IMG/VR virus record: IMGVR_UViG_3300028840_003366 | Direction: 5' to 3' (one strand) | Length of the DNA stretch: 64,000 nucleotides | Origin: an uncultured virus (IMG/VR IMGVR_UViG_3300028840_003366) | Taxonomy: Duplodnaviria > Heunggongvirae > Uroviricota > Caudoviricetes | Shown: one piece after another, positions 1 to 64,000 of the stretch | Position numbering within the stretch: the stretch's first letter is position 1 | How the letters are laid out: every line of letters starts with the position of its first letter | Notes under the pieces: model-generated | Seen by the model: the letters and a program-made list of their open reading frames with translations, nothing else | Told to the model about the DNA's origin: nothing | The model's database searches: none | Made by a program: the position numbers and the translations under genes

Positions 1-200
1 CGGAATCGTGTTTCTCCATCCTTTATAACTTTGTTGCAAGAGGAGCAGCGAAGAATAATCTTTTTCTGTCTCTTTTTTTTCTCCGGTTTTATATTTCCAT
101 AGATACAATTTGGGTAATGAGTGCCATCACATTGTCCTGTTTGAGTATCAATACGAAAATATTCACAAGTATCAACTAAAGGACATTTTTTATCATTCAT
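1..200 (-). CDS. Cys-rich hypothetical protein, truncated by window edge
   Basis: Read manually: ATG at 200 overlaps the polymerase stop (ATGA); MNDKKCPLVDTCEYFR...RCSSCNK stays open to position 1. Confidence 0.55.
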   Translation of the reverse strand, partial: MNDKKCPLVDTCEYFRIDTQTGQCDGTHYPNCIYGNIKPEKKKRQKKIILRCSSCNKVIKDGETRF

Positions 201-1588
201 TTTGGAATCTCCTTCTCCTCTTTCTCGGACCAACTTCCTCCAATAGGGCATACTTCAGCTTCAACTTCAAGTGGAACATTGATCCATTTCCATTCATTAG
301 TTAGTTGAGTTGTCATAACAGTATTGGCCAACATCAAAAAATCATCCAGCTCCTTTGCTGGAACATCAGCCAGAATACTGTCATGAATCTGTCCCACAAT
401 CAGTGTTTTCATCTTATGTTTTTTCAATTCACGCACAAGCCTTGTCAATGACCAGAGCAGGCAATGAAAGGCTGAACCCTGCACCGGATAATTGATAACC
501 TCATTGCGCTTCATAAAGCCCTGGCAAATAAATCCAGTCTTAGTCAGCATCCATCCTCTGCTCACATATTTCTGATACCATTTCTTTTTCCATTGAGCAT
601 AGACTTTGAATCGTTTTCCCCAGAAAGCCTTTTCAACCTGTTGGATATGATATTCAAATGAACCTTTGTGTGGGCTTTCCTGGGGATTGCAATCACCTAA
701 TTCCCGTATCCCCTGGCTTTGTAAATGGCGTTTTAAGGGCATTTCATCCTTTGTACATAGTTTTGCTGTGTCTATAGCGCCCCACAGTGCTCTGGCGCAG
801 TCTGTGTACATAGAACCGTAGAATTGAGGGAATACGAAACAGTTTTTTCCGTAGAATCTGATATCCTTTGTTACCTGCCCGGACTTGAGTTTGTAGCATT
901 CTATAGCCATGTCCCGGTGCAAATCCAATTTGGGATTGCCGATGTAGTCTATCATCCTTGGATCTTTGTGATAGGCCGCGGCTATTGCCACCTCAATGCC
1001 GCTATAATCAATTTCCACCAGCTGATGACCTTCTCTGGCAATAAATGCTTTTCTGATCAGATTGCCAAGCTCTTTATCACGAACAGGTATGTTTTGAAAA
1101 TTAGGGGAATCAGAAGATGAACGGTACGTGCGAGTGATGTGAAGATTAAAAAAAGGATGCAAAAAACCGTCCACTACTTCCTTCTGAATTCCCCTTAAAT
1201 AGGTTGTCAATGCCTTCTGTAGTTTTTTGATCTGAAGATATTTTTCTACGAATGGATGGTCTACAGTCATAAGGGTTTTTTCGTTTGTTCTGTACTTCCC
1301 TGTCTTCGTTCTCTCAGGACAGGGAATTTCCATATGCTCAAACAATATCTTTCCCAGTTGATCGTTGGAATTGAAATTGGTTTTGTTTCCAAACACTTTC
1401 TTCCATGTCCGGGCAACCTTTCCTTTTTCCAATTCAGTTTGCAACCGTTGAATTCTCTTTTCAGTTTTTCGTATGGTCTTTTTCAAATATACAGTATCAA
1501 TCTTGATACCATTTCCTTCAATCTCAGCCAGGGCTATTGCCCCATCATGTAGGAGTTTGTAAGCTGATCTCTTGTATGGGATCACCAT
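197..1588 (-). CDS. Family A DNA polymerase, polymerase (thumb/palm/fingers) domain only
   Basis: RSSSDSPNFQNIP, motif A EIDYSGIE, DLH, variant motif B RFYGKNCFVFPQFYG, NYPVQGSA, motif C QIHDSI. Confidence 0.95.
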   Translation of the reverse strand: MVIPYKRSAYKLLHDGAIALAEIEGNGIKIDTVYLKKTIRKTEKRIQRLQTELEKGKVARTWKKVFGNKTNFNSNDQLGKILFEHMEIPCPERTKTGKYRTNEKTLMTVDHPFVEKYLQIKKLQKALTTYLRGIQKEVVDGFLHPFFNLHITRTYRSSSDSPNFQNIPVRDKELGNLIRKAFIAREGHQLVEIDYSGIEVAIAAAYHKDPRMIDYIGNPKLDLHRDMAIECYKLKSGQVTKDIRFYGKNCFVFPQFYGSMYTDCARALWGAIDTAKLCTKDEMPLKRHLQSQGIRELGDCNPQESPHKGSFEYHIQQVEKAFWGKRFKVYAQWKKKWYQKYVSRGWMLTKTGFICQGFMKRNEVINYPVQGSAFHCLLWSLTRLVRELKKHKMKTLIVGQIHDSILADVPAKELDDFLMLANTVMTTQLTNEWKWINVPLEVEAEVCPIGGSWSEKEEKEIPK

Positions 1589-1782
1589 TCCATACCTTTA
1601 TGAAGTATGATTGTGAATGCTTGTTCTTTTGTAAATCCAGTGTCTATGAGTGCTTCATATTTAGCATGCAGCAATTTGGCCATAGGTTTGATCATATCTT
1701 CAACCAACTCTTGGCTTCCTTGCAGTTGTCTCAAAGTCTCTTCAAGTTCTTTTCTTGAAGGCATTTTCTTGTCATTTCCCAT
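1582..1782 (-). CDS. Small hypothetical protein between the two polymerase halves
   Basis: 66-aa ORF overlapping both neighbours; YEALIDTGFTKEQAF resembles a common small phage protein motif. Confidence 0.6.
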   Translation of the reverse strand: MGNDKKMPSRKELEETLRQLQGSQELVEDMIKPMAKLLHAKYEALIDTGFTKEQAFTIILHKGMEW

Positions 1783-2977
1783 TGAATATCTTTCTTTGTC
1801 TTTTCATAATCATGTATTCTGTCAAACTATCTATACCATTATAAATTAACAGCTCTTTCGGATCAATCTGATCAATCCGGTTGAATCCATTTGAATTCTT
1901 GCCATAGAGGTATGGAGCAATATGAGAATCGTAATCCGATAATCCAAGATGAATATAGGCTTGGAATTTGATTGAAGAAATTCCCGAACGATTGTCAAGA
2001 CAATGAGCAGCAAGCATCGTATCCCAATACCAGCTTTTTACACCATGACCAAGTATTGCTCTGGTCCACCTCTCCTCAAACTTCATATTGCTTGCCACCT
2101 TCTTCAGGTGTTTGCTTTTCAATATATCAGATAGAACACTCTTTGTTCGGTGATCTTCATCTATTCCACAAGCAAACGTATCCTTTCCATTTAGACAAAA
2201 AGAGACAGAGATGATCTTATGTCCTTTCTTGTCAGGTTTCAAGCCATTAGTCTCATAATCAAAAGCCAGTACTCCTTCCTTGGTGCTGAGGTTTGCCATC
2301 CTTGTTCTTGCGTGATCTGGATCAAGGATCACTTCCACCTTACTCTTCAGATTTTCAAGTGAATATTTCTTTACTTTCTTATTCTCAAGACTGATTGCTT
2401 TCTTCAGATGCTGTCTGAATATCTTCACCAATAGCTCATCCTCACCCATTCTCAAGATATAGGAGGGATGATAGGTAGGACAGAGCCAAGCCTTGTACTG
2501 TGGGCTGGGAATAGTCCATCCAATCCATTTTGTCAATGGGCCAATATCTTTTTTCCATTCCTGAAACAACAGACTCTCCAGAGCTGATTTTCCCAGTGCT
2601 ATAATCACAGCCGGTCTCAACCGTTTGATGGTTTTCAATAGGTTGGGACGACAACATTGAATCATGTGTTTTTCAATCTTATTGTTGGGAGGTCTGCAGA
2701 TGACAGTATTCGTTTTCCAACAATCATCCAAATCAATATCAATATCATCCAACACATCTCTCAGTAGCTGACCAGCATCCCCTATGAGCTGAACTCCCTG
2801 TCTATCTTCCTGTTCTCCTGGAGCTTCAGCGACAAAGAGAGTTTTACGTCTTCCCAGACCTGTTGTCTGCATCTTGGGACTAATGCATTTTTTATACAGT
2901 CCACATTTGCCACACCGGGAAATCTTTGGTGTTATCTTTTCTGATTTCAATTCCGAACCGCTGAAGAATCCACGCAT
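1772..2977 (-). CDS. UDG family 4-like domain fused to a DEDD 3'-5' exonuclease (N-terminal half of an SPO1-type polymerase)
   Basis: CxxCxL, AEAPGEQED, CRPP, TYHPSY (UDG4-like); FDYETNG, SNMKFE, WDTMLA, YNGID (Exo I-III); ATG at 2977 overlaps the upstream TAA. Confidence 0.9.
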   Translation of the reverse strand: MRGFFSGSELKSEKITPKISRCGKCGLYKKCISPKMQTTGLGRRKTLFVAEAPGEQEDRQGVQLIGDAGQLLRDVLDDIDIDLDDCWKTNTVICRPPNNKIEKHMIQCCRPNLLKTIKRLRPAVIIALGKSALESLLFQEWKKDIGPLTKWIGWTIPSPQYKAWLCPTYHPSYILRMGEDELLVKIFRQHLKKAISLENKKVKKYSLENLKSKVEVILDPDHARTRMANLSTKEGVLAFDYETNGLKPDKKGHKIISVSFCLNGKDTFACGIDEDHRTKSVLSDILKSKHLKKVASNMKFEERWTRAILGHGVKSWYWDTMLAAHCLDNRSGISSIKFQAYIHLGLSDYDSHIAPYLYGKNSNGFNRIDQIDPKELLIYNGIDSLTEYMIMKRQRKIFNGK

Positions 2978-3987
2978 TATTTTTTCTCTACACAAATGAC
3001 AAAATGAAAATTGTCCTTTTCAATCTTAATGCTTGATTCTCCAAAGATAACCTTTTTCGTTTTGGATAAAATCTCTTTGAGAAAATTCAGACTGACTGTG
3101 AATGATATGCTCTTGCCGGAATACTTGATGCTTCTCTTTTCTTCATACCAAACTCCATCCTTTTCTGTTCTGATCTTCAGAGCATTTTCTTTCAGTGTGA
3201 TATGAGCTTCCCCTAACTGATCCTGAACTACCTGGGCTCGTTCTATCGTATCAGAAATTGTCTTGGGGAAAGAACCTGAAACACCATCAATATTGAGTAT
3301 TGAATGCAGCATTTCATCATCAAAATATTCTATCTCCGAACAACGGAGTGAATATCTTATCCCATTTTCTGATAATAAATGAAGCCAGTTATCTTTTATT
3401 CCAGCTTTCTTTATTGTCTTGTTTCCAAGCAGAAGAATGGAATCAGATGGGATCATTATTTCCCGTTTGATAAATTTTGTAGTCACGTCAACACGAAAGA
3501 CTCTGTATCGGTCCGTAGCTTCAATAAAATTCTTTCGTACATGGACATGGGTGGTTTTGGGATTGGTGTGATCTCTCCCGCATATCTGAGCGCATTGGAA
3601 AAGATAGTGGAAGAAATTTTCCGATACTTTGAACAGCTTTCCAGGTTCAGGGACTTCAGTATACGGAAGCAGAATTTCCTTGAAGATAGTGATACCGGCT
3701 TTCTTTCTTTTCCCTGTCAGGACCAGCTCATTTCCATCCAGGTCAATACCTATCTGATCATCCGGGAATTTTTCAAGTAGCTTCAGGAAATCTGCTCCTA
3801 CAATTGAGAATGGTTGTTTGATACCTATATCATAGTCAGCTGAAGCAAATATCTCCCCATTGAAAGTGAAGATTTTCTTGTCTTTGAAAACAAAGGCGTT
3901 GGATTGTTCCAGTACTTCATTTGGCGTCAGGATACACTTCAGGCCATTTAGGACTGTGATGACTTCCGCTCTTTTCTTGACAGCCAT
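2977..3987 (-). CDS. DNA sliding clamp, beta-subunit-like
   Basis: 336 aa; EATDRYR resembles the ATDGHRL motif of beta clamps; three-domain length; adjacent to polymerase. Confidence 0.7.
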   Translation of the reverse strand: MAVKKRAEVITVLNGLKCILTPNEVLEQSNAFVFKDKKIFTFNGEIFASADYDIGIKQPFSIVGADFLKLLEKFPDDQIGIDLDGNELVLTGKRKKAGITIFKEILLPYTEVPEPGKLFKVSENFFHYLFQCAQICGRDHTNPKTTHVHVRKNFIEATDRYRVFRVDVTTKFIKREIMIPSDSILLLGNKTIKKAGIKDNWLHLLSENGIRYSLRCSEIEYFDDEMLHSILNIDGVSGSFPKTISDTIERAQVVQDQLGEAHITLKENALKIRTEKDGVWYEEKRSIKYSGKSISFTVSLNFLKEILSKTKKVIFGESSIKIEKDNFHFVICVEKK

Positions 3988-3999
3988 TTCTTTCTCCTT

Positions 4000-4113
4000 T
4001 TAATCATTCTGTCGAGTTCTTTTATGCTTATACTTCCATACGTGAACAAAGCGGCGATATCTCTTCCTGTATTTCAGCTGAATACTATTGCTTCCGACCA
4101 AGTAGATTATCAC
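4000..4113 (-). CDS. Mini-ORF C (MIIYLVG...), possibly a frameshifted third paralogue
   Basis: GTG overlaps the TGA of ORF B; 37 aa; an ALFTY segment matching VLFSF of ORFs A/B lies in the +1 frame. Confidence 0.45.
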   Translation of the reverse strand: MIIYLVGSNSIQLKYRKRYRRFVHVWKYKHKRTRQND

Positions 4114-4286
4114 CTTACTCTCTTCCTTCTATTCTGTTTCTGTCTCTTCATTTCCATCTCTTCAAAGAACTTCTTTCTCATATCTATGTAGTCAAAACTG
4201 AACAAGACATGGAGAAGCCTCGACTCACGAAGAGTGAACTCCTTTGAAGTTCTTTTGCTAATGAGACCAGCCAGATAGATGATCAT
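4110..4286 (-). CDS. Mini-ORF B (MIIYLAG...HVLFSFDY)
   Basis: 58 aa from the internal ATG; clear paralogue of ORF A. Confidence 0.65.
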   Translation of the reverse strand: MIIYLAGLISKRTSKEFTLRESRLLHVLFSFDYIDMRKKFFEEMEMKRQKQNRRKRVR

Positions 4287-4470
4287 CCTGTCTTCTTTCT
4301 GTTTTTTGTTTTTTCTTTTCAACCATTGCCTCGAATCTCTCTTTTGTTTCTGAAAATCCTTTCCTCATTTCTAAGTATTCAAAGCTAAACAAAACATGTT
4401 TAAGTCTTGGTTCACATATAAACACCACTGATTTTTTTCTTCTGATGTTACCTGCAAGATAAATGATCAT
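4258..4470 (-). CDS. Mini-ORF A (MIIYLAG...HVLFSFEY)
   Basis: 70 aa; ATG at 4470 overlaps the dpdA-like stop (ATGA coupling). Confidence 0.65.
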   Translation of the reverse strand: MIIYLAGNIRRKKSVVFICEPRLKHVLFSFEYLEMRKGFSETKERFEAMVEKKKQKTERRQDDHLSGWSH

Positions 4471-5426
4471 AGTAACGTCTTTCTCTTCTTGAGTTTTAGA
4501 GCCCATGGCCACCTCGGCAGATGGGCCTCAAACTCAGTGAAGGCATACAGGCAAGCATCAACTCTTCTCATTCTAGTGTTTGATACACCTGGAGATTCGA
4601 CTACTTCAATCTCTTCTCCTTTAACAAGCCAGTTCTCACCGTCCTTCTTCAAGACATAGTTTGGATTGACCTTTTTGTATGAACTTTCCCCAAAGGGAAT
4701 GCCGGCGCTCTCCAAGTATTCAAGAATATACCTTCTTAAGTAGGAAGGCTTGTTCCTGAAGTGGGTATTGGAACCAGGGTCTTTCTTAAACCCAACGTTT
4801 GAGACGGTAATGCTCTCAATAGAACCCCAATCGTATCCCTCTGTCTTTCCTTTCTTCGGGTAGAGAATGGAACCGAACCCTGGACTTATCACCCAAGAGG
4901 TGGAGTCCACAGAATACCAAGGATATCTTTTCATGAGACTGAAGCTGGTCATTCCAAATCCATGTACTTTTATCTTTGGTATTCCTTTGTTATCAGTAAG
5001 AATCTCTGACCATACCATATCTAAAAGCTGTCGTAAAATTACAGAAGAAACTCCAACCATCGCTCCAATACAAATGTAGTCATATCCTTCATCAATATAT
5101 CTCTGAAGCCATTTCACATCAGAATCAATATGCCAGACCGGACATGGTTTGAATCCCCGTTTCTCAAACCATTTCTGATTCTTGTAGGTAAGCTCAGCAT
5201 TCCCAATCACGTCAAGATTTGCATAAACATCAAAATGCTTGGCATGCTTTTTCAGAAAGCGAACGTATTCCCTTCGATATGTTTTGTATTCGTCTGAGCA
5301 AACGTAAGAATAATCATCCCGTGAACGACTCTTGAGAGTAGACATAGCCGATCCATCCATGCTTCCCTTTGATAATCTCTTATAGATACCAAAGGCTCCA
5401 CTATCAAGAAACAGCTTGATGCTCAT
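4467..5426 (-). CDS. dpdA: DpdA-like TGT-fold DNA 7-deazaguanine transglycosylase
   Basis: FLDSGAF, NLDVIG, PVWH, VHGFG, PWYSVDSTSW motifs; adjacent to folE/queE/queD/queC. Confidence 0.82.
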   Translation of the reverse strand: MSIKLFLDSGAFGIYKRLSKGSMDGSAMSTLKSRSRDDYSYVCSDEYKTYRREYVRFLKKHAKHFDVYANLDVIGNAELTYKNQKWFEKRGFKPCPVWHIDSDVKWLQRYIDEGYDYICIGAMVGVSSVILRQLLDMVWSEILTDNKGIPKIKVHGFGMTSFSLMKRYPWYSVDSTSWVISPGFGSILYPKKGKTEGYDWGSIESITVSNVGFKKDPGSNTHFRNKPSYLRRYILEYLESAGIPFGESSYKKVNPNYVLKKDGENWLVKGEEIEVVESPGVSNTRMRRVDACLYAFTEFEAHLPRWPWALKLKKRKTLL

Positions 5427-5433
5427 GATATTC

Positions 5434-7218
5434 CTACTTAATCATTTGGAACAATTCAGACCGTGAAGCATCTTTCTCTCTGAATACCCCAGTCAGGCTG
5501 GATGTGGTCATGATAGAATTTTGCTTCTGAACTCCCCTGGAAGTCATACAATTATGAACAATAATACCTTCTGCCGCAAAATTATTGAATTTATTTACTT
5601 CAATATCATATACTTCTTCTATACCAAGTTCTTCAATTTTTATTATTTTATGGTTACCTTCATTTTTAAGATAGCATTTTTGAGAACAAAACTTTTGTGT
5701 TTTTTCTAAATAGGCATACTTAACAAAAAATGTTTTTCCACATCCTAAACATGTTAATGGATTTCTAATTTTTTTGTTATGAGCAGGATGGCTTTTATTC
5801 TCATTTTTTTTCCCTTCAAAGTGTTTTTTTGAATGTTCTCCTCTCTTTAAGATAATTAAATTATTTAAGCTATTATCTAAGGTATTTCCATTTTTATGAT
5901 GAACAGCCTCAGAAGTTTTTAATTTCCTTCCAATTTTATTTTCTGCTAAAAATCTATGTTCATGTACATAGTCCCCATTATTTAAGGATAAAGTTTTGTA
6001 TTCTTCTCCATAGCACGAAAAAGGCATCAGACTATCACCTACAGAAAGCCCATCTTTAATTGTCAAATAATCTCCATTTTTATATTTTCTGTGTTTATTA
6101 TTATAACGATTATGAAGTTTGTGACGCAACATAAAAGGATGATCTTCCGTTACTTTAATAGACCCATTCATTTTTTTCTTTTTATATTGATTTTTTGAAA
6201 ACCATTCAAATGTTACTTTATATACTTTTTTTCTTCCTGATCTCCATATTTTAGATGCATTTCCAATTACAATTTTTTCTGTATTTTTATCATAACTATA
6301 AATAGGAAGATTTTGTTTTCCAACAAGAGTTTCTATCGGAACACCATCAGGAAAAATATTTCTATCAAGATAAGCCAATTGTATTTTAGTTCCTTTAGCA
6401 AGACAAAAGTGTTGGGCTTCCAAGATACAGGCAGAACCTAATGGTTTCAATTCCTCATCAAGCAATGATGTAATCTGTTGACAAAGCCTCTCCTGAATCT
6501 GAAGCCTTCGCGCAAAAACTTCAAGCACTCTAGCTAGTTTACTGATTCCTACAACTCTTCCATTTGGGATGTATGCTATATGAGCCTTGCCGAAGAATGG
6601 AAGCATGTGGTGTTCACACGTGCTAAAAAATTCCATGTTTTTCAGCAAAACAATCTCATCACTTGAATCGTCCTCAAACATCTTGAGAACAGATTTGGGA
6701 TCAACGTGATAACCACCATACAAGGTTTCCCACGATTTGATAACGCGATTAGGAGTCTCTATCAATCCCTCTCTGTGTATGTCTTCTCCAATATATTCAA
6801 TCATACGCACAATATTTTCCTGTGGGCCGGTCTCTTCACACATAGCTTCCCATGGAAAAACCAACCAGCCTGGAACTTCTCCCTTTGTCTTGTCATACAA
6901 AGCAATGAAAGGAATGTCTGGGAAATCCCTTTTGTACCTGTCTCTCGTAGCTCCGGAATCAATGATATCATCCACAAAGATATCGGCCTCCTCCGGTTTG
7001 TCAGCAAGAATATTGTTTGCATGAAGATGTTTCTGCAGCAGTAAGGCTGGAAATATTCCACCACGAGGAACACCATAGATACTTATCACTTTGTAGCATT
7101 CTGGTGGTAGATTCAATTCCTCTCTAATCTGAGTGGCCAGATTGACGGCTCTGAGAGAAACATCATCCCAACTCAGGAAATATTTATCAGCTTGTGTATC
7201 TGTACTGACAGCATCCAC
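5434..7218 (-). CDS. folE: Type I phosphoribosyltransferase fused to GTP cyclohydrolase I, intein-containing
   Basis: N-terminal GVPRGG, VDDIIDSGAT (PRPP loop), WLVFPWE; FolE motifs REGLIETPNR, STCEHHMLPF, GISKLAR, QIQERL, HF|CMTSRG. Confidence 0.92.
   Translation of the reverse strand: MDAVSTDTQADKYFLSWDDVSLRAVNLATQIREELNLPPECYKVISIYGVPRGGIFPALLLQKHLHANNILADKPEEADIFVDDIIDSGATRDRYKRDFPDIPFIALYDKTKGEVPGWLVFPWEAMCEETGPQENIVRMIEYIGEDIHREGLIETPNRVIKSWETLYGGYHVDPKSVLKMFEDDSSDEIVLLKNMEFFSTCEHHMLPFFGKAHIAYIPNGRVVGISKLARVLEVFARRLQIQERLCQQITSLLDEELKPLGSACILEAQHFCLAKGTKIQLAYLDRNIFPDGVPIETLVGKQNLPIYSYDKNTEKIVIGNASKIWRSGRKKVYKVTFEWFSKNQYKKKKMNGSIKVTEDHPFMLRHKLHNRYNNKHRKYKNGDYLTIKDGLSVGDSLMPFSCYGEEYKTLSLNNGDYVHEHRFLAENKIGRKLKTSEAVHHKNGNTLDNSLNNLIILKRGEHSKKHFEGKKNENKSHPAHNKKIRNPLTCLGCGKTFFVKYAYLEKTQKFCSQKCYLKNEGNHKIIKIEELGIEEVYDIEVNKFNNFAAEGIIVHNCMTSRGVQKQNSIMTTSSLTGVFREKDASRSELFQMIK
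5551..6405 (-). mobile_element. Intein (285 aa) with in-frame HNH homing endonuclease, inserted in FolE
   Basis: Starts CLAKGT, block B TEDHPF, HEHR...VHHKNGNTLDNSLNNL (HNH), Cys4 zinc finger, ends VYDIEV...IVHN followed by Cys+1; visibly AT-rich versus flanks. Confidence 0.93.
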
Positions 7219-7793
7219 AATGGATTCTCCTTTACAAATTCAACAGCAGACTCGAAGTCTTCACTGCAAGGCTGGATGTAGAAATGATTAAATCTGGTAT
7301 GTAGACGTAAGGGCAATTTCCTTATTAGTTCAACGTCAATATCTGGCTCAAGAACAATCTTCAATTCATCACCTGACCACTCTTTATCATCAAAGAATGC
7401 TGTACAATCTTCCACCATTATTTTTGGTGAGACTGTCACCCAGATGTTGCTAAGACGTGGGATACTTTTCAGATTGTATCCGTTGGTCTCTATGGCGATT
7501 TCATTAGGTGAAAGCATCAATGTGAGTTCTGTCAATAAAGGATTAAGATCGTATAAAGTTGGTTCTCCTCCTGTGATAACAATCAGAACAAATGGAGGCC
7601 ATCTTTGAGGCAAAAGTTCTCCTACCATCTGAACAATTTGCTCTTCTGACATCTTTTCATGTTTTGTATGGTTGGTATCACACCAAGGACATTTCAAATT
7701 GCAGCCAGACAATCGAATAAAAACTGCAGGGCGTCCGGCATAAAATCCTTCACCTTGCAAGCTGTAAAAGATTTGGTTTATGGGATATAGCAT
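7173..7793 (-). CDS. queE: 7-carboxy-7-deazaguanine synthase (radical SAM)
   Basis: IFYSLQGEG, CNLKCPWCDT, ITGGEP, IETNG, TVSPK, LSVQIHK. Confidence 0.95.
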   Translation of the reverse strand: MLYPINQIFYSLQGEGFYAGRPAVFIRLSGCNLKCPWCDTNHTKHEKMSEEQIVQMVGELLPQRWPPFVLIVITGGEPTLYDLNPLLTELTLMLSPNEIAIETNGYNLKSIPRLSNIWVTVSPKIMVEDCTAFFDDKEWSGDELKIVLEPDIDVELIRKLPLRLHTRFNHFYIQPCSEDFESAVEFVKENPLWMLSVQIHKLINIS

Positions 7794-8143
7794 GCCAGAT
7801 TTCCTTCGCTCTCTTGGACTGAGACTTTGGAAATACAGGGAATTTCATCCCCTTCCCATTCTTCATTAATTCTCTTCTGAATTTCAAAGGCAATCCAGAA
7901 GGCCATGTTCTCAGCCGTAGGATTTAAGGAAATATGATCATTGATATGAGAATGGTCCAACTGATTGACAATTTCCTTGATGTGTTTGAAATCAATCAGC
8001 ATTCCATTCTCATTCAGTCTTTCTCCTTGTACCTCTACAATCACATTCCAATTATGGCCATGAAGTTCTGAACAGGGAGAATCATAATCCAGATTCAGTC
8101 TATGGCTTCCGGCAATCTCAATCCTTTTTGAGATCGTATACAT
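7778..8143 (-). CDS. queD: 6-carboxytetrahydropterin synthase
   Basis: SHRL, CSELHGHNW, GMLIDF, LDH, PTAEN, VQES. Confidence 0.95.
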   Translation of the reverse strand: MYTISKRIEIAGSHRLNLDYDSPCSELHGHNWNVIVEVQGERLNENGMLIDFKHIKEIVNQLDHSHINDHISLNPTAENMAFWIAFEIQKRINEEWEGDEIPCISKVSVQESEGNLACYIP

Positions 8144-8812
8144 CTACTCTTCCTCATATTGAACAGGATCAATCTGACCAATATTTCTGAAGGCCTCCAA
8201 ACGTTCCTGACAAGCTCCACATTTTCCACACGCCAACTCCTGATCCTTGTAACAGGTACGAGTGAGTTGATATGGGAAAGGTTCTTTTGAAGATTCATAA
8301 CCATATTGAAGTATGGTTGTTTTGTTTCCGTGGAGAAAGGGAGCCTGAAGGGACACTTTCCCATCAGTCCCTTTCTCCACAGCCCAATCCATCGCATGAA
8401 AAAACTTGGGTCTACAATCTGGATAGATAAAATGATCCCCAGCATGTATTCCTAGAACCACTGTATCAAAATCACGGCTTTCTGCAATCCCTGCAAGAAT
8501 TGAAATGAAAATCATATTCCTGCCTGGAACAACAGTCTGTCTCATGGATTCAGATTCATAATGACCTTCAGGAATATTTCCACCATTCCTAAGCAGATTG
8601 GATCTGAGATGATTACCAATTGCTGACAGGTCTATCCGTATGAATTCCACTTCAAAGTGATAAGCCAGTTGCTCAGCACATTTCTGTTCATACGGATTGT
8701 GCTTGCTTCCATAGATGAAACCAACAGCAATAACTTCTTCACTATTATTGATAGCCCAGTCAAGAGCTGTTGCCGAATCCATCCCACCTGATAATGATAC
8801 TACCGACTTCAT
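8144..8812 (-). CDS. queC: 7-cyano-7-deazaguanine synthase
   Basis: SGGMDS, VVPGRN, YPDCRP, TCY...CGKCGAC. Confidence 0.96.
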   Translation of the reverse strand: MKSVVSLSGGMDSATALDWAINNSEEVIAVGFIYGSKHNPYEQKCAEQLAYHFEVEFIRIDLSAIGNHLRSNLLRNGGNIPEGHYESESMRQTVVPGRNMIFISILAGIAESRDFDTVVLGIHAGDHFIYPDCRPKFFHAMDWAVEKGTDGKVSLQAPFLHGNKTTILQYGYESSKEPFPYQLTRTCYKDQELACGKCGACQERLEAFRNIGQIDPVQYEEE

Positions 8813-8837
8813 GCTTAATCCTTTTTCTTTTTTTCTT

Positions 8838-9458
8838 TCACTTGGTCACGTAGCCTTTGTCTGTTTTTTCGATCTTCATGCCACGTTCTTTGTTCAAACG
8901 ACCAGGAACCTGTACTCTAATCGTGGCAAGCATTGAGTCAGCATTCCGGTCAGGAAACTTCTTGACCAATTTCTCATGAATCTGTTCAAGAGACATTGGG
9001 CGCTTTGCGCTTGCAAGAATTTCAGCAATCGTAGCAATAACACCAGCGCCCCGGTGCTTTGTCTTTTTAGAAGACTTCTTTTGTACAGGAGCCTTCTTTT
9101 CCTTCTTGCCTTTGCTCTTGGATGTCTTCTTGTTTTTCTTCGGAGCAGTTTTCTCTTCCTCTTCTTCTTCCTCTTCCTCTTCTTCTTCCTCTTCCTCTTC
9201 TTCTTCCTCTTCCTCTTCAATGTCGGCAAGATCATCTTCAGTAGGCTCATCAGCACTTTCATCCTCAAAGTCAAGTTCATACCCTATTGCTGTCAGAACC
9301 TTGACTTCAGCCTTCGTGATCTCGATATCCTCAGGAAGACCATCCTTCTCAATCTTCCTCTCCAACTTCTGCTTCGCCCGTTCCAGACTGATCTTTGACG
9401 TGTACTTCACGCCCAGTTTCTCCAGCAGACTCAAAACCACCTTTCTCTCATCAGCCAT
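8838..9458 (-). CDS. Protein with poly-Glu tract, Lys-rich linker and C-terminal winged HTH (HARE-HTH-like)
   Basis: About 22 consecutive Glu, then a K-rich segment, then IAEILASAKRPMSLEQIHEKL. Confidence 0.6.
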   Translation of the reverse strand: MADERKVVLSLLEKLGVKYTSKISLERAKQKLERKIEKDGLPEDIEITKAEVKVLTAIGYELDFEDESADEPTEDDLADIEEEEEEEEEEEEEEEEEEEEEEKTAPKKNKKTSKSKGKKEKKAPVQKKSSKKTKHRGAGVIATIAEILASAKRPMSLEQIHEKLVKKFPDRNADSMLATIRVQVPGRLNKERGMKIEKTDKGYVTK

Positions 9459-9521
9459 TTTCTATCTCCTTTTTCAAAAGAATGGCTTGCAACAAACTCA
9501 ATGAACAACTAACTATTGTCT

Positions 9522-9534
9522 TATTATAAGTTTT
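9522..9534 (-). promoter_or_regulatory. Putative -10 element AAAACTTATAATA (similar sites at 52791-52802 and 63832-63844)
   Basis: TATAAT preceded by an A-tract, in intergenic gaps upstream of minus-strand operons. Confidence 0.5.
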
Positions 9535-9549
9535 GGATGACAAAATAGG

Positions 9550-9801
9550 TCAACTTTCTTGGAAAATGTTAGGTCTTTTTCTACGCCTGATTTTTAATCT
9601 CTTTGAATCAGTTACTCTATCCGGTGTTTGATGCTTTTTTTCTCTTTTCCACTTTTCTCTTTTTTGATACAGTTTTTCAGCCAGATAATCAACATTATCC
9701 ATTTCATCAACCCATTTGGTACATGAGGAAACAGCCCTGATATGTCTGGGGATTTTCCCTTCTGTGACAAGCTGCTTGACAAAATCTCTGACAGTTCTCA
9801 T
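9550..9801 (-). CDS. Hypothetical protein
   Basis: 83-aa ORF coupled (ATGA) to the upstream ORF. Confidence 0.55.
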   Translation of the reverse strand: MRTVRDFVKQLVTEGKIPRHIRAVSSCTKWVDEMDNVDYLAEKLYQKREKWKREKKHQTPDRVTDSKRLKIRRRKRPNIFQES

Positions 9802-9983
9802 CCTATCTTCCTTAACAGAAATGAATGTTTATCTTCCTCCAGTTTGTAATGGCTACAGATTTTCCCGGAATTTCTGAGGCAGTTTTCAGATAACAAATAC
9901 AAATCAATTTTGATCTTTGCTCCACATTCTTCACACTCGAATATGATCCGCTCAAACTTCTTATCAATCTCAATATCCGGCAT
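9798..9983 (-). CDS. Small Cys-containing hypothetical protein
   Basis: ATG at 9983 with AAGGAG upstream; CEECG motif. Confidence 0.55.
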   Translation of the reverse strand: MPDIEIDKKFERIIFECEECGAKIKIDLYLLSENCLRNSGKICSHYKLEEDKHSFLLRKIG

Positions 9984-10130
9984 GTTTTTCTCCTTCCAAC
10001 GGAAAATGGGGGGTATGAATTTATAAATAACATGCTCTAGGACGCTCAAAATGGTGCCTTAAAACGCAAAACTTTCAAAATAGGTATAAAGAGACGTATT
10101 GAAGAATGAAACGCTCTTAAAACGTCTGTT

Positions 10131-11558
10131 TTAGAATTCACGATAATACCCACAACAGTAGGCCCGTCCCAGTTCCAAACACTGGCCGACATGGAGACAT
10201 TGATAGATGGAAAATGGAGCTTCACGAAGCACTATCCAATTCAGCCTCATGACTCCGCTCTTCTTTTCCTGTGGATTTTGATTCAGTCCAAGCATCCCGG
10301 TCACGTGAGCCAGCTTGCGTTTATCCTCACTGAAATTCCTGGGTGTCAATATCTCCTGATCATAACTGGCCGCATCAGCCTGAGTGGGAGCAATGACAAG
10401 ACAATGCTTCTCCTGACTCAGCCGTCTCAGAGCTTTCCAGGTTTCATTGATCTTGTCTCTGGCTGAGTAGTTTGCTGTCCCTGGTTCCTCTGCGAGAATA
10501 TCAGCATAGTCAATGATAATGACATCCGGTACAAAATCATCTTCCATTTCCCACGTGTTGAGAATCCCGAATATACCGGACACATTGATGGATGAACTAG
10601 CATGAGTACTCAACCTGAAGAATGTCTTTTCAGGAGAGATTCCAAAACGTCTCATGAATTTCTGTCTTGCAATCCTGCTTCCCTTTTCTGATACTGTCTT
10701 TTTATGAAATTCTGTTTTGTATTTCACTTTGGTGTTGTTACCGATTTGTTTTATCCTGACCGGTACTTTGATTCTGCCCAGATATTTTTTGAATATAGGT
10801 TTTCTCTCGAAACGGGAGCCCATCCGTTTGATCTGCTGGGACTGACTCATGTCACCAACTTCAAACAGAGCAACCTTCCTTCTGCTCATCAATGCCCTGA
10901 TGGCGAATTCCATACACCAATATGATTTCCCTCGTTTCTCTGGTGCAAGCATTCCAAGTAGGTTATCACGGGAAAGAATGCTGGCAAAGAAAGAATTGAT
11001 ATGAGGTGGTCCTAGTGTGAATAATGGTTCAGCTGCTTTGCTAAACGCTTCTTTCCATGCCTCATTGTCTTTGAATACGTCTATACCTGCTCCCATTCCC
11101 AGATTGACATGGCGAAAAGAACTGACAACATCATTGGCCGTGGCATTATCCTGTTCTATCAAGGCAGTATCAAGATTATCCCTGAAGTGTTCCAGATTTC
11201 GCATTTGAAAATATTCTGCAGCCTGATCAACCAGATATGGGATATTGCTTATCTTTTCTGTTTCACGCTCATATTGATCAGACAGCTTTTCCAGAATGAT
11301 GTGAACGGCTTCAACAGTTTCCTCTCTGGCTTTCCCTTTTTCAACCCAGGAATGATAGAGCGTTTCAATATGGTGGTGAGGAGCTTCATGATATTTTCTG
11401 TAGTACTTGACACACCACTGGGCTATCTTTTTGAAATGGTCTGCTGTGAAAAAATTCAAATCCAGGGATGTAATCACTTTTGCAAGGAACTCTTTTGAGA
11501 TAATCATGGCGGTGATGATTTTCTCTTCGATTTTGGAATCGGCTTTCTTTCGTTTCAC
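10131..11558 (-). CDS. DnaB-like (SF4) replicative helicase
   Basis: Walker A APEKRGKS, IIIDYADIL, LRRLSQE..CLVIAPTQ. Confidence 0.85.
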   Translation of the reverse strand: MKRKKADSKIEEKIITAMIISKEFLAKVITSLDLNFFTADHFKKIAQWCVKYYRKYHEAPHHHIETLYHSWVEKGKAREETVEAVHIILEKLSDQYERETEKISNIPYLVDQAAEYFQMRNLEHFRDNLDTALIEQDNATANDVVSSFRHVNLGMGAGIDVFKDNEAWKEAFSKAAEPLFTLGPPHINSFFASILSRDNLLGMLAPEKRGKSYWCMEFAIRALMSRRKVALFEVGDMSQSQQIKRMGSRFERKPIFKKYLGRIKVPVRIKQIGNNTKVKYKTEFHKKTVSEKGSRIARQKFMRRFGISPEKTFFRLSTHASSSINVSGIFGILNTWEMEDDFVPDVIIIDYADILAEEPGTANYSARDKINETWKALRRLSQEKHCLVIAPTQADAASYDQEILTPRNFSEDKRKLAHVTGMLGLNQNPQEKKSGVMRLNWIVLREAPFSIYQCLHVGQCLELGRAYCCGYYREF

Positions 11559-12397
11559 TGGACGAATTCCTCAATGATCTTTTTATTCGGGTCGGTTTTA
11601 TCATTGGTCATTCTCATCATGCACTGCTCAATATCAAAAAATTTATGGCAAAAGCCTGACATGGAGTTTGACTGAGGTACAAACTTGGGGAGATATTTTC
11701 TATTGTATGGATTATTTTTATTGAATTGGGAACAATACCATAATAGAACTTTTTTTACTCTGGATTTATCTAATTTTTCTTTTTTTATAAAATTTTCTAG
11801 CTTTCTTGCCCAAGATTTTGATGATGGTGTTTCTGATCTTTTGATAAGAGTAGATTTGATAAATTTTTTGGATAATTTTTCACACATGGATTGTTTGTTT
11901 TTGTTTGCTTTACTTTCTTTTCCTTTACTTTCCTTTACTTTATGTGATTTAACTGAGTTAATGCAACCATTATCTGAGTTAATGCAACCATTATCTGAGT
12001 TAATGTTTGTATTAACTATCAAATACTCTTTTATGAGGTTAATTTCTTTTCTTCTTTCAATTGCTTTTATATATCTTTTTTGAATACCATTCGATGTCAG
12101 AATGCCATATTTTTTGTATTTATCCTTGCTGAAAAAATCTCTTTTTAATAACTCATTAACCACATCATTTACCAGATCAAAAGTAGTGTTTTTTCCATTT
12201 CTTCTAGCAAACAGGAAACATTCATCTTCACCCCATTTTAGATAATATCCATTTCGATATATTCTTAGAAGCAATTTGATGATAATGAGTTCTCCTAATT
12301 CACCATATTTTGCAGATATGAATTCTACCTTTTCATCTTCAAAGAAATCAATATCAATATTGATATAATCTAATCCAGCTTTGGTTGGTCTTGCCAT
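11555..12397 (-). CDS. Replication initiator-like protein (DUF4373-type N-terminus)
   Basis: MARPTKAGLDY...DFFEDEK...ILTSNGIQKRY; ESKGKESK linker; internal tandem repeats. Confidence 0.75.
   Translation of the reverse strand: MARPTKAGLDYINIDIDFFEDEKVEFISAKYGELGELIIIKLLLRIYRNGYYLKWGEDECFLFARRNGKNTTFDLVNDVVNELLKRDFFSKDKYKKYGILTSNGIQKRYIKAIERRKEINLIKEYLIVNTNINSDNGCINSDNGCINSVKSHKVKESKGKESKANKNKQSMCEKLSKKFIKSTLIKRSETPSSKSWARKLENFIKKEKLDKSRVKKVLLWYCSQFNKNNPYNRKYLPKFVPQSNSMSGFCHKFFDIEQCMMRMTNDKTDPNKKIIEEFVQ
11953..12005. repeat. 21-bp tandem repeat, 2.5 copies (CTGAGTTAATGCAACCATTAT), iteron-like
   Basis: Two exact copies plus an 11-bp partial copy; encodes INSDNGC repeats. Confidence 0.85.
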
Positions 12398-12789
12398 TAT
12401 ATACTCATCAAATTCTTTAAATATTTTTTGTTTTTCATTCCGATGCGATAAAGAATTGTCAGTACGTTTTCATCCTTTAATGCTTTTGAAATTATTTGTA
12501 AATCAGAAGAAAAATACCCATGTTGTCTTATGATGTTTTGAATATCTTGAAGATATCTTCTTGATTTTATTTTTTCTTCTTCATGGCATGTTTCACAAAG
12601 AGTTATTAGTTGATGATCTTCATATTCCCAAGGTTTTTTATTTTTATCATACCATGTGTGATGAATGTGTAAGGTTGTTTTTTCATCACAACAGAGGCGA
12701 CAAGCCCACTCATCTCTTTCAAGAATTTCTAACCGTTTCTTTTGCCAACGAGGATCTTTGAATAATTCAATATAATTTTGTCCATCCAT
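12397..12789 (-). CDS. HNH endonuclease family protein
   Basis: DPRWQKKRLEILERD, CRLC, LHIHH, LITLCETCH. Confidence 0.85.
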   Translation of the reverse strand: MDGQNYIELFKDPRWQKKRLEILERDEWACRLCCDEKTTLHIHHTWYDKNKKPWEYEDHQLITLCETCHEEEKIKSRRYLQDIQNIIRQHGYFSSDLQIISKALKDENVLTILYRIGMKNKKYLKNLMSI

Positions 12790-12801
12790 AAAATCATCCC
12801 A

Positions 12802-12942
12802 AAAATAAAAACCCTTTGTGGCTTGTCTCAGCAGAGAGCACCCGAAGATGTTCCTGCAGCCACAAAGGGTTATTGTTGTTTGTCATTAGAGTACCCTCTA
12901 CTGAGACATTCATAGTATATACTCAAATATTTCAAACTTCAA
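12802..12942 (-). promoter_or_regulatory. Sigma70-type promoter with structured leader and terminator
   Basis: TTGAAG(12942-12937)-17bp-TATACT(12919-12914); two interleaved helices; U-rich tail. Confidence 0.65.
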
Positions 12943-12962
12943 GCAAAAAATAAAAATTTTAT

Positions 12963-13856
12963 TCAAAAGCCCAATTCCTTCATTATCTTGTTTGCTTCGT
13001 CTTGATTCAAATCACCAGGATCAGTTTTTAACCCTGAGATGATTTCAGTTTCACCAGGAAAAGGAGCCAGCCAAGCAGCCAGTTTTTCAGCTTGTTTTTG
13101 GGCCTCCTTTTCCGGGTCAAACATGATAAATCTATGAGAAACATTTTTCAATATGAATGCTTGCTCCTCTTTCCAATTGATTCCAAGAACAGCAACAGCA
13201 CCAGGCCCCATTCTCCAGACATCACTTGGACCTTCCACAATCAAAACACGGTCTTTGATTTTCTGAATTCCATACAATAGCTTTTTCGGTTCTTCAGACA
13301 TCTCTTCATTGTGAGAGATTTTCCATTTTGGTTTTGTTTCTGGATTGATTGCTCTTCCGATATAGGCTACAATTTGCCAAGAGACGTTAAAAATGGGTGT
13401 TATAACACGCCATGACCAAGAACCTGATAATCCCTTAGTTCCTGATAAACTCCATTCCTGGGCCAATTTTGAAGGTATAAAACCCCTTTTTTTCAGGTAT
13501 TGCCTATGAATCTTTGAAAGAGATTCCATGTGAAGTGGTTTCTTTGCTTTCTTTCTTCGTGGCCGCTGTTCTTTTTTTGGAAGGATGATTCTGTCGTGAT
13601 TATACAATCGGAGAATTTGTCCGACAGAAACTCCCCGGTGCTTCAGGGTAATAAAAAGAAATTGAGTAATGTGATGGGAACCACATCTCCAGCAATTCAT
13701 GTTCCCGTGTTCGATATTGAATCCTAGGTGCCAGCCATCGGTCCCATCCGTGCAGAAAGGACAATGAACTTGAATCCATCCCTCATGGCAATGATGATGA
13801 CCACTCTCAAGGAATGGAATATTGAAGTCTTTGCAGAGCCTTGTGAAGTCTAGCAT
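12963..13856 (-). CDS. DNA primase (zinc finger plus TOPRIM)
   Basis: CPFC...CWRCG; IVEGPSD, MFDPE, KTDPGD. Confidence 0.88.
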   Translation of the reverse strand: MLDFTRLCKDFNIPFLESGHHHCHEGWIQVHCPFCTDGTDGWHLGFNIEHGNMNCWRCGSHHITQFLFITLKHRGVSVGQILRLYNHDRIILPKKEQRPRRKKAKKPLHMESLSKIHRQYLKKRGFIPSKLAQEWSLSGTKGLSGSWSWRVITPIFNVSWQIVAYIGRAINPETKPKWKISHNEEMSEEPKKLLYGIQKIKDRVLIVEGPSDVWRMGPGAVAVLGINWKEEQAFILKNVSHRFIMFDPEKEAQKQAEKLAAWLAPFPGETEIISGLKTDPGDLNQDEANKIMKELGF

Positions 13857-13857
13857 T

Positions 13858-14010
13858 TTATTTTGAGAATTTGGTCATAAAATCTATAATAGCATCCCTC
13901 ATTGTGATCTTGAGTAGAGCGCATCGAGCCTTGAATTTGTTTTTCAATTCCAAGGGTACGTTCCAGATTAACAATTCACATTCATCCTTCTTTTTCCGTT
14001 CTGCAGTCAA
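13858..14010 (-). CDS. Ribbon-helix-helix (CopG/Arc/ParG-like) DNA-binding protein, 50 aa
   Basis: Read manually: TTG overlapping the helicase stop; LLIWNVPLELKNKFKARCALLKITMRDAIIDFM. Confidence 0.65.
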   Translation of the reverse strand: MTAERKKKDECELLIWNVPLELKNKFKARCALLKITMRDAIIDFMTKFSK

Positions 14011-16373
14011 TTCTTTTCTCCTTTTTCTATGAGCTGAATTACTTTTGAAATATCCACTAATGATTTCCTATGGGATTTACCATCAATGATTTGGTCAATC
14101 ACTTCTCTCTTTTTTTCAATAACATCCCACACATATTGATCCACAGTATTTCGTCCTAGGATATAATAGACATTTACTTTATTATACTTTTGACCGATTC
14201 GATTCACTCTATCCTCTGCTTGATTGTGTTCGCTTGGAGTCCATCCTAATTCAATGAAGAGCACGCTTCGGGCAGCAGTTAAAGTGATTGATTCCTTGTC
14301 TGCTCTGATAGTTCCTATGAACAATCTACACTTGTCATTAGATTGAAATTTGTTCACTTCGTTTTGTCTTTTCTTTCCTGATTTCCCTCCAATTGCAGCT
14401 ATCCTTTTATACTGTGTAATCAATGTTTGGAATATTTCTTGATGATAAACAAAGATCACTAGTTTTTCATCAGTGGAGAAAAGAAAATTGTCAATCCATT
14501 CACATGCTTGAGACAGTTTGCCTTTGGCTGTTAATTGTTTTAGCTGGCCTAGCTTGACCAGCGCTTGAGCTTTCTTTGCTCTCTTCGCCGCCACGGTTCC
14601 TGCTTTGTTTTTGTACCATTGAAGGAAAGAGACTGTAGCCTTGTGATATTCAGCTTGATTGTCTATGTCTACAGACATTATTGTCCTTTGTTTTTCTGGC
14701 AGCTGTTTTAATACTTCTTTTTTCATCCTGCGAAGGAATAGAGGCTCGATTCGTTCTCTCAATTCATCCAGATGACTGGCTCCACTAAAATCCCATCCTT
14801 TGCCAGCCCATCCTCTTTTTGGATCACAATATCTGAAAGCAAATTTCCAGAAGCTAGAGAATTCTTTTGGACATATCATGTTGAGTATAGGAAAAAATTC
14901 AACAGGCCTATTGATGATAGGAGTGCCACTCATAGCGATTATGTGTCTGCTTTTCTTGGCAAGTTCTTTGCAGACTCTTGTCCGTTTTGCTCTCAAGTTT
15001 TTTACATAATGACAATTATGAACTAAAAAATCATTTACATAGTATGATGGATGTCCAGAAACTTGTAAATTGTAAACAGTGTGTTGGGAAGGTTTTCCAT
15101 TATTTCTTGGTTTGTAAATCTCAATCCTTTCCACCCTAATTTCATCAATAGATTTTTTTTCTTTTTGTCTTTTGCAATTATATGTGGCTGTTTGTGTGAC
15201 CAACCGTCTACTTCTATCCAAATCTTTTTTTCTAAAAGAGCTATATCTACTTTGTAACATGTAGGATAGCCAGATTTTCTTTTTTGTTTTGTTCGGATTG
15301 CATGCTCTATTTTCCATGGAGAGCCTAATGCCGCCCATAAAATTCTTTGTGGCTGTGAAAATTCTTTTCCATTGCCTCCTTTTGCTTGTATTTTTGATAA
15401 AGGATGACCATATTTTTTCCAATGTGCTTTGATCTTTTTTTTCACTTCTGGTTTGGAAGATGGATTGTTTTCTTTCATTCTTTTTGAAGAAGCTTTGGCG
15501 ATATGTGGATTGTCTTTGTGCATCTTTATTGCACGAGCAGAACGGACTTCGTGGGTTTGATTTTTGTAAATCTTTCTTTTGATATGTGGTTGACTCATTC
15601 TCCATTTCGCTGAGCAAGAGCAACCGCAAAATCTTTGTGTTTTTCTTTTTGGATTGAATTTCTTTTGGCACCATTGGCATTTGATCATTTTTCTTTTTCT
15701 CTCTTAATATAGTGTCTTCATTCATTATATTAAGAACATCTGTAGAAGTCAAAAGAATTTTTTGATAAAGATTTTTTGCTTTTATCCATCCTTCAGATGT
15801 AAAGAAAGGATGATTAGGGGTTGTTTGTATTTTTGTTCCATTACTTAAATGAAGTTCTATTAAGTTAGAAATTCTTTTGTTTGTCTTTTTTACAATTCCT
15901 ATACCAAAAGCATTTAGGACAGAATCTCCTAGTTTTATTTTTTCAATAGGAATATAACCTGAAGGGGTTTTTATAGGAGTGCCTGTAGGAAAACACTCAT
16001 CTGTGATCAATACTTTGGGTTGAATGCCTAGAAGTTTTTCTTTCCAATAAGCCAAAATATCATAGTTGATGATGACAATGGGCTCAGTAACAGGTTCAGG
16101 ATTTCTGCTGTTTAATATTTGATATCTCATATGAGTGTGCTGTTCAATCTGATCAGCCCAATTATATTTGGAGCTGGCTGGACAAACAATAATAACAGGG
16201 CGTTTGCTTGGATTAACAGCTAACCAACCTAGCGCTTGAATTGTTTTCCCAAGACCCATATCATCCCCCAGGAGAGCCCGTCCTTTTGTTTGTTTGAAGA
16301 ACAGCATCCCTCTACGCTGAAAAGGATATGGTTTTGTTTTCAGGACTTTTTTGAGTCTCTTTTTTAGAGACAT
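14007..16373 (-). CDS. SNF2/HARP-like SF2 helicase, intein-containing
   Basis: DDMGLGKT, VCPAS, DE|CH (motif II split by intein), MSGTPIINRP, QAEDRVNRIGQ. Confidence 0.93.
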   Translation of the reverse strand: MSLKKRLKKVLKTKPYPFQRRGMLFFKQTKGRALLGDDMGLGKTIQALGWLAVNPSKRPVIIVCPASSKYNWADQIEQHTHMRYQILNSRNPEPVTEPIVIINYDILAYWKEKLLGIQPKVLITDECFPTGTPIKTPSGYIPIEKIKLGDSVLNAFGIGIVKKTNKRISNLIELHLSNGTKIQTTPNHPFFTSEGWIKAKNLYQKILLTSTDVLNIMNEDTILREKKKNDQMPMVPKEIQSKKKNTKILRLLLLSEMENESTTYQKKDLQKSNPRSPFCSCNKDAQRQSTYRQSFFKKNERKQSIFQTRSEKKDQSTLEKIWSSFIKNTSKRRQWKRIFTATKNFMGGIRLSMENRACNPNKTKKKIWLSYMLQSRYSSFRKKDLDRSRRLVTQTATYNCKRQKEKKSIDEIRVERIEIYKPRNNGKPSQHTVYNLQVSGHPSYYVNDFLVHNCHYVKNLRAKRTRVCKELAKKSRHIIAMSGTPIINRPVEFFPILNMICPKEFSSFWKFAFRYCDPKRGWAGKGWDFSGASHLDELRERIEPLFLRRMKKEVLKQLPEKQRTIMSVDIDNQAEYHKATVSFLQWYKNKAGTVAAKRAKKAQALVKLGQLKQLTAKGKLSQACEWIDNFLFSTDEKLVIFVYHQEIFQTLITQYKRIAAIGGKSGKKRQNEVNKFQSNDKCRLFIGTIRADKESITLTAARSVLFIELGWTPSEHNQAEDRVNRIGQKYNKVNVYYILGRNTVDQYVWDVIEKKREVIDQIIDGKSHRKSLVDISKVIQLIEKGEKN
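15015..15995 (-). mobile_element. Intein (327 aa) inserted in the helicase DECH motif
   Basis: Starts CFPTGT, block B TTPNHPF, ends VYNLQV...LVHN followed by Cys+1. Confidence 0.93.
15035..15688 (-). CDS. Zn-finger plus Vsr/DUF559-like endonuclease nested in the +1 frame of the intein
   Basis: CQWC..FCGCSC, basic linker, YKVDIA..KIWIEVDGWSH, DKKK..L..LGWKGLRFTN. Confidence 0.87.
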   Translation of the reverse strand: MIKCQWCQKKFNPKRKTQRFCGCSCSAKWRMSQPHIKRKIYKNQTHEVRSARAIKMHKDNPHIAKASSKRMKENNPSSKPEVKKKIKAHWKKYGHPLSKIQAKGGNGKEFSQPQRILWAALGSPWKIEHAIRTKQKRKSGYPTCYKVDIALLEKKIWIEVDGWSHKQPHIIAKDKKKKNLLMKLGWKGLRFTNQEIMENLPNTLFTIYKFLDIHHTM

Positions 16374-16888
16374 TGCCTGATCTCTGCAAAGGATTTTTCA
16401 ATTCTGATTTCATCCCAATCCATTGCATCAATCATATAATTTCGTATGGCTTTCTTGGAGAGTTTTGGGCAGTTGGGTTTGACGGTCTCATATAATTCTT
16501 CAGGAGCTTCAAAGATGATTTTCACTAGCTGTTGGGTTTCTTCTGACAACTCATTGAGAAAATTTTTGAACCAGTTGGGTTTTGTCTCTTGCTCTACAAA
16601 TGTTGGGTTATCTGATTCATGAGGAATTTCTCTTTCCGGTTTACAATAATTCCAGGTATGAAAGTAAGCACAGTTGTAGACATGAGTACAGAGGCCTCCT
16701 CTTTTTGGATTCCATTCTTGGATTCTTGTCAGCACGTGATACATTGCTTCTGCATACAATTCATCAAATGGTTTGTTGAATTTTTTGCTCATAGTATGAG
16801 CTATCTTCATGATCATCTTGTTATATCTGCGGTAGATTCGGTCAGGTGTAGGAAAGCAATTTGTGGTGGGTTTCATTGGTTCCTCCAT
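16364..16888 (-). CDS. Sigma-factor-like protein (region 2-like)
   Basis: YNKMIMKIAH...FDELYAEA...WNPKRGGLCTHVY resembles sigma70 region 2. Confidence 0.65.
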   Translation of the reverse strand: MEEPMKPTTNCFPTPDRIYRRYNKMIMKIAHTMSKKFNKPFDELYAEAMYHVLTRIQEWNPKRGGLCTHVYNCAYFHTWNYCKPEREIPHESDNPTFVEQETKPNWFKNFLNELSEETQQLVKIIFEAPEELYETVKPNCPKLSKKAIRNYMIDAMDWDEIRIEKSFAEIRQCL

Positions 16889-16959
16889 TAGGATGAAGAA
16901 GAAAGGAAAGGTATAGAAGTATAATTCAAAAATTTTGAAAATAAAGAGAAAAATAAAAA

Positions 16960-17133
16960 TTATTTTTTAATGAAATGAGCAGACAAAAACAGCTCATGAT
17001 TGGAACACTGATCAACAATTTTTAGGATGAATTCATCAGGCTTGTTCTTGGGGTCCACAGGGTCGAACGTGAGAACTCCTGCCTGAATTCTTTTCATCAT
17101 CTTTTCGTCACAGATTATGGTCACGTTATACAT
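16960..17133 (-). CDS. Small hypothetical early protein
   Basis: Read manually: MYNVTIICDEKMMKRIQAG..., GGAG upstream. Confidence 0.5.
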   Translation of the reverse strand: MYNVTIICDEKMMKRIQAGVLTFDPVDPKNKPDEFILKIVDQCSNHELFLSAHFIKK

Positions 17134-17136
17134 CTT

Positions 17137-17379
17137 CTACTCCTCCACTTTTGTTTGGGTTGATTTCTTGTATGCCGTGAAGCTCATTCCACTAGTATGA
17201 TAATCATCACGGAAATCACGCAATATGCCATATGGCAATATCTCGCCGTCCTTATTGATGTATTGATATTGATCGTTTATATGCGCTCCAAAATACTTCA
17301 AGGCAAAATCTTCTTCAGACATCCATTTAGACATTTTGCAGCATTGACCGTTTGGATTCCCACATATTCTGCATGCCAT
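17137..17379 (-). CDS. Hypothetical early protein
   Basis: 80-aa ORF with GGAGG upstream. Confidence 0.55.
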   Translation of the reverse strand: MACRICGNPNGQCCKMSKWMSEEDFALKYFGAHINDQYQYINKDGEILPYGILRDFRDDYHTSGMSFTAYKKSTQTKVEE

Positions 17380-17382
17380 TGC

Positions 17383-17718
17383 TCAGCCCTCCAGGTTAAT
17401 TGTCTGTATTTGTGCAGCCGTAGCCTCGCGATGCATGTACCGTCCGTGACGGTACACAACCCGTTTCCAACCACTCTGCGTGTGATGACGCGCCGCGTGA
17501 TCACGTATCAGTACCGTGCCTCCGGCGAGAACATGTGCCCGTTCTGCCGCTGTCAACCGCGACACCCATTTGTACGGATCACTGCTGCGCCCGTGGATTT
17601 CGCCCGTCGTGGAAAATATGATCTTGTTCATTTTTTCTACCTCTTCAAAAGTGTATACTCGGTTCGACATATTAACAACATCTTTTTTGATATTCATCTT
17701 TATTTCCTTTATATACAA
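17383..17718 (-). CDS. Hypothetical early protein (GC-richer than neighbours; true start may be downstream)
   Basis: 111-aa ORF in the early cluster. Confidence 0.5.
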   Translation of the reverse strand: MYIKEIKMNIKKDVVNMSNRVYTFEEVEKMNKIIFSTTGEIHGRSSDPYKWVSRLTAAERAHVLAGGTVLIRDHAARHHTQSGWKRVVYRHGRYMHREATAAQIQTINLEG

Positions 17719-17836
17719 AGATTATCAATAGTATTAAAAATAATATCTTCTGCTTTGGCCGTTGCATCGTTCCAGGCCACTTCCATTTCCTCTTCGTTCA
17801 TTCCTTCAATAACCATCTCCTCAAAAATGATTTCGG

Positions 17837-18040
17837 TCAGGTTGAACAGTTTATATTAGAAACAATACTGATCGTTCTAATCTCACGAATCAACTTATCA
17901 TGATTTTCGCCAATGTGTTTCCAGAGCCTTGGTTCAAGGCGATACCGTTTGCCACAAGCCAAACAATGATAAGGTTTGTCCTTATCATCAATCACAAGGT
18001 CGCTCAACCGTTGAATAATTTCCCATGCTTCCATTTTCAC
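17837..18040 (-). CDS. C2H2-type zinc-finger small protein
   Basis: KPYHCLACGKRY...LWKHIGENH. Confidence 0.55.
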   Translation of the reverse strand: MKMEAWEIIQRLSDLVIDDKDKPYHCLACGKRYRLEPRLWKHIGENHDKLIREIRTISIVSNINCST

Positions 18041-18213
18041 TCTCCTATCTTGCTATAGTCAATATCTAAACACCAACCACTCACCGTGTCAAAATATCTC
18101 AGCTCAATCAACTCCACCTGGTTAGAACCCTCGTTGATTTCAACCTCAATCCCGGAGCAATCTTTTAATGAGATCATTTTCAAATGTTTTGTTTACTTTT
18201 TCATATCTTATCT

Positions 18214-18273
18214 TTCTATAAGTAATATAACATATTTTGATACGAATGTCAACAGAAAAATCGGAAAAATTTT
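18214..18273 (-). promoter_or_regulatory. Strong early sigma70 promoter, copy 1 of an identical 60-bp repeat
   Basis: TTGACA-17bp-TATATT with extended TG and an AT-rich UP region; identical to 54560-54619. Confidence 0.85.
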
Positions 18274-18389
18274 TAGATTTTCAAATCTGCTGAATTTAAG
18301 TAGATAGAGCGGGTTTTCTCGCTGTTTAGAATAACCCATTTTAACAGTCAATTCAACAAAAATTATAATAGAATGAATAGGAGAACCAT

Positions 18390-18584
18390 ATGCCAGAGAA
18401 CACGCCCGTGCATAATATGTTACAGACCGGTCTATGTGATGTCTGTGGACGTGCAGCAGTATATATCAGGATCAATCATACATGGCTGTGTAAAGTTTGT
18501 TTTGAGGAATATCAGAGGAGAAATCAGGATGAAAAAGAACAACCCGAAAGGGAACGGCCCCAGGCGCAAGATCAAGAAAGATGA
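18390..18584 (+). CDS. Small zinc-finger protein
   Basis: AGGAG RBS; CDVC...LCKVC. Confidence 0.55.
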   Translation: MPENTPVHNMLQTGLCDVCGRAAVYIRINHTWLCKVCFEEYQRRNQDEKEQPERERPQAQDQER

Positions 18585-18674
18585 AATGACAAAGCTGGCC
18601 AGACAAGCTCATGGACAGAAGCAAGGCAACACAAGACAGTACCAGGGAAGAGCAAGTAAACCGGAGAAGGCAAA

Positions 18675-18866
18675 ATGAATAAGAAAGGTTGTGTTGAATG
18701 TATAAGATTAAATAACCTTCTTTCAAAACGATTGAATGAGCTGAAGGGACTTAAACAAAAGATCGAAAAGAATCCCAAGCTCCTACTATTCGCCCAAACG
18801 GATACAACAGCACGAATAGCAGAACTGGAAAAGCTCCAAAAGGATGTACAGAATTTCCAGGAATAA
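18675..18866 (+). CDS. Hypothetical coiled-coil protein
   Basis: 63-aa ORF. Confidence 0.45.
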   Translation: MNKKGCVECIRLNNLLSKRLNELKGLKQKIEKNPKLLLFAQTDTTARIAELEKLQKDVQNFQE

Positions 18867-19057
18867 AAAAGCAAGAAAAAAGCACCTGTATCTATACGAA
18901 ATCATAGAAAAACAAACCCCTTTGATAGCATGATATATATAAAAATATATCTTACAGATATATTTTTATACAAAAATTCTCTTGAATCTGAAAGAAAATA
19001 TGTAATAATAATAAAGACGAGATAAGATGTGAGGAAAATGATATGAAATAGGATATA

Positions 19058-19585
19058 GTGATTTTGAAAAAGATCAGGTTGAGAAAACGACATTCAAAAA
19101 CAACGTTAAACTCAACATCTAAAAAGGGAAAACGGGGAAAGAAACGCACTAAATCAGACTGGAATGCAATAGTACGGGCCATGCGTGGAACTGGTGGACA
19201 TATCCGTACAATAGCAAAGAGAATCGGACTTACTCAAACAGCATTATACGAAGCACTAAAAAAAGCTCCTGATTGGGTGTTGGAGGAGTTGAGAATTGAA
19301 CGCCAAATCGTGTTGGATATTGCAGAAGAAACAGTATTGGAAATGACAATGCAACGGCTTCATTTTCCAACAGCCGCCAAGATGGCTACATGGGTATTAC
19401 AACATCATCCTGATGCTGAGAAAAAGGGATACAAAAACCCTCAATTGACCTTAGAAGGTGGGAAGAATCCTCTTAAAATACAGAATGAGGAATTGATTTC
19501 ACTTGATAAACTTAAAAGCATTCCTCTTGATATCAGAAAACAGATGCTTGAAGAGATGGAAAAGGAAGAGGAAAAAAAGGAATGA
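19058..19585 (+). CDS. Terminase small subunit (putative)
   Basis: HTH-like IRTIAKRIGLTQTALYE; directly upstream of and overlapping the large subunit. Confidence 0.65.
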   Translation: MILKKIRLRKRHSKTTLNSTSKKGKRGKKRTKSDWNAIVRAMRGTGGHIRTIAKRIGLTQTALYEALKKAPDWVLEELRIERQIVLDIAEETVLEMTMQRLHFPTAAKMATWVLQHHPDAEKKGYKNPQLTLEGGKNPLKIQNEELISLDKLKSIPLDIRKQMLEEMEKEEEKKE

Positions 19586-21039
19586 CCACGGCTTCCTTTC
19601 CCAAGATCAGCAAGAGACAACTTCAGGCATCCATTCTCCAAGATTCTTTCTTCGATTTCGTAGTGTATTTCTGGGATGTGGTTGTGCCAGAAGAGCCAAT
19701 TTGGAATTGGCACATACCATATATATGTAATGAAATGCAGAAGCTGGCTGAACGGGTCTTTTTATGGAAACCCAAAAAACATAATTTAGTCATAAACGTA
19801 CCACCCGGATCAACCAAGTCTACTATATGCTCCGTGATGTTTCCAGCATGGATTTGGACCAGAATGAAAAGTGCACGAAGCATCTGCGGTTCCTATGCCC
19901 ATGCATTGTCATTGGATTTGAGCCGGAGATGCCGCAATATTCTACGGTCTGAGAAATATCAAGAGCTATTCCCTACGGAGTTTGCTCCAGATCAGGATGT
20001 TAAGGGACATTTTGTCAATATTGATGAGGGATTCAGATATGCAACATCAACAGGAGGTGCAGTAACAGGATATCATGCTCATTTTATTATTATTGACGAC
20101 CCTTTGAATCCATTGGAAGCTGCCAGTGAAGTGGAATTGAAGAATGCAAAAGTATGGATCAGGGAAACACTATCTTCAAGAAAGGTGGATAAGGATGTTA
20201 CTCCAACAGTCCTGATCATGCAAAGACTTCACGAAGATGACCCAACAGCCGATATGCTAAGCCAGAATGACAAGGTGAAGGTGAGACATATCAACTTACC
20301 GGCTGAAGTGGATGAAAAAACAATCAAGACAATCAGACCACGAAGCCTCTGGAGGAAGTACACACCAGACCCAAAAAGGGAAGGGGTGCTGCTTCTGGAT
20401 CCAATACGGCTTTCACGGACTGTATTGGAAGAGGCCAAGGCAAATCTGCTGGAATATGGGTATGCAGGGCAATATCTACAGAGCCCAGTGCCCCCGGAAG
20501 GTGGATTGTTCAAGATCGAAAGAATCCATATAGAGGATGGTGTACCAAACTGCTTGATGAAAGTGAGATTCTGGGACAAGGCAGGAACAGCAGGAGCAGG
20601 AGCTTTCACAGCTGGGATATTAATGGGCCAGGATGAGCAAAACAGATTTTGGATTGATGATGTGATCAGAGTTCAAATGGATTCAGGCGAAAGGGAAAAG
20701 CTGATCAAACAGACAACCCAGTTGGATGGCCCGGACGTGATAGCTGGTGTTGAGCAGGAGCCGGGATCAGGAGGAAAGGAATCTGCTGAGAACACAGTGC
20801 GGAATCTGGCTGGATTCATAACTGAGATCGTACGGCCAACAGGTGACAAGGTAACACGAGCACTTCCATTCTCAGCTCAGGTCAATATTGGTAATGTATA
20901 TATGAGAAAAGCCGAATGGAACAAGGCCTATCTGAATGAACTGATATTGTTTCCAAATAGCAAATACAAGGATCAGGTGGATGCAAGTAGTGGAGCATTC
21001 ACCATCCTGACACAAACTGGCAGAATAGGAGTCTGGTAA
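19582..21039 (+). CDS. terL: Terminase large subunit
   Basis: NVPPGSTKS, IIIDDP, IMQRLHEDD, FWDKA, EQEPGSGGK, DQVDA. Confidence 0.95.
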   Translation: MTTASFPKISKRQLQASILQDSFFDFVVYFWDVVVPEEPIWNWHIPYICNEMQKLAERVFLWKPKKHNLVINVPPGSTKSTICSVMFPAWIWTRMKSARSICGSYAHALSLDLSRRCRNILRSEKYQELFPTEFAPDQDVKGHFVNIDEGFRYATSTGGAVTGYHAHFIIIDDPLNPLEAASEVELKNAKVWIRETLSSRKVDKDVTPTVLIMQRLHEDDPTADMLSQNDKVKVRHINLPAEVDEKTIKTIRPRSLWRKYTPDPKREGVLLLDPIRLSRTVLEEAKANLLEYGYAGQYLQSPVPPEGGLFKIERIHIEDGVPNCLMKVRFWDKAGTAGAGAFTAGILMGQDEQNRFWIDDVIRVQMDSGEREKLIKQTTQLDGPDVIAGVEQEPGSGGKESAENTVRNLAGFITEIVRPTGDKVTRALPFSAQVNIGNVYMRKAEWNKAYLNELILFPNSKYKDQVDASSGAFTILTQTGRIGVW

Positions 21040-22559
21040 TGGCGAAGAAAGTGTTGAAGATTCGTAAAGCTCAAGAAGATAGAGTGACAACCCTGAAGCT
21101 GAATGAGGCTGATCAGGCGAAGGTTCTGGATATGATAAGCAATGCCAGCCTGATGAGAGCAGACTTACTGAGCAAGCTGATTGATAGCCGAAGGGATATT
21201 GATGATGAATGTGGATATCCGAAAACCCTAGACACTCAGCAATACAAGATGATGTACGATAGGGAAGGAATTGCAACACGGGTTGTCAGCATCTTCCCGG
21301 AGGAAAGCTGGGTGAATGATCCAGAAATCTATGAGACAGATGATCCGAAGGAAACAGACTTTGAGGAAGCATGGGTTACACTGGAGCAGGAACGTCAACT
21401 GTATTCCTATATGATGAAGGTTGATGAACTGAGTGGTATAGGACGGTTCGGGATTATGCTGCTGGGGTTTGATGATGGGAAAACGCTGGACCAACCTATT
21501 GAGGGAATTGATGAAAAAGGAATGAAGGTAGGAAATGCAGAACGTCAATTGCTGTTTGTCCGGGTATTCAGCGAATCAGAAGTAAAAATAAAAGGCCTTG
21601 AAAAAGACCCTTCCAATCCACGATTTGGAAAGCCTGTTCTATACAGTGTCAGTTTTGATTCAGTCCAGAAAAGCAGAACCAGTACAGGTGAAATCACGGA
21701 AGTGACTTCTCAGGAACAGTTGGTGCATTGGTCACGAGTCATCCATATTGCCGACAATCGGAAAAGCTCAGAGGTATATGGAACACCAAGGATGCAAACA
21801 CTGTTCAACCGTTTGTATGACTTGAGAAAAATTACAGGTGGTTCGGGAGAGATGTTTTGGAAGGGAGGATTCCCCGGCTACAGTTTTGAGATGGACCCGA
21901 ATGCAAAACCCCTTTCCACAACCCAGTTGGATACATTGAGAGAGAAAATAGCTGATTGGGCGAATGGCTTGCAAAGATATCTAACTGTGCAGGGAGTGAA
22001 GGTCAACAGCCTGAATCCGCAAGTGGCTGATCCAAAAAATCATGTTGAAGTTCAACTGGAGATCATTGCAATTGTACTTGGAATTCCCAAGAGGATATTC
22101 ATGGGAGCTGAACAAGCCAAACTTGCATCAACTCAGGATACAGAAGCATGGAACAAACGGGTTGCCCGGAGGCAGAACAAATATCTTTCACCTTATATCA
22201 TACGACCATTGATAGACAGGTTGATTGCAGTTGGTGTGCTTCCAGAGCCGGAAGAATACAAAATCAAATGGCCTGATCTTGCTGCACCATCCGATCAGGA
22301 CAAGGCTGAAGTGCTTGCTAAGAAGGTTGAAGCATTCAGCAAGTATGTAGCTGGTGATGTTAATGCCTTGATACCTGAAGAAATATTCCTCTCAATGTTT
22401 GTTGGGCTTACTCCTGATGAAGTGAAAGAGATTATGGATGCAGCATTGAAAAGGGAAAAAGAGCTTGAAAGTGAAGCTGCTGAGTTAGAAGAGGAAGAGG
22501 AAGAAACAACTGAAGAGACTGTCATATCTGGTGAAGAGATAGAGGGAGAGGAAGAGTGA
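21039..22559 (+). CDS. Portal protein (DUF1073-like)
   Basis: Follows terL; VHWSRVIH, GIPKRIFMG, YKIKWPDL. Confidence 0.85.
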   Translation: MAKKVLKIRKAQEDRVTTLKLNEADQAKVLDMISNASLMRADLLSKLIDSRRDIDDECGYPKTLDTQQYKMMYDREGIATRVVSIFPEESWVNDPEIYETDDPKETDFEEAWVTLEQERQLYSYMMKVDELSGIGRFGIMLLGFDDGKTLDQPIEGIDEKGMKVGNAERQLLFVRVFSESEVKIKGLEKDPSNPRFGKPVLYSVSFDSVQKSRTSTGEITEVTSQEQLVHWSRVIHIADNRKSSEVYGTPRMQTLFNRLYDLRKITGGSGEMFWKGGFPGYSFEMDPNAKPLSTTQLDTLREKIADWANGLQRYLTVQGVKVNSLNPQVADPKNHVEVQLEIIAIVLGIPKRIFMGAEQAKLASTQDTEAWNKRVARRQNKYLSPYIIRPLIDRLIAVGVLPEPEEYKIKWPDLAAPSDQDKAEVLAKKVEAFSKYVAGDVNALIPEEIFLSMFVGLTPDEVKEIMDAALKREKELESEAAELEEEEEETTEETVISGEEIEGEEE

Positions 22560-22659
22560 TAGACAAATCTGCAGCAGTCCAATACCTCTTCATGGGGATT
22601 GCGTTTGGTATCATTATAACGATGCTGGTTATTGCCTATATTATGCATGAGAAAGACAA

Positions 22660-23691
22660 ATGACAATTCTTCGGTATGACCCAACCCGTACAACCACTCT
22701 CCGCAACCAGTTTTCAAGAGAGATGCGGAGAAGGTTCTATGAAGTGAGAAGTCTAGTTATCAAGGCCATAGTCCAGCAGGATGTATTGGGATTGGATGAA
22801 AGTCAACCGTTGATCCTTCAGCAAATAGTTTCCAACCAGCTTCCGGAGAGACAGGCATGGCGGTTCATGACCAATGAACAGAAACTAACGGCTTTCCGGC
22901 GATGGATAACAACCCAAGTGAATGAAAACATCCTGGTTTCTGATGCAACTGGAAAACCATGGACAGCAAAGTACATTCAATCAGCCTATCGCAAAGGAAT
23001 GATCAGAGCATACAAAGATACCCACAAGGAAGCTCTTGCAGAAACACCAGAATTCTATCGGGGAAGGATGAGTCAGTTTCTTGAATCGTCATTTGCTCAG
23101 GGAGAGAGACTGAGCAAGCTCCAATTCCTTTATACACGATCATTCAATGAGCTGCAAGGTATTACTGATGTGATGTCTCAGCAGATGAACCGGATATTGG
23201 CTAATGGGATTGCTCAGGGACTGAATCCAACCACGATAGCCAGGATGCTGAGCAAGAATATCACTGGGATCACCAGACAACGGGCTTTGACCCTAGCCCG
23301 GACTGAGATCATAGCTGCTCATGCAGATGGTCAGCTGGATAGTTTTGAGGAATTGGGTGTTGAAGAATTGACGGTGATGGCTGAGTGGAGTACGGCTGGA
23401 GATGATTTGGTCTGTCCTCTATGTGCTGAGCTTGAAGGTGCTGTCATGACGATAGAAGAGGCACGGGGATTGATACCACGCCATCCCAATTGCCGGTGCG
23501 CCTGGATACCGGCGAATGTAGGAGAGAGATCAAGAAAGAAATTGGCACGATCTGTCGCAGGGACAGCAGCAAAGATCAAGGCATCATTGAAGAAAGAACT
23601 ACCGAAGAAAACAAGAGCAGGGGAAAAAGTACCCCAAACAGTGGCTGAAGCCAAGCGCAGAAGTACCTGGGCTGGCAAAGAGGAAATATAG
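22660..23691 (+). CDS. Minor head morphogenesis protein (SPP1 gp7/Mu gpF-like)
   Basis: LARTE, WSTAGD..VCPLC, PRHPNCRC. Confidence 0.9.
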   Translation: MTILRYDPTRTTTLRNQFSREMRRRFYEVRSLVIKAIVQQDVLGLDESQPLILQQIVSNQLPERQAWRFMTNEQKLTAFRRWITTQVNENILVSDATGKPWTAKYIQSAYRKGMIRAYKDTHKEALAETPEFYRGRMSQFLESSFAQGERLSKLQFLYTRSFNELQGITDVMSQQMNRILANGIAQGLNPTTIARMLSKNITGITRQRALTLARTEIIAAHADGQLDSFEELGVEELTVMAEWSTAGDDLVCPLCAELEGAVMTIEEARGLIPRHPNCRCAWIPANVGERSRKKLARSVAGTAAKIKASLKKELPKKTRAGEKVPQTVAEAKRRSTWAGKEEI

Positions 23692-23708
23692 TGAAGGAGG
23701 GAAGGTAG

Positions 23709-24104
23709 ATGAGCAAGAGGAAGAAGGCTGGAACACCGTTCAATAATCTGCAGGCATTGGCTGAATGCAAAGAGCATTTTATGTCCCTGTGTAAGATGTA
23801 CGATCATATGGGAAAGCTCTTCGCACTACAGGCCAGGGCAATGACCCATCCAATGGTCAAAAGAACTTCAATACCTCAGACCCAGTTGAGAATTGTGGAA
23901 CAGTTCAATGAGGTGGGAGAGGAGATGAAAAACATTGGAGCATTCCTTGATCTATTGGGAGGGAAACCCGTGATGAAAGCTGAAGAGCCTGAAGCCAAGA
24001 AGGTTGATGTGAAAGTTGAGGAAGAGTCTGAGAAGAAAAAGAAAACCAAGAAAGAGGAGTATGTGAGCAATATAGCTCCTGAGAAGAAAGAAGAAAAGGA
24101 ATGA
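23709..24104 (+). CDS. Hypothetical protein
   Basis: 131-aa ORF with RBS. Confidence 0.55.
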   Translation: MSKRKKAGTPFNNLQALAECKEHFMSLCKMYDHMGKLFALQARAMTHPMVKRTSIPQTQLRIVEQFNEVGEEMKNIGAFLDLLGGKPVMKAEEPEAKKVDVKVEEESEKKKKTKKEEYVSNIAPEKKEEKE

Positions 24105-24316
24105 ACACAGCCGTGAGTTCCAATCCCAGACTATTTACCAGAAACCCAGACGTGCTCAGGAAACAGGAAGAGGAAGTACATTGGGTGAAGGGACTGCTTG
24201 TATCAGCCCAGAAGCGCAGATGGTTTGGAAAGATAACCATTGAAATCAAAGCAGGAATGATTGATTTGGTACGATCTGAAGAGACTTTGAAACCACCCAG
24301 TGATGTGGATGGGTGA
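24101..24316 (+). CDS. Small DUF2292/YezD-like protein
   Basis: WFGKITIEIKAGMIDLVRSEETLK. Confidence 0.55.
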   Translation: MNTAVSSNPRLFTRNPDVLRKQEEEVHWVKGLLVSAQKRRWFGKITIEIKAGMIDLVRSEETLKPPSDVDG

Positions 24317-24334
24317 ATTTTTTTCTATTTTTTC

Positions 24335-24363
24335 TTGACTTTCCTAAAGAAATCAGTAATACT
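24335..24363 (+). promoter_or_regulatory. Putative sigma70 promoter
   Basis: TTGACT-17bp-AATACT. Confidence 0.55.
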
Positions 24364-24394
24364 ATATAGCGAATGTAGGAGCCTTTTGTGAAAA

Positions 24395-24428
24395 GGTCCA
24401 CTTCTTAACAGGAGTGGGCCTTTTTTTT
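24395..24428 (+). terminator. Intrinsic terminator
   Basis: GGTCCACTTC-TTAACA-GGAGTGGGCC stem followed by T8. Confidence 0.8.
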
Positions 24429-24443
24429 ATTGGAGATGCAGGA

Positions 24444-26420
24444 TTGAGGAAAGAAAGCAAATCTAACCTGATACTTAATGAAAGGTTTGCAACTCTTGAT
24501 TCTCCCATCTCCAATAGAGTTGAGAAGCGTGGGGACAGATGGTGTGTCGTTCATGGACACCCAAAGAAAGCCGGATCAAAAACGGATAAGCCAGAAGGCT
24601 CTATTATCAAATGTTTCAGTGGCCCGGATGCCAAAAGCAGAGCACAGGCCATGCACAAGGCCATCATGGCCAACAATGAGGGAGAAGGAAATATGGTGAC
24701 ACTCTTTTCCAATGTGACCCTGAACCTCAAGGCTGACAAAGCCAAGACCAGATACGAAACTCTGGAAGGGAAACAATACCTTGTCGTGCCGTGCGTGATG
24801 CTGACAGAAGGTGTGCACGAAGGCTCTCAAGGTCCACTGTATTATCCAGCCAAAGAGCTGTCCAAGATTCCGGCCATTTGGAATGCCAAGCCCGTAGTTG
24901 TTTATCATCCTCAGATGAATGGTATGAGCATCTCAGCCTGTGACCCGGTCATCTTCGAGAAGCAGAAAATTGGCATCCTCATGAATACCAAATGGGAAGA
25001 TGGCAAGCTCAAAACCGAATGCTGGATTGACGAAGAGAAAACGAAAGCTGTTGATGAGCGTGTTATCAATGCCATCAGTACAGGCCAGATGATGGAAGTG
25101 AGTACAGGACTGTTCACTGATAATGAGCAGACTGAGGGTGAATGGAATGGAGAGAAGTATGAACAGATAGCCAGAAACTACCGGCCTGATCACCTGGCCA
25201 TCCTTCCTGATCTCAAGGGTGCTTGTTCGATTGCTGATGGGGCCGGACTTCTGAGGAATGCTGCGGAGCTTCAGGGAGCTGAGAAGCTGTTGGCTGATAG
25301 CCTTGCAGCCACGTTCAACGAATTGAGCCACAATGATATCTGGGGAAAGATCAATGATAAGATACGAAGTGGCCCTGATTCTGATGCATGGGTCAATGTA
25401 GTTTTTGATTCTTTCTTCATCTATGAAAAAGGCAGTAAGACTTACTATCAAGAATATGAAATTGCTGATGATGAAGTCAAGCTCGTTGGGGTGAGGAAGG
25501 AAGCAGAAAAGATACTACAGTACAAGTTGTCTGATGGCACGATGGTTGGGAATGCAGAGATGAAGACAGAAGGTGGGAGCAAATATCCTGCCTCTGCTTA
25601 TGCCTATGTTCCTGATCCAAAGAAGCCATCTACTTGGAAATTACGTTTGTGGGAGACACCAGAGAAGAAAGAAACAGCTGCTCAAGTAGGAAGAGCTATT
25701 GCTGCGATTGGAAAGGGATTCAGAGGACAAAAGGTCCAACTCCCTGCTTCCGCTGTCAAGGGCGTGAAAGCAAAAATCAGGGCCGCTTGGAAGCGGACCA
25801 ATCCTGACAAAAAGGCAAGTGATATGCCAAGTGTTTTATTGAACATGAAGGAGGATTTTGGCATGAATAAGGAACAGATTGTTGATGGGCTGATTGCGAA
25901 TGAGAAGTCACCCTGGACTGAAGAGGACAGGGAAGGCCTCATGGAGATGGATGTGGAGAAGTTGCAGTGGATAGCCAACCAGGCAAAGGAGCAGACGCCG
26001 CCTGAGTTGAAGAAGGAAGAAACCAAGGTTGCTCCTCCGGCAGAGCCGAAGAAGGAAGAGACCAAGGTTGACGAGCCCACGGGCAACAAGGAAGTAACCA
26101 TGGATGAGTATATTGCCAATGCGCCCGAAGGCATGCGTGATATGCTCGTTGCTGGCATCAAGGCTCACGAAGCTCAGAAGGCTGAGATGATCCAGAAGAT
26201 CACGGCCAATGAGCGCAATGGGTTCAGCGAAGAGCAGCTGAAGGCCAAGGGGCTGGATGAGCTGCGGACGCTGGCAAGACTGGCTGAAGTTCCTGTGACC
26301 CAACCGAAAGCTCCTGCAAAGCCTCTGTTCAATGGACAGGCTGAAGTGACCAATCAGGGGGATAAGAAGGAAGAGCCGCTGGCGGCTCCCACGCTGAATT
26401 TCGAGAAGGCTGAAAAGTAG
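24444..26420 (+). CDS. Prohead protease/scaffold (DUF2213-like) with extra domains
   Basis: PVVVYHP, MEVSTG, DHLAILPDLKGACSIADGAG, coiled C-terminus; start TTG 24444 (GGAG upstream) or ATG 24693. Confidence 0.85.
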   Translation: MRKESKSNLILNERFATLDSPISNRVEKRGDRWCVVHGHPKKAGSKTDKPEGSIIKCFSGPDAKSRAQAMHKAIMANNEGEGNMVTLFSNVTLNLKADKAKTRYETLEGKQYLVVPCVMLTEGVHEGSQGPLYYPAKELSKIPAIWNAKPVVVYHPQMNGMSISACDPVIFEKQKIGILMNTKWEDGKLKTECWIDEEKTKAVDERVINAISTGQMMEVSTGLFTDNEQTEGEWNGEKYEQIARNYRPDHLAILPDLKGACSIADGAGLLRNAAELQGAEKLLADSLAATFNELSHNDIWGKINDKIRSGPDSDAWVNVVFDSFFIYEKGSKTYYQEYEIADDEVKLVGVRKEAEKILQYKLSDGTMVGNAEMKTEGGSKYPASAYAYVPDPKKPSTWKLRLWETPEKKETAAQVGRAIAAIGKGFRGQKVQLPASAVKGVKAKIRAAWKRTNPDKKASDMPSVLLNMKEDFGMNKEQIVDGLIANEKSPWTEEDREGLMEMDVEKLQWIANQAKEQTPPELKKEETKVAPPAEPKKEETKVDEPTGNKEVTMDEYIANAPEGMRDMLVAGIKAHEAQKAEMIQKITANERNGFSEEQLKAKGLDELRTLARLAEVPVTQPKAPAKPLFNGQAEVTNQGDKKEEPLAAPTLNFEKAEK

Positions 26421-26491
26421 GTAGTTTGCCTACAACCGAATGATTCTGAATGAACCATTCTTTTTTATATACTGAGTGAAGGAGAGTTGAA

Positions 26492-26917
26492 ATGAGTACC
26501 GAAAACCGGATTCACCTGATTGGTGATTTTCGTAGAGAAGAAGCACTGGCAGCGGCTGAACTGTATCCTGGCCATCTGGTCGAGTTCACGTCTGCTGGTA
26601 AACTCCAGAAGCATTCTACGGCTGGTGGCGTGGCTGAGCGCATTGTAGCCATAGAAGATGCCCTGCAGGGCAACACCATTAGCACTGCTTATGCGGCTGC
26701 TGCTCTGGTGAGTGCAAATGTGGAGCAGCCGGGGAACCAGGTTCAGATGTTCCTTGCTGCTGGAGCGAATGTAGCCATTGGGGCCAAGCTGGAGAGTGCC
26801 GGTGACGGGACGCTTCAGGCTGTTACGACAGGAACGGTTATCGCCGTTGCTGCAGAAGCAAAAGACCTGAGTGCTTCTGGTGCAGTTGCCACGCTGATGG
26901 CTGTCAGGTTCCTGTAA
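26492..26917 (+). CDS. Head decoration/cement protein
   Basis: Ala/Gly-rich 141 aa between protease and capsid; PGHLVE, LESAGDGTL. Confidence 0.7.
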   Translation: MSTENRIHLIGDFRREEALAAAELYPGHLVEFTSAGKLQKHSTAGGVAERIVAIEDALQGNTISTAYAAAALVSANVEQPGNQVQMFLAAGANVAIGAKLESAGDGTLQAVTTGTVIAVAAEAKDLSASGAVATLMAVRFL

Positions 26918-26984
26918 GCCTTGTCTAAGAAGGCTCCTTATGATGATTGAAAATCTTTTCAAGAGACTATGAAGGAGACATGAG

Positions 26985-28046
26985 ATGGATTTTATTATGA
27001 ACGGACAGGGCCACGGGAACATAGCATCTACCCTGTTGGATGCTGGGATGAATCCCCTTGCACTGCGGCCTTACATTGGTGATGATGATCGTCACTACAT
27101 CACGGTGAATCGTGGTGGGGAACTTCAGGCTGTCCCTCTGGCAAATGCCACGGCCACGCTGAGGAAGGATGACTGGAAAATTCTGGATGCAGCGGTGGTG
27201 AAAGCTGCGCTGCCCAGACTGAAGGCTGTTGCTGATATTCGTGGAATGGGGCTCACCTTCAATATCCCGAACGGGATGGCGAAGACGGTGCTTGAGACTG
27301 AGACCCAGAGCGATATCAATGATGCTGATGTCAGTATGGACGGGCTCAGACAGGGTGAGGCTGACCGTCCGTTGTTTGAGCTGAGCAACCTGCCTCTGCC
27401 GATCATCCACAAGGATTTTGATTTCAGTGCACGGCAGATTGCTGTGAGCCGGAATGGTGGAAGTCCTCTGGATACGACCATGGCTGAGCTGGCTGGCCGC
27501 AAGGTTGCTGAGACAGCTGAAAAGCTGCTCCTTGGTACCTATGGCAGCTACGCCTTTGGTGGTGGCACCATTTATGGGTACACCAACTTCCCCAGCCGCT
27601 TGACCAAGACCATCACGGCTCCGACAGCTGGTGGCTGGACAGGTGCAACCCTGGTGGGTGAAGTCCTGGCTATGATCCTGCAGGCTCAGCAGGCATACCA
27701 CTTTGGTCCGTACAACCTGTATTTCTCACTGCCCTGGACCACGTACCTGGGTGATGACTACAGCACGGCCAAGGGTGACAACACCCTGCGTCAGAGGCTT
27801 GAGGCTATTGACAACATCAATAGCGTCGGTGTTCTGGACTATCTCAGCACGAGCGCATATGTGGTTCTGCTGGTCCAGACAACCTCAGACGTTGTCCGTG
27901 AAGTGATTGGTATGGATATCATCACGGTCCAGTGGGAAACCACGGGTGGGATGCAGTTGAACTTCAAGGTGATGGCCATTATGGTGCCTCAGCTCCGTGC
28001 TGACCAGAATGGCAATACCGGGATTGTTCACGGTACCACGGCCTAG
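26985..28046 (+). CDS. Major capsid protein (HK97 fold, Linocin M18/encapsulin-like)
   Basis: WKILDAAV, PLPIIHKDF..SARQI, LDTT..AGRKVAE, IYGYTNFP; position in head module. Confidence 0.9.
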   Translation: MDFIMNGQGHGNIASTLLDAGMNPLALRPYIGDDDRHYITVNRGGELQAVPLANATATLRKDDWKILDAAVVKAALPRLKAVADIRGMGLTFNIPNGMAKTVLETETQSDINDADVSMDGLRQGEADRPLFELSNLPLPIIHKDFDFSARQIAVSRNGGSPLDTTMAELAGRKVAETAEKLLLGTYGSYAFGGGTIYGYTNFPSRLTKTITAPTAGGWTGATLVGEVLAMILQAQQAYHFGPYNLYFSLPWTTYLGDDYSTAKGDNTLRQRLEAIDNINSVGVLDYLSTSAYVVLLVQTTSDVVREVIGMDIITVQWETTGGMQLNFKVMAIMVPQLRADQNGNTGIVHGTTA

Positions 28047-28060
28047 CGGAAAAGAGAGTG

Positions 28061-28104
28061 ACCCTGATTCTGGGGTGGCAATGGGCCACCCCAGAAGGGT
28101 TTTT
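28061..28104 (+). terminator. Hairpin/terminator after the capsid gene
   Basis: TTCTGGGGTGGC-AATGG-GCCACCCCAGAA then GGGTTTTT. Confidence 0.7.
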
Positions 28105-28143
28105 GGCTGAACAGTTTGTGACTATTTTGGGAAGGAAAGTGCT

Positions 28144-28653
28144 ATGATGCGTTTCAAGTTGAAGTCCAAGGTCGGTAACCATACTGAGACAGACCCTAAA
28201 ACGGGTAATCCTGTCATTTACACTCCTGGTGATGTAGTTGAATCCGAATCAGACCTTGTAGCCCGTTTCCCGGACAAGTTTGAACGGGTGACTGTTGGCA
28301 ATGAAAAAGCAGCGGTAGTCCAAAGCACTGAAACACCTGAAGCTGAAAAGACACCGGTCCAGAAGGCTGCAGAGGAAGGTGCAAAAGACATCCAGCCTGA
28401 AGAGCCAGCAGAAGAGCCGAAAGAAGAGCCGAAAGAAGAGTCAAAGAAAAAGGTGCTCAAGAAAAAGAATCCTCTTGGCAAGGACGTGACTGAGAAATTC
28501 CCTTCAGCAGAAGAGCAAGAACTGAAAGTGTTCTACAAGAAGGGCAAAGGCTATTCGATCACTGAAGCTGGAGACACCTCCATTGCTTTGAATGAAAAGC
28601 CTCTCAAGAAATCCCAGATTGCCAAATTTGTAGAAGAGTATCTGGAAGGCTAG
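28144..28653 (+). CDS. Hypothetical virion-associated protein
   Basis: 169 aa after capsid gene; EEPK repeats. Confidence 0.6.
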   Translation: MMRFKLKSKVGNHTETDPKTGNPVIYTPGDVVESESDLVARFPDKFERVTVGNEKAAVVQSTETPEAEKTPVQKAAEEGAKDIQPEEPAEEPKEEPKEESKKKVLKKKNPLGKDVTEKFPSAEEQELKVFYKKGKGYSITEAGDTSIALNEKPLKKSQIAKFVEEYLEG

Positions 28654-28662
28654 GAATAAGCA

Positions 28663-29313
28663 GTGGCAGACGGGTGGTTGCCTGAACCTATCTGGAAAGA
28701 TGAGCCCTGCTACGTTGTAGGTGGTGGTTCATCTCTTGAGAACTTTCCTTGGGAGAGTTTGAGAGGACAGAATGTGATTGGTTGTAATGCAGCCTTCTAC
28801 ATAGGTGCAGATATTGTCCCTGTGATGCTATTTGGTGATGGGGCTTTTCTGAAAAGACACCGTTCAGGCCTTGACAAATATGCAGCTGATGGAGGTATGG
28901 TAATCACCTGTTCACAAGCTGCCATTGACCGTTTTGATCCTCCGGCCTATCTTAAGAGGATGGCAAGGGGGCAAGAAGGTCTTGCAGTGGATGGTCTGGG
29001 ATGGAACAGGAACACTGGAGCAGCAGCCATCAATCTGGCTCTGTTGTTTGGTGCCAGTATGGTCTATCTTTTGGGATTCGATATGCAATTGATAGATGGA
29101 AAAAAGAATTTCCACAATGCATACAACGACACTCCCAATGCTCAAGCCTATGAACGTTTCAATCGTGGAATGAATCATGTGGTGAGGGATTTGGCCCGTT
29201 TGTTTTCCGGAAGAAAGGTTATCAATCTGGAAGATGGTACCAGTGTTCTGAATGTGTTTCCAAAGATGAGTTTGAAATCTCATTTGGCTGATTTGAAGGA
29301 GGTAGTGGCGTGA
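28663..29313 (+). CDS. Maf/DUF115 (MptE-like, sialyltransferase-related fold) putative glycosyltransferase
   Basis: VVGGGSSL, VIGCN, NTGAAAINLA..GA..VYLLGFDM. Confidence 0.7.
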   Translation: MADGWLPEPIWKDEPCYVVGGGSSLENFPWESLRGQNVIGCNAAFYIGADIVPVMLFGDGAFLKRHRSGLDKYAADGGMVITCSQAAIDRFDPPAYLKRMARGQEGLAVDGLGWNRNTGAAAINLALLFGASMVYLLGFDMQLIDGKKNFHNAYNDTPNAQAYERFNRGMNHVVRDLARLFSGRKVINLEDGTSVLNVFPKMSLKSHLADLKEVVA

Positions 29314-29861
29314 AAAAGATTATGGTGTTGATTGTAATGTTGTTCTTTTCGATAGGGTGTTTTGTTTCTGGCGATGAGCCTATCCCTGAACCTATCGGTG
29401 AACAGCCTGTGATTGAGGCTGTTTCTGAGGAAATACCTGCTTCAGCAGTGATTGAGACGGAAAAAGCTGAGGAAATAGCCTCAGAAGACGCCGTAGAAAG
29501 CTCAAAATCGGGTTCTACGGGCATTTCATTCGGAAAAGGTATATGGACCTTTCTGAATAGCTCTTTGGGCGTCTCAATCGTTGTTTTCGTGTTGTCTTTC
29601 ATCTTAGGAAAGATATTCACGGCCAAGCCGAAGTGGAAAGCCCTCATGCTGAAATATGGGCCTTCCCTTATGCAAGCTGTCAAGACTGCGGAGAAGAATA
29701 TACCAGACGATACAGACAATAAAGGCCTGGCTCGTTTGGATGCTGCTCTTGGTTACTTGATTGCTTTGGAACCGAAGTTGGAGAAGGTGGCTGAAGCTGA
29801 TGTGAAGCAAGCTCTTTCTGCGGTTCATGCAGCGGCTGAATCGAATGGGAACCTGAAGTGA
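29310..29861 (+). CDS. Membrane protein, holin-like
   Basis: Signal/TM segments; QAVKTAEK.IPDDTDNKGLARLD. Confidence 0.55.
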   Translation: MKKIMVLIVMLFFSIGCFVSGDEPIPEPIGEQPVIEAVSEEIPASAVIETEKAEEIASEDAVESSKSGSTGISFGKGIWTFLNSSLGVSIVVFVLSFILGKIFTAKPKWKALMLKYGPSLMQAVKTAEKNIPDDTDNKGLARLDAALGYLIALEPKLEKVAEADVKQALSAVHAAAESNGNLK

Positions 29862-29998
29862 AGTGGTTGATTGAGTTGATAAAGGCTTTTTTTTCAGTCT
29901 GCATGGAAAACCCTATTGAAGTCAAAGAGGAGATGAAGGATGTCGGGCACAAAGCTCTTGAGAATCCTGACAGTATTTTCTCTAGCCACGATTGGTAG
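29858..29998 (+). CDS. Small membrane-anchored protein (possible i-spanin partner)
   Basis: Read manually: GTG overlapping the upstream stop; MKWLIELIKAFF, 46 aa. Confidence 0.4.
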   Translation: MKWLIELIKAFFSVCMENPIEVKEEMKDVGHKALENPDSIFSSHDW

Positions 29999-30233
29999 TG
30001 GTTGCGTTCTGCAACCCATTACTGAGATCAGGAGAGAGTTCAATATTGTTGACTATGATGCTCCGGCTTTGCGAATTGGGAAACCAGTCAAGGCAGAACT
30101 GTGGCAGAAGAATCCAGAGACTGGAAAATGGGAACCGATAGGTGAAGGCACCATTCCTGCGGGAGCCTATATCAAAGGGAGGGCACCAGCTAACAAAAAG
30201 ATTGAGGATGTTTTGAAAGAGGAGGAGGACTGA
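29940..30233 (+). CDS. Lipoprotein (possible o-spanin)
   Basis: Signal peptide ending in lipobox IGSGC. Confidence 0.55.
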   Translation: MSGTKLLRILTVFSLATIGSGCVLQPITEIRREFNIVDYDAPALRIGKPVKAELWQKNPETGKWEPIGEGTIPAGAYIKGRAPANKKIEDVLKEEED

Positions 30234-30637
30234 TGGTACGAATAACGGACGCTGATGTGAAAGCTCTTATTGACGTTGATGCGTCCATCAGCCTCACTCC
30301 TTTTATCAATGCAGCAAATGAACTGGTGACTGAATTATGTACTGATTCCGATTACACAGACACCAGACTTGAAATGATAGAGGCTTGGCTTGCAGCTCAT
30401 TTGTATTTGATGCGTGACCAAGCTGTTGCTTCTGAGAAAGCCGGGAGCGTGTCTGCTACTTATCAATACAAGATTGGTCTTTTTCTGCAGCAGACGAAGC
30501 AAGGCCAACAGGCTTTGCTATTGGACACTGCTGGAAATCTTGCAGCCTTGAGTAAGCGGATGGAAGATGGTGAAGCAGCGTCCATCAGCATTGACTGGTT
30601 GGGTGAAGACTACGATACAGAAGAGGATGATGACTAG
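30233..30637 (+). CDS. Head-tail adaptor
   Basis: IEAWLAAH, SEKAGSVSATY, TKQGQQALLLD. Confidence 0.75.
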   Translation: MVRITDADVKALIDVDASISLTPFINAANELVTELCTDSDYTDTRLEMIEAWLAAHLYLMRDQAVASEKAGSVSATYQYKIGLFLQQTKQGQQALLLDTAGNLAALSKRMEDGEAASISIDWLGEDYDTEEDDD

Positions 30638-30648
30638 GGGAATAACGT

Positions 30649-30999
30649 ATGTCAGATATTCAATCCCAAAGCGTAGAAAAATGTGCTGATCTGAGACAGA
30701 AATGTCAACGGGAAATTTTTGAGAAAATGGATAAGCAACATACGGTTCAAATGAATGCTATGTCTGATATCAAAGAGGAGATTGCCTTTAGGAAAGGTCG
30801 AGAGGAAGCATTGGCTGAGAATGTCCTGGCCAAGTACATGAAGAGAAATGGTAATGGAACTGCTTCTGTTCCCAATGCAGGTATTTCTTCAGACACCAGA
30901 GAAATACTGATCAAGATTCTGATTAACTGGGGGCCATGGATTGGATTGGCTCTGATACTTGGTGTTGGTTCAATTTTGAAGTCAAAAGGTTGGTTGTAA
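30649..30999 (+). CDS. Coiled-coil protein with C-terminal TM segment
   Basis: WGPWIGLALILGVG. Confidence 0.55.
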   Translation: MSDIQSQSVEKCADLRQKCQREIFEKMDKQHTVQMNAMSDIKEEIAFRKGREEALAENVLAKYMKRNGNGTASVPNAGISSDTREILIKILINWGPWIGLALILGVGSILKSKGWL

Positions 31000-31033
31000 T
31001 TGTTTATGACAGATTTGTCGAAGGAGATGTGAG

Positions 31034-31621
31034 ATGAAAATGGAACGTGATTTTCTGAAGGATAGAATTCGTCAGCAAGTTGCTGCTGAGCGAGCAGCAC
31101 TTGAAAGCATGGGACTGTCAGGGAAGAGTGGAGCATATCTGCTCTTCGATAAGGATGGCCAGCTGAAGCAGAGTGGCCGTATTGACAACCTGGTTGTGGA
31201 TGAAGGTGATGATTACCTGGTTGACCAGCTTGCCTCAAGTCCTGCCATTGGTGCGATGGATTGTATAGTCCTTGGAACGGGCTATTCCTCAATCACAAAG
31301 GGTGATGTGTGGGTGACCACCGGCTTTGCTGGTAATGGTCATGACACCATTGGCGAAGGTGGTCTTGATACGGGTTTCCCGAAAATCAAACCCAGCAGTG
31401 GTAATGAGAATATCCTGCAGTTTCAGGCTACATTCAATGCTGGTTATGCCACGCAGAATGGGATTGATGAAGCGATCATTTCCAATGTCAATCCTGATGG
31501 CTCAGGTGGTGATCCCGGAAGCTCCACCATTCTTGCACACGGCCAGTTGACTCCTGAGGTCAACAAGGGTGCTTCTGACTCACTCGTGGTTGTTTGGGAA
31601 ATCACGTTCCTTGGTGCTTAA
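31034..31621 (+). CDS. Virion structural protein
   Basis: NLVVDEG, LGTG, VNKGASDSLVVVWEITF resemble fibre-associated structural proteins. Confidence 0.6.
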   Translation: MKMERDFLKDRIRQQVAAERAALESMGLSGKSGAYLLFDKDGQLKQSGRIDNLVVDEGDDYLVDQLASSPAIGAMDCIVLGTGYSSITKGDVWVTTGFAGNGHDTIGEGGLDTGFPKIKPSSGNENILQFQATFNAGYATQNGIDEAIISNVNPDGSGGDPGSSTILAHGQLTPEVNKGASDSLVVVWEITFLGA

Positions 31622-31637
31622 TTGAAGGAAGGCAAGA

Positions 31638-33236
31638 ATGCCTGAAACAATAGATTCTGTCCTGACCGAAGTCAACGACACCCGGAAGGACTGGACTGAC
31701 AAGGAATGGGAAGCAGAGACCTTTGACCGGGGACTGCATCATAAGTTTGATAAGCAGTTGGTTGACGCAAAGGAAGCTCTACTTGAAAATCTCAATCAGA
31801 TCATTGAGTCCATTTCCAATCCTGAGATGTGGGGTGGTTCTGCTGAGCAGCTGATTGTCCTGACTGAAAGACGTGGTAGGATAAAAGAAAAGATTGTTGC
31901 GGTTGACAAAGAGCAGGAACTTAGAGCAGCAGGAGCCAAGAGAACACCTGTTGGCACCACCTATTACATTGACTATGGATCAGGTAATGATGCCAATGAT
32001 GGATTGTCAACCGGGAATGCCTGGAAAACCATCAACAAATACACCTCAGTGACAGTCAGAAGTCCGGGAGATATTGCGAAGCTCCGGGCGAATGTGGTCT
32101 GGGATCAAGGTGCGAGTGGAGAAAACAAACGGATTGACTATGATGAGAATGGTCTGTATACAAATTACATCACCATGAAGGGCTGTGACTCGGTTGATGA
32201 TCCGTGGAGTGATGGATCAGATGTTCATCCAATAATTGATTTCAATGGTGAGGCATATAATCTCTATATGGGTGGTCGGTCTTATTGGCATCATGAACAG
32301 ATTGATGTTACAGGCGGCTCCAATACCTCCCAAGGCCAAATCTATTTTTCATTTTCTACAGCCAATAAATTCACCTCTTGCAAAATCTATGATGGCGGAG
32401 GAAATTATGGTGTTTCCTTCAACTCTTCATTAGGTTCAGAATGGGTTGATTGTGAGTTTGAGGATAGTGGAACAACCCAGATTGTTTCTGTTTCTTCATT
32501 TCCTTATTTCCTGCGGTGTTCATTTGATGGTGGATCAACGCCAGCAGAGACAGCTCTGCTGATACGGGATGGTTGTTTATTGGAGGATTGTGAATTTGGA
32601 GTCAATTCTCAGCATAGTGTCAGGACAATATATCATCTGCCGATGTCAGGAATCATCTATGCTAGGAATTGCAAGTTTAATGATGCTACTTTATATCAAC
32701 GTGGCTCTTCATATATTCATTATCCTGGTGCTTTTGTTTCAGAGGATCATGATCAGGTCTATGGAGCTCATATGACAATAGTGCCTTGGGGCACTGTTGA
32801 AAAGGATACCACGATAGTACGGAGTGGTGGGGCTGGTTCATCAGCTAAGATAACTGACCTTCAAGTTCCAATATCTTCAGTCAATCCGTTTAGACTCGGA
32901 TACAATGCTTTTCTTGAAGCCTTCCGGGTTTGGTGTACTGCCAATGTGGCTCATACCGTGACAGTCTATATCAGGGCAAACTCCGCATGGAGCACCTATC
33001 CAACAGCGGCTGAATTGTATGTGGATGCTAGCTATTATGATAATGCATCTGATACAACCCGTTCCCGGTCAACTGCATCCACTCAGGTTCTGTCTGATGG
33101 ATCAACCTGGGTTGCTTTCACTACCACCTTCACTCCGCTGAGGGATGGATGGGCGTTTGTGAATGTGACTCTCAGTTTGCGTGAAGCAGGCAATGCTATC
33201 AATGTTGACATTCAACCGATTGTGACTACAGCATGA
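31638..33236 (+). CDS. Beta-helix (pectin-lyase-like) spike/appendage protein
   Basis: TTYYID..GNDANDGLSTGNAWKTI followed by repeated C.F/I strands. Confidence 0.65.
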   Translation: MPETIDSVLTEVNDTRKDWTDKEWEAETFDRGLHHKFDKQLVDAKEALLENLNQIIESISNPEMWGGSAEQLIVLTERRGRIKEKIVAVDKEQELRAAGAKRTPVGTTYYIDYGSGNDANDGLSTGNAWKTINKYTSVTVRSPGDIAKLRANVVWDQGASGENKRIDYDENGLYTNYITMKGCDSVDDPWSDGSDVHPIIDFNGEAYNLYMGGRSYWHHEQIDVTGGSNTSQGQIYFSFSTANKFTSCKIYDGGGNYGVSFNSSLGSEWVDCEFEDSGTTQIVSVSSFPYFLRCSFDGGSTPAETALLIRDGCLLEDCEFGVNSQHSVRTIYHLPMSGIIYARNCKFNDATLYQRGSSYIHYPGAFVSEDHDQVYGAHMTIVPWGTVEKDTTIVRSGGAGSSAKITDLQVPISSVNPFRLGYNAFLEAFRVWCTANVAHTVTVYIRANSAWSTYPTAAELYVDASYYDNASDTTRSRSTASTQVLSDGSTWVAFTTTFTPLRDGWAFVNVTLSLREAGNAINVDIQPIVTTA

Positions 33237-34420
33237 TAACACGTCAAGAATGGTTGCTTGGTACTCCAGTACAAACGCAGAATTACAACTATCAATGGGT
33301 GCTTGGTGAGCCTCAAGGAATTCTGAGTGCTGGAGAAAACTTTACTGATACCCAGGCTGACAATGAGGGGATTACTGACACTATTGATGCGGCTGAAGCA
33401 TATTCCCGTTCCATTTCTGATAATGAAGGTCTGACTGATACGGTAGATGCAGGAGAGGTCTACAACAGAGCAATTGCCGATAATGAAGGACTGGCTGATA
33501 GTGTAGATGCCGGGGAGGTCTACAATAGAACGGTTGCTGATGATGAAGGTTTGGTTGATTCAGTTGACCGTGACGTTGCTGCAATCCGCACCCAGATAGA
33601 TTCGGAAGTTATCAATGACATCATTGATGCTGCTGAAGCATATAGCCGCTCACTCGCTGACAACGAAGGTCTGGTTGACTCTGTAGATGCAGGAGAGGTT
33701 TATGAGCGTTCTATATCCGATTCAGAAGGACTGACTGACTCTGTAGATGCAGGGGAAGTGTATGAGCGTTCTGTATCTGACTCAGAAGGTCTGACTGATT
33801 CACTTGATGCAGGGGAAATATACAGCAGACTGATAGCTGATCTGGAAAATCTCAGTGATGCTATAGCAACCAGCAAGGCAATCAACCGCTCCATAGCTGA
33901 TGATGAAGGCTTGACTGATTCATTAGATGCGGGAGAGGTTTATGATCGTGTTGTGTCTGATTCTTTGGGAATCAGTGATGCTGTTTTTCCATACGTGGTT
34001 TTCAACTATCTGATCCAAGAATCAGAAGGCATTTCTGACAGAATACGTGACCCAATTGTAGTACCAGAGGATAATGTTCGGGTGGCTGAAAAAGCCATGA
34101 AGCAGAAAGGAGTCTATTGGGCATTGGATTCTCTGGATAGGTTTGGCAAGCCTACTTGGGAAGAGCCGATTGAAATTGACCTCAGATGGGAGGATGTTCA
34201 GAAGGAAGTCATCACTGCGAATGGTGATAGAGTTATGTCCAAAGCCTATCTGATTGTTGATCGTGATTTGACAATCAAAGGTGTTCTGTGGTTGGGTACG
34301 TTGGATGAAGTGATTCATTACAGCAATCCAAAAGACAATGACAATGCCTGGGAGATTCTGCAGTTCCAGAAGATGACAGATTTCAAGGGCCGGAAGTATT
34401 TGCGTGAGGTATATCTGTAA
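33233..34420 (+). CDS. 20-aa-repeat fibre domain fused to a head-closure-like domain
   Basis: About 11 repeats like DSEGLTDSVDAGEVYERSIS; C-terminal VYW...DRFGKP...RWED...SKA. Confidence 0.7.
   Translation: MITRQEWLLGTPVQTQNYNYQWVLGEPQGILSAGENFTDTQADNEGITDTIDAAEAYSRSISDNEGLTDTVDAGEVYNRAIADNEGLADSVDAGEVYNRTVADDEGLVDSVDRDVAAIRTQIDSEVINDIIDAAEAYSRSLADNEGLVDSVDAGEVYERSISDSEGLTDSVDAGEVYERSVSDSEGLTDSLDAGEIYSRLIADLENLSDAIATSKAINRSIADDEGLTDSLDAGEVYDRVVSDSLGISDAVFPYVVFNYLIQESEGISDRIRDPIVVPEDNVRVAEKAMKQKGVYWALDSLDRFGKPTWEEPIEIDLRWEDVQKEVITANGDRVMSKAYLIVDRDLTIKGVLWLGTLDEVIHYSNPKDNDNAWEILQFQKMTDFKGRKYLREVYL
33345..34040 (+). repeat. Degenerate 60-bp tandem repeat array (coding)
   Basis: Consecutive 60-nt stretches at 33661, 33721 and 33781 are near-identical; boundaries approximate. 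Confidence 0.8.
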
Positions 34421-34866
34421 TGGTACAGATGGTCAAAGTCACAGGTGCCAAAGAGATCATAAAACGTTTGCAACAGGCAAATGTGCAGCTTGGCAGTGAT
34501 GTTGAAAGAGGCCTGAAGAAAGCAGGTCTGTTTCTCCAGCGCAAAAGCCAGGAGATTGTACCTGTTCAATCGGGCAATTTGAAGGATTCAGCTGGTACGA
34601 AGGCTCTGGGCTCTGGTTGGTTCACGGATGTGATTGTCTATTATACAGCTTTGTATGCTGTTTATGTTCATGAGAGAACTGATTTGGCTCATGGTGTTGA
34701 ATTCAATATCAAGCATGCTGAAGAAATTGCAACAGCTCACACAAAGGCTCAGAAAAAAATATGGTTCAACAGAGGAGAAAATCAACAGGCCAAGTTTCTG
34801 GAAAGGCCTGCAAGGGAACATCGTTTGGCAATATTGGCAATCATTGCTGGTGAGGCATCAATATAA
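34420..34866 (+). CDS. HK97 gp10-like neck/tail completion protein
   Basis: VPVQSGNLKDS, YAVYVHE, AKFLERP. Confidence 0.8.
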   Translation: MVQMVKVTGAKEIIKRLQQANVQLGSDVERGLKKAGLFLQRKSQEIVPVQSGNLKDSAGTKALGSGWFTDVIVYYTALYAVYVHERTDLAHGVEFNIKHAEEIATAHTKAQKKIWFNRGENQQAKFLERPAREHRLAILAIIAGEASI

Positions 34867-35306
34867 TGGACCATTCTCCAGCTTACATCATAGTTGAGTA
34901 CCTGATAGGGGAAGGCTTGCTGTCTGATCCTACTGTTGGTGGTGAGTGGCCTGTGTATGTAGGACTGTTGCCGGATGATGATGACGTGGTCAATGATATA
35001 GTTGGGTGCATGGATACCCCTTCGTTGAAAGATGGCCGTCTCATGAATACGGGAGAGAACATTTTTCATAAAGGGGTTCAGTTATTGTTGCGTGCTGAAG
35101 TGTACAATACTGGTTATGAAAAGGCCCAGGCACTTGCAACAGCATTGGAGGGAGTGAGCAGAGAACAAAAAGTGATAGGATCAAAGACATATCAGATTGA
35201 TAATGTTTCCCAGACTACTGGAATAGTGGTATTGGGACAAGAGGAAGGCTCCAAACGTAGGGAGCTTTTCAGTGTTAATTTTCTAACCACTCTGAAGGAG
35301 GTATGA
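34866..35306 (+). CDS. Tail terminator protein
   Basis: Position; VQLLLR, RELFSVNF. Confidence 0.7.
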   Translation: MDHSPAYIIVEYLIGEGLLSDPTVGGEWPVYVGLLPDDDDVVNDIVGCMDTPSLKDGRLMNTGENIFHKGVQLLLRAEVYNTGYEKAQALATALEGVSREQKVIGSKTYQIDNVSQTTGIVVLGQEEGSKRRELFSVNFLTTLKEV

Positions 35307-35307
35307 G

Positions 35308-35733
35308 ATGTCCAGATTGGATGATGGTTTCCCGACACTGATTGAGTTTGCTGAGGACAGTGCTGTTTCGTTCTGGGAAAAGGAGGTGACCCCTCCTGGT
35401 ATGGATGGTGGTGGTGAGAATGATACCTCCACGATGCGGAACACAACGTGGCGTACCAAGGCTCCGAAAGGCCTTGTATCGCTGACGGAAGCATCCCTGA
35501 CGGCAGCTTATGACCCGGAAGTGTATGATAGCGTTGTGGCCATGGTCAATGTGAATCAGTTGATCACCATCACGTTTTCTGATGGAGCAACACTGGCATT
35601 CTGGGGATGGCTCAATGAGTTCACTCCTGGTGCGGTTGTTGAAGGTGAGCAGCCCACTGCGGATGTGACTATCATTGCATCCAACCAGAATGCAGATGGT
35701 GTTGAGACGGCTCCGGTATACACTGCTCCGTGA
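35308..35733 (+). CDS. Major tail tube protein
   Basis: VTPPGMDGG..DTSTM, ITITFSDGATLAFWG; precedes the chaperone and tape measure genes. Confidence 0.8.
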   Translation: MSRLDDGFPTLIEFAEDSAVSFWEKEVTPPGMDGGGENDTSTMRNTTWRTKAPKGLVSLTEASLTAAYDPEVYDSVVAMVNVNQLITITFSDGATLAFWGWLNEFTPGAVVEGEQPTADVTIIASNQNADGVETAPVYTAP

Positions 35734-35810
35734 TCGAAGAAATGAGAGTGGGAGGGGGCATTGGGCTCCCTCCCAAAAATGGCTGAACAATTGTTTGGGA
35801 AGGAATTGAG

Positions 35811-36170
35811 ATGGATGCATTGAGATTGTCGGTTGATTTGAAACAGCTTCCTGTTGTCCTTCAGGACTCTGCAGGAGTTGAGCGTCAGTGCATGCTAAAG
35901 GAGTTGATTGGTCGTGATAGAAACGGCTATCTCAGCAAGCTGACTGCCCGTATGAAGGTGGACAAAAATGGGAAGGCTACTGGAGTCAAGAGCTTTGACG
36001 GATTCCAGGCTGACCTTCTCACTCTTTGTTTCTACGATGAAAACAATGAGTTGTTTTCCAAGGAAGACATTGAAGAGCTTCCTTCATCTACCCAGCAAAT
36101 GCTCTTTGATAAGGCTCAGGAACTTAGTGAGCTGAATATTGAGGCTGGGGAGCAAGAGGGAAACGACTAG
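35811..36170 (+). CDS. Tail assembly chaperone (gpG-like)
   Basis: Position; ends at slippery GGGAAAC. Confidence 0.8.
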   Translation: MDALRLSVDLKQLPVVLQDSAGVERQCMLKELIGRDRNGYLSKLTARMKVDKNGKATGVKSFDGFQADLLTLCFYDENNELFSKEDIEELPSSTQQMLFDKAQELSELNIEAGEQEGND

Positions 36171-36553
36171 AGGGGGAGGAGCTGGCATGGTTTCGTGTAG
36201 CTTCTCACTTGGGCCGGACAGTTCAGGAGGCTCAAGCAACCCTGACATCAATGGAATTCCTGAAGTGGGTTTGGTTTCTGGATTGGAAAGCTACAAAGGA
36301 ATTCAGACGTGAGGACTATTACATGGCTAATATAGCAGCTTGTGTTGAGCGTGGTCATGTAAAAAAGCCAAAAGCAGTCACGCTGGAAAAGATGCTGTTG
36401 AAATTCTCTTCAAAGAAGGAATTGGAAACAGCAGAAAACAAACTCCAGAAATCCAAATCATTCTGGATGGGCTTTGCAGGTCTCATTGGAAAGAAAGATA
36501 AAGCAAAGAAGAGACCATTGCCAAGGAAAGTGAAAATGAAAGGGAATAAATAG
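36158..36553 (+). CDS. Tail assembly chaperone extension (gpGT-like) via -1 frameshift at GGGAAAC (36158-36164)
   Basis: -1 frame open from the slippery site: KRLEGEELAWFRVASHLGRTVQE... Confidence 0.8.
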   Translation, partial: GKRLEGEELAWFRVASHLGRTVQEAQATLTSMEFLKWVWFLDWKATKEFRREDYYMANIAACVERGHVKKPKAVTLEKMLLKFSSKKELETAENKLQKSKSFWMGFAGLIGKKDKAKKRPLPRKVKMKGNK

Positions 36554-39012
36554 TGCCAGCTGGAACTTTAGACCTAGGCAACCTGATAGCCCACATCCTT
36601 GCTGATAATACCCAATTCAACAAATCTATGCGTCAGAGCATTTCTGTATTGGATGCTACGGCAAAGAAGATGACGGCTGCTGGCCGGAAGTTGTCTATGG
36701 CCGTCACTCTTCCTTTGGCTGGGATTGGTATAGCTGCTGTGAAATCGTTTTCTCAGTTTGATGATGCAATGACCCAATCTCTTGCTATCATGGGTGATGT
36801 GTCAGACCAGATGAGAAAGAAGATGGAAGGCACAGCCAGGACAATCTCAACAGAGTCCATAACCAGCTCAACTGAATTGGCCCGTTCATATTTCTACTTG
36901 GCTTCTGCTGGTATGAATGCTGCTCAATCTGAAGCTGCTTTGGGTACGGTGGAGAAGTTTTCTGTTGCAGGTCGTTTTGATATGGCCCAAGCTACAGACC
37001 TATTGACGGATGCTCAATCTGCTTTGGGTCTTTCCAGTCAAGACACCCAACAGAATATGGAAGGGCTTTTGAAAGTTTCAGATACCCTTGTCAAAGCCAA
37101 TACACTTGCTAATGCAACAGTCCAGCAGTTTTCCGAATCACTTACCAATATGGCTGGTCCTGCAATCAAGCAATACAATATGGATTTGGAGGAAGGTGTT
37201 GCAATCCTAGCTGCTTATGCGGATCAAGGTTTGAAGGGAAATGTGGCTGGCTCTATGATGGGTCGAATGGTGAGATTGCTTGTCAAGAGCATCAATGAGA
37301 ATCGCCAGGCCTTTGCAGACTTGAATATTGATGTAGAAGAGTTTGCTTCCACAGGTAAGAACATAACGGGTGTCATAGAAGGGATCACCAAAGCAACTGA
37401 AGGAATGGGTCCAGCTCAGAAAGCAGCTACTTTGGAAATGCTAGGATTCCAAGCCCGTACTCAGCAAGCCATTCTTCCTCTGTTGGGAATCACAGACCGC
37501 ATTCGGGGATATGAGGAAGAATTGAGAAAAGCAGGAGGAATCACTCAAGAGGTTGCCGACAAGCAACTCAAGTCTTTCTCCTCTCAGATGAGGATTACAT
37601 GGAATAATGTAGTAGTTGCTTCGCAGGAAATTGGAAACCTTCTGGCACCAGCTGTTCAGAGAGCAGGTATGGTAATCAAATCGGCCACAGTTTGGTTTCG
37701 TGCTTTGTCTACTGAAACCAAACATACGATCATTGCTTGGGCGGTTATTACAGCAGCAATAGGTCCAGCACTTTTTATCTTTGGAAAATTTGTAGCTGTT
37801 CTCAAATTGTTGAATATGGCCTTGTTCATTTCTACTGGAGCAATCAAGGCTTGGACGATGGCTATGTTGACTAATCCTGTTACGCTTCTTATTGGAGCTG
37901 TTGTTGGTGCTGCTGCGGCTTTGAATGCTATGGAAGGAAGGGCTTTCACACTTCAGAATATGTTACTGAGTCTGTGGAAAATCATAGACCATGGAATCAT
38001 TACCATTAAGATGATAGCAGTTACCATCAAGACTGGTTTCAATGCAGCGGTTCTGTCTGTTGCTCTTGGTATTGGAAAATTGGTCAATGAAGCCAATGAA
38101 TTCATTCAATTTTTCAAAAACATTATTGGCCCAACTTGGGATTGGGTTTGGGCGAAATTTGATCTGCCTGTTTGGGCTTCCAAGGAATTTATATTGGTCA
38201 CTTTCAATGAGATCAAGAAAGTGGTCATGAAGGTTCTGCAGTTTCTTGTCAGACAGATTCGGGATTTCCTGAACAAGATGGGAAATCTGGCAGGAAAGGT
38301 TCCAGAGGTAGGAGAAAAGGTTGAGGCTGCATTTAGAGCAATGGCAACAGAGGCAGGTGCAGCTGAGCTAGGAATAGCCAAAAATATCAAAAAGACAGAG
38401 GATCATATTGAGGAATTAGGGAAAAAATCTCTTGATAAATCTAGAGATGTTACTAAAGCCTTTACTGCAATGATGCAAGCTGCTGATAAACCAATCAAAC
38501 CTATCTTTGATTTGAATTCCATCATTGATAAGATGGGAGAAAATGCTGAGGAAGGTAGCAGCAAATTGTGGGGTTTGATCCATGAGATGAAAGCACTACA
38601 GAAACAGCAGACATTAGAGATAGGTGGTGCTCCAGCAGGTGCTCCAGGTATGCCGGATATGGAAGCAGTGATGGGTGATGCTCAGAAGATGTATGAAGAG
38701 GCCTTGAAAAAGATGGAAGGTTCTACTCAAGGATTTGCAACAGGTCTTCAGGCATTGAAACCTGCCATAACAGGTTTCTTCCAAGAGACATTGGGTGGTA
38801 TAATGGAGATGGTCCAAGACCCAGAAGTGCAAGCAATGGCTGCTGGCAATCAGCAGTTGATGGGTATGTTCCAGTCTCGTATTGAAATGCTCCAGCAGTT
38901 TGGTCAATCTTACAATGATATCATGACAGAGATTGCTAATAGAAATGTTGAGGAAGTTGATAAAGCTGCTGCTAGACAAATCGCAATTGAGCAATACAAG
39001 AAAGCCATTTAG
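36553..39012 (+). CDS. Tape measure protein (TP901-like core), N-terminal part
   Basis: FDDAM, LASAG, ANT.AN.TVQQFSE, QGLKG..AG; Ala-rich helical. Confidence 0.9.
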   Translation: MPAGTLDLGNLIAHILADNTQFNKSMRQSISVLDATAKKMTAAGRKLSMAVTLPLAGIGIAAVKSFSQFDDAMTQSLAIMGDVSDQMRKKMEGTARTISTESITSSTELARSYFYLASAGMNAAQSEAALGTVEKFSVAGRFDMAQATDLLTDAQSALGLSSQDTQQNMEGLLKVSDTLVKANTLANATVQQFSESLTNMAGPAIKQYNMDLEEGVAILAAYADQGLKGNVAGSMMGRMVRLLVKSINENRQAFADLNIDVEEFASTGKNITGVIEGITKATEGMGPAQKAATLEMLGFQARTQQAILPLLGITDRIRGYEEELRKAGGITQEVADKQLKSFSSQMRITWNNVVVASQEIGNLLAPAVQRAGMVIKSATVWFRALSTETKHTIIAWAVITAAIGPALFIFGKFVAVLKLLNMALFISTGAIKAWTMAMLTNPVTLLIGAVVGAAAALNAMEGRAFTLQNMLLSLWKIIDHGIITIKMIAVTIKTGFNAAVLSVALGIGKLVNEANEFIQFFKNIIGPTWDWVWAKFDLPVWASKEFILVTFNEIKKVVMKVLQFLVRQIRDFLNKMGNLAGKVPEVGEKVEAAFRAMATEAGAAELGIAKNIKKTEDHIEELGKKSLDKSRDVTKAFTAMMQAADKPIKPIFDLNSIIDKMGENAEEGSSKLWGLIHEMKALQKQQTLEIGGAPAGAPGMPDMEAVMGDAQKMYEEALKKMEGSTQGFATGLQALKPAITGFFQETLGGIMEMVQDPEVQAMAAGNQQLMGMFQSRIEMLQQFGQSYNDIMTEIANRNVEEVDKAAARQIAIEQYKKAI

Positions 39013-39469
39013 TCTTCTTTCTGCTTCTATCTCTCTATTGACAAGCGGGGGAAAGAAGAATTTCAAATTGTATAAGAACTTGGCAATGGCTGAGGCCATC
39101 GTGGCTACTTACTCAGCGGCCAACAAAGCTCTTAATACAGGACCAGTTCCAAATCCCGCTTTGGCTGCAGCGACAATCATCATGGGCCTTGCCAGGGTAC
39201 GGCAGATAGCCCAGACTAAAATAGGAAGTGGTGGCGGTGGAGCTGGTGTTGGTGGTGGGGGTGGTTTTGGTGTTACTCCGAAAGCTGGTGGACGTTATCA
39301 GGAAACGGTTGAGAAACCAGAGGAAGAGAAAAAGCCTGATCAGTGGACAGTGGTCATTGAGAACGTTCATGGAACGGCTGATGATAGATTTGCAGACCAG
39401 TTGGCTGAATCTTTGATGAATCGAAGCAGAGATGGTCGTGAATTCGGATTTGCTACAATTTCAAAATAG
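39002..39469 (+). CDS. Tape measure protein C-terminal part, in the +1 frame
   Basis: GKKNFKLYKNLAMAEAIVATYSAANKAL...IAQTKIGSGGGG resembles typical TMP C-termini. Confidence 0.7.
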   Translation, partial: KPFSLLSASISLLTSGGKKNFKLYKNLAMAEAIVATYSAANKALNTGPVPNPALAAATIIMGLARVRQIAQTKIGSGGGGAGVGGGGGFGVTPKAGGRYQETVEKPEEEKKPDQWTVVIENVHGTADDRFADQLAESLMNRSRDGREFGFATISK

Positions 39470-39479
39470 GTATTGACAT

Positions 39480-40289
39480 ATGGCATATCAACTTCCTTTC
39501 ATTCTTTATGACAACGTTCTGGAGGATGGAACGCTGTCCGTGACTTCTGAGGAATCCGGCTTTCCAAAAGAGAATATGGTTGATTGGTTGGATTGGACGT
39601 ATTGGAAAGCCTCCAGTGCAGTGACTCAGAACATTGATGTGGATAAAGGAGCGGCTGGAATATCAGTTGATACCTTGGCTGTGCTTGCTCACAATTTTGG
39701 GACTGGTGGAAACTCTTTGGACTGTGATATAACAGTTCAGGAGGATGACAACCCTTCTTTCTCCTCTCCTACTACGTTGGGCTCTGTGACAATAACGGAT
39801 GACAAACCTTTCTATCTTGCATTGACGGCAGGTACAGAGAGATACAACAGAATCAAGATTGAGAATATGGAGGATGCACCGTTCATTGGTGTAATTTTCC
39901 TTGGGGCAAAGATGACGATACCTGTTGGGCCTGAATTTGATTTTGATCCTGACCGCCAGAATATCCAGTCAGAAAAATTTGTCAGCTACAGCGGAAGGAT
40001 GGTGTCTTCAGCTGTGAAGTATTCGGAGAGGGATATGAATGTTCCTTTCCGTAGAATCGCTCAGAGCTTCGTGGCTTTAAATTTGCTTCCTTTCCTTGAA
40101 GACCATTGGGCTCAGATGATTCCTTTCTTCTTTGTACCTGATCCGGGTGATGTATTCGGGACAGACAAAATCTACTACTTGGTGGCTCCAGACAATCCGA
40201 CAATTGAACTTCCTGTGTATGAGGATGATATTGCTTTCAGAAACTGGACACTCAGAGCACAAGGGGTACGGCAAAGTACCTTCAGATAG
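39480..40289 (+). CDS. Distal tail-like protein
   Basis: Follows TMP; LAHNF; beta-rich. Confidence 0.6.
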   Translation: MAYQLPFILYDNVLEDGTLSVTSEESGFPKENMVDWLDWTYWKASSAVTQNIDVDKGAAGISVDTLAVLAHNFGTGGNSLDCDITVQEDDNPSFSSPTTLGSVTITDDKPFYLALTAGTERYNRIKIENMEDAPFIGVIFLGAKMTIPVGPEFDFDPDRQNIQSEKFVSYSGRMVSSAVKYSERDMNVPFRRIAQSFVALNLLPFLEDHWAQMIPFFFVPDPGDVFGTDKIYYLVAPDNPTIELPVYEDDIAFRNWTLRAQGVRQSTFR

Positions 40290-40297
40290 GATGAGAA

Positions 40298-42091
40298 ATG
40301 GCTTGGTCTGATGACATAGGCAAGATTGGTAGAAGCTGGGTTTGGTATATTGAGATTGAACCTAGAGCTTGTGCCAATGTCTATGGTAATTCCCCTTGCA
40401 CTGCTTCTGGTGGCCAGTGTGGATATTCCTGGGCCACGTGCGAAGATCCAAACAATTTCGTTTTGGATACAGTCACATACAAATTCTCCAGCAAGGATGG
40501 TCCAAAGATATTTGATGGGACCCAGGTACAGCCCACATTGGTTTCTGTATCTGATATGCCCACGGAAATCAACCCGGACAAATCCACCACCATCAATGCC
40601 CGTGTGCAGATGACATTTGAGGATGTGAAGAATCCTCCACCCCTTCATTCTGACAAAGGAGCTGGAAAGTTCCATGCGTACAGGAATGCTACCTTCTGGA
40701 GAATTTTCACCCGTATTTATCGGGAGAGTTATAAATATTGCACACTCAGATTGTATGAAGGGCTTTCTACCTACACACAATTGTCTGACTTCAGCCTCCG
40801 AAGGGAATTGAGAGTCAACAATATTGAATTCCTGAGTGATGGAAAGGTGCGAATTACAGCAACAGATAAAACCCGCTCTGCTAAGTCTATCAAGATTCCC
40901 AATGCCATCTCCTCTTCCAATGTGACAACTGCTCAGGTGACTGCTGGTGATTCTACTATCCCGGTCACAGATGATTCTGAATTCAAGATTCTTTCCGCTG
41001 GCTATCCCTCATATGCCAAGATTATTGACAGCGTAGCTGGGGATGAATATGTCAAGTTCACTGAAATCAATTCCGTTGGTGCTTTGGCCAATGTCACTCG
41101 TGGACTTTTTGGAACTTCAGATGTTACCCATGCAGCTGGAAAGAAAGTGATTCAGGTGGCAGTTTTCGCTGACGATACAGATACAGGAATTGCGGCTGAC
41201 ATTGGAGAGAATCCGGTTGACATCTGCAAGGAGATTATACTGGGTTGGATAGGCACAGCTGCAGCCGATGTGGATGATACTCAATTCGATACTGAGAGAG
41301 ACATCTGGTATCCCTCTTTGAAATATCGGAGAATCATCGAAAGTCCAGTGGAGGCAGACAAGCTACTGTCTCAACTCAACCAATTCATGATGGCCAACAT
41401 CTGGCAGAATGAAAGTCAGAAGCTCACATTCAGAGGATTGAAACCACAGGCTCCTGGAGAGTCTATTGCAGAATTCAAAACCACTGAGAATATTCTGAAA
41501 GACTCTCTCAAGATCAATAACAAGGTAGAAACCCAGGTCAGCAGAGTGACAGTTCATTTTGCACCTAGTGATACTTGGGGCACCAGTGACCATTCTTCTG
41601 CTGATGATTTCGATGAGCATTTGATTTGGATTGATGCAGCAGCAGAGAATAGCAATGGCCAAGGTGATATAGTTGAGGTTGAATTCTTTGCAGATTGGAT
41701 TTATGCCATATCAGAGGCCAGGTCATTTGCCAGCCGGTACATTAGGAGATTTGCTCCAGTGGCTCCAGCTGAGATTGAGTTTGAAGTCTATCGCAGAGAT
41801 GCAGAGACTGAGACTGGGGACATCATAGATTTGACAAGTGATTTGTTTGTGGATGATGATGGCTCTGATGATACTTTGAATTTTCAGATACTGGCAAAAT
41901 CTGAATCTCAAAAAGGTATCATCAAAATGAAGGCTTTGGAAACGAAGTTTGCTTTGAAATATGCTTTCATTGCTCCTACTGGTTATCCAGATTGGACCAG
42001 TGCTACAGATGCTCAGAAAGAATATGGATACATCTGCAATACAGGCACTGAGAAGATGAGTGATGGTGGCCCAGCGTCCTATATTTGGTGA
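40298..42091 (+). CDS. Tail tip/hub protein
   Basis: N-terminal Cys cluster, RGLFGT..THAAG, ETGDIIDL. Confidence 0.65.
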   Translation: MAWSDDIGKIGRSWVWYIEIEPRACANVYGNSPCTASGGQCGYSWATCEDPNNFVLDTVTYKFSSKDGPKIFDGTQVQPTLVSVSDMPTEINPDKSTTINARVQMTFEDVKNPPPLHSDKGAGKFHAYRNATFWRIFTRIYRESYKYCTLRLYEGLSTYTQLSDFSLRRELRVNNIEFLSDGKVRITATDKTRSAKSIKIPNAISSSNVTTAQVTAGDSTIPVTDDSEFKILSAGYPSYAKIIDSVAGDEYVKFTEINSVGALANVTRGLFGTSDVTHAAGKKVIQVAVFADDTDTGIAADIGENPVDICKEIILGWIGTAAADVDDTQFDTERDIWYPSLKYRRIIESPVEADKLLSQLNQFMMANIWQNESQKLTFRGLKPQAPGESIAEFKTTENILKDSLKINNKVETQVSRVTVHFAPSDTWGTSDHSSADDFDEHLIWIDAAAENSNGQGDIVEVEFFADWIYAISEARSFASRYIRRFAPVAPAEIEFEVYRRDAETETGDIIDLTSDLFVDDDGSDDTLNFQILAKSESQKGIIKMKALETKFALKYAFIAPTGYPDWTSATDAQKEYGYICNTGTEKMSDGGPASYIW

Positions 42092-42567
42092 AAGGTTCTA
42101 GCATGTTTGCGTTCCCTCCAAATTTCAATAAGCTATTCTCAAGATTGAAACAACAGCCTCAGAATCAGAAGGCTATGTTTGAGCTGAAATTCAACGAGTC
42201 TAGAGGGATTGCCAGACCTTTCATTACCAACGTTCTGTATGACAAGACTTTGGATATACCTTCAGCAATGAAATTTCTGAGATTTGAGAGGGAAGCAGAT
42301 TTGGGAAAAGCCCTCATCTGTCAACATACTTGTGCTCAGAATATGAAGGTGCGTTTTTTCATCAAGTATGTTCCCAAGGGCATCAAGCCTTTCAGTTTGA
42401 GATTGACCATTTGCCCAGACTGCGGTGCTCCAGTTGCCTATCAGTTCATTGTCTATCCGGGTGACTTGAACAAATATCCCAAAATGAGGGATGTTCGCAA
42501 GTTTGAGAATCCAGATGAGCTTCCAAGGGCAAAGATGAGCCCTGAATACAAAATAGGAGTTGCATAA
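42085..42567 (+). CDS. Hypothetical protein
   Basis: 160 aa; CPDCG. Confidence 0.5.
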   Translation: MVKGSSMFAFPPNFNKLFSRLKQQPQNQKAMFELKFNESRGIARPFITNVLYDKTLDIPSAMKFLRFEREADLGKALICQHTCAQNMKVRFFIKYVPKGIKPFSLRLTICPDCGAPVAYQFIVYPGDLNKYPKMRDVRKFENPDELPRAKMSPEYKIGVA

Positions 42568-43175
42568 TGCCAGTTCCAAGTAAATCATTCACGACCATAG
42601 CCGATAGCGCAATAGACGCTGATTCCCCCCTCACTGCTGACTTGATGGAGGACTTCCGGGACAATGATATCTTCCTCTATGAGTGGATAGGTTACGGCTA
42701 CACGGCAGCCCAAGCCCATGACCATGATGGAGTCAACAGTGCTTTAGTTGATATCTCAGGATTGCTCCAGGCTTATAATGCTCAACACACAGTTGATGGT
42801 AGTGGAAGTAGTTGGAATATAGATACTGGTTCCCTTGGTTTCACTCCTCAATGTATGCTTGTTCATTGGGCAATGTCAGGAGCAAATATTTTGTACAATG
42901 GATGGGGTATGGGAATGGGTACGGCTGCTGGGGATCAGCATGGAATGTCAATGCGTTGGGATATAAGTGCAGCAGGAGTTCTTGATAATCTTTCTATTGA
43001 CTCAAATGACATAATGGGATATTCAATTACAACAGGTGGTGCTTTTGTCACTTCCTTTGCTTCTGATCAAGCCCGAATAGATGAATGGACATCTAGTAAT
43101 ATAGAAATTCAAACTCAATCAGGAGCATGGCTGGGTGTTACAATTTATATCAATGTTCAAGTTTGGGGAGCTTAA
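42567..43175 (+). CDS. Short tail fibre/minor tail protein
   Basis: IDADSPLT..LM..RDN, HDHDGVNS, LGFTP. Confidence 0.6.
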   Translation: MPVPSKSFTTIADSAIDADSPLTADLMEDFRDNDIFLYEWIGYGYTAAQAHDHDGVNSALVDISGLLQAYNAQHTVDGSGSSWNIDTGSLGFTPQCMLVHWAMSGANILYNGWGMGMGTAAGDQHGMSMRWDISAAGVLDNLSIDSNDIMGYSITTGGAFVTSFASDQARIDEWTSSNIEIQTQSGAWLGVTIYINVQVWGA

Positions 43176-43177
43176 TT

Positions 43178-43552
43178 GTGATAATATATTACCAAGACAG
43201 CACAAAGAAAATCAGAGCGATTCTTAATCACAAAGCCAAGACTCATCTTGATACACAAGAAAAGTTGGAAGCAGACATGAATGTAATGTTTCCAGAAGGC
43301 GATGTGGGAGTGAGCAGATTTGCAGAGGATAAGGAAGCAGCTTGCGGAGGTATCTGGGACCCAGTGACTCAGACTCAGATTGCTCCTCCTGTCAATCCAA
43401 CCAAGCCTCCTCATCCTCACAAAGACCGTTTGAAGGAACTCATTAATAAATGGGCAGCAGACCCGACAAAGGCAACCACGGCTGAGGTTGCTGAATATCT
43501 GGTCAAAGCAGATTTGACCAAGAAGATGACGGAGGTTGCTGTCAGTCCATAG
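43178..43552 (+). CDS. Hypothetical (possible fibre chaperone)
   Basis: GTG at 43178 after GGAG; follows the fibre gene. Confidence 0.45.
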   Translation: MIIYYQDSTKKIRAILNHKAKTHLDTQEKLEADMNVMFPEGDVGVSRFAEDKEAACGGIWDPVTQTQIAPPVNPTKPPHPHKDRLKELINKWAADPTKATTAEVAEYLVKADLTKKMTEVAVSP

Positions 43553-43576
43553 TATTCAATTACAAGGGAAGGTTTT

Positions 43577-44233
43577 ATGAAATTGGCTGAACACGATGCA
43601 GGACATCCTAAACGACCACTGGTCATAGCCTACTATACAATTGATACTCCATACGAAGGTGAAGCAGAAGTCCTGAAGCTATCTCTGGAATCAGTAGGCT
43701 ACAGCTACTCAATTGCTGGTGTTCCCAATCTTGGAAGCTGGCAAAAGAATACTCAGTACAAAGCCTCATTCATTTTTAAGATGCTTCACAAATATCCTTC
43801 TGAACCATTACTGTATCTGGATGTGGATGCTATCATGGTTCAACCTCCTACACTTCTGGACAATCTCAAGGCAGATATTGCAGCAGCCCATTTTGCTAAT
43901 CGTGCAGGAGGCCCAGGAGGTGAACTGCTCTCAGGCACTCTCTTTCTCGGCAACACCAATAAATGTCTGCGGATTGTAGAGAGATGGATTGAGTTGAATG
44001 AACAATATCCTGACAGATTGCCTAATGGAAAAGATGCTTGGGACCAGAGGACATTGAAGATGGCTATCCAGAATGTTCCTGAAGTGAACTTTGTTGAATT
44101 GCCTCAGGAGTACACATGGATCACAGAACTTACCCAGAGAAGAATGCCAGGATTGAGTCCGGTGATTATGCATACCAGGGGTGCAAAGAGATTTAAGAAT
44201 TTGATCAACGGACTGAGAGGGTACGCAAAATGA
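43577..44233 (+). CDS. GT-A glycosyltransferase (nucleotide-diphospho-sugar transferase-like)
   Basis: KASFI, LYLDVDA (DxD), SGTLF, WDQ, LPQEY. Confidence 0.8.
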   Translation: MKLAEHDAGHPKRPLVIAYYTIDTPYEGEAEVLKLSLESVGYSYSIAGVPNLGSWQKNTQYKASFIFKMLHKYPSEPLLYLDVDAIMVQPPTLLDNLKADIAAAHFANRAGGPGGELLSGTLFLGNTNKCLRIVERWIELNEQYPDRLPNGKDAWDQRTLKMAIQNVPEVNFVELPQEYTWITELTQRRMPGLSPVIMHTRGAKRFKNLINGLRGYAK

Positions 44234-44360
44234 TAGAACGCTCAAAATTCGTTTATAAAGAGGGTTTGTTTTTGAGCATAAGAAACTATATAAAAAGAAA
44301 GAAACGGCTTCCTAGGGACTGTTTTGAAGCTCTTAGGTATATAGAAATAGGGAAAAGCGT

Positions 44361-45062
44361 ATGGGTAGACTCAAAGGAAGTAAACTTACTGAAGAGCATA
44401 AAAGAAAAATAAGTGAATCTCATAAAGGTAAAAGACTATCTGAAGAACATAAAAGAAAAATAAGTAAAGCCATAAAAAGACTTCCAGATGAATATCGAAA
44501 AAAATTAAGTGAAGTTCGTAAAGGTAAAAGACTATCTGAAGAACATAAAAGAAAAATAAGCAAAACTCTTATGGGGCATGAAGTCTCAAAAGAAACAAGA
44601 AGAAAAATAAGTAAAGCTAATATAGGAAATAAAATTTCAGAGGAACATAAAAGAAAAACAAGCGCTAGTATATCACTAGCGATTAAAGAAGGAAGATTAA
44701 ATACAGGAGGAACAATAGGAATATCTGGTAATTTCTATTCCAAGAAAAACAAACAAATGCTTCACTATCGTTCTCAATTGGAACTGAATTGGTATCAACT
44801 TCTGGAAAAGATGAAGAAGGTAAAGAAATACCAAGTTGAGCCTTGTGTAATTCCTTATGAGTTTGAAGGAATGCAAAAACACTATGTTCCTGATCTTAGA
44901 ATTGTCTATACAGATGGAAGTTCAGAATTGGTTGAAATTAAACCTGAACCATTTTGGAATCATCCTATCAATCAAGCCAAATGGAAAGCAGCTAGACATT
45001 GGTGTAAGACAAGAAAGAGATCAATCAGTTTTAGAGTGGTAGGGTATGAGGAGTTGAATTGA
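44361..45062 (+). CDS. Free-standing putative homing endonuclease: NUMOD3 repeats plus TnsA-N-like PD-(D/E)xK domain
   Basis: Repeated [28 protein letters not shown]-rich. Confidence 0.8.
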
Positions 45063-45733
45063 TGTCTATCGAAGTGTGGTGTTGTTGGCCTACGGTGAAT
45101 ATGGAAAGAAGCCGGGAAATGATAAAGGTGTGGCATGAGAGAGGCTACAAAGTGTCTGTTCTCATCAATCCACCTCATGAAGACACTGAATTGGCTGAAG
45201 CTGAGAGAGTGATAGTCCAGAATGAATGGAAGGGATTTCCTGTAGCAGCCAACGTCCTATGCTGGGAAACTCCCGGAGATATTGTAGTGGTAGTTGGTGA
45301 TGATATTTATCCTGACAAGGATCATACCCCACAGGAGATTGCGGGAGATTTTCAAAGACACTTTCCAGATTTCTTCGGAGTGATGCAACCGATTGGTGAT
45401 GAATTCGGGTGGACTCACAAATGCGCTGTCTCTCCTTGGATTGGAAAGATGTTCATTGAGAAATCCTATAATGGATGTGGTCCTTTCTGGGAAGAGTATT
45501 TTCATTATTTCTGTGATCAGGAATTACAGGAATATGCAACCAAGCTGGGAGTGTTCTATCAAAGGAAAGACCTGACTCAATATCACGATCATTGGCAACG
45601 GAAAGAAGGGGGAGAACGACCTGGCTATCTGTTGCCAGCAAAGAAGAGATGGCACAAAGATAAAAAAATATTTGATGGAAGAATGGCGAAAGGATTTCCA
45701 GATGGGATTAACAAAACAAGAAGATATAGCTAA
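45062..45733 (+). CDS. GT-A (GT2-like) glycosyltransferase
   Basis: WPT, VVVGDDIYP, YFHYFCDQE, YHDHW. Confidence 0.7.
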   Translation: MSIEVWCCWPTVNMERSREMIKVWHERGYKVSVLINPPHEDTELAEAERVIVQNEWKGFPVAANVLCWETPGDIVVVVGDDIYPDKDHTPQEIAGDFQRHFPDFFGVMQPIGDEFGWTHKCAVSPWIGKMFIEKSYNGCGPFWEEYFHYFCDQELQEYATKLGVFYQRKDLTQYHDHWQRKEGGERPGYLLPAKKRWHKDKKIFDGRMAKGFPDGINKTRRYS

Positions 45734-46418
45734 AACGTGGGGCTCACATCAGCCACTGCTCAAAGCCGTGCTGGAGGTGTTGAAACCTAAGTCAGCTGTA
45801 GAATGTGGGTGTGGGGATTTTTCAACACCCCATATGAAATGGATTCCTTATTTGACAACTATTGAACATGATCCTAGATGGGCTAAGATAATTCAGAATG
45901 AATATCCTTGGAGGCTTGGAAAGATAGATGAGAACAGTCCTGGTGGTGTGAAGAAATCACCTATAAAATGGAATTGGTATATTGAGAGATTTGAAGCCAA
46001 GAATCCAACACGTATATCTGAATTGCCTACGGGAGAATTTGATAACATATGCTATTATTATCAGAGGCTTGCTACGGAATTCAAACCCTTTGACCTTCTG
46101 TTTGTTGATACCTTCACGGCCTGTCGAGTTCCTGCTGTTCTCTATCTTGGAACGTTGGCGGAATATATCATCATTCATGACCTTGAACCACCTGGCCCAG
46201 AAGTCTATGAATGGGAAAGGCTTGATGATTTTCTCAAAGGATGGAAACAATATCTCCACAAACCTATGGGCCATGTAGGCAATGGCCATCAGATTCCATG
46301 GACGGGTTTGTTCTCAAGGAAAGAGATACCATTGGATGAATTGAATAAAGCAATGGAGCCAGAGTCAATACGGCTTTGGAAAGAACATACACCTTTGGTA
46401 GAGATGACAAATGATTGA
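45702..46418 (+). CDS. Class I SAM-dependent methyltransferase-like
   Basis: VECGCGDFST, IEHD, FDLLFVD, IIIHD. Confidence 0.7.
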   Translation: MGLTKQEDIAKTWGSHQPLLKAVLEVLKPKSAVECGCGDFSTPHMKWIPYLTTIEHDPRWAKIIQNEYPWRLGKIDENSPGGVKKSPIKWNWYIERFEAKNPTRISELPTGEFDNICYYYQRLATEFKPFDLLFVDTFTACRVPAVLYLGTLAEYIIIHDLEPPGPEVYEWERLDDFLKGWKQYLHKPMGHVGNGHQIPWTGLFSRKEIPLDELNKAMEPESIRLWKEHTPLVEMTND

Positions 46419-47181
46419 CTTGGTAGCAGGATATGCCCGTGGATATAATGCTGATGAAATCCGGCCTTTCCTGAAGTCACTTCGGAAAACTGGATACAAT
46501 AGAAAAATCCTATTGTTTGCAGATGGGGAAGCAGCAGAGGAAGCAAAGAATTGGGATGTGGATTTATTTGAAGTCCCTGCGCTCAAAGTCAAAGTCCATT
46601 CTGATAGGTTCTTATGCTTGGAAAGAGTGTTGAGTGATTATCCCTGTGAAGGCATTTTCCTTTCTGATACCCGTGATGTCATCTTCCAGAAGAATCCTGC
46701 TTTGAATCTTCCTTCTGATGGGCTGAATGTCTATGAAGAGGATCAAAGCATGAGCTTGGGAATATGCCCTTACAATTCCAAGTGGATTAAACTGGGGTAT
46801 GGTGAAGATGTATTGAAAGAGATGGGAGCCTATCCAATATCATGCGTAGGGACAACCTGCGGTGATAGGGATTCCGTGCTTCATTATCTGAAGAAACTGA
46901 AGGAAGAGATTGAGAGAATTCAACCCAAGACAACCCATCCTCAGGATCAAGCCGCTCACAATTATCTTATCAGAAAAGACTTGGCTGACCTTCAGATTGC
47001 TTCCCAACTTCGGGTATGGAATAATGAAGAGGGAGAGATATACACGGTTGGCTACATTCCCCGTGGGACAGTGCAATTGAGAAACAATAAAATCATCAAC
47101 AAAGCAGGAGTTGCTCCAACGGTAATTCATCAATGGGATAGACACCGCAATCTTGAAAATCTAGTGAGGTTGGTTTTATGA
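46411..47181 (+). CDS. GT-A fold putative glycosyltransferase
   Basis: FLKSLR.TGY, LSDTRDVIFQKNP, DQAAHNY, IHQWDR. Confidence 0.7.
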   Translation: MIDLVAGYARGYNADEIRPFLKSLRKTGYNRKILLFADGEAAEEAKNWDVDLFEVPALKVKVHSDRFLCLERVLSDYPCEGIFLSDTRDVIFQKNPALNLPSDGLNVYEEDQSMSLGICPYNSKWIKLGYGEDVLKEMGAYPISCVGTTCGDRDSVLHYLKKLKEEIERIQPKTTHPQDQAAHNYLIRKDLADLQIASQLRVWNNEEGEIYTVGYIPRGTVQLRNNKIINKAGVAPTVIHQWDRHRNLENLVRLVL

Positions 47182-47945
47182 GAACATTCATCAACAATCA
47201 GAGACTGGCTCAGCTGGCTGGAGTGAATTTCGATTCAGAGGAAATCAAAGAAGGCCCAATTGTATATTCCCGGACTCATACAATTGCTTCCCAATTCTCC
47301 AAGCTGTCCAAGTTCCCTGATTGTGTCTTAATCACCAGCTTCTCAGATGCAGAATGTACGGTGGCTATGTCTAGGAGATTGCCACCAAACGTTCGGAGAT
47401 GGTTTAGCAATAATGTTTCAGCCCATCATCCACGCATTACTGCTATTCCCATAGGATTGAGAACATCTCCAGAAGGCGAAGTGAAATTGAGAGAGGCTAT
47501 GAACAGAGGGAGATTGCCTCAGCGTAATCTGGTATATATGAATTTCTTCAGGAGAATTCACCGTTCACAAAATCCACGCAAAGGATTATATGAGATGTTT
47601 GGAGGAAAGGATTGGGTGACAACTGAAGGCGGATTTGATCATATGCCAATGGATCATTTCTATGAACAAATGCTTTCCCATCCATACATTCTTTCTCCTC
47701 CTGGAGCTGGTCCAGATTGTCACCGTCACTGGGAGTCTATCCTGTTGGGCTCAATCCCTATTGTACTGAAGAGTCCAGCCATGAAAATTCTGTATGGCCT
47801 TCCTTGTCTTCAGGTCAATAATTGGGCTGAGGTGACAGAAGAGAGATTGGTAGCTGAACTTCCCGAATTACAAAAGCTGTTTCAGAGTCCATTGATGGAA
47901 ATATGCTATTTTGAATACTGGAAACAGCAGATATTGGAGGCGTAG
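47178..47945 (+). CDS. Exostosin (GT47)-like glycosyltransferase
   Basis: IPIG, LSPPGAGPDCHRHWESILLGSIPIV. Confidence 0.75.
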   Translation: MRTFINNQRLAQLAGVNFDSEEIKEGPIVYSRTHTIASQFSKLSKFPDCVLITSFSDAECTVAMSRRLPPNVRRWFSNNVSAHHPRITAIPIGLRTSPEGEVKLREAMNRGRLPQRNLVYMNFFRRIHRSQNPRKGLYEMFGGKDWVTTEGGFDHMPMDHFYEQMLSHPYILSPPGAGPDCHRHWESILLGSIPIVLKSPAMKILYGLPCLQVNNWAEVTEERLVAELPELQKLFQSPLMEICYFEYWKQQILEA

Positions 47946-48551
47946 ATGGCTCAGCAAATTGTGATGTGTGGAATTCCCCGTAGTGGATCAACGTTGGTAT
48001 GGCAAATTCTTCAAGCTGTCTTTCCTAATGAAGCCATTCCAAAGACCCATCCTGATGTATGGGAGCCTGATGGTTCCACAGTCATTGTTTCTATTCGCAA
48101 TCCATTTGATGTGGTTGCTTCTCTATTGAGAGTCCGGCTGAGCAGGGAAAGAAGAAACACTCCTGATGAAAATGATATTGAGAACGTATTGGGAAGGACA
48201 ACCCTGTGCTTTGAAAGGTTGGATGGTCTATTGTATGGACCTCATGCTTTGCTTCGGTATGAGTATTTTTATAAGGATTATTCTCTCATATACGATATGA
48301 TCAGAAGTGTGTTTGGACTGTATATATCTCCAAATAATCGAAAGAAAATCAATCAACAATTCAGTCTGGAAAGAAACAGGGAAAGAGCTGATGCTTTGAA
48401 AGATTTTAGTGAAGTTGATGGAGATCAAATCCACGGTGATCATATTGGTCATGTCATTCCTGGATATTGGGAAGAGTATTTGCCTGATTGGAGTTTCAGC
48501 CGGGTAGTAGAAGTCTGTGAACCAATATGCAGGGAATGGGGTTATGAATAA
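47946..48551 (+). CDS. PAPS-dependent sulfotransferase
   Basis: 5'-PSB GIPRSGST, 3'-PB IRNPFDVVAS, LRYE, PGYW. Confidence 0.85.
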   Translation: MAQQIVMCGIPRSGSTLVWQILQAVFPNEAIPKTHPDVWEPDGSTVIVSIRNPFDVVASLLRVRLSRERRNTPDENDIENVLGRTTLCFERLDGLLYGPHALLRYEYFYKDYSLIYDMIRSVFGLYISPNNRKKINQQFSLERNRERADALKDFSEVDGDQIHGDHIGHVIPGYWEEYLPDWSFSRVVEVCEPICREWGYE

Positions 48552-49179
48552 GATTGTAGCGTGTGGTATTCCTCGAAGTGGATCAACGTTGGTATGGTTG
48601 CTGCTTCAAAAAATACTAGATAGACAAGTGATCAAAGCTCATCCTGCTTCGTGGTCTCCTGAACCTTGTGAATTGATTGTCAGTTCAATTCGCCATCCCT
48701 ATGATACAGCAGCTAGTTGTTTCCGTACTCGTATCGTAGGAAAAGGGGATGGGTCATTGGAAAATTCTCAATGCACCAAACAAGGTTTGACAGCTGAATT
48801 GAATATGATGAACAGCAACTTTGAAGCTCTGAAATTATGGATACAAAAATATCCTGGTAAAGTAGTGATACTTCGCTATGAAGAATTCTTTGATAATTTC
48901 AATGTCATCTTTCATATGATCAAAGAGCAATTGGGAGTAGATGTTCCAACATCTCAAAGGAAAGCTCTCATTCAGAAATATTCATTTGAGTCCAATAGAA
49001 AGAAAAGTCTTCAAATCAATCCTGGGGAAAGCATCGAACGTATGGGGACATCTCATGTAGCTGTCGGTGTTCCTGGTTCATGGAAATCCATTATACCATT
49101 CTGGGGATATGATTTGATGAAAAAATGGTGTGATCCTATATGCAAAGAATGGGGATATATGAAATATGAGAATCAATAA
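48544..49179 (+). CDS. PAPS-dependent sulfotransferase (paralogue of upstream gene)
   Basis: GIPRSGST, IRHPYDTAAS, LRYEEF, PGSWK. Confidence 0.85.
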   Translation: MNKIVACGIPRSGSTLVWLLLQKILDRQVIKAHPASWSPEPCELIVSSIRHPYDTAASCFRTRIVGKGDGSLENSQCTKQGLTAELNMMNSNFEALKLWIQKYPGKVVILRYEEFFDNFNVIFHMIKEQLGVDVPTSQRKALIQKYSFESNRKKSLQINPGESIERMGTSHVAVGVPGSWKSIIPFWGYDLMKKWCDPICKEWGYMKYENQ

Positions 49180-49789
49180 GCATTTCGGGTTTGTATTTAT
49201 CTCAACACCAAAGGCCTGCACTCATACCATTTACAAAATTCTGGATGAGCATTATTCAGAAGGATTGATTGAAGATGGATTTCATAATAACAAGATACCT
49301 GATTTATATCAATCCTATTTTCGTTGGACAATCTGTCGCAATCCATATTCAAGAATGGTGAGTGTTTGGTGGAGTGCCTGCAGACTTGCCCACAAGGATC
49401 AGTATGGATTCCGAAAGAGATGTGGAGCCAAGGATGATTTCAATCAGTTTGTGCGTTGGTTGGTTGAATTGCCATTGAGAAAACGTCAACGTGATCCTTT
49501 AATGATGAATCAATCCGAATGGCTTTGGGATATAGAGCCTGTTGTTTCAATCCGAATGGAGAATTTGGAAGATGGTTTGAAGCATCTTCCCTTTTGGAAA
49601 AATGGAATTGAGATTCCACAGTTGAATACTACAGATGAGAAAATACCAGACCGTGAAGAAGAGGAAGGACAAACAATTATCAAACCACCTTGGCAAGAAT
49701 TCTATCAAGACAAGAATATTCAGGAAGCAGTGATGAAATTCTCTGAGCCTGATTTTGCAAGGTTTGGATATTCAGAAGAGATACCATGA
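49166..49789 (+). CDS. Sulfotransferase family 2 (carbohydrate sulfotransferase-like)
   Basis: FISTPKACTHTI, RNPYSRMVS, RMENL, DFARFGY. Confidence 0.8.
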   Translation: MRINKHFGFVFISTPKACTHTIYKILDEHYSEGLIEDGFHNNKIPDLYQSYFRWTICRNPYSRMVSVWWSACRLAHKDQYGFRKRCGAKDDFNQFVRWLVELPLRKRQRDPLMMNQSEWLWDIEPVVSIRMENLEDGLKHLPFWKNGIEIPQLNTTDEKIPDREEEEGQTIIKPPWQEFYQDKNIQEAVMKFSEPDFARFGYSEEIP

Positions 49790-50463
49790 AAAAGGGTTCA
49801 AAACACACAACTGAAACTCGTATGAAAATGAGCAAAGCTCATAAAGGAGTAAAGCGTGCTAAACATACGGCCGAAACACGTATGAAAATAGGCAAAGCTA
49901 ACAAAGGAAAGAAGCGTACTGAAGAAGTTAAAAGAAAACTAAGCATATCTCATTTAGGTCATAAGGCTTGGAATAAAGGAAAGTCACTATCTAAAGAGAT
50001 AAGAAGAAAAATGAGTGAAGCTCATAAGGGTCATTGTTTTTCTAAACAAACTCGTGCCAAACTAAGTAAGGCCATGATTATGTCTATTAAAGAAGGGAGC
50101 AGACATCCAGAACGAAATGGTGTTTCAGGTGATTTCTATTCAAAGAAAAACAAAAAGACTCTTCACTATCGTTCTCAATTAGAAATGAATTGGTATCAAC
50201 TTCTGGAACAAATGAACAAGGTCAAAGCATATCATGTAGAGCCTTATATTATTCCTTATAAGTTTGAAGGTTTAACTAAACATTATCTACCTGACCTAAG
50301 AATTGTTTATACAGATGGAACTTTTGAACTGGTTGAAATCAAACCAGAATCACTTTGGAATAATCCTAAGAATCAAGCCAAGTGGAAAGCAGCAAGACGT
50401 TGGTGTAAGAAACAAATTATTAAAACTACTTTCAAAGTAGTTGGGTATGAGGGGTTGAATTGA
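49786..50463 (+). CDS. Second NUMOD3 plus TnsA-N-like endonuclease
   Basis: HTTETRMKMS-type repeats; YRSQLE, YLPDL, LVEIKP. Confidence 0.8.
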   Translation: MKKGSKHTTETRMKMSKAHKGVKRAKHTAETRMKIGKANKGKKRTEEVKRKLSISHLGHKAWNKGKSLSKEIRRKMSEAHKGHCFSKQTRAKLSKAMIMSIKEGSRHPERNGVSGDFYSKKNKKTLHYRSQLEMNWYQLLEQMNKVKAYHVEPYIIPYKFEGLTKHYLPDLRIVYTDGTFELVEIKPESLWNNPKNQAKWKAARRWCKKQIIKTTFKVVGYEGLN

Positions 50464-51113
50464 TGAAACGTTTGATTAGCTTCAGCGTGTACGGAAACAA
50501 ACCTATGTATAATGAGGGAGCCATTGCGAACGCAAAACTGGCTCCCAAAATATATCCGGGATGGATTGTGAGAGTGTACTGTGGTAGGAAAGTGACGTGC
50601 AAGGAAAAACTGATTGATATGGGTTGCGAAGTGATTCAGATGAGGCATTCCCGAATGCATTCAGGAATGTTCTGGAGATTCCTTGCGGCCTGGGATGAGA
50701 AGGCTGAGCGTGTCATCTTTCGTGATACAGATTCCCGGTTGAATGTAAGGGAAGCAGCTGCAGTGAAAGCGTGGGAGAAGTCCGGCTTGATGGCCCACTC
50801 AATGCATGACCATCCACATCACTGCAACCTTCCCTTTCAGGGAGGAATGTGGGGAATCAAAACAGGTATTCTTCCTGCTGAGATGATGGATATGGTTGTG
50901 TTGATGGGAAGAAAGCCACAGGGGAGAATCAAAGACATGAGATTTTTGAATGAGCATGTCTATCCATTGGTATGCAGTTCAACTCTCCGGCATTCTTCTC
51001 AGGTTTTGAAGAAATGGAGTTGGGACAAATTCCCTTCTCATCCGAAGTTTGAGGGATTTGTTGGTCAACAATATGACAACGAAGGAAATCCAATCTGGCC
51101 TGAAGTGAAATGA
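50463..51113 (+). CDS. Putative GT-A glycosyltransferase
   Basis: ISFSVYG, YPGW..RVY, MFWRF, FRDTDSR (DxD), HDHPHH, GGMWG. Confidence 0.7.
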   Translation: MKRLISFSVYGNKPMYNEGAIANAKLAPKIYPGWIVRVYCGRKVTCKEKLIDMGCEVIQMRHSRMHSGMFWRFLAAWDEKAERVIFRDTDSRLNVREAAAVKAWEKSGLMAHSMHDHPHHCNLPFQGGMWGIKTGILPAEMMDMVVLMGRKPQGRIKDMRFLNEHVYPLVCSSTLRHSSQVLKKWSWDKFPSHPKFEGFVGQQYDNEGNPIWPEVK

Positions 51114-51115
51114 AA

Positions 51116-51184
51116 TTGGTGGGGCGTGAGGAACCTTCCCTATGAGTGTTCAGCCAACTCTCAAAAAAGACCCAGCCCCACCAA
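51116..51184. terminator. Inverted repeat at the convergence of the late and early arms
   Basis: TTGGTGGGGC ... GCCCCACCAA between convergent stop codons. Confidence 0.55.
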
Positions 51185-51189
51185 CTATT

Positions 51190-51417
51190 TTATACACACC
51201 AATTGCAGATCATATAACCACAGGTAGGACAGGTACATCCATAGCATTCATCACTGAGCGGCTCAAATTCAATATTATTATCTTTTAATTCTTTTCTACT
51301 TCTGATTCTCCATTCTTTACAAGCTCTATCCATATTCCAATTGTCTTCAGGATATTTGAGATTTATTTCCTTTTCAATTTCGTGACATTTACAATTCTTA
51401 TCAATATATGGTTTCAT
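51190..51417 (-). CDS. Cys-rich hypothetical protein
   Basis: CYGCTCPTCG..CNWCV. Confidence 0.55.
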   Translation of the reverse strand: MKPYIDKNCKCHEIEKEINLKYPEDNWNMDRACKEWRIRSRKELKDNNIEFEPLSDECYGCTCPTCGYMICNWCV

Positions 51418-51985
51418 CCTCTCCTCCTTTCAGTTCAACCACCTTCCCAATTTTGAGTTCTTCTGAATGTGTCACCTGAATAAATTGAATGCTAAACTCC
51501 TTTGACAACATCTCTAGCATCTCCGGCACCCGTTCCAAGTACCCGTTAGCCTTCGACACATTTCCAAAGGGCTGATCCAGAATTTCTATTGGAGTTATTC
51601 CTTTGTTGGAAAGAAGCAATGAGGAAAGCCGAAGAGCAAACGCCACGACATCAATCACTCCCCCACCCACATTCTTCCTCTCACGACCATCCCGAATGAA
51701 AACCAATTCGGCCTCAGTCTTTCCCCGTTTGGATTGAAAACGGATTTGGAATTCATACGGATCATCGAAGATAGTTTGAAGGCATTTGTTGACAATGGTT
51801 GTTATCCGCTTATGAACCTGCTGTTGGATTTGCTCTGCTGCCTCCTGGGCCAGCCCTTGGGCCTCTAATACGTCTGACAAGCTCATTTTGGCCTCTTCTA
51901 GCCTGTTTCTCTCTGAATCAAGCTCTTTACACGTATTTTCATACTCTCGCTTTAGAGAGGCGATTTTGGCTTTCAGATGGTTCAT
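51401..51985 (-). CDS. SbcC/Rad50-like ABC ATPase, C-terminal half
   Basis: Coiled coil, then signature-like VGGG..VAFALR and Walker B ILDQPF, IQVTH. Confidence 0.8.
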   Translation of the reverse strand: MNHLKAKIASLKREYENTCKELDSERNRLEEAKMSLSDVLEAQGLAQEAAEQIQQQVHKRITTIVNKCLQTIFDDPYEFQIRFQSKRGKTEAELVFIRDGRERKNVGGGVIDVVAFALRLSSLLLSNKGITPIEILDQPFGNVSKANGYLERVPEMLEMLSKEFSIQFIQVTHSEELKIGKVVELKGGEDETIY

Positions 51986-52800
51986 TTATTAACTTTCATT
52001 TCAAAACCTTCTTTTGAGCCGCACCAGGGACAATAATGAAGAGGAGTAAGTGACTTCCAACCACATGTCTTGCACTTTAGCAATTTGGAATGGAAGTATA
52101 GTCCACGCAGACCCCAACCGATACCAACACCTGTAAGATAAAGCAGTGTGTAGTAAAGTATCATTTCATTTCCTCTCTGAGTGCTTTTTCTAAAGCAATA
52201 TGAATCTTGTTTGTATCAAGCCATTCTATCACTTTGATCTTATCTCTGATTTCGCTATATGGTTGTTGTCCTGCTCCTAGGATATTCAATGAGCAAGGCA
52301 CTTGCAATCCTTCAAGCAATTCTGCTAGCAATTCAATCAATGTCTTTTTCATCTTTAGTACCTCACCACTTCAGCAACTTGGCCGAAGGGAATATTGTGG
52401 ATATGGGGAGATGTTTGTTTGTAGTACTCCTTTACCAGTACTGTGTTCTCATGTGGCTTTGGTGATTTTTCTAATCTTGCGAAGTTTCCGTTTTGCAGTT
52501 TTAATCTTGAACCTTCTCTTACCTGCAACCTTGATTTTTTTCTTCCCATGTTTCTTCTCCTTCTTTCTGAGATGATTTTGTCCCTTGAATTCCTTGCTAC
52601 TGACAGCCAGCCACTTACCATTGTCAAGCTTCTGGACTCTGTGTCTGCTTTTCCTGCAGTCTTTAACCGTCATCAAAGTGTTAGAATATCTTTTGATGAT
52701 CTTACCAAATCTCCATCCCTCCCAGTAGAACCAGACCCAATGTTCTCCTTCTTTTCCTTTTGTTCTCATTAAACGTAATTCCTCCTATACTATTATAATT

Positions 52801-52989
52801 TTACAAATCCAAACCAAATTGATTATATATGATTTTTTTGATCAGATTGTGTATCAGCATACGCTCAGTGAGAACCATCTGGCGCATACCATTCATCATA
52901 GGTTTCTCCAACGCCTTGGCTTTCTTCTGCTCTTGTCTCTTGAGGTAGTCTAGCAGACGGGTCTTGCTGAATCTCTCGGCCATCCTCAT
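52801..52989 (-). CDS. Hypothetical early protein
   Basis: 62-aa ORF with AAGGAG. Confidence 0.45.
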   Translation of the reverse strand: MRMAERFSKTRLLDYLKRQEQKKAKALEKPMMNGMRQMVLTERMLIHNLIKKIIYNQFGLDL

Positions 52990-53205
52990 TCTCCTTCAAT
53001 TTTGTCTTGAGCCCGGACACGGCGATAGAAACGGTCATATGGATCACTTTCAAACCTGACCACCCAGGATTCCCATTCACTGCCGTCTTGGTTTGCTTGC
53101 TTCTCAATCAGTATTGCTCTGCCTTCTTCAACCGTCTTGCCTTCTAAGGTCTGATTATAGACCATGACCTAATCACCCTTCTTCAATCCTGACATCTTCA
53201 TTCTC

Positions 53206-53541
53206 CTATGATTGACGATCAAGAGGAATATCACATGCACAATTCTTCCAGCTCAGGTGACACCGTGAGCAGATTTCAAACGGATTCTCTTCGGTTTCAT
53301 AATACTCAAAATCAACTGAATCAATATTGTAGATGTGCCCACGCTTCAGTCCTGCATCTTCCAACGCTTTCCTGATCTCTTGTGCCTTCTCCCCATCAAC
53401 AGCTTGAACTCCATCACAATCCATCTTCAGTGTGGGAAACTGATCCATGATGAGGTCGTAGGCTTCCTCCGAATACAAGTAGAAGGTATACATGCGGTTG
53501 GGATAGATACGCCCGTTGTGCTGAACCTTTGCCATCTTCAT
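53206..53541 (-). CDS. Hypothetical early protein
   Basis: 111 aa; ATGA-coupled. Confidence 0.55.
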   Translation of the reverse strand: MKMAKVQHNGRIYPNRMYTFYLYSEEAYDLIMDQFPTLKMDCDGVQAVDGEKAQEIRKALEDAGLKRGHIYNIDSVDFEYYETEENPFEICSRCHLSWKNCACDIPLDRQS

Positions 53542-54473
53542 TCTCCTTCTGCTTTAATTATGATCTCAGCCTTGGAAGGCCTTTTGTAGAAACCAAACTT
53601 GTCATCATCCTTGCTGGGGGTTATTGTGGCCGTGAATCTAACCTTGTCCCCCTTGTTGGCTTCCTCTATGCTACTGGGAACTGATCCCCAAACCCGGAAA
53701 CCTCTATTGTCCTTGACCATCATCTTCCATGATGGAAATTGAGCATATTCATCCGGCTCTTTGAGCTTCAGAATCACGCCTTCAATCTGAGTCCGGCCTT
53801 CAGGACAAGATTCAGCAGCAGCATTCTCAGCAGCCCACTTGGCTTCCAGATTCTTGCGCCGTTCCTCTCTGGTGTTGCCACTGGCAAGGTCATTGAGCAT
53901 CTTGCGGACAAAATTGATTTGCTTGTCACTCAGACTCTCATACCTGACCAGCTTGCCAATAATGTTAGCAATGATGCCCATTTCCTCAGAATGGAAGTGG
54001 TCCAGCACTATTCCGGCCCGAAAGTCAGCAGCCATCTTCTCGTGCTCTTCGTAAATGTCCCATGCTGTATTCAGTCCAGCATCTTGGAGTATCTGCTTGG
54101 CCTTCGTTTGTCCTGTCTTGAGATTATTCCAATCAGTGACTGATTTACGCATATTTCGGAAAGCAGCCTTGTGATTACCTCCAAGATTTCCACAGCAGGT
54201 TTCACCAACCTCAATGTAGCTATTGGATGGAGCATGATAAAAGCAAGCCAGGTAGTTTGCATGAGCGCCACACACATGGCAGCTGCCGCCATGCTCGTGC
54301 ATTGAATATACTCCACCTGTCCGGATCATATGCTCCCGTATGATTTGACGCTGAGCCGCATCATGTAACACAGCCTCCAGTCCACCTGAGTTATAAGTTA
54401 CGGCTACAAACTCATACTCTTCCGGATTGATAACTGAAGGTCTATGTTCATCCGTTCTTGTCATTATCTTCAT
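53538..54473 (-). CDS. Early protein with zinc-binding motif and C-terminal OB-fold-like domain
   Basis: CHVCG...VGETC; WGSVP...GDKVRFTAT...FGFYKRP. Confidence 0.6.
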   Translation of the reverse strand: MKIMTRTDEHRPSVINPEEYEFVAVTYNSGGLEAVLHDAAQRQIIREHMIRTGGVYSMHEHGGSCHVCGAHANYLACFYHAPSNSYIEVGETCCGNLGGNHKAAFRNMRKSVTDWNNLKTGQTKAKQILQDAGLNTAWDIYEEHEKMAADFRAGIVLDHFHSEEMGIIANIIGKLVRYESLSDKQINFVRKMLNDLASGNTREERRKNLEAKWAAENAAAESCPEGRTQIEGVILKLKEPDEYAQFPSWKMMVKDNRGFRVWGSVPSSIEEANKGDKVRFTATITPSKDDDKFGFYKRPSKAEIIIKAEGE

Positions 54474-54559
54474 TCTCCTATTTCTTCGCTTCGTAAAGAC
54501 CTGTCCCCAGCCGCTTGCTTGAAATCTTTTGCTCTGCCATCTCTATTTCCTTATTAACG

Positions 54560-54619
54560 TTCTATAAGTAATATAACATATTTTGATACGAATGTCAACA
54601 GAAAAATCGGAAAAATTTT
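54560..54619 (-). promoter_or_regulatory. Strong early sigma70 promoter, copy 2 of an identical 60-bp repeat
   Basis: Identical to 18214-18273. Confidence 0.85.
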
Positions 54620-54629
54620 ATAGAAAATA

Positions 54630-54674
54630 AAAACTGCTCTAAACAGCTGGAAAACAACGGTTTAGAGCAGTTTT
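54630..54674 (-). terminator. Putative terminator upstream of the early promoter
   Basis: AAAACTGCTCTAAAC / GTTTAGAGCAGTTTT 15-bp inverted repeat. Confidence 0.6.
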
Positions 54675-54686
54675 CTGAAATATCTA

Positions 54687-54941
54687 TCAATCTGTTTTTT
54701 CCAGTTTGGCTCCCCACTTCTTCATAAAGGCAGCATACTGGATCTTATATTTCTTCTCCAATCGTTTCATCTCTGCTTGCTTTTCCTCTAGCAATTCCTT
54801 GGCCGTCTCTATGTTAGAACAACTAAATTCATTCTTGAGTGATTTCAACAGCTGGTCAATTCTCCCCTGGGCTCGTTCCTTGTCCCGCTCAAGGTCTTTG
54901 ACTTTCTTTTTCAATTCTATAACAGAATCTAGGTCAGTCAC
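54687..54941 (-). CDS. Coiled-coil protein (possible middle segment of SbcC)
   Basis: 84 aa heptad pattern; follows the Mre11-like gene. Confidence 0.6.
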   Translation of the reverse strand: MTDLDSVIELKKKVKDLERDKERAQGRIDQLLKSLKNEFSCSNIETAKELLEEKQAEMKRLEKKYKIQYAAFMKKWGAKLEKTD

Positions 54942-55938
54942 GTTTCAACGCCTCCAGTAACAGTTTTCTAACTGTGTTTTTTGTATATCGTTTCTTCATT
55001 AGGAATTCAATTGCCTCTGCATAGTCAAAACATTGAGCCTGCACATCTTTCAGCCCATGAATGAAATCAATCATGTCACTTTCATTACCTCTGCATTTGC
55101 CTTCAAAGTCATCTTCTACACTTATGAACTGTTCCAGTTTGGTGCTGAGATAATGAGTGAGTATGATTCCTGATTTACATAACAGACCAACCCGTGGAAT
55201 ATAACGAAGCTCATCAGCTTTTCTACGCATGAATGATCCACAATTCATGACAGGTATTCCATTCAGTTTTGTTTTGAATCCTTTGTGATTGTCTCCAAAT
55301 ACCAAGGCATCATATCCTATTGCTTTGCTTTTGAATTTTGAGATATGGTTATTCTTAGGAGCCTGAGGATGTTTGTATTTTTTTATCCAAAGATACTCAT
55401 GGATAAGAGCAATGTCTGTTCTTTCTTTTGATGTGTTTTTCTTGTTCAATGGTTTCAATGGAACTCCCCACGGAAATCCATGTACTACAATGTTGTTTTC
55501 TATGGGAAGAAAATTGAGAACAGGACTGATCCGATCAGCCAGCACCATGGTCCAGAAAGCAGATTTTTCAATTAGGTCAATGTTGTGAAGAGGTAAATCA
55601 TGCTGACCTGGAACAGCGTACATAGTGGGAAGGTGCTGCAAAGCAAAATTGATCAATGCAGGATCAGCTTTCCAATAATCAAACACATCTCCAGCACAGA
55701 GGATAGGGGCTTTGTAAAAGTCAGCTATTTCAGTCAATTGGTCCAATGGTTTTTTCATTGCAGCAAACCAATCCTTTTCTTCCCTACGCACTCGTGGAGG
55801 TTTGCTGCTCAGATGAATATCAGAACAGAGAATAGCTATGACTTTATCTTCACCAAGCTCCCGCATAACGGGCAGGTTTGTCCTATCATCTTTTTTAGCT
55901 TTCTTTCGTCTGATTCTAGTTTTCTTTCTGTCTGGCAT
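54934..55938 (-). CDS. SbcD/Mre11-like metallophosphoesterase nuclease (start possibly downstream)
   Basis: SDIH, AGDVFD, PGQHD, FGDNH, NCGS. Confidence 0.88.
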   Translation of the reverse strand: MPDRKKTRIRRKKAKKDDRTNLPVMRELGEDKVIAILCSDIHLSSKPPRVRREEKDWFAAMKKPLDQLTEIADFYKAPILCAGDVFDYWKADPALINFALQHLPTMYAVPGQHDLPLHNIDLIEKSAFWTMVLADRISPVLNFLPIENNIVVHGFPWGVPLKPLNKKNTSKERTDIALIHEYLWIKKYKHPQAPKNNHISKFKSKAIGYDALVFGDNHKGFKTKLNGIPVMNCGSFMRRKADELRYIPRVGLLCKSGIILTHYLSTKLEQFISVEDDFEGKCRGNESDMIDFIHGLKDVQAQCFDYAEAIEFLMKKRYTKNTVRKLLLEALKRD

Positions 55939-56861
55939 ATTCTTTCCTGTTCTGTTTCCATTTCAGCAATGTGGTCTGATAGTCTTTTAACCAGCTGCTC
56001 CGTCTTATTATATTTGTTGGTGATTGAAACCAGCTGTTTGATATTAGGTATTTTCATGGTAGATACCTGGCTGGCTTTTTCAAGGTCACATAGGATTTTA
56101 GATAGAGATTCTACCTGAAAGGTTGCTTTCTGTAGCTCAATACCTGTTTTTAATGCTCTCTCGCACTCAAAATAGCCCTTAGAAAGGCGTTTCTTTCTTT
56201 TTAGGTACCTTTCTATAGTTTGTACGCTCTCGCTCATAGAAACGAAATTTGAGCGTGTTTCATCTATCTGCAAGGACAGTTGTTCCAATCGTTGAAAGTC
56301 AGCGCTCATTCTCTTCACGAAACGTAGGTGTTTTGCTGATTGTGATACTTCGTCCAAACGTTTTTCGCTCAGAGTCACTTCCATTCTGGTTTGTCTAATT
56401 TTGTTGTTCAGATTTGAAAGAGTGGAATCAATAATCTCCAAATCTACAATCTGGTTCAGTTGCTTGCTTACTTCTCCGGGAGAAATCATGAACCAATATG
56501 GAGCATCGAATTGAAGTTGAAAATTCAATTCCTCCATGCCCAGGAATTGTTTGACCTCTTCCGGGACATTGGCGCCAAAGGCCTCTAGTGTCTGGCCGTT
56601 GACCTTGTAGATGTTAATGCCCTTTCCTTTTTTTCGGGACACTATACCGTTCTCAGTTTTCAATCCTACAAAAGCTGGTTTGTTTTCATCCCGGATAAAG
56701 GAATCACCCAGAGGACGATTCAGGACAACCCATTGAATAGCTCTGATGATTGAACTCTTCCCGGCATCCGTGGCACCTGTGAAGGTGGTAATGCCTGGGT
56801 CCAGCTTGGCCTTGAACTTATCATGGGCCTCAAAGTTTTTGATTAACAATTCTTTGATCAC
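55836..56861 (-). CDS. SbcC/Rad50-like ATPase, N-terminal half ending at the zinc hook
   Basis: IKNFEAH, GATDAGKSS, Q-loop FQLQFD, terminal CPLCG. Confidence 0.88.
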   Translation of the reverse strand: MIKELLIKNFEAHDKFKAKLDPGITTFTGATDAGKSSIIRAIQWVVLNRPLGDSFIRDENKPAFVGLKTENGIVSRKKGKGINIYKVNGQTLEAFGANVPEEVKQFLGMEELNFQLQFDAPYWFMISPGEVSKQLNQIVDLEIIDSTLSNLNNKIRQTRMEVTLSEKRLDEVSQSAKHLRFVKRMSADFQRLEQLSLQIDETRSNFVSMSESVQTIERYLKRKKRLSKGYFECERALKTGIELQKATFQVESLSKILCDLEKASQVSTMKIPNIKQLVSITNKYNKTEQLVKRLSDHIAEMETEQERICQTERKLESDERKLKKMIGQTCPLCGSLVKIKS

Positions 56862-56978
56862 GATTCTTCTTCCCTCTCTCTTTGTCTATCCAACCACATC
56901 TCCAGCAAATCCATATTTGATATTCATCATCCCAGACCACGGTGCTTTTTCCAGAGCATTTCTTACAACTGACTGATC

Positions 56979-57644
56979 TCATGGTTCAATAGCCTTAAAT
57001 TCAAATGATTCAAGATGATCAATTGTTGATATCCATTTTCCATCTTTGAAATCACAACCTATATTATAGATAGCGTCTTTCTCAACAATGGACATTTTTC
57101 TTCCTGGACAATCTGTGGGCAGTTCTCCCTTAGCTCCTCTACAGATTTCACAATATCCCAGTTCATCATTGCCTGGTACTGGGATTATTTTGTGTTTCAA
57201 TCTTTCTTCCTTTGATTTTCTAATCACATTTATTTTCAATATCATTTTTGGAACATCATCATGCTTCTCTGTTATGGAAACTCTTGTTAGGTTTCCTACA
57301 ACTTCTCCAGTATTTTTGATGATGGGAATTATGAATCCATCTTGGTCTATAAAATCCAATGCTTGCTCACCACGTTCTTTGACAGCTTTGCGAAATGCTT
57401 CCATCTGTTTATCATTTATTATCTTCATTTTTTCTTCCTTTAATAAAGGACACCATTGAGGACATAATTCATTTTCATCTATATCTATCTTTCGTCCATC
57501 TGCAAGATTACAATAGTATTCCCAATAGTAATCGCTATGATCATTTGTCATGTGTTCTTCTGGGGATTCATATACACATTCATCACAGCAAGGAATCTTC
57601 ATATTTTGCCCGCCAAAAGTCTTCGCCCATATTCGCCAATGCAC
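56979..57644 (-). CDS. Hypothetical Cys-containing protein
   Basis: CEICRGAKGELPTDCPG; start uncertain. Confidence 0.5.
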   Translation of the reverse strand: MHWRIWAKTFGGQNMKIPCCDECVYESPEEHMTNDHSDYYWEYYCNLADGRKIDIDENELCPQWCPLLKEEKMKIINDKQMEAFRKAVKERGEQALDFIDQDGFIIPIIKNTGEVVGNLTRVSITEKHDDVPKMILKINVIRKSKEERLKHKIIPVPGNDELGYCEICRGAKGELPTDCPGRKMSIVEKDAIYNIGCDFKDGKWISTIDHLESFEFKAIEP

Positions 57645-58087
57645 ATGGCATCAGCTAATCCATCTGAATCTTTTTTACTCCTAGGCGTAGGTAGCAGGTT
57701 GATCTTAGGCCAAAGTCTTTTTGCTACAATGATACTTGCTTCCTTTGACTTCGGTGTATCTTTACAGATCACTTTCTTCCATGTTTTAGGATGAACAAGA
57801 GTGTAAGGAAGAAATAGTCCACAACAAATACCTCTGAGAATTCCCCATCCAGTTCCATAGTTGAACATGCTGACACCACCTTGCTTTGGCATCGCTTGGG
57901 CTTTCTCAATAAATACATGTTCAATTTTTGTTTTGTAATTATATAGATAATCACGTATACCATTTTCATCTAGCATATTTTTTGTCTTTGTCATTTTGAG
58001 AGTGGGAACAGGGATCACCTTTACTTTCTTCTTGCCAATAAAAGCAATAGCACCTTTCAGTCCTGGATCAATGCCTACAATGATCAT
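57599..58087 (-). CDS. RuvC-like Holliday junction resolvase
   Basis: GIDPG, FIEK, P..WKK, DGLADA. Confidence 0.88.
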   Translation of the reverse strand: MIIVGIDPGLKGAIAFIGKKKVKVIPVPTLKMTKTKNMLDENGIRDYLYNYKTKIEHVFIEKAQAMPKQGGVSMFNYGTGWGILRGICCGLFLPYTLVHPKTWKKVICKDTPKSKEASIIVAKRLWPKINLLPTPRSKKDSDGLADAMCIGEYGRRLLAGKI

Positions 58088-58950
58088 CCTCTCTTCCTCA
58101 CTATTGTCTTCCTTTTTCTTCTGAAAAATAATCGTTTGATTTCTTCCTTTGTTGCCGCAGGTCTGCTCCATGTTCTGGCAAATTTCTTCCACTTAGGATC
58201 TTGTTCACCTTTCTTATTCATATATAGCATAGCAAAAGGTAGGAAGCCTAATTTCCAAACAGCCAACATTCTTTTCAATGCTTTGTCTGTTGTATCATCT
58301 GGATATCCAACTAATACATAACAACGCATATGTCCGTAAGTAAATGCTGCATAGTGCAAAAGCTTTGAGGCTTCTCTTAATGGTTCATAATCATCTGGTG
58401 TATCATAAGCAAAAAACATTTGAGAAGGTCGAAGGTTCCATAATAATTCTACATGCCAATGTTTTAGTAATTTGGCTTCTAAACCTCCAGTAAATACTAT
58501 TGAATTTCCTTTTTCTTTCTGTCTTGATAACATTTTGAAAACATCTTCTATATGTTTTCTACTACAAGCTAGTAAATTATCATCTAATACATTCCATCCG
58601 TTTGTGATCGGATATTCTTTCAAATCTCCACTGCGTTTCCATACATCACAGAACCAACATTTATTTGGACATCCTCTGCTTGTAATAACATACCCTTTTT
58701 TGAGATACATTCCAGGTTGAAATTCTCCTCCTGGATTATCATATGCTGGTTTAACTGGAGCGATTTTTCCCCATGACTTTGCCAATTTATTCTCAGCAAA
58801 TTTTTTATCACCAGTAAAAGTCACACTGATATGGATTTCTTCAAAATCCATTTCACGTTCAATCAGACTAGGCATTCCAACAAAAGCTAAATTATCATCT
58901 GGTGTTGCATTGGTTTTTCTAGGAAAGACTCTAGCTATTTTGTTAGTCAT
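58084..58950 (-). CDS. Radical SAM protein
   Basis: TSRGCPNKCWFC (CxxxCxxC), LDDNLL, YVLVGY. Confidence 0.85.
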   Translation of the reverse strand: MTNKIARVFPRKTNATPDDNLAFVGMPSLIEREMDFEEIHISVTFTGDKKFAENKLAKSWGKIAPVKPAYDNPGGEFQPGMYLKKGYVITSRGCPNKCWFCDVWKRSGDLKEYPITNGWNVLDDNLLACSRKHIEDVFKMLSRQKEKGNSIVFTGGLEAKLLKHWHVELLWNLRPSQMFFAYDTPDDYEPLREASKLLHYAAFTYGHMRCYVLVGYPDDTTDKALKRMLAVWKLGFLPFAMLYMNKKGEQDPKWKKFARTWSRPAATKEEIKRLFFRRKRKTIVRKRG

Positions 58951-59840
58951 TTCCGTTTCCTCATCTTGAGCTTGCCTTTGAAAACACCTTTGAAAAAATT
59001 CAGCCATTGTTTTTGTCTACGTGGTTCCAGATAGCTCATGATATTATAATGCTTACAGAATTTGAAAAACATTCTGCTGTTATATTGAGGAGGATGAAAA
59101 GAGAATGGCTTGGTTTTCTTATGGGGAAGGATTGTCAATTTTCCCCATCGTTCAATCTCTTTGTCGCTTGTGACTATGGTCTGATATTTTTTGGTGTGTT
59201 CTGATAGTTTTCCTGTCATGTAGTCAATAGCACTTTTCTCTCCAATCCCTTTCAGACCAGGAACACCATCAGAGTTGCATCCGCCCATGGCTTTGATAGT
59301 CCCCCACCATGCTGGACTAATTCCTTTTTTCTCTGTAAAGGATTTGACATCCAATAGCAGTTCTTTTCCAGGATCATACCATTGGATATATGGAGTGATG
59401 CACTGATACAAATCTCCGTCTGAAGTAATGATGATTCCCTTCTCATCTTTTGCGTTTATTTCTTGAGCAACATAAGCAATCAAATCATCAGACTCAAGAC
59501 CAACCTGCTTGAATACTGGAAATCCTATCTTGGGAAGGATTTTGTTTTTCAGTTTGTTGACCTGCTGATACATGATGCTGATTTGCTGCTGCTCTTCCTC
59601 TGTGCGCTCCTCTTTCCTCTTCTTTTTGTAATCGGGGAAAGCTCTTGCTCTGTAGCTCCTTTTGGAATCAGCAAAGATGAGGACTCTATTGCTACTGATT
59701 ATTGGGTTGGTGCAGATGGAATAGAGTTGTTCAAAGAATCCATACAAAACCCCTACCGGAATATCATCATGCTCCAAATCACCCAGAGCATACCGAGCAC
59801 GGTGGGCAATATATGACAAATCTAGAAGTACCCATTTCAT
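58947..59840 (-). CDS. 5'-3' exonuclease/flap endonuclease (Pol I N-terminal-like)
   Basis: ESDDLI, TSDGDLYQ, SDGVPGLKGIGEKSA (H3TH). Confidence 0.9.
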   Translation of the reverse strand: MKWVLLDLSYIAHRARYALGDLEHDDIPVGVLYGFFEQLYSICTNPIISSNRVLIFADSKRSYRARAFPDYKKKRKEERTEEEQQQISIMYQQVNKLKNKILPKIGFPVFKQVGLESDDLIAYVAQEINAKDEKGIIITSDGDLYQCITPYIQWYDPGKELLLDVKSFTEKKGISPAWWGTIKAMGGCNSDGVPGLKGIGEKSAIDYMTGKLSEHTKKYQTIVTSDKEIERWGKLTILPHKKTKPFSFHPPQYNSRMFFKFCKHYNIMSYLEPRRQKQWLNFFKGVFKGKLKMRKRK

Positions 59841-60067
59841 AGTTCTATGTCCATTAGTTCTTTCTTGCCTTTTTTTGGTAGCAGTTCTTTACTATAGATT
59901 CTTATGAAGGTTTTTGGGGAAAATATTTTGATTGGTTCATAATCATATCCCCACAATCCATTTTGATCTATTTTCAATTTAGGTGGTTTGTTTGGATAAA
60001 TTACAATAGCAGCATCTTCTGAATCGTCTCTGCATGCCCATGCTTCAATCAGTTTGGTTTTACTCAT
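59837..60067 (-). CDS. Hypothetical protein
   Basis: 76 aa; coupled on both sides. Confidence 0.5.
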   Translation of the reverse strand: MSKTKLIEAWACRDDSEDAAIVIYPNKPPKLKIDQNGLWGYDYEPIKIFSPKTFIRIYSKELLPKKGKKELMDIEL

Positions 60068-60789
60068 TCTACAACCTTTCTACTACCATCACTGTACTCA
60101 GCTATCTTGACAATCTCCCAGCATTCAACTTCCTTCATAGGTGCTCCCCAATGTCTTTGCCGCTGAGCAATATCAAAGAAATCTCCAGCAGTAGTGAAGA
60201 GCACATCAATCCTTCCACGTTGTTTCATTCTGTCTCGTGGTACGCTGAGATATGGTTTGATTTTAGGTGAGATATTTCCAAACGGATAATCCTTATTGGC
60301 TCCATTGTACTCAGGAACATGAAACATATACTTATGACGCCAACCCTTATTCGGGAGCCATATCAAGGCTCTATGAAATTCATTCAGTTCAGGAGGAAGA
60401 GCAACAGTATAATGATGACGATTGATTCTACGCTCCTGAATGGGAAGTTGAGTCATATCATCATTTGCATATCTACCATGTCCAGGATCACCGGGATCAT
60501 ATTTGCTGTAGCAGGTGGTCTTCAATGTTCTTGTCCAGCGATAGATTGGTTTATATCTGTAGTCAATGAGGATGGGAGTGGGAGCCACCACAGTCTCTTT
60601 CTGCGTTATGTGATCCGGGGAGGGAGCAGGGGAGGGAATGGCCTTTTGGATTTCAGTTTGTTGTGGCCATTCCATCTGTGGCGGCTCCGTTTCTTTTTTC
60701 ATATCATAATTGAGGCAAACACAAGACCAACCGCATAGTATGGGCAATATCATCCATGATATGGAACGGAAGTGTGCGAGCTTTTTCAA
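60064..60789 (-). CDS. Exported 3D-domain-like (MltA-related) putative peptidoglycan-active protein
   Basis: N-terminal hydrophobic segment, Pro-rich linker, TTCY..., TVA, DR...RIDV, WG. Confidence 0.55.
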   Translation of the reverse strand: MKKLAHFRSISWMILPILCGWSCVCLNYDMKKETEPPQMEWPQQTEIQKAIPSPAPSPDHITQKETVVAPTPILIDYRYKPIYRWTRTLKTTCYSKYDPGDPGHGRYANDDMTQLPIQERRINRHHYTVALPPELNEFHRALIWLPNKGWRHKYMFHVPEYNGANKDYPFGNISPKIKPYLSVPRDRMKQRGRIDVLFTTAGDFFDIAQRQRHWGAPMKEVECWEIVKIAEYSDGSRKVVE

Positions 60790-61889
60790 TATCTATTCTT
60801 TCTATCCAGACTACAGGCTTGCCTGATTTCTCTCCAGCATCTGCCAGCTGTGACTTGAAGCTCTTTGTACAAATTGTTTTCTTCAATATGCTTTATCAAC
60901 TTATCCCTTGAGAGAACAACATCAAACTCTTTAGCAACTATCTTTTTTCCTTGCAGGCTCCACCATTTTTCTTCAATAAGATAGTCAATGCAGGAACCAA
61001 TATCGTCAATGCCATAAGATGGGAATATATCCATCTTTGATTCATGCAACTCACCAGTGATGCGATTCTTTTTCACCTTGAGGTTGATGTGAACACCTAT
61101 TTGTCTAGTCTTTCCCTTGACCGTCTTTTTGATTTTCCCTGTGATGCTACTCCAAATCTCTATGGTGGCATAGAAAGTGAGTGACCTTCCACCTGACCTG
61201 GTTTTCTTCTCGAAACCAAAACCAATGTTATCCCTTGTCTGAGATATGACGATGAGGATTGAACCACTCTTTTTCAACTTGTGGACAGCCCTTCTCATAT
61301 TGTCACTGTTCTTTCTTGCCTTCTGCGTTCCATAGCTCCCTGATACCGTTTTCCCTTTTTCGTGAGCTTCCTTTTCCTCTTCAAACTTGGTGCTCTCAGC
61401 CTCACTATCCAATCCATCCATGCTATCTAGAATATAGATGAATGGTTTATTGTCTTTGATTGCATTGTCCAGATTATAATAGAACTCCTCAATCAGCATC
61501 GAATAGATTGGACTTCCATCTGCATCTTTCCTTGGCGGTTCAACTCTCTTTGCAACTTCTTTGTTGAAGAGTTTCTCCAAGTCAATGTTCATTCCATCCT
61601 CTACGTTGTCATATATTAGCCGGTAGTTCTTGAAGGATGGATGGCGAAGGGCTTCTGCAAAGCAAGTCATTGAAAGGAATGTTTTTCCACTGGCCGAATC
61701 ACCAACAAGAAAATAGTATTTCCCCTTGGTGAATGCTCCAAAGGGATTATTGGTACACGCCAGATTCAAAAGTGTTGAACCTGATGAGAGTATATTTTTG
61801 GTTTTTATTTTCTCTTTCTTTTTCTTCTTTGGCTTTCTGTTTGCTGCTTCTGTTATTTGTGCTGTCATCTTTTTCTTCAGTTTGACCAT
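60786..61889 (-). CDS. RecA/UvsX-like recombinase
   Basis: GDSASGKT, ILDSMD, ISQTRD, SGGRSLTFYA, KKNR. Confidence 0.9.
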   Translation of the reverse strand: MVKLKKKMTAQITEAANRKPKKKKKEKIKTKNILSSGSTLLNLACTNNPFGAFTKGKYYFLVGDSASGKTFLSMTCFAEALRHPSFKNYRLIYDNVEDGMNIDLEKLFNKEVAKRVEPPRKDADGSPIYSMLIEEFYYNLDNAIKDNKPFIYILDSMDGLDSEAESTKFEEEKEAHEKGKTVSGSYGTQKARKNSDNMRRAVHKLKKSGSILIVISQTRDNIGFGFEKKTRSGGRSLTFYATIEIWSSITGKIKKTVKGKTRQIGVHINLKVKKNRITGELHESKMDIFPSYGIDDIGSCIDYLIEEKWWSLQGKKIVAKEFDVVLSRDKLIKHIEENNLYKELQVTAGRCWREIRQACSLDRKNRY

Positions 61890-61955
61890 TTGCTTTCTTC
61901 CTAAAATACAGGGGTGGGACAAAATGCCCCACCCCCTTTATACAATCATTCCTCC

Positions 61956-63170
61956 TTACTCTTCATCCTCATCGTCAAAATCTTCTTCTTCATCCTCATC
62001 GTCAAAATCTTCTTCTTCATCCTCATCGTCAAAGTCATCTTCCTCTTCTTCGTTTTCGTCTATGTCATCCTCTTCGTCTTCGTCTTCGTCTTCGTCCTCA
62101 TCATCAAAATCTTCCTCCTCATCTTCATCGTCAGGAAGATAGCCTTTGCCTTTACATGGGACACATTTCTTACCCTTTGAGGATTTGCCAGAGCCTTCAC
62201 AAGCTACACATTCAATCATCCCTTCAGGGATTTCATCTTCCTCGTCGTCTTCATCCTCGTCGTCTTCGTCCTCGTCGTCCTCTTCGTCAAAGTCTTCCTC
62301 TTCAGGTTCCTCTTCTTTCTTTGATTTTCTTTTGGACTTGGACTTGGACTTGGGTTTCTCTTTTTCTTCCTGTTCCTCATCCTCATCTTCGTCCGTTTCC
62401 CCTTCTCCACCTTCAAGGAACAGTGCTTCAATCTTTTCAGGAGGAAGAACATTGAGAATGGTATCCAGGTCAACTACTCTTTCCAGAATCTCATCTTCAT
62501 CCATGTCATCCCGTTCCTTGAACTGGATATCAGTAGCCTGAAGATATTTGTTTCCTGCGAAGGTCTTTTCGCTGAACCGAACCCTGATGGTACGTCCACC
62601 ATCTTCACACTGATAGAAATCCAGATGCTCTTCGTTCTCCTCTTCCTGCAGCTCTTCCTTGAGAATGTTGTCAAACTTACCGGAAGACAGAACAAGGACA
62701 GCAATGGTATCAGGATCGTCAGGATGGAGGATATTCATAGCCGTGAACCGCTGACCACGCAACTGCCTGACCACATCCTCATCCTCATCCAGCTTTCTGA
62801 GCCTGTCTGCTTCATCACAGATACAGCATTTCTTGCCGATGGAACGTGGGCAGACCACAGACTGCTCACTCATACCAACTGCATGGTGAACTCTGAACTG
62901 AGTCCTGAACCACAGAACTCCCTTTTCGATTCCCTCTTCAGGATGGTTCTCTGTGGAAACTTCATAGGGAACTATGTCAAGATTGTACCGGCCTTTCTTT
63001 TCAGGAGCCCATACTTCAACACCTTCAGGAAGATTGAACCAATTACCACCTGCTCCCTGGCTTGACATCTTCTGTTTGGTTTCCTCTTTTGACAACCTTC
63101 GTCTGGAGCTTTTCTTTGAACTCTTTTTCACCAACGTCTTTTTCGAACTAGCCTTTTTTCTCTTGGCCAT
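61956..63170 (-). CDS. ssDNA-binding protein (gp32-like) with very long acidic tail
   Basis: VHH..VVCP..CCIC; adjacent to recA; D/E-rich C-terminus. Confidence 0.7.
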   Translation of the reverse strand: MAKRKKASSKKTLVKKSSKKSSRRRLSKEETKQKMSSQGAGGNWFNLPEGVEVWAPEKKGRYNLDIVPYEVSTENHPEEGIEKGVLWFRTQFRVHHAVGMSEQSVVCPRSIGKKCCICDEADRLRKLDEDEDVVRQLRGQRFTAMNILHPDDPDTIAVLVLSSGKFDNILKEELQEEENEEHLDFYQCEDGGRTIRVRFSEKTFAGNKYLQATDIQFKERDDMDEDEILERVVDLDTILNVLPPEKIEALFLEGGEGETDEDEDEEQEEKEKPKSKSKSKRKSKKEEEPEEEDFDEEDDEDEDDEDEDDEEDEIPEGMIECVACEGSGKSSKGKKCVPCKGKGYLPDDEDEEEDFDDEDEDEDEDEEDDIDENEEEEDDFDDEDEEEDFDDEDEEEDFDDEDEE

Positions 63171-63292
63171 TGTTGTGTTTCCTTTCTTTCCATTCTTCAA
63201 TTGACCTCATCACGCCTCTGGTTATCATCCTGGTTGCTATATATAACCAGACCAAGGCAATGACGGCCCAAACAATCAACTCCAAATTTGAT

Positions 63293-63808
63293 TCAACCAC
63301 GCTTTTTCCTTCTCCTTGACCGTTTTGTCATCTCCTCATGCAGTTTTTCTCCTTTCTTCTTTTTGATCTGATCCCAAAATACTTCTGGTGTATGCGCTAT
63401 TTTTGGGCCTGAAAAATATTCCCTTGAATAGAGCTGTACCAGCAGCTCCAACATTCTTTTTCTCATCTCCATTGCATTCTCAGCTTTACCAAGTATGTCA
63501 GCCTCACTCTTGGCTCTGACCATATCTCTATAAGCTGATTCGTATTTGGGGTGTATCAAAATAGCTTCTTTGATTGCATTCTCTATGACTTTGGTGACTC
63601 CAAACATTCTAGGTTTCTCTCGTATCTTTCGTGACAGCTTGGCTTCTACTACATTCAAATGAAGTTTGGACATATCATATGCTTCACGAGCTTCACGAGC
63701 AAGAGAACAATACTTGAAATACAATTCAGGCTGGACAATTGCTTCTGCTTCCAGATTTTCAAGGTCAATGTTCAAGTCTTTCTCAAATTCATTGTTGTTC
63801 ATGCTCAT
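63293..63808 (-). CDS. UvsY-like recombination mediator (putative)
   Basis: Helical 171 aa; position upstream of ssb and recA. Confidence 0.5.
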   Translation of the reverse strand: MSMNNNEFEKDLNIDLENLEAEAIVQPELYFKYCSLAREAREAYDMSKLHLNVVEAKLSRKIREKPRMFGVTKVIENAIKEAILIHPKYESAYRDMVRAKSEADILGKAENAMEMRKRMLELLVQLYSREYFSGPKIAHTPEVFWDQIKKKKGEKLHEEMTKRSRRRKKRG

Positions 63809-63850
63809 TTATCTCCATAGGAATCTCATATTATTATAATTTTTCACGTA

Positions 63851-64000
63851 TTAGAACTCACCATGGACAGCTTCATAGCAAGCCCTAATCAGTCCATTTT
63901 TCTTGCTGTCATAGAATGGATGTTCAAAGCAGGTCAATATGTGAAATATTTTATGGTCTGTTTTCTTCATCAGGATAGCAGAACAATATCCCATAACTGC
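63851..64000 (-). CDS. C-terminus of a probable clamp-loader subunit, truncated
   Basis: Read manually: AVMGYCSAILMK...CFEHPFYDSKKNGLIRACYE; resembles recalled phage DnaX-like C-termini; a clamp is present. Confidence 0.45.
   Translation of the reverse strand, partial: AVMGYCSAILMKKTDHKIFHILTCFEHPFYDSKKNGLIRACYEAVHGEF

Follow-up and report, generated by a model that had tools for sequence, protein, structure and literature searches.

The DpdA-like DNA guanine transglycosylase of an uncultured tailed phage is probably a naturally split enzyme: modelling suggests that its core polypeptide is closed in trans by a quarter of the barrel that a separate mini-ORF encodes, giving the active enzyme. 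The gene lies in a window of 64,000 nucleotides, which is the whole stretch of viral DNA that was analysed, and the features discussed here are collected in Table 1. In the mechanism that we propose, mini-ORFs A and B, translationally coupled to the core, would each encode the first quarter (β1-α1-β2, ~45 residues); one such module would slot between strands β8 and β3 of the core and close the barrel, and the completed enzyme would swap guanine in the phage DNA for preQ0 from the adjacent FolE, QueD, QueE and QueC. We infer that module and core bind in the cell and that this binding is required for activity. The initial annotation had proposed a split barrel in which small proteins give the first strands; the proposal came through all of the computational tests applied; of the three mini-ORFs, A and B are intact and C is frameshifted.

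Table 1. Features of the split DpdA locus and its surroundings in the window
Feature	Position	Strand	Remarks
Sliding clamp	2977..3987	-	phrog_947 E 5e-21; immediately downstream of the mini-ORFs
Module C, second half, shifted frame	3948..4052	-	ALFTYGSISIKELDRMIKRRKK...; extends into the 5' end of the clamp gene
Mini-ORF C, first half in frame	4000..4113	-	GTG 4113, stop 4000; MIIYLVGSNSIQLKYRKRY..., then out of frame
Mini-ORF B	4110..4286	-	58 aa; ATG 4286, stop 4110; paralogue of A, same strands, other loops
Mini-ORF A	4258..4470	-	70 aa; ATG 4470, stop 4258; free β1-α1-β2(-α2) module, basic tail
DpdA stop / mini-ORF A start overlap	4467..4470	-	ATGA; translational coupling
DpdA-like DNA guanine transglycosylase core	4467..5426	-	319 aa; β3-β8 and C-terminal domain; without β1-α1-β2-α2
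preQ0 synthesis block FolE/QueE/QueD/QueC	5434..8812	-	
FolE	5434-7218	-	Pfam GTP_cyclohydroI 5.5e-64; upstream of DpdA
QueE-like radical SAM	7173-7793	-	Pfam Radical_SAM 8e-14
QueD	7778-8143	-	Pfam PTPS 1e-29
QueC	8144-8812	-	Pfam QueC 4e-56

The DpdA-like ORF had been described as opening almost at the catalytic LDSGAF, and only 7 residues do stand ahead of that motif (N-terminus MSIKLFLDSGAF). Its match to phrog_887 (E 4.2e-47) places residues 4-245 on profile positions 57-256 and leaves positions 1-56 unmatched, whereas the long relatives align from position 10. The AF2 model of the core alone (pLDDT 87) has six barrel strands, β3-β8; the full set of eight is seen only when core and mini-ORF are predicted together. 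In the VIA alignment, residues 1-305 of the core model lie on residues 88-409 of 7ui4 (Z 11.7), and the alignment to Zymomonas mobilis TGT begins at TGT residue 95. As modelled, the core holds six of the eight β/α units of a TGT-type barrel, all of the conserved catalytic residues and the C-terminal domain. D8, D72, H155 and D174 are invariant among the 21 sequences of alignment A2, and the two active-site aspartates are present as D8 (LDSGAF, the DSG motif on β3) and D174 (SVDS, β8); the equivalent of D8 in CAjan DpdA is Asp63, according to the accessible part of PMC7544227.

The segment that the core lacks is carried in cis by longer relatives. Among the matches listed, 30 of 120 homologues have an extension of 44-62 residues, of the MKIYLAG...RLWSYYH type, before LFLDSGAF, and the xxYLAG...LxS(F/Y)xY start that the initial annotation had ascribed to many phage TGT-like proteins holds in these 30 and in cultured-phage DpdA. 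The long relatives exceed the window's enzyme by ~50 residues and have all eight strands. In the model of one of them (P0036), two of the eight barrel strands (residues 4-6 and 28-30) are inside the N-terminal extension, and the model aligns from its residue 1 to residue 4 of 7ui4 and residue 40 of Z. mobilis TGT (Z 15.4). The DpdA proteins of Vid5, a Stenotrophomonas phage and Vibrio AL-2 likewise have β1-α1-β2 in cis, within an N-terminus of 56-64 residues, in contrast to the window, where the segment takes the form of separate genes. On reading the sequences, no module motifs were seen in the small ORFs beside the DpdA genes of Vid5 and AL-2.

All three of the overlapping mini-ORFs that had been reported just downstream of DpdA are present in the sequence. 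Mini-ORF A reads MIIYLAGNIRRKK...HVLFSFEY and mini-ORF B, which starts 29 nt inside A, reads MIIYLAGLISKRT...HVLFSFDY, so that the HVLFSF(E/D)Y said to be common to both is seen; overall A and B are 58% identical. Mini-ORF C begins MIIYLVGSNS..., with a GTGA overlap between its start and the stop of B. Its second motif is found only in a shifted frame, as the initial annotation had it; compared with the intact orthologue (MIIYLVGDVSDQLKYKKRYCHALFTYG...) of the related locus L002, mini-ORF C has lost 2 nt at the frame break (TATCGCC--GCTTTG vs TATTGCCATGCTTTA). Logan contigs from two DNA runs match the window exactly over 3900-5500, the break in C included, and since they may come from the window's source sample they give no independent support for the sequence. 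We define the free N-module family by a M-x-[IVL]-[YWF]-[LFI]-A-G start, a second strand motif [LV]-L-[FSW]-S-[FY], a length of 45-90 aa and a position on the DpdA strand adjoining DpdA; A and B have all of these features, and C has them only if read across the 2-nt deletion. Pfam and PHROG scans of A, B (without its first Met) and C returned no family at E <=1, and eight related free modules gave at best DUF1281 at E 0.0068, which is below the cut-off, together with weak matches to the N-terminus of phrog_887.

The resemblance of A and B to DpdA N-termini is beyond chance as judged from sequence profiles, and on the same evidence the mini-ORFs are homologous to the missing β1-α1-β2 segment. 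The initial annotation had suggested aligning full-length DpdA with the mini-ORFs, and at the level of profiles the two match: hhalign of the window-clade mini-ORFs (A6) against the cis N-termini of long DpdA proteins (A7) gave 92.8% and E 3.8e-7 over 37 columns, pairing β1 with β1 and β2 with β2. When all 2344 six-frame segments of the window are ranked with an iterated module profile, A comes first (E 0.002 and 0.0008), and B is matched with a domain iE of 0.02-0.04. A profile built from cis N-extensions alone did not find A and B at significance within the window (E 0.43 and 3.3), and the homology link therefore rests on iteration through the free modules together with the profile-profile match. 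When the mini-ORFs and complete DpdA proteins were aligned globally with MAFFT, the mini-ORFs came out scattered, and this alignment was discarded.

Modelling of the complex, another proposal of the initial annotation, was run for A and predicts docking between β8 and β3 of the core. Three runs gave ipSAE values of 0.94, 0.93 and 0.94, while the highest of 3 controls scored 0.00. The predictor may let through halves of a fold that it knows from solved TGT barrels, so that such a pass speaks for likeness and not for binding. The predicted contacts join A residues 2-4 to core residues 171-174 (β8) and A residues 25-28 to core residues 4-7 (β3). The pLDDT of the partner is 84-87, and at least 96% of contacts agree between runs. 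In the calibration of the predictor, 116 of 157 solved complexes attained the mark, compared with 2 of 215 mismatched pairs.

The split arrangement is widespread in uncultured phages. The module profile matches 490 cluster representatives at E <=0.001, and 141 of the 150 listed are of 45-89 aa. In 80 related viral loci, all 227 module matches (iE <=0.1) lie on the DpdA strand and none on the other, and every one of the 54 loci retrieved from the module alone, with one module subfamily (alignment A5) as the query, carries a DpdA core on the same strand. The DpdA stop and the module start form a -1 overlap (ATGA coupling) in 29 of 78 related loci, and the module starts <=12 nt from the DpdA stop in 39 of the 78. 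Nine short-form loci gave no profile match. Four of them (L014, L030, L067 and L004) have a divergent module, and L005 and L015 are assumed to be like L004 from their identical match statistics; L058 is frame-split, L062 combines a long form with a module, and L020 has a module fused in frame to the DpdA C-terminus through a 17-residue linker, where its relatives L030 and L052 have an ATGA junction. Across loci the module occurs free, as an N-terminal fusion (the long forms), as a C-terminal fusion and in tandem.

Purifying selection acts on the mini-ORFs. B is 69% identical to its L002 orthologue (pN 0.18, pS 0.91), values close to those of DpdA and its L002 counterpart (pN 0.13, pS 0.79), and pN/pS stays below 0.5 in 80 of the 81 module pairs compared between loci. 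In L002 no orthologue of A is present. A search of metagenomes for loci close to that of the window's DpdA returned 14, of which none beyond the identical contig exceeds 48% identity, and hence no further orthologues of A, B or C. Each phage has several paralogous module subfamilies, whose order is conserved across diverged phages and which occur about once per locus (4 duplicates among 158 locus-subfamily combinations). In P0123, P0124, P0148, P0173 and P0180, tandem arrays of 2-4 modules precede one core, which simple one-to-one completion does not explain. None of the 226 phage records matching P0148 covers at least 80% of the query; the best 12 of the 226 begin at query residues 150-165, and none of these spans the multi-module part.

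Free modules are also present beside the cis segment in 15 of 16 long-form loci, which makes the picture more complex than simple fission. This coexistence would suit mini-proteins that bind the β8/β3 edge as regulators, inactivating or timing the core or competing with a cis module, and not as obligatory catalytic subunits; the several subfamilies per phage, each about once per locus, would suit them as well, and so would a docking model that fits binding for any purpose. We nevertheless consider a regulatory role unlikely. The window has no cis module, and its core without a mini-protein would have six strands; a Met 5-13 residues ahead of LFLDSGAF is kept in 33 of 33 long or partial forms, as would be expected if a core without its module were made and required a partner; and the N- and C-terminal fusions argue for a constitutive structural role. 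It is more doubtful still that the core is self-sufficient and that the mini-ORFs either remain from successive duplications of the gene's 5' end or encode small proteins of unrelated function. The frameshift in C, the lack of an L002 orthologue of A, the absence of A and B from PHROG and Pfam families and the confident AF2 model of the lone core, which makes an autonomous core possible, would all agree with that explanation, but it has to contend with selection on B comparable to that on DpdA, constraint in nearly all module pairs, the conserved order of the subfamilies, the ATGA coupling, the abundance and narrow size range of the matching representatives and the unbroken linkage to DpdA.

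Modules in related loci are often split between two frames at RERE-encoding (AG)n tracts or at poly-G tracts, and the N-extension is frame-split in 11 of 78 DpdA genes. The coding strand has 33 tracts of (AG)5 or longer, compared with 0-5 for dinucleotides other than AG and GA (the GA count of 32 being the (AG)n tracts read one base on), and tract length in L037 and L047 differs from that in the related L040. These observations could be taken to mean that the modules are cassettes at the level of DNA, where recombination or simple-repeat slippage swaps or switches the N-terminal module joined to the core and the free ORFs are by-products. We find this the least probable of the alternatives, as the window's A, B and C contain no (AG)n or poly-G tract and the break in C is outside repeats. 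Moreover, the free modules have their own start codons and stops and are constrained at the amino-acid level, and L037, L040 and L047 share one off frame despite a difference of three AG units, contrary to the prediction of random switching.

Under the preferred reading, that of a core completed by a separately encoded quarter, the A and B pieces are probably exchangeable. The two have the same strands and differ in the loops that, in TGT and DpdA, line the nucleic-acid side of the active site; on this view alternative modules might confer different preferences for DNA context, a suggestion that we offer tentatively. In S. Montevideo DpdA, the accessible part of PMC10164549 describes a β1/α1 insertion that is part of the DNA-binding surface and a β2/α2 insertion that flanks the active site. 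The residues noted there fall within the segment encoded by the mini-ORFs, and tuning of DNA-site specificity by the paralogues is plausible from TGT and DpdA structures. It is conceivable, if speculative, that many uncultured phages combine a core of six-eighths of a barrel with a library of exchangeable quarter-barrel subunits that differ in their substrate-facing loops; a single core could in this way act on guanines in several sequence contexts and shield the genome from a larger set of restriction enzymes, and in some lineages (AG)n tracts inside the modules could turn subunits, or their fusion to the core, on and off. Type I restriction-modification systems similarly pair one catalytic core with alternative HsdS specificity subunits, exchangeable or phase-variable, that are encoded alongside. 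The likeness is one of analogy only, since the fold is unrelated and HsdS is a separate DNA-recognising domain, whereas the module would be an integral quarter of the barrel.

The closest known systems are the phage DpdA1-type enzymes (CAjan, Vid5 and the Queuovirinae), which share with the window phrog_887, the LDSGAF and SVDS motifs, the FolE/QueD/QueE/QueC operon and the clamp/PolA synteny. The order FolE-DpdA-(small ORFs)-clamp-PolA is common to the window, Vid5, the Stenotrophomonas phage and Vibrio AL-2, and the window has the adjacent preQ0 genes (FolE, QueD, QueE and QueC) that we take as a mark of a phage 7-deazaguanine DNA modification cluster. S. Montevideo bDpdA (7ui4) is the best structural match of both the long relative and the window's core, and has a TGT-type barrel with the active site at its wide face. 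Sequence similarity to it is marginal: Pfam PF23859 (DpdA) scores 14.5 bits against a cut-off of 27 (E 0.017, residues 106-178 only), missing the gathering cut-off, and a PDB sequence-profile search with the long forms gave only E 0.14 to 7ui4, so that the relationship is shown by fold. The structural zinc motif of bDpdA, CXCX2CX22H in the accessible part of PMC10164549, is absent from the 319-aa sequence of the window. The same part presents bDpdA as a single chain with a complete barrel that requires the DpdB ATPase.

The TGTs (bacterial TGT, ArcTGT and QTRT1/QTRT2) have the same fold (Z ~15) and double-Asp chemistry, but they act on tRNA, and their two-subunit forms pair two complete barrels. 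In the split ArcTGT of some archaea, whole domains are separated, not strands within the barrel. The module corresponds to residues 40-94 of Z. mobilis TGT, which, in the accessible part of PMC5395182, include Val45 and Leu68 on the floor of the pocket as well as the β1α1 loop-helix motif. The split DpdA shares a barrel made from separately encoded βα pieces with half-barrel systems, and differs from them in its natural 2+6 division and its many paralogous two-unit pieces. The HisA/HisF half-barrels and engineered split barrels are evolutionary reconstructions or laboratory constructs, mostly of 4+4 type. Among the papers listed by a full-text literature search, none described a natural quarter-barrel subunit. 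Nor did the accessible parts of the literature, including PMC10516641, PMC10164549 and PMC7544227, mention a split DpdA or N-terminal paralogue genes, which supplementary alignments might show.

If confirmed, the split DpdA would be a natural case of a TIM barrel cut within the barrel itself (2+6), with the products of separate genes assembling into one enzyme. That (β/α)8 barrels derive from smaller βα units is a long-standing idea, and the coexistence of free, N-fused, C-fused (circular-permutation-like) and tandem forms of one such piece bears on that origin. The ~50-aa modules are unannotated yet numerous, so annotation pipelines miss a component of these modification systems. CAjan DpdA already acts on two motifs, G being modified in GA and GGC contexts according to the accessible part of PMC7544227, and the modules offer a testable route by which DpdA enzymes would gain or broaden sequence context. 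The finding suggests a modular way in which phages may fit the camouflage of their DNA to different host restriction systems.

The window's DpdA-like ORF, a putative DNA guanine transglycosylase, is best read together with its mini-ORFs as a split (β/α)8 enzyme. Both aspartates and the base pocket would reside in the core, with the barrel completed by a β1-α1-β2 module of ~45 residues.

Genes around the window's DpdA in downstream order, and frame-split tracts in related viral loci
Feature	Position	Strand	Remark
QueC	8144-8812	-	Pfam/PHROG matches
QueD	7778-8143	-	Pfam/PHROG matches
QueE-like radical-SAM protein	7173-7793	-	Pfam/PHROG matches
FolE	5434-7218	-	Pfam/PHROG matches
DpdA-like ORF	4467-5426	-	319 aa; Pfam/PHROG matches
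Mini-ORF A	ATG 4470 to 4258	-	70 aa; ATG overlaps DpdA stop (ATGA)
Mini-ORF B	ATG 4286 to 4110	-	58 aa; start 29 nt inside A
Mini-ORF C	GTG 4113 to 4000	-	37 aa in frame; GTGA overlap of its start with the stop of B
Sliding clamp	2977-3987	-	downstream of three small overlapping ORFs
UDG/3'-5'-exonuclease protein	1772-2995	-	Pfam/PHROG matches
Family-A polymerase	197-1588	-	Pfam/PHROG matches
Frame-split tracts	L029:2853-2960, L039:2853-2960, L035:317-420, L033:2632-2730		
Frame-split tracts	L047:2780-2880, L027:2730-2930, L031:2829-2930, L037:2583-2690		

All genes around the window's DpdA lie on the minus strand. The FolE ORF (594 aa) is composite: its N-terminal part is phosphoribosyltransferase-like (phrog_8995, residues 77-125), and its GTP cyclohydrolase I domain is split by an intein (Intein_splicing 293-556) bearing an HNH endonuclease (HNH_3 421-463). 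The family-A DNA polymerase extends across two ORFs (197-2995), a UDG-superfamily and 3'-5' exonuclease protein and then a polymerase-domain protein. A 206-aa protein (8838-9458, minus strand) contains ~24 uninterrupted glutamates followed by a lysine-rich stretch, and two other frames have long ORFs across the repeat.

The window's DpdA begins with MSIKLFLDSGAF, 8 nt from the end of FolE, which leaves no room for an upstream exon. A homologue search with it returned 2256 proteins at E <= 0.001. Among the 120 listed, 30 possess a 44-62-residue extension ahead of LFLDSGAF with the pattern M-K-I-Y-L-A-G ... R-L-(W/L/H)-S-Y-Y-H, and most others begin within ~11 residues of LFLDSGAF, as the window's does. 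The extension is also present in same-PHROG enzymes of cultured phages (Pantoea phage Vid5, a Stenotrophomonas phage and Vibrio phage AL-2), one of which reads MKLYLAG...YLESYHY...VFLDSGAF. The initial annotation had given an N-terminal YLAG...S(F/Y)xY pattern before LDSG, and these 30 of 120 homologues and three cultured-phage enzymes bear it out. The three phages share with the window the synteny FolE-DpdA-(small ORFs)-clamp-PolA, but their DpdA has the extension in cis and the window's lacks it.

Long forms match the phrog_887 profile from position 10, the window's DpdA only from 57. In its AF2 model (pLDDT 81) the long form P0036 shows a barrel of eight strands, with strands 1 and 2 within the extension, and VIA-align 2 places its residue 1 onto residue 4 of the solved S. 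Montevideo DpdA (7ui4; Z 15.4, rmsd 4.2 Å, 267 aligned) and residue 40 of Z. mobilis TGT. The window's DpdA (AF2, pLDDT 87) has six barrel strands, and its residue 1 falls onto residue 88 of 7ui4 (Z 11.7, rmsd 3.3 Å, 218 aligned) and residue 95 of TGT; as modeled, therefore, it lacks β1-α1-β2-α2 of the TGT barrel and by itself supplies six of the eight barrel units. D8, D72, H155 and D174 are retained and are invariant in the 21-sequence core alignment; D8 corresponds to the first aspartate, Asp63, of CAjan DpdA as given in PMC7544227. The protein misses the Pfam DpdA cut-off (14.5 bits vs 27) and no zinc motif was seen in its sequence; its PHROG is the phage DpdA1-like one, and its modeled fold falls in the TGT class.

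An HMM built from the 30 cis extensions was run over ORFs in all six frames of 80 related viral loci, and unexpectedly matched many free ORFs of 50-90 aa adjoining DpdA, with E down to 1e-15. After three further rounds of rebuilding, the profile gave 227 matches (iE <= 0.1) on the DpdA strand of these loci vs 0 on the opposite strand, and a plain motif scan gave 168 vs 0; 103 distinct full-length free modules were gathered. Within the window the extension-only HMM was not significant on A or B (E 0.43 and 3.3). With the iterated profile, A came top among the 2344 segments of the window (E 0.002 and 0.0008), B had a domain iE of 0.02-0.04, and no further copies turned up elsewhere in the 64 kb. 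A window-clade profile (A, B, two mini-ORFs of the relative L002 and one each of L004 and L006) aligned to a nine-sequence cis-extension profile with an hhalign probability of 92.8% and E 3.8e-7, placing MIIYLAG on MKIYLAG and HVLFSF on RLWSYY. The proposed resemblance of the mini-ORFs to DpdA N-termini is thus upheld, and A and B are, judged by these profiles, divergent members of the module family.

A and B are 58% identical and have MIIYLAG and HVLFSF(E/D)Y in common; the two strands are kept, and the β1-α1 and β2-α2 regions differ. C begins MIIYLVG and has its ALFTY... half in another frame (4052-3948). The start of DpdA almost at LDSGAF, the three overlapping mini-ORFs, the A/B motifs and the shifted ALFTY had all been described correctly. 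An intact C (MIIYLVGDVSDQLKYKKRYCHALFTYG...) and B are present in L002, where A is absent. Relative to that copy the window's C lacks 2 nt, and since both halves are still conserved it is a recently broken copy; the same sequence occurs in Logan contigs from two runs, which may be its source. L004 (47% identity) has a single module whose GTG start abuts the DpdA stop. An ATGA-type overlap of module start with DpdA stop occurs in 29 of 78 loci, and the module starts <=12 nt from that stop in 39 of 78.

Complex prediction paired the core, supplied with its 21-sequence alignment, with residues 1-55 of A, the latter with a broad module alignment. Three runs gave ipSAE 0.94, 0.93 and 0.94, vs 0.00 for the highest-scoring control out of three. 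When the tool was calibrated, 116 of 157 solved complexes attained the mark, as did 2 of 215 mismatched pairs. The partner had pLDDT 84-87, and at least 96% of contacts were common to the runs. The tightest predicted contacts join core 4-7 (β3) to A 25-28 (HVLF) and core 171-174 (β8) to A 2-4 (IIY), the β2-β3 and β8-β1 pairing expected were A to close the barrel. The modeled C-terminal helix of the core (286-306) also contacts the start of A, which fits the gene order and the fusions given below; the confident contacts do not include the basic loop residues of A (10, 12-14). The idea that small subunits supply the first strands of a split barrel is therefore supported by the six-strand core and by A docked at β8/β3, but predictors may reproduce pieces of a known fold that they have memorized, and such a pass therefore speaks for resemblance to the whole TGT barrel rather than for binding.

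Modules also occur fused. Long forms have one joined to the DpdA N-terminus, and L020 (3001-4245, P0121) has one in frame at the core C-terminus after a 17-residue linker (...GFGLDGNPRNEISKFSSFKENWRLYVAGENPHGV...NRLVSFFY), in effect a natural circular permutation; at the same point L030 and L052 read GFGL-stop/ATGA/MKLYIAG. Some proteins (P0123, P0124, P0148, P0173 and P0180) have two to four tandem N-modules, each retaining its own Met, ahead of one core that is shorter than usual. For P0148, no phage record reaches 80% coverage, and the 12 matches listed begin at query residues 150-165. Mini-proteins with two modules also exist (P0155, P0159, P0204). Of the 120 listed homologues, 33 are long or partial forms, and every one of these has a Met 5-13 residues ahead of LFLDSGAF (background Met 2.65%; e.g., L048:2977, L073:2986, L039:2989), in several cases preceded by a Shine-Dalgarno-like sequence. 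This suggests that long genes also yield a module-less core from an internal start, which would explain the persistence of free modules beside long forms. Simple one-to-one completion accounts neither for the tandem proteins nor for free modules next to a long form.

When 162 units were clustered, each subfamily occurred about once per locus, with only 4 duplicates in 158 locus-subfamily combinations, and the order is conserved, e.g., B-[H fused]-A-D, E-F-I and A-D-C; the subfamilies look to be old paralogues kept side by side rather than recent debris. Between the window and L002 (77% identical) synonymous sites are saturated, with pS 0.79 and pN 0.13 for DpdA and 0.91 and 0.18 for B. Free modules in 81 inter-locus pairs (55-92% identity) have a median pN/pS of 0.33, below 0.5 in 80, the pairs having been picked by amino-acid identity, which biases toward low values.

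The 80 loci comprise 42 with a short DpdA and at least one free module, 15 with a long DpdA and free modules, one with a long DpdA without them, 11 with the extension split between two frames, two whose DpdA motif was missed by the search pattern, and nine with a short DpdA and no profile match. Of these nine, four (L004, L014, L030 and L067) proved to have divergent modules; L005 and L015 were taken to be like L004 because their match statistics are the same; L058 is frame-split, L062 has a long form and a module, and L020 is the fusion. In a reverse test, one module subfamily alone retrieved 54 viral loci, 33 on contigs absent by name from the first set; all 54 encode a DpdA core no more than 4 kb away on the module strand, where 195 module matches lie vs 0 on the opposite one. 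A search of 1.84 billion representatives with the module profile found 490 at E <= 0.001, and 141 of the 150 listed are proteins of 45-89 aa matched from residue 1.

In many related loci, modules or cis extensions are frame-split exactly at (AG)n encoding a conserved RERE, or at poly-G. (AG)n is strongly enriched on the coding strand, with 33 tracts of five or more units vs 0-5 for non-AG/GA dinucleotides; the GA count of 32 comes from the AG tracts read with a one-base offset. Tracts >=8 nt number 53 on the DpdA strand vs 1 on the other. The splits may reflect phase variation, transcriptional slippage or programmed frameshifting; L037/L047 and L040 are three AG units apart and in the same off frame. 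The sequence of A, B and C has no (AG)n or poly-G tract. Separately, L045:235-345 has an in-frame TGA in the DpdA cis extension (..KLWK*RLWSYYH..), for which readthrough, recoding or mutation is possible.

According to PMC10164549, the β1/α1 insertion of S. Montevideo DpdA contributes to a positively charged DNA surface, and its β2/α2 insertion lies beside the active site. In Z. mobilis TGT the module corresponds to residues 40-94, which include the β1α1 loop-helix motif and, on the pocket floor, Val45 and Leu68 (PMC5395182). All of these fall in the segment that the modules encode, and alternative modules could therefore change DNA context preference, a plausible if rather doubtful role. PMC7544227 describes CAjan DpdA acting in two contexts, GA and GGC. 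In the main-text literature searched, we found neither a split DpdA described nor any mention of genes that are paralogues of its N-terminus. The enzyme and pathway were already known; what is new is the proposed subunit architecture, together with the family of small proteins that goes with it.

What the first reader, a model, noticed from the sequence alone, without database searches (positions are those of the whole stretch)
15015..15995. Contiguous intein whose homing endonuclease is overprinted in the +1 reading frame
Seen: a 327-aa intein (C1 CFPTGT, TxxHPF, VHN|C) splits the helicase DE|CH motif. Its in-frame middle (about 215 aa) shows no recognisable nuclease motif. The same DNA, read +1 on the same strand, encodes a complete 217-aa protein (ATG 15688, stop 15035) with a zinc finger and Vsr/DUF559-type motifs (VDIA, IEVDG.SH, GW..LRF.N). 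Both frames stay open for over 200 codons in AT-rich DNA. Codons before AA-/GA-starting codons are often C-ending (ATC AAA, TTC AAT, TAC AAA, CAC GAA, GAC AAT), which avoids stops in the intein frame. Known: intein endonucleases are normally in frame, and Vsr-like endonucleases occur between split-intein halves in fractured phage genes. Inference: this is a dual-coding selfish element whose nuclease is translated independently of splicing, possibly an intermediate towards split inteins.
Basis: partly seen in the sequence, partly recalled or inferred. Interest (0 to 1): 0.9.

Follow-up and report, generated by a model that had tools for sequence, protein, structure and literature searches.

The report
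Nuclease gene overprinted inside an intein
A phage helicase gene carries a self-splicing protein insert (an intein) whose DNA also encodes, one base out of step, a complete DNA-cutting enzyme, and the same two-in-one layout recurs in about a hundred related viral sequences, so it is a stable, selected design of a kind that has only recently been recognised.

Summary
On the minus strand an SNF2-type helicase ORF (14007..16373) is interrupted after its Walker-B DE by a 327-aa intein (15015..15995). Its ends match Hint/intein models; its middle matches nothing. In the +1 frame lies a 217-aa ORF (15035..15688), a DUF559/Vsr-like (EDxHD-type) nuclease with many relatives.

This is family-wide. In 79 of the 80 best viral loci, 18 of 18 MAG loci and two cultured phages, the host frame stays open through the nuclease gene, always in the same phase. 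Synonymous shuffling of the nuclease codons predicts 714.5 host-frame stops across 68 unique loci; none is observed. The nuclease frame is under purifying selection (dN/dS 0.09-0.27). The host frame is unconstrained in the overlap (0.76-2.2) and constrained in the flanks. AlphaFold models the nuclease at pLDDT 91. The in-frame intein middle scores about 40, between well-folded Hint ends.

A strong sigma-70-like promoter lies 35 nt upstream of the nuclease ATG. Independent expression is inferred, not shown.

Out-of-frame intein endonucleases are already in print (dnaX; actinophage inteins). I found no report of a sense-strand +1 Vsr-like case, or of its prevalence. The "intermediate towards split inteins" idea is not supported. 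Verdict: real, and a new variant of a known kind.

The parts
14007..16373 (-). Precursor ORF of an SNF2-family (SF2) helicase, 788 aa, read through the intein without a stop
   Evidence: ORF; SNF2-rel_dom E 2.3e-28, Helicase_C E 3.5e-9; phrog_62 DNA helicase E 1.1e-90
15996..16373 (-). N-extein, ending in the Walker-B/motif II residues ...ITDE
   Evidence: junction ITDE|CFPTGT
15015..15995 (-). Contiguous class-1-type intein, 327 aa (C1 ... T59xxH62 ... H326 N327, then Cys+1)
   Evidence: (Intein_splicing 49.6 bits, cut-off 35.8)
15696..15995 (-). N-terminal Hint splicing region (intein residues 1-100), confidently folded
   Evidence: pLDDT 72-98 per block of 10; Hint_2, PT-HINT, Vint hits
15153..15695 (-). 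In-frame filler of the intein (residues ~101-281): stop-free, no family match, predicted disordered, evolving neutrally in this frame
   Evidence: no hit; pLDDT mostly 38-59; host-frame dN/dS 0.76-2.2 in relatives
15015..15152 (-). C-terminal splicing region (intein residues 282-327; RVERIEIY...VYNLQVSGHPSYYVNDFLVHN)
   Evidence: pLDDT 78-95; conserved C-terminal block and HN|C
15035..15688 (-). Nested +1-frame gene: 217-aa zinc-finger + DUF559/Vsr-like (EDxHD-type) putative homing endonuclease
   Evidence: DUF559 E 1.5e-11; 22 relatives, up to 56% identity, E 2e-79; 3HRL E 3.8e-12; 3R3P E 1.4e-4; pLDDT 91; top fold match 3R3P; dN/dS 0.09-0.27
15035..15152 (-). Doubly constrained stretch: the nuclease C-terminus (LGWKGLRF...IYKFLDIHHTM) and the intein C-terminal splicing strands are encoded by the same bases
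   Evidence: in relatives, nucleotide identity 0.86 here against 0.74 in the filler part; host-frame pN 0.13 against 0.27
15724..15752 (-). Sigma-70-like promoter match TTGACT-17-TATAAT (11 of 12), ending 35 nt upstream of the nuclease ATG, inside the N-intein coding sequence
   Evidence: (similar matches at the same distance in relatives: 15 of 65 loci against 2.5 expected)
14007..15014 (-). C-extein starting CHYVKN... (motif II continues DE|CH), helicase motifs and Helicase_C

Best explanation
This is a two-layer selfish element in a tailed phage's SNF2-type helicase gene.

Layer 1 is a contiguous intein inserted between the Walker-B DE and the CH of motif II. Its N-terminal (~100 aa) and C-terminal (~46 aa) Hint segments fold together and splice the helicase. 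These steps are inferred from intact catalytic residues and from conservation.

Layer 2 is an autonomous gene cassette nested in the intein's endonuclease-insertion loop. It is read in the +1 frame and encodes a zinc-finger + Vsr-like (EDxHD/DUF559) nuclease. That nuclease most likely cuts intein-less DE|CH alleles and drives homing of the whole element (inferred).

The helicase frame is kept free of stops across the nuclease gene purely by synonymous codon choice in the nuclease. No codon ending in T stands before a codon starting AA, AG or GA. Ribosomes translating the helicase therefore produce a ~180-aa disordered linker in place of an endonuclease domain.

The nuclease is probably expressed on its own from an internal promoter and start codon (inferred). 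Only its last ~40 codons share bases with folded intein sequence, and there both frames are constrained.

The architecture is shared by a large lineage of such elements in SF2 helicase and clamp-loader genes.
For: Anatomy.

The nuclease is a real protein family.
- It has 22 relatives at up to 56% identity, E 2e-79.
- A profile search finds 854 cluster representatives at E<=1e-30.
- D148, E159, D161 and H165 are invariant.
- The profile matches 3HRL (E 3.8e-12) and I-Bth0305I 3R3P (E 1.4e-4).
- The AF2 model has pLDDT 91. Its best fold matches are 3R3P, 3HRL and 1VSR.

The nesting is conserved.
- The host frame is open through the nuclease in 79 of 80 viral loci (67 of 68 unique), at 489-2206 codons and G+C 0.28-0.66. 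The third frame is closed (0-92 codons).
- The same holds in 18 of 18 MAG loci.
- It also holds in Corynebacterium phage phi673 gp43 and the Vibrio phage 159E43-1b helicase. There the nuclease is unannotated inside the helicase CDS.
- 65 of 67 host ORFs have Hint/Intein_splicing hits spanning the nuclease.
- 59 of 68 show DEC upstream, and 67 of 68 show a [HSK]N|[CS] junction at the nuclease stop.

Selection.
- Host-frame stops: 0 observed against 714.5 expected. The largest P(no stop) for any locus is 0.007.
- Nuclease-frame dN/dS is 0.09-0.27. Host-frame dN/dS is 0.76-2.2 in the overlap and 0.07-0.38 in the flanks (19 pairs).
- The last 33-48 codons are doubly constrained.
- The in-frame intein model has folded ends and a middle at pLDDT ~40.

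Not an artefact.
- An IMG/VR contig differs by 1 base in 6651, with no gap.
- Contigs of runs from two studies carry 14900-16100 with no difference or indel.

No in-frame form.
- No relative of 381-2000 aa was found.
- All 150 best representatives are 174-353 aa.

Expression cues.
- An 11/12 promoter match ends 35 nt upstream of the ATG.
- Promoter matches at that distance occur in 15 of 65 loci against 2.5 expected.
- SD-like motifs occur in 26 of 66 loci.
Against: No expression, splicing or cleavage data exist for any member. No RNA run holds the stretch.

The window itself has no Shine-Dalgarno-like motif before the ATG. The total number of promoter-like sites in 14000-17000 is not above chance: 10 against 7.8 +/- 3.0.

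The nuclease start codons in relatives were chosen by a heuristic.

The loci are related by descent. Counts such as 79 of 80 or 15 of 65 are therefore not independent events, and the Poisson tails overstate significance. The 80 loci are the best of at least 287 relatives, so more distant members may be arranged differently.

The Foldseek E-values are modest (2e-3), although probability is 1.00 and TM is 0.64-0.72 on the target.

Host-frame dN/dS above 1 is an expected artefact of overlap, not evidence of positive selection.

Both run contigs may be the source of the window.

That a Hint domain splices efficiently around a ~180-aa disordered insert is assumed. The only support is the persistence of the arrangement and its presence in two cultured phages.
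Confidence: 0.85

Rival explanations
1. Programmed +1 ribosomal frameshifting. Ribosomes translating the helicase/N-intein slip into the nuclease frame and make an N-extein-N-intein-nuclease fusion, rather than initiating internally.
For: The two ORFs are on one strand and the shift needed is +1. The window has an A-rich run (AGAAAAAGAAAAATG) just before the nuclease start and no SD-like motif. In many relatives the nuclease frame is open for tens of codons upstream of the putative start.
Against: In the window the nuclease frame has a stop five codons upstream of the ATG, so any shift would have to occur within 15 nt. Homology among nucleases begins at the start codon and zinc finger. In 57 of 66 loci a start codon lies within 12 codons upstream of the first CxxC, and 51 of the 66 starts are ATG. 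Promoter-like and SD-like motifs are enriched just upstream. One free-standing relative (L057) has the same protein without any upstream ORF in phase.
Confidence: 0.05
2. Sequencing or assembly artefact. The real intein has an in-frame Vsr-like endonuclease domain, and two compensating indels in A/T homopolymers created the apparent frame change.
For: The region is A/T-rich with long A runs. Canonical inteins carry in-frame endonucleases, and this same phage has one with an in-frame HNH domain.
Against: The same phase relation is seen in 79 of 80 viral loci, 18 of 18 MAG loci and two finished phage genomes, at G+C from 0.28 to 0.66. An independent contig is gap-free against the window. Contigs of two studies show no indel. 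The nuclease ORF has its own start and stop. No in-frame fused form was found.
Confidence: 0.01
3. A decaying relic. The nuclease ORF, the intein or both are no longer functional, and the open frames are leftovers of a recent invasion.
For: No functional data exist. The 2025 preprint (section 15) argues that such secondary ORFs should decay quickly once homing stops.
Against: Nuclease-frame dN/dS is 0.09-0.27 over pairs 70-85% identical in DNA. Catalytic residues are invariant. Stop-freeness of the host frame is maintained against an expectation of 4-16 stops per locus. Intein junction residues are conserved. Flank dN/dS is 0.07-0.38. In several pairs the element is more alike than the flanking exteins: synonymous difference (pS) is 0.37 in the nuclease frame against 0.68-0.71 in the exteins for L039/L065. 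This fits continued horizontal spread.
Confidence: 0.05
4. A transitional form on the way to a split intein or fractured gene (the first reader's evolutionary suggestion, after the model of Dassa et al. 2009).
For: Vsr-like endonuclease genes sit between split-intein halves in fractured phage genes and overlap the downstream half by 6-69 bp (Dassa 2009, passages seen). One stop in the filler would convert this element into that arrangement.
Against: None of the 98 related loci examined has a stop in the host frame with intein halves on both sides. 97 are contiguous and 1 is free-standing without an intein. The contiguous form spans deep divergence (nucleases 35-60% identical to the window's) and two host gene families. 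Stops are actively avoided.
Confidence: 0.1

Closest known systems
Cyanobacterial dnaX intein with an out-of-frame LAGLIDADG endonuclease (Gorbalenya 1998, known to me only as cited; Phillips, DeSimone & Gogarten, bioRxiv 10.64898/2026.09.14.751524; I read the abstract and sections 10 and 17)
   Same: A contiguous intein whose in-frame middle is a low-confidence disordered stretch. A folded homing endonuclease lies in an overlapping same-strand ORF. Selection is frame-dependent (low omega in the endonuclease frame, high in the host frame). SD motifs lie upstream.
   Different: The nuclease family differs (LAGLIDADG against Vsr-like/EDxHD), as do the host (cyanobacterial chromosomes against phages) and the host gene and site. 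That paper calls such architectures a rarity. Here it is the rule for a whole nuclease lineage.
Non-canonical actinobacteriophage inteins (Gosselin, Arsenault, Gogarten et al., bioRxiv 10.1101/2025.01.02.630785; passages and section 15 read)
   Same: Phage inteins carry a VSR-like (possibly EDxHD) or endonuclease VII-like nuclease outside the intein reading frame. The in-frame part has no recognisable structure. The proposed origin is invasion of an intein by a free-standing endonuclease gene.
   Different: Their VSR-like nucleases are on the antisense strand. Their same-strand case is endonuclease VII-like in 'frame 3'. Their hosts are DNA polymerase, minor capsid, terminase and thymidylate synthase. 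They state that VSR-like nucleases had otherwise been reported only with split inteins. Here the VSR-like nuclease is on the sense strand in +1, in helicase and clamp-loader genes. I could not open their supplementary tables.
Fractured genes: split inteins with a free-standing Vsr-like endonuclease gene between the halves (Dassa et al. 2009, PMC2677866; passages seen)
   Same: The same kind of nuclease is associated with inteins in phage DNA-metabolism genes. The endonuclease brings its own control elements. Its 3' end overlaps the C-intein coding sequence.
   Different: In fractured genes the host frame is broken: there is a stop after the N-intein and a new start for the C-intein, with trans-splicing. 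Here the host frame is continuous through the whole nuclease gene, with cis-splicing.
[quoted passage not shown] 2011, PMC3239194; passages seen; PDB 3R3P)
   Same: Vsr-like catalytic domain. The profile match is E 1.4e-4, and 3R3P is the best fold match of the model. The architecture has an N-terminal DNA-binding part and a C-terminal nuclease.
   Different: I-Bth0305I is encoded in a group I intron in recA. About 22% identity over ~107 aligned residues. The N-terminal region here is a CxxC...FCxxSC zinc-finger-like module.
ShiLan 'hidden' HNH endonuclease in phage methylase genes (Arsenault, Gosselin & Gogarten 2025, PMC11855218; abstract and section 22 read)
   Same: [quoted passage not shown] The question of how the hidden ORF is translated is open.
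   Different: There are no intein splicing domains, so the insert stays in the host protein as a loop. The nuclease is HNH, and leaderless GTG initiation in mycobacteria is proposed.

Membership tests
Intein (Hint-fold protein-splicing element, class 1 type) | Match to intein/Hint profile above the curated threshold | tested here: met
   Intein_splicing scores 49.6 bits (cut-off 35.8) on the 327-aa segment. PT-HINT scores 30.4 bits (cut-off 27.7).
Intein (Hint-fold protein-splicing element, class 1 type) | Catalytic residues: Cys/Ser1, block B TxxH, C-terminal His-Asn, and Cys/Ser/Thr at +1 | tested here: met
   C1, T59xxH62, H326-N327 and C+1 are read directly. H62 is nearly invariant in 42 related inteins. 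C1 and the C-terminal [HA]N were selection criteria for that alignment, so their conservation there is not informative. In the unselected set, 67 of 68 have an [HSK]N|[CST] junction.
Intein (Hint-fold protein-splicing element, class 1 type) | Hint fold formed by the N- and C-terminal segments | tested here: met
   In the AF2 model, beta-rich residues 1-100 (pLDDT 72-98) and 281-327 (78-95) are confident. I did not run a fold search on this model.
Intein (Hint-fold protein-splicing element, class 1 type) | Protein splicing of the precursor | not testable with these tools
   Indirect only: the same arrangement sits in the helicase genes of two cultured phages.
EDxHD / Vsr-like homing endonucleases (DUF559, PD-(D/E)xK superfamily) | Profile match to DUF559 / Vsr-like catalytic domain | tested here: met
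   DUF559 E 1.5e-11, 44.6 bits against a cut-off of 20.6. PDB profile search: 3HRL E 3.8e-12, 3R3P E 1.4e-4.
EDxHD / Vsr-like homing endonucleases (DUF559, PD-(D/E)xK superfamily) | Conserved acidic and histidine catalytic residues (composite EDxHD motif as described by Taylor 2011) | tested here: met
   D148, E159, D161 and H165 are invariant, and D174 is nearly invariant, in 23 sequences. E159-x-D161-G-x-x-H165 aligns with the EV(N/D)G..H segment of 3HRL and 3R3P. The residue-by-residue mapping onto the published motif is my inference.
EDxHD / Vsr-like homing endonucleases (DUF559, PD-(D/E)xK superfamily) | Vsr-like fold | tested here: met
   The model has pLDDT 91. Foldseek ranks 3R3P_A first (E 2e-3, probability 1.00, TM 0.64 on the target), then 3HRL (0.72) and 1VSR.
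EDxHD / Vsr-like homing endonucleases (DUF559, PD-(D/E)xK superfamily) | Site-specific cleavage of the element-free allele and homing | not testable with these tools
   Suggestive only. In some pairs the element is more alike than the exteins, and it occurs in two host gene families at a DE|C site.
Non-canonical intein with an out-of-frame endonuclease ORF | Host frame open through the endonuclease ORF, with the endonuclease in another frame under purifying selection | tested here: met
Fractured gene / naturally split intein | Stop codon after the N-intein, and a separate start for the C-intein plus C-extein | tested here: not met
   The host frame is continuous over 788 codons in the window and in 97 of 98 related loci. 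The exception has no intein.
Self-splicing intron carrying a homing endonuclease gene | Group I or group II intron RNA structure | tested here: not met
   An Rfam scan of 13800-16600 at E<=1 gave only one sub-threshold sRNA match (19.5 bits against a gathering score of 60). The host frame is open.

The most novel reading that the evidence does not exclude
A whole, widespread lineage of Vsr-like (EDxHD) homing endonuclease genes is obligately nested. Each is a complete gene cassette (promoter, start, ORF) living in the +1 frame inside the endonuclease loop of a contiguous intein. The lineage has persisted through deep divergence and has moved between SF2 helicase and clamp-loader genes at a shared Walker-B DE|CH site. 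The +1 phase may be favoured by the genetic code, because in that phase every host-frame stop can be removed by a synonymous third-position change in the nuclease. The host gets a free disordered linker and the nuclease loses nothing. If so, out-of-frame intein endonucleases are not rare curiosities but a common, overlooked architecture. Many inteins filed as 'mini' or 'degenerate' in phage and metagenome annotation would then hide working nucleases.
Probability: 0.6. Interest if true: 0.7.

Novelty: new variant of a known kind. Interest (0 to 1): 0.6.

Why it matters
It shows that an intein and its homing endonuclease can be two separate genes written on the same bases. It also shows that this is a stable, selected and apparently common design rather than an accident.

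Four things follow.
- It gives direct support to the view that inteins acquired their nucleases by invasion of free-standing endonuclease genes.
- It offers a clean natural example of how cheaply a second reading frame can be kept open: zero stops against about 700 expected, achieved through synonymous sites alone.
- It warns that annotation pipelines miss these nucleases. In two finished phage genomes the ORF is not annotated.
- It points to culturable systems, Corynebacterium phage phi673 and Vibrio phages, in which splicing, independent expression and homing could be tested.

Inteins that tolerate a ~180-aa unstructured insert are also of practical interest for protein engineering.

Tried and rejected
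- PHROGs on the nuclease: only a weak hit to an unnamed family over the zinc-finger part (E 0.0066). Uninformative.
- Search for in-frame fused forms among proteins of 381-2000 aa: none at E<=0.001. The tool itself calls this weak evidence. The unrestricted profile search gave lengths of 174-353 aa for the best 150, but the other 704 clusters at E<=1e-30 were not inspected.
- Rfam scan for an intron: nothing.
- First attempt at start-codon contexts: the script crashed on a locus without a start. It was redone with another heuristic. The start calls remain heuristic.
- Shine-Dalgarno in the window: none found. I do not read this as evidence against internal initiation, because the host is unknown.
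- RNA evidence: no RNA run holds the stretch.
- Run X3: holds only short pieces. Nothing is concluded from it.
- Careful ML tree: did not finish in the time limit. Only the quick tree (SH-aLRT) was used, and no rooting or direction of host switches is claimed.
- Considered and rejected: that conserved host-frame words in the filler (for example LQSR) indicate a functional in-frame peptide. They are the shadow of the conserved nuclease motif YKVD on the same bases, and host-frame dN/dS there is about 1 or more.
Full report
**1. What is there**

On the minus strand of the window, ORF 14007..16373 encodes a 788-aa protein. Pfam finds an SNF2-related domain and Helicase_C in it, and PHROGs calls it a DNA helicase.

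After the Walker-B/motif II residues ...ITDE the sequence continues CFPTGT. It returns to helicase sequence 327 residues later, at ...FLVHN|CHYVKN. The inserted segment (15015..15995) matches Intein_splicing above Pfam's threshold (49.6 bits against 35.8). That match covers residues 35-327 as a single stretch with a large internal gap. Hint-type models match only the first ~90 residues, and nothing matches the middle. C1, T59xxH62, H326-N327 and Cys+1 are all present.

In the +1 frame of the same strand, ATG 15688 to TAA 15035 encodes 217 aa. This protein has a CxxC...FCxCSC N-terminus and matches DUF559 at its C-terminus (E 1.5e-11, 44.6 bits against 20.6).

**2. The +1 product is a real, conserved nuclease**

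- It has 22 relatives in the 5.8-billion-protein collection, at up to 56% identity and E 2e-79. D148, E159, D161, G162 and H165 are invariant among them.
- A profile of these sequences finds 854 cluster representatives at E<=1e-30 among 1.84 billion. The 150 best are all 174-353 aa long.
- The profile matches the DUF559 structure 3HRL (E 3.8e-12). It also matches the catalytic domain of the homing endonuclease I-Bth0305I, 3R3P (E 1.4e-4).
- AlphaFold2 models the protein at mean pLDDT 91. Foldseek ranks 3R3P first, then 3HRL and E. coli Vsr. The E-values are modest (2e-3), but probability is 1.00 and TM is 0.64-0.72 on the target.

It is therefore a member of the Vsr-like 'EDxHD' homing endonuclease family of Taylor et al. 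2011 (passages seen).

**3. The overprinting is the rule for this lineage**

A profile-guided scan of IMG/VR found at least 287 loci encoding relatives, and the best 80 were kept. They are 35-60% identical to the window's nuclease, apart from L001, which is a near-copy of the window.

*Open host frame.*
- In 79 of the 80 loci, the frame that stands to the nuclease as the intein frame does in the window is open right through the nuclease gene. It runs 489-2206 codons, at locus G+C from 0.28 to 0.66. The third frame is closed, with open stretches of 0-92 codons.
- Twelve loci are duplicates (one is the window's own sequence). That leaves 67 nested loci out of 68 unique ones.
- The exception, L057, is a free-standing nuclease gene. 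Its end overlaps by 17 nt the start of a gene with a weak Helicase_C match, and there is no intein.

*Intein features in the host frames.*
- In the host frames the nuclease stop mostly lies 2-25 codons before an intein C-terminus such as ...LVHN|C.
- 65 of 67 host ORFs give Intein_splicing or Hint hits that span the nuclease region. The two misses, L041 and L075, still end LVHN|S/C.
- 59 of 68 have DEC upstream of the nuclease. 67 of 68 have a [HSK]N|[CST] junction: HN|C 46, HN|S 11, SN|C 9, KN|C 1.

*Host genes.* There are 48 SF2 helicases, four of them fused to an N6/N4 methylase, and 19 AAA+ clamp-loader (DNA_pol3_delta2) genes.

*Other collections.*
- All 18 relatives found in one-genome-per-species contigs show the same nesting. 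All are MAGs of diverse phyla.
- So do two cultured phages, Corynebacterium phage phi673 (gp43) and Vibrio phage 159E43-1b. Their nuclease ORFs lie in +1 inside the annotated helicase CDS and are not annotated themselves.

**4. Selection in the two frames**

*Stop avoidance.* Shuffling synonymous codons within each nuclease ORF (300 times) predicts 4.2-15.9 host-frame stops per locus, or 714.5 in total over 68 unique loci including the window. None is observed, and the largest fraction of stop-free shuffles for any locus is 0.007. In the third frame 1286 stops are observed against 1171 expected.

The mechanism is visible. A host-frame stop can arise only where a nuclease codon ending in T is followed by one starting AA, AG or GA. 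T-ending codons are 0 of 4534 in that context and 28.8% of 9740 elsewhere. The host frame is therefore kept open at no cost to the nuclease protein.

*dN/dS (Nei-Gojobori) for the 19 locus pairs with 70-85% DNA identity:*

| Frame and region | dN/dS |
|---|---|
| Nuclease frame, overlap | 0.09-0.27 |
| Host frame, overlap | 0.76-2.2 |
| Host frame, flanking intein and extein parts | 0.07-0.38 where not saturated |

Substitutions concentrate at the nuclease's third codon positions: 1454, against 750 and 646 at positions 1 and 2.

*Double constraint.* The last 33-48 nuclease codons overlap the intein's folded C-terminal strands. In the window, LGWKGLRF in one frame is RVERIEIY in the other. Both frames are constrained there. 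Mean nucleotide identity is 0.86 against 0.74 in the filler part, and host-frame pN is 0.13 against 0.27.

*Structure.* The 327-aa intein was modelled with an alignment of 42 related inteins. It has confident beta-rich ends (residues 1-100 at pLDDT 72-98; 281-327 at 78-95). The middle is mostly at 38-59.

**5. Not an artefact, not an intron, no in-frame form**

- An IMG/VR contig differs from the window by one base in 6651, with no gap.
- Contigs from runs of two different studies carry 14900..16100 without a difference or indel, though either could be the window's source.
- Rfam finds no intron.
- No relative of 381-2000 aa was found (weak evidence). None of the 150 best representatives is longer than 353 aa.

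**6. How the nuclease is expressed (inferred)**

In the window the nuclease frame is closed five codons upstream of the ATG. The best sigma-70-like match in 14000..17000 is TTGACT-17-TATAAT (11 of 12), and it ends 35 nt upstream of that ATG. The total count of such matches in the region is not above chance, at 10 against 7.8 +/- 3.0.

I took the nearest start codon upstream of the first CxxC as the start. On that basis:
- 15 of 65 loci have a match of 9/12 or better ending 25-50 nt upstream, against 2.5 expected.
- 8 have a match of 10/12 or better, against 0.5 expected.
- 26 of 66 have an SD-like word 4-16 nt upstream, though the window does not.
- The starts are ATG 51, GTG 11 and TTG 4.

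These loci are related, so the counts are not independent. Even so, conservation of the signal at a fixed distance suggests that the nuclease came as, and remains, a self-contained cassette. A +1 frameshift from the helicase frame cannot be excluded, but nothing specific supports it.

**7. Evolution**

On a quick maximum-likelihood tree of 68 nucleases, host type needs 4 changes, against a shuffled mean of 17.1. Two helicase-borne nucleases sit inside the mainly clamp-loader clade, and the free-standing L057 sits among helicase-borne ones. The tree is unrooted, the careful search did not finish, and well-supported branches force only one change.

Both host families are interrupted at a DE|C(H) Walker-B site. 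This fits occasional switching between genes that share a nucleotide-binding motif, as proposed for other inteins in the 2025 preprint.

In some pairs the element is less diverged than the exteins around it. For L039/L065, nuclease-frame pS is 0.37 against extein pS of 0.68-0.71. That is suggestive of horizontal spread but is not a formal test.

No split form was seen among the 98 related loci. I therefore read the arrangement as a stable state, not a step towards split inteins.

**8. What is known**

Full-text searches show that out-of-frame intein endonucleases are in print.
- *dnaX intein.* It carries a LAGLIDADG gene in an overlapping ORF (Gorbalenya 1998 as cited; Phillips et al. 2026 preprint, sections 10 and 17 read).
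- *Actinophage inteins.* They carry antisense LAGLIDADG or VSR-like nucleases, or a same-strand endonuclease VII-like nuclease (2025 preprint; passages and section 15 read). That preprint states that VSR-like nucleases had otherwise been reported only with split inteins, and calls these architectures extremely rare.
- *Fractured genes.* Dassa et al. 2009 described Vsr-like genes between split-intein halves.
- *ShiLan insert.* Arsenault et al. 2025 described a hidden HNH without an intein.

None of these searches returned a sense-strand, +1-frame Vsr-like/EDxHD nuclease inside a contiguous intein, or its family-wide prevalence. The library lacks most subscription journals, and I could not open the preprints' supplements. 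The kind is known; this is a new variant and a much larger population than reported.

**9. Context**

The window is a tailed-phage genome. It carries terminase, portal, tape measure, replication genes and a 7-deazaguanine/queuosine gene set. It also carries a second, canonical intein with an in-frame HNH domain, in a GTP cyclohydrolase I gene.

**10. Verdict**

The dual-coding reading is strongly supported by comparative evidence. Splicing, independent translation and homing remain to be shown experimentally. Novelty: a new variant of a known kind. Interest is moderate to high for the intein, homing-endonuclease and overlapping-gene fields.

Noticed in passing
window 5434-7218 (-): A second intein in the same phage. 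The GTP cyclohydrolase I ORF (594 aa) is interrupted by an Intein_splicing domain (residues 293-556, E 3.6e-15) with an in-frame HNH_3 endonuclease (residues 421-463). This is a canonical in-frame architecture beside the overprinted one.
   Followed up: partly
window 197-2995 (-): The family A DNA polymerase is in two ORFs: 1772..2995 (UDG + 3'-5' exonuclease) and 197..1588 (DNA_pol_A). They are separated by ~180 nt holding a short ORF. Whether this is a natural split, or another mobile element or scar, was not examined.
   Followed up: no
window 4467-8812 (-): A cluster of queuosine/7-deazaguanine genes (tRNA-guanine transglycosylase-like, FolE, QueE, QueD, QueC-like). It suggests modified guanine in the phage DNA.
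   Followed up: no
window 12397-12789 (-): A free-standing HNH endonuclease-like ORF (phrog_119, E 6e-16) lies between a replication initiation gene and the primase.
   Followed up: no
window 43577-51113 (+): Eleven consecutive, tightly packed ORFs of about 200-255 aa each (list). Their similar size and spacing suggest a paralogous array. They were not searched.
   Followed up: no
window 18208-18277 and 54554-54624: A ~70-nt inverted repeat (95.8% identity, one gap) between these two distant places. It was seen when L001 was aligned to the window.
   Followed up: no
L005 786-4700; L022 161-4189; L053 708-4706; L062 1050-4445; L065 1308-4463: These host helicase ORFs carry two inteins. The upstream one has an in-frame HNH_3 (L005) or LAGLIDADG_3 (the others) domain. 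The downstream one holds the overprinted Vsr-like nuclease.
   Followed up: no
L057 2797-4564: The only non-nested relative among the 80 viral loci. It is a free-standing DUF559 nuclease gene whose last 17 nt overlap the start of a gene with a weak Helicase_C match (E 3.9e-4). Its N-terminal region differs from that of the nested forms.
   Followed up: partly
L081 (NC_042354, phi673 gp43) and L082 (OZ196825, Vibrio phage 159E43-1b): In these finished, cultured phage genomes the nested nuclease ORF (215 and 227 open codons) is not annotated. Only the enclosing helicase CDS is.
   Followed up: yes
A1 alignment; P0001, P0002, P0003, P0006, P0015, P0022: Several relatives have a duplicated N-terminal CxxC...FCxxSC zinc-finger module, which makes them 265-306 aa long. 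Many top representatives show 2-4 matched stretches.
   Followed up: no
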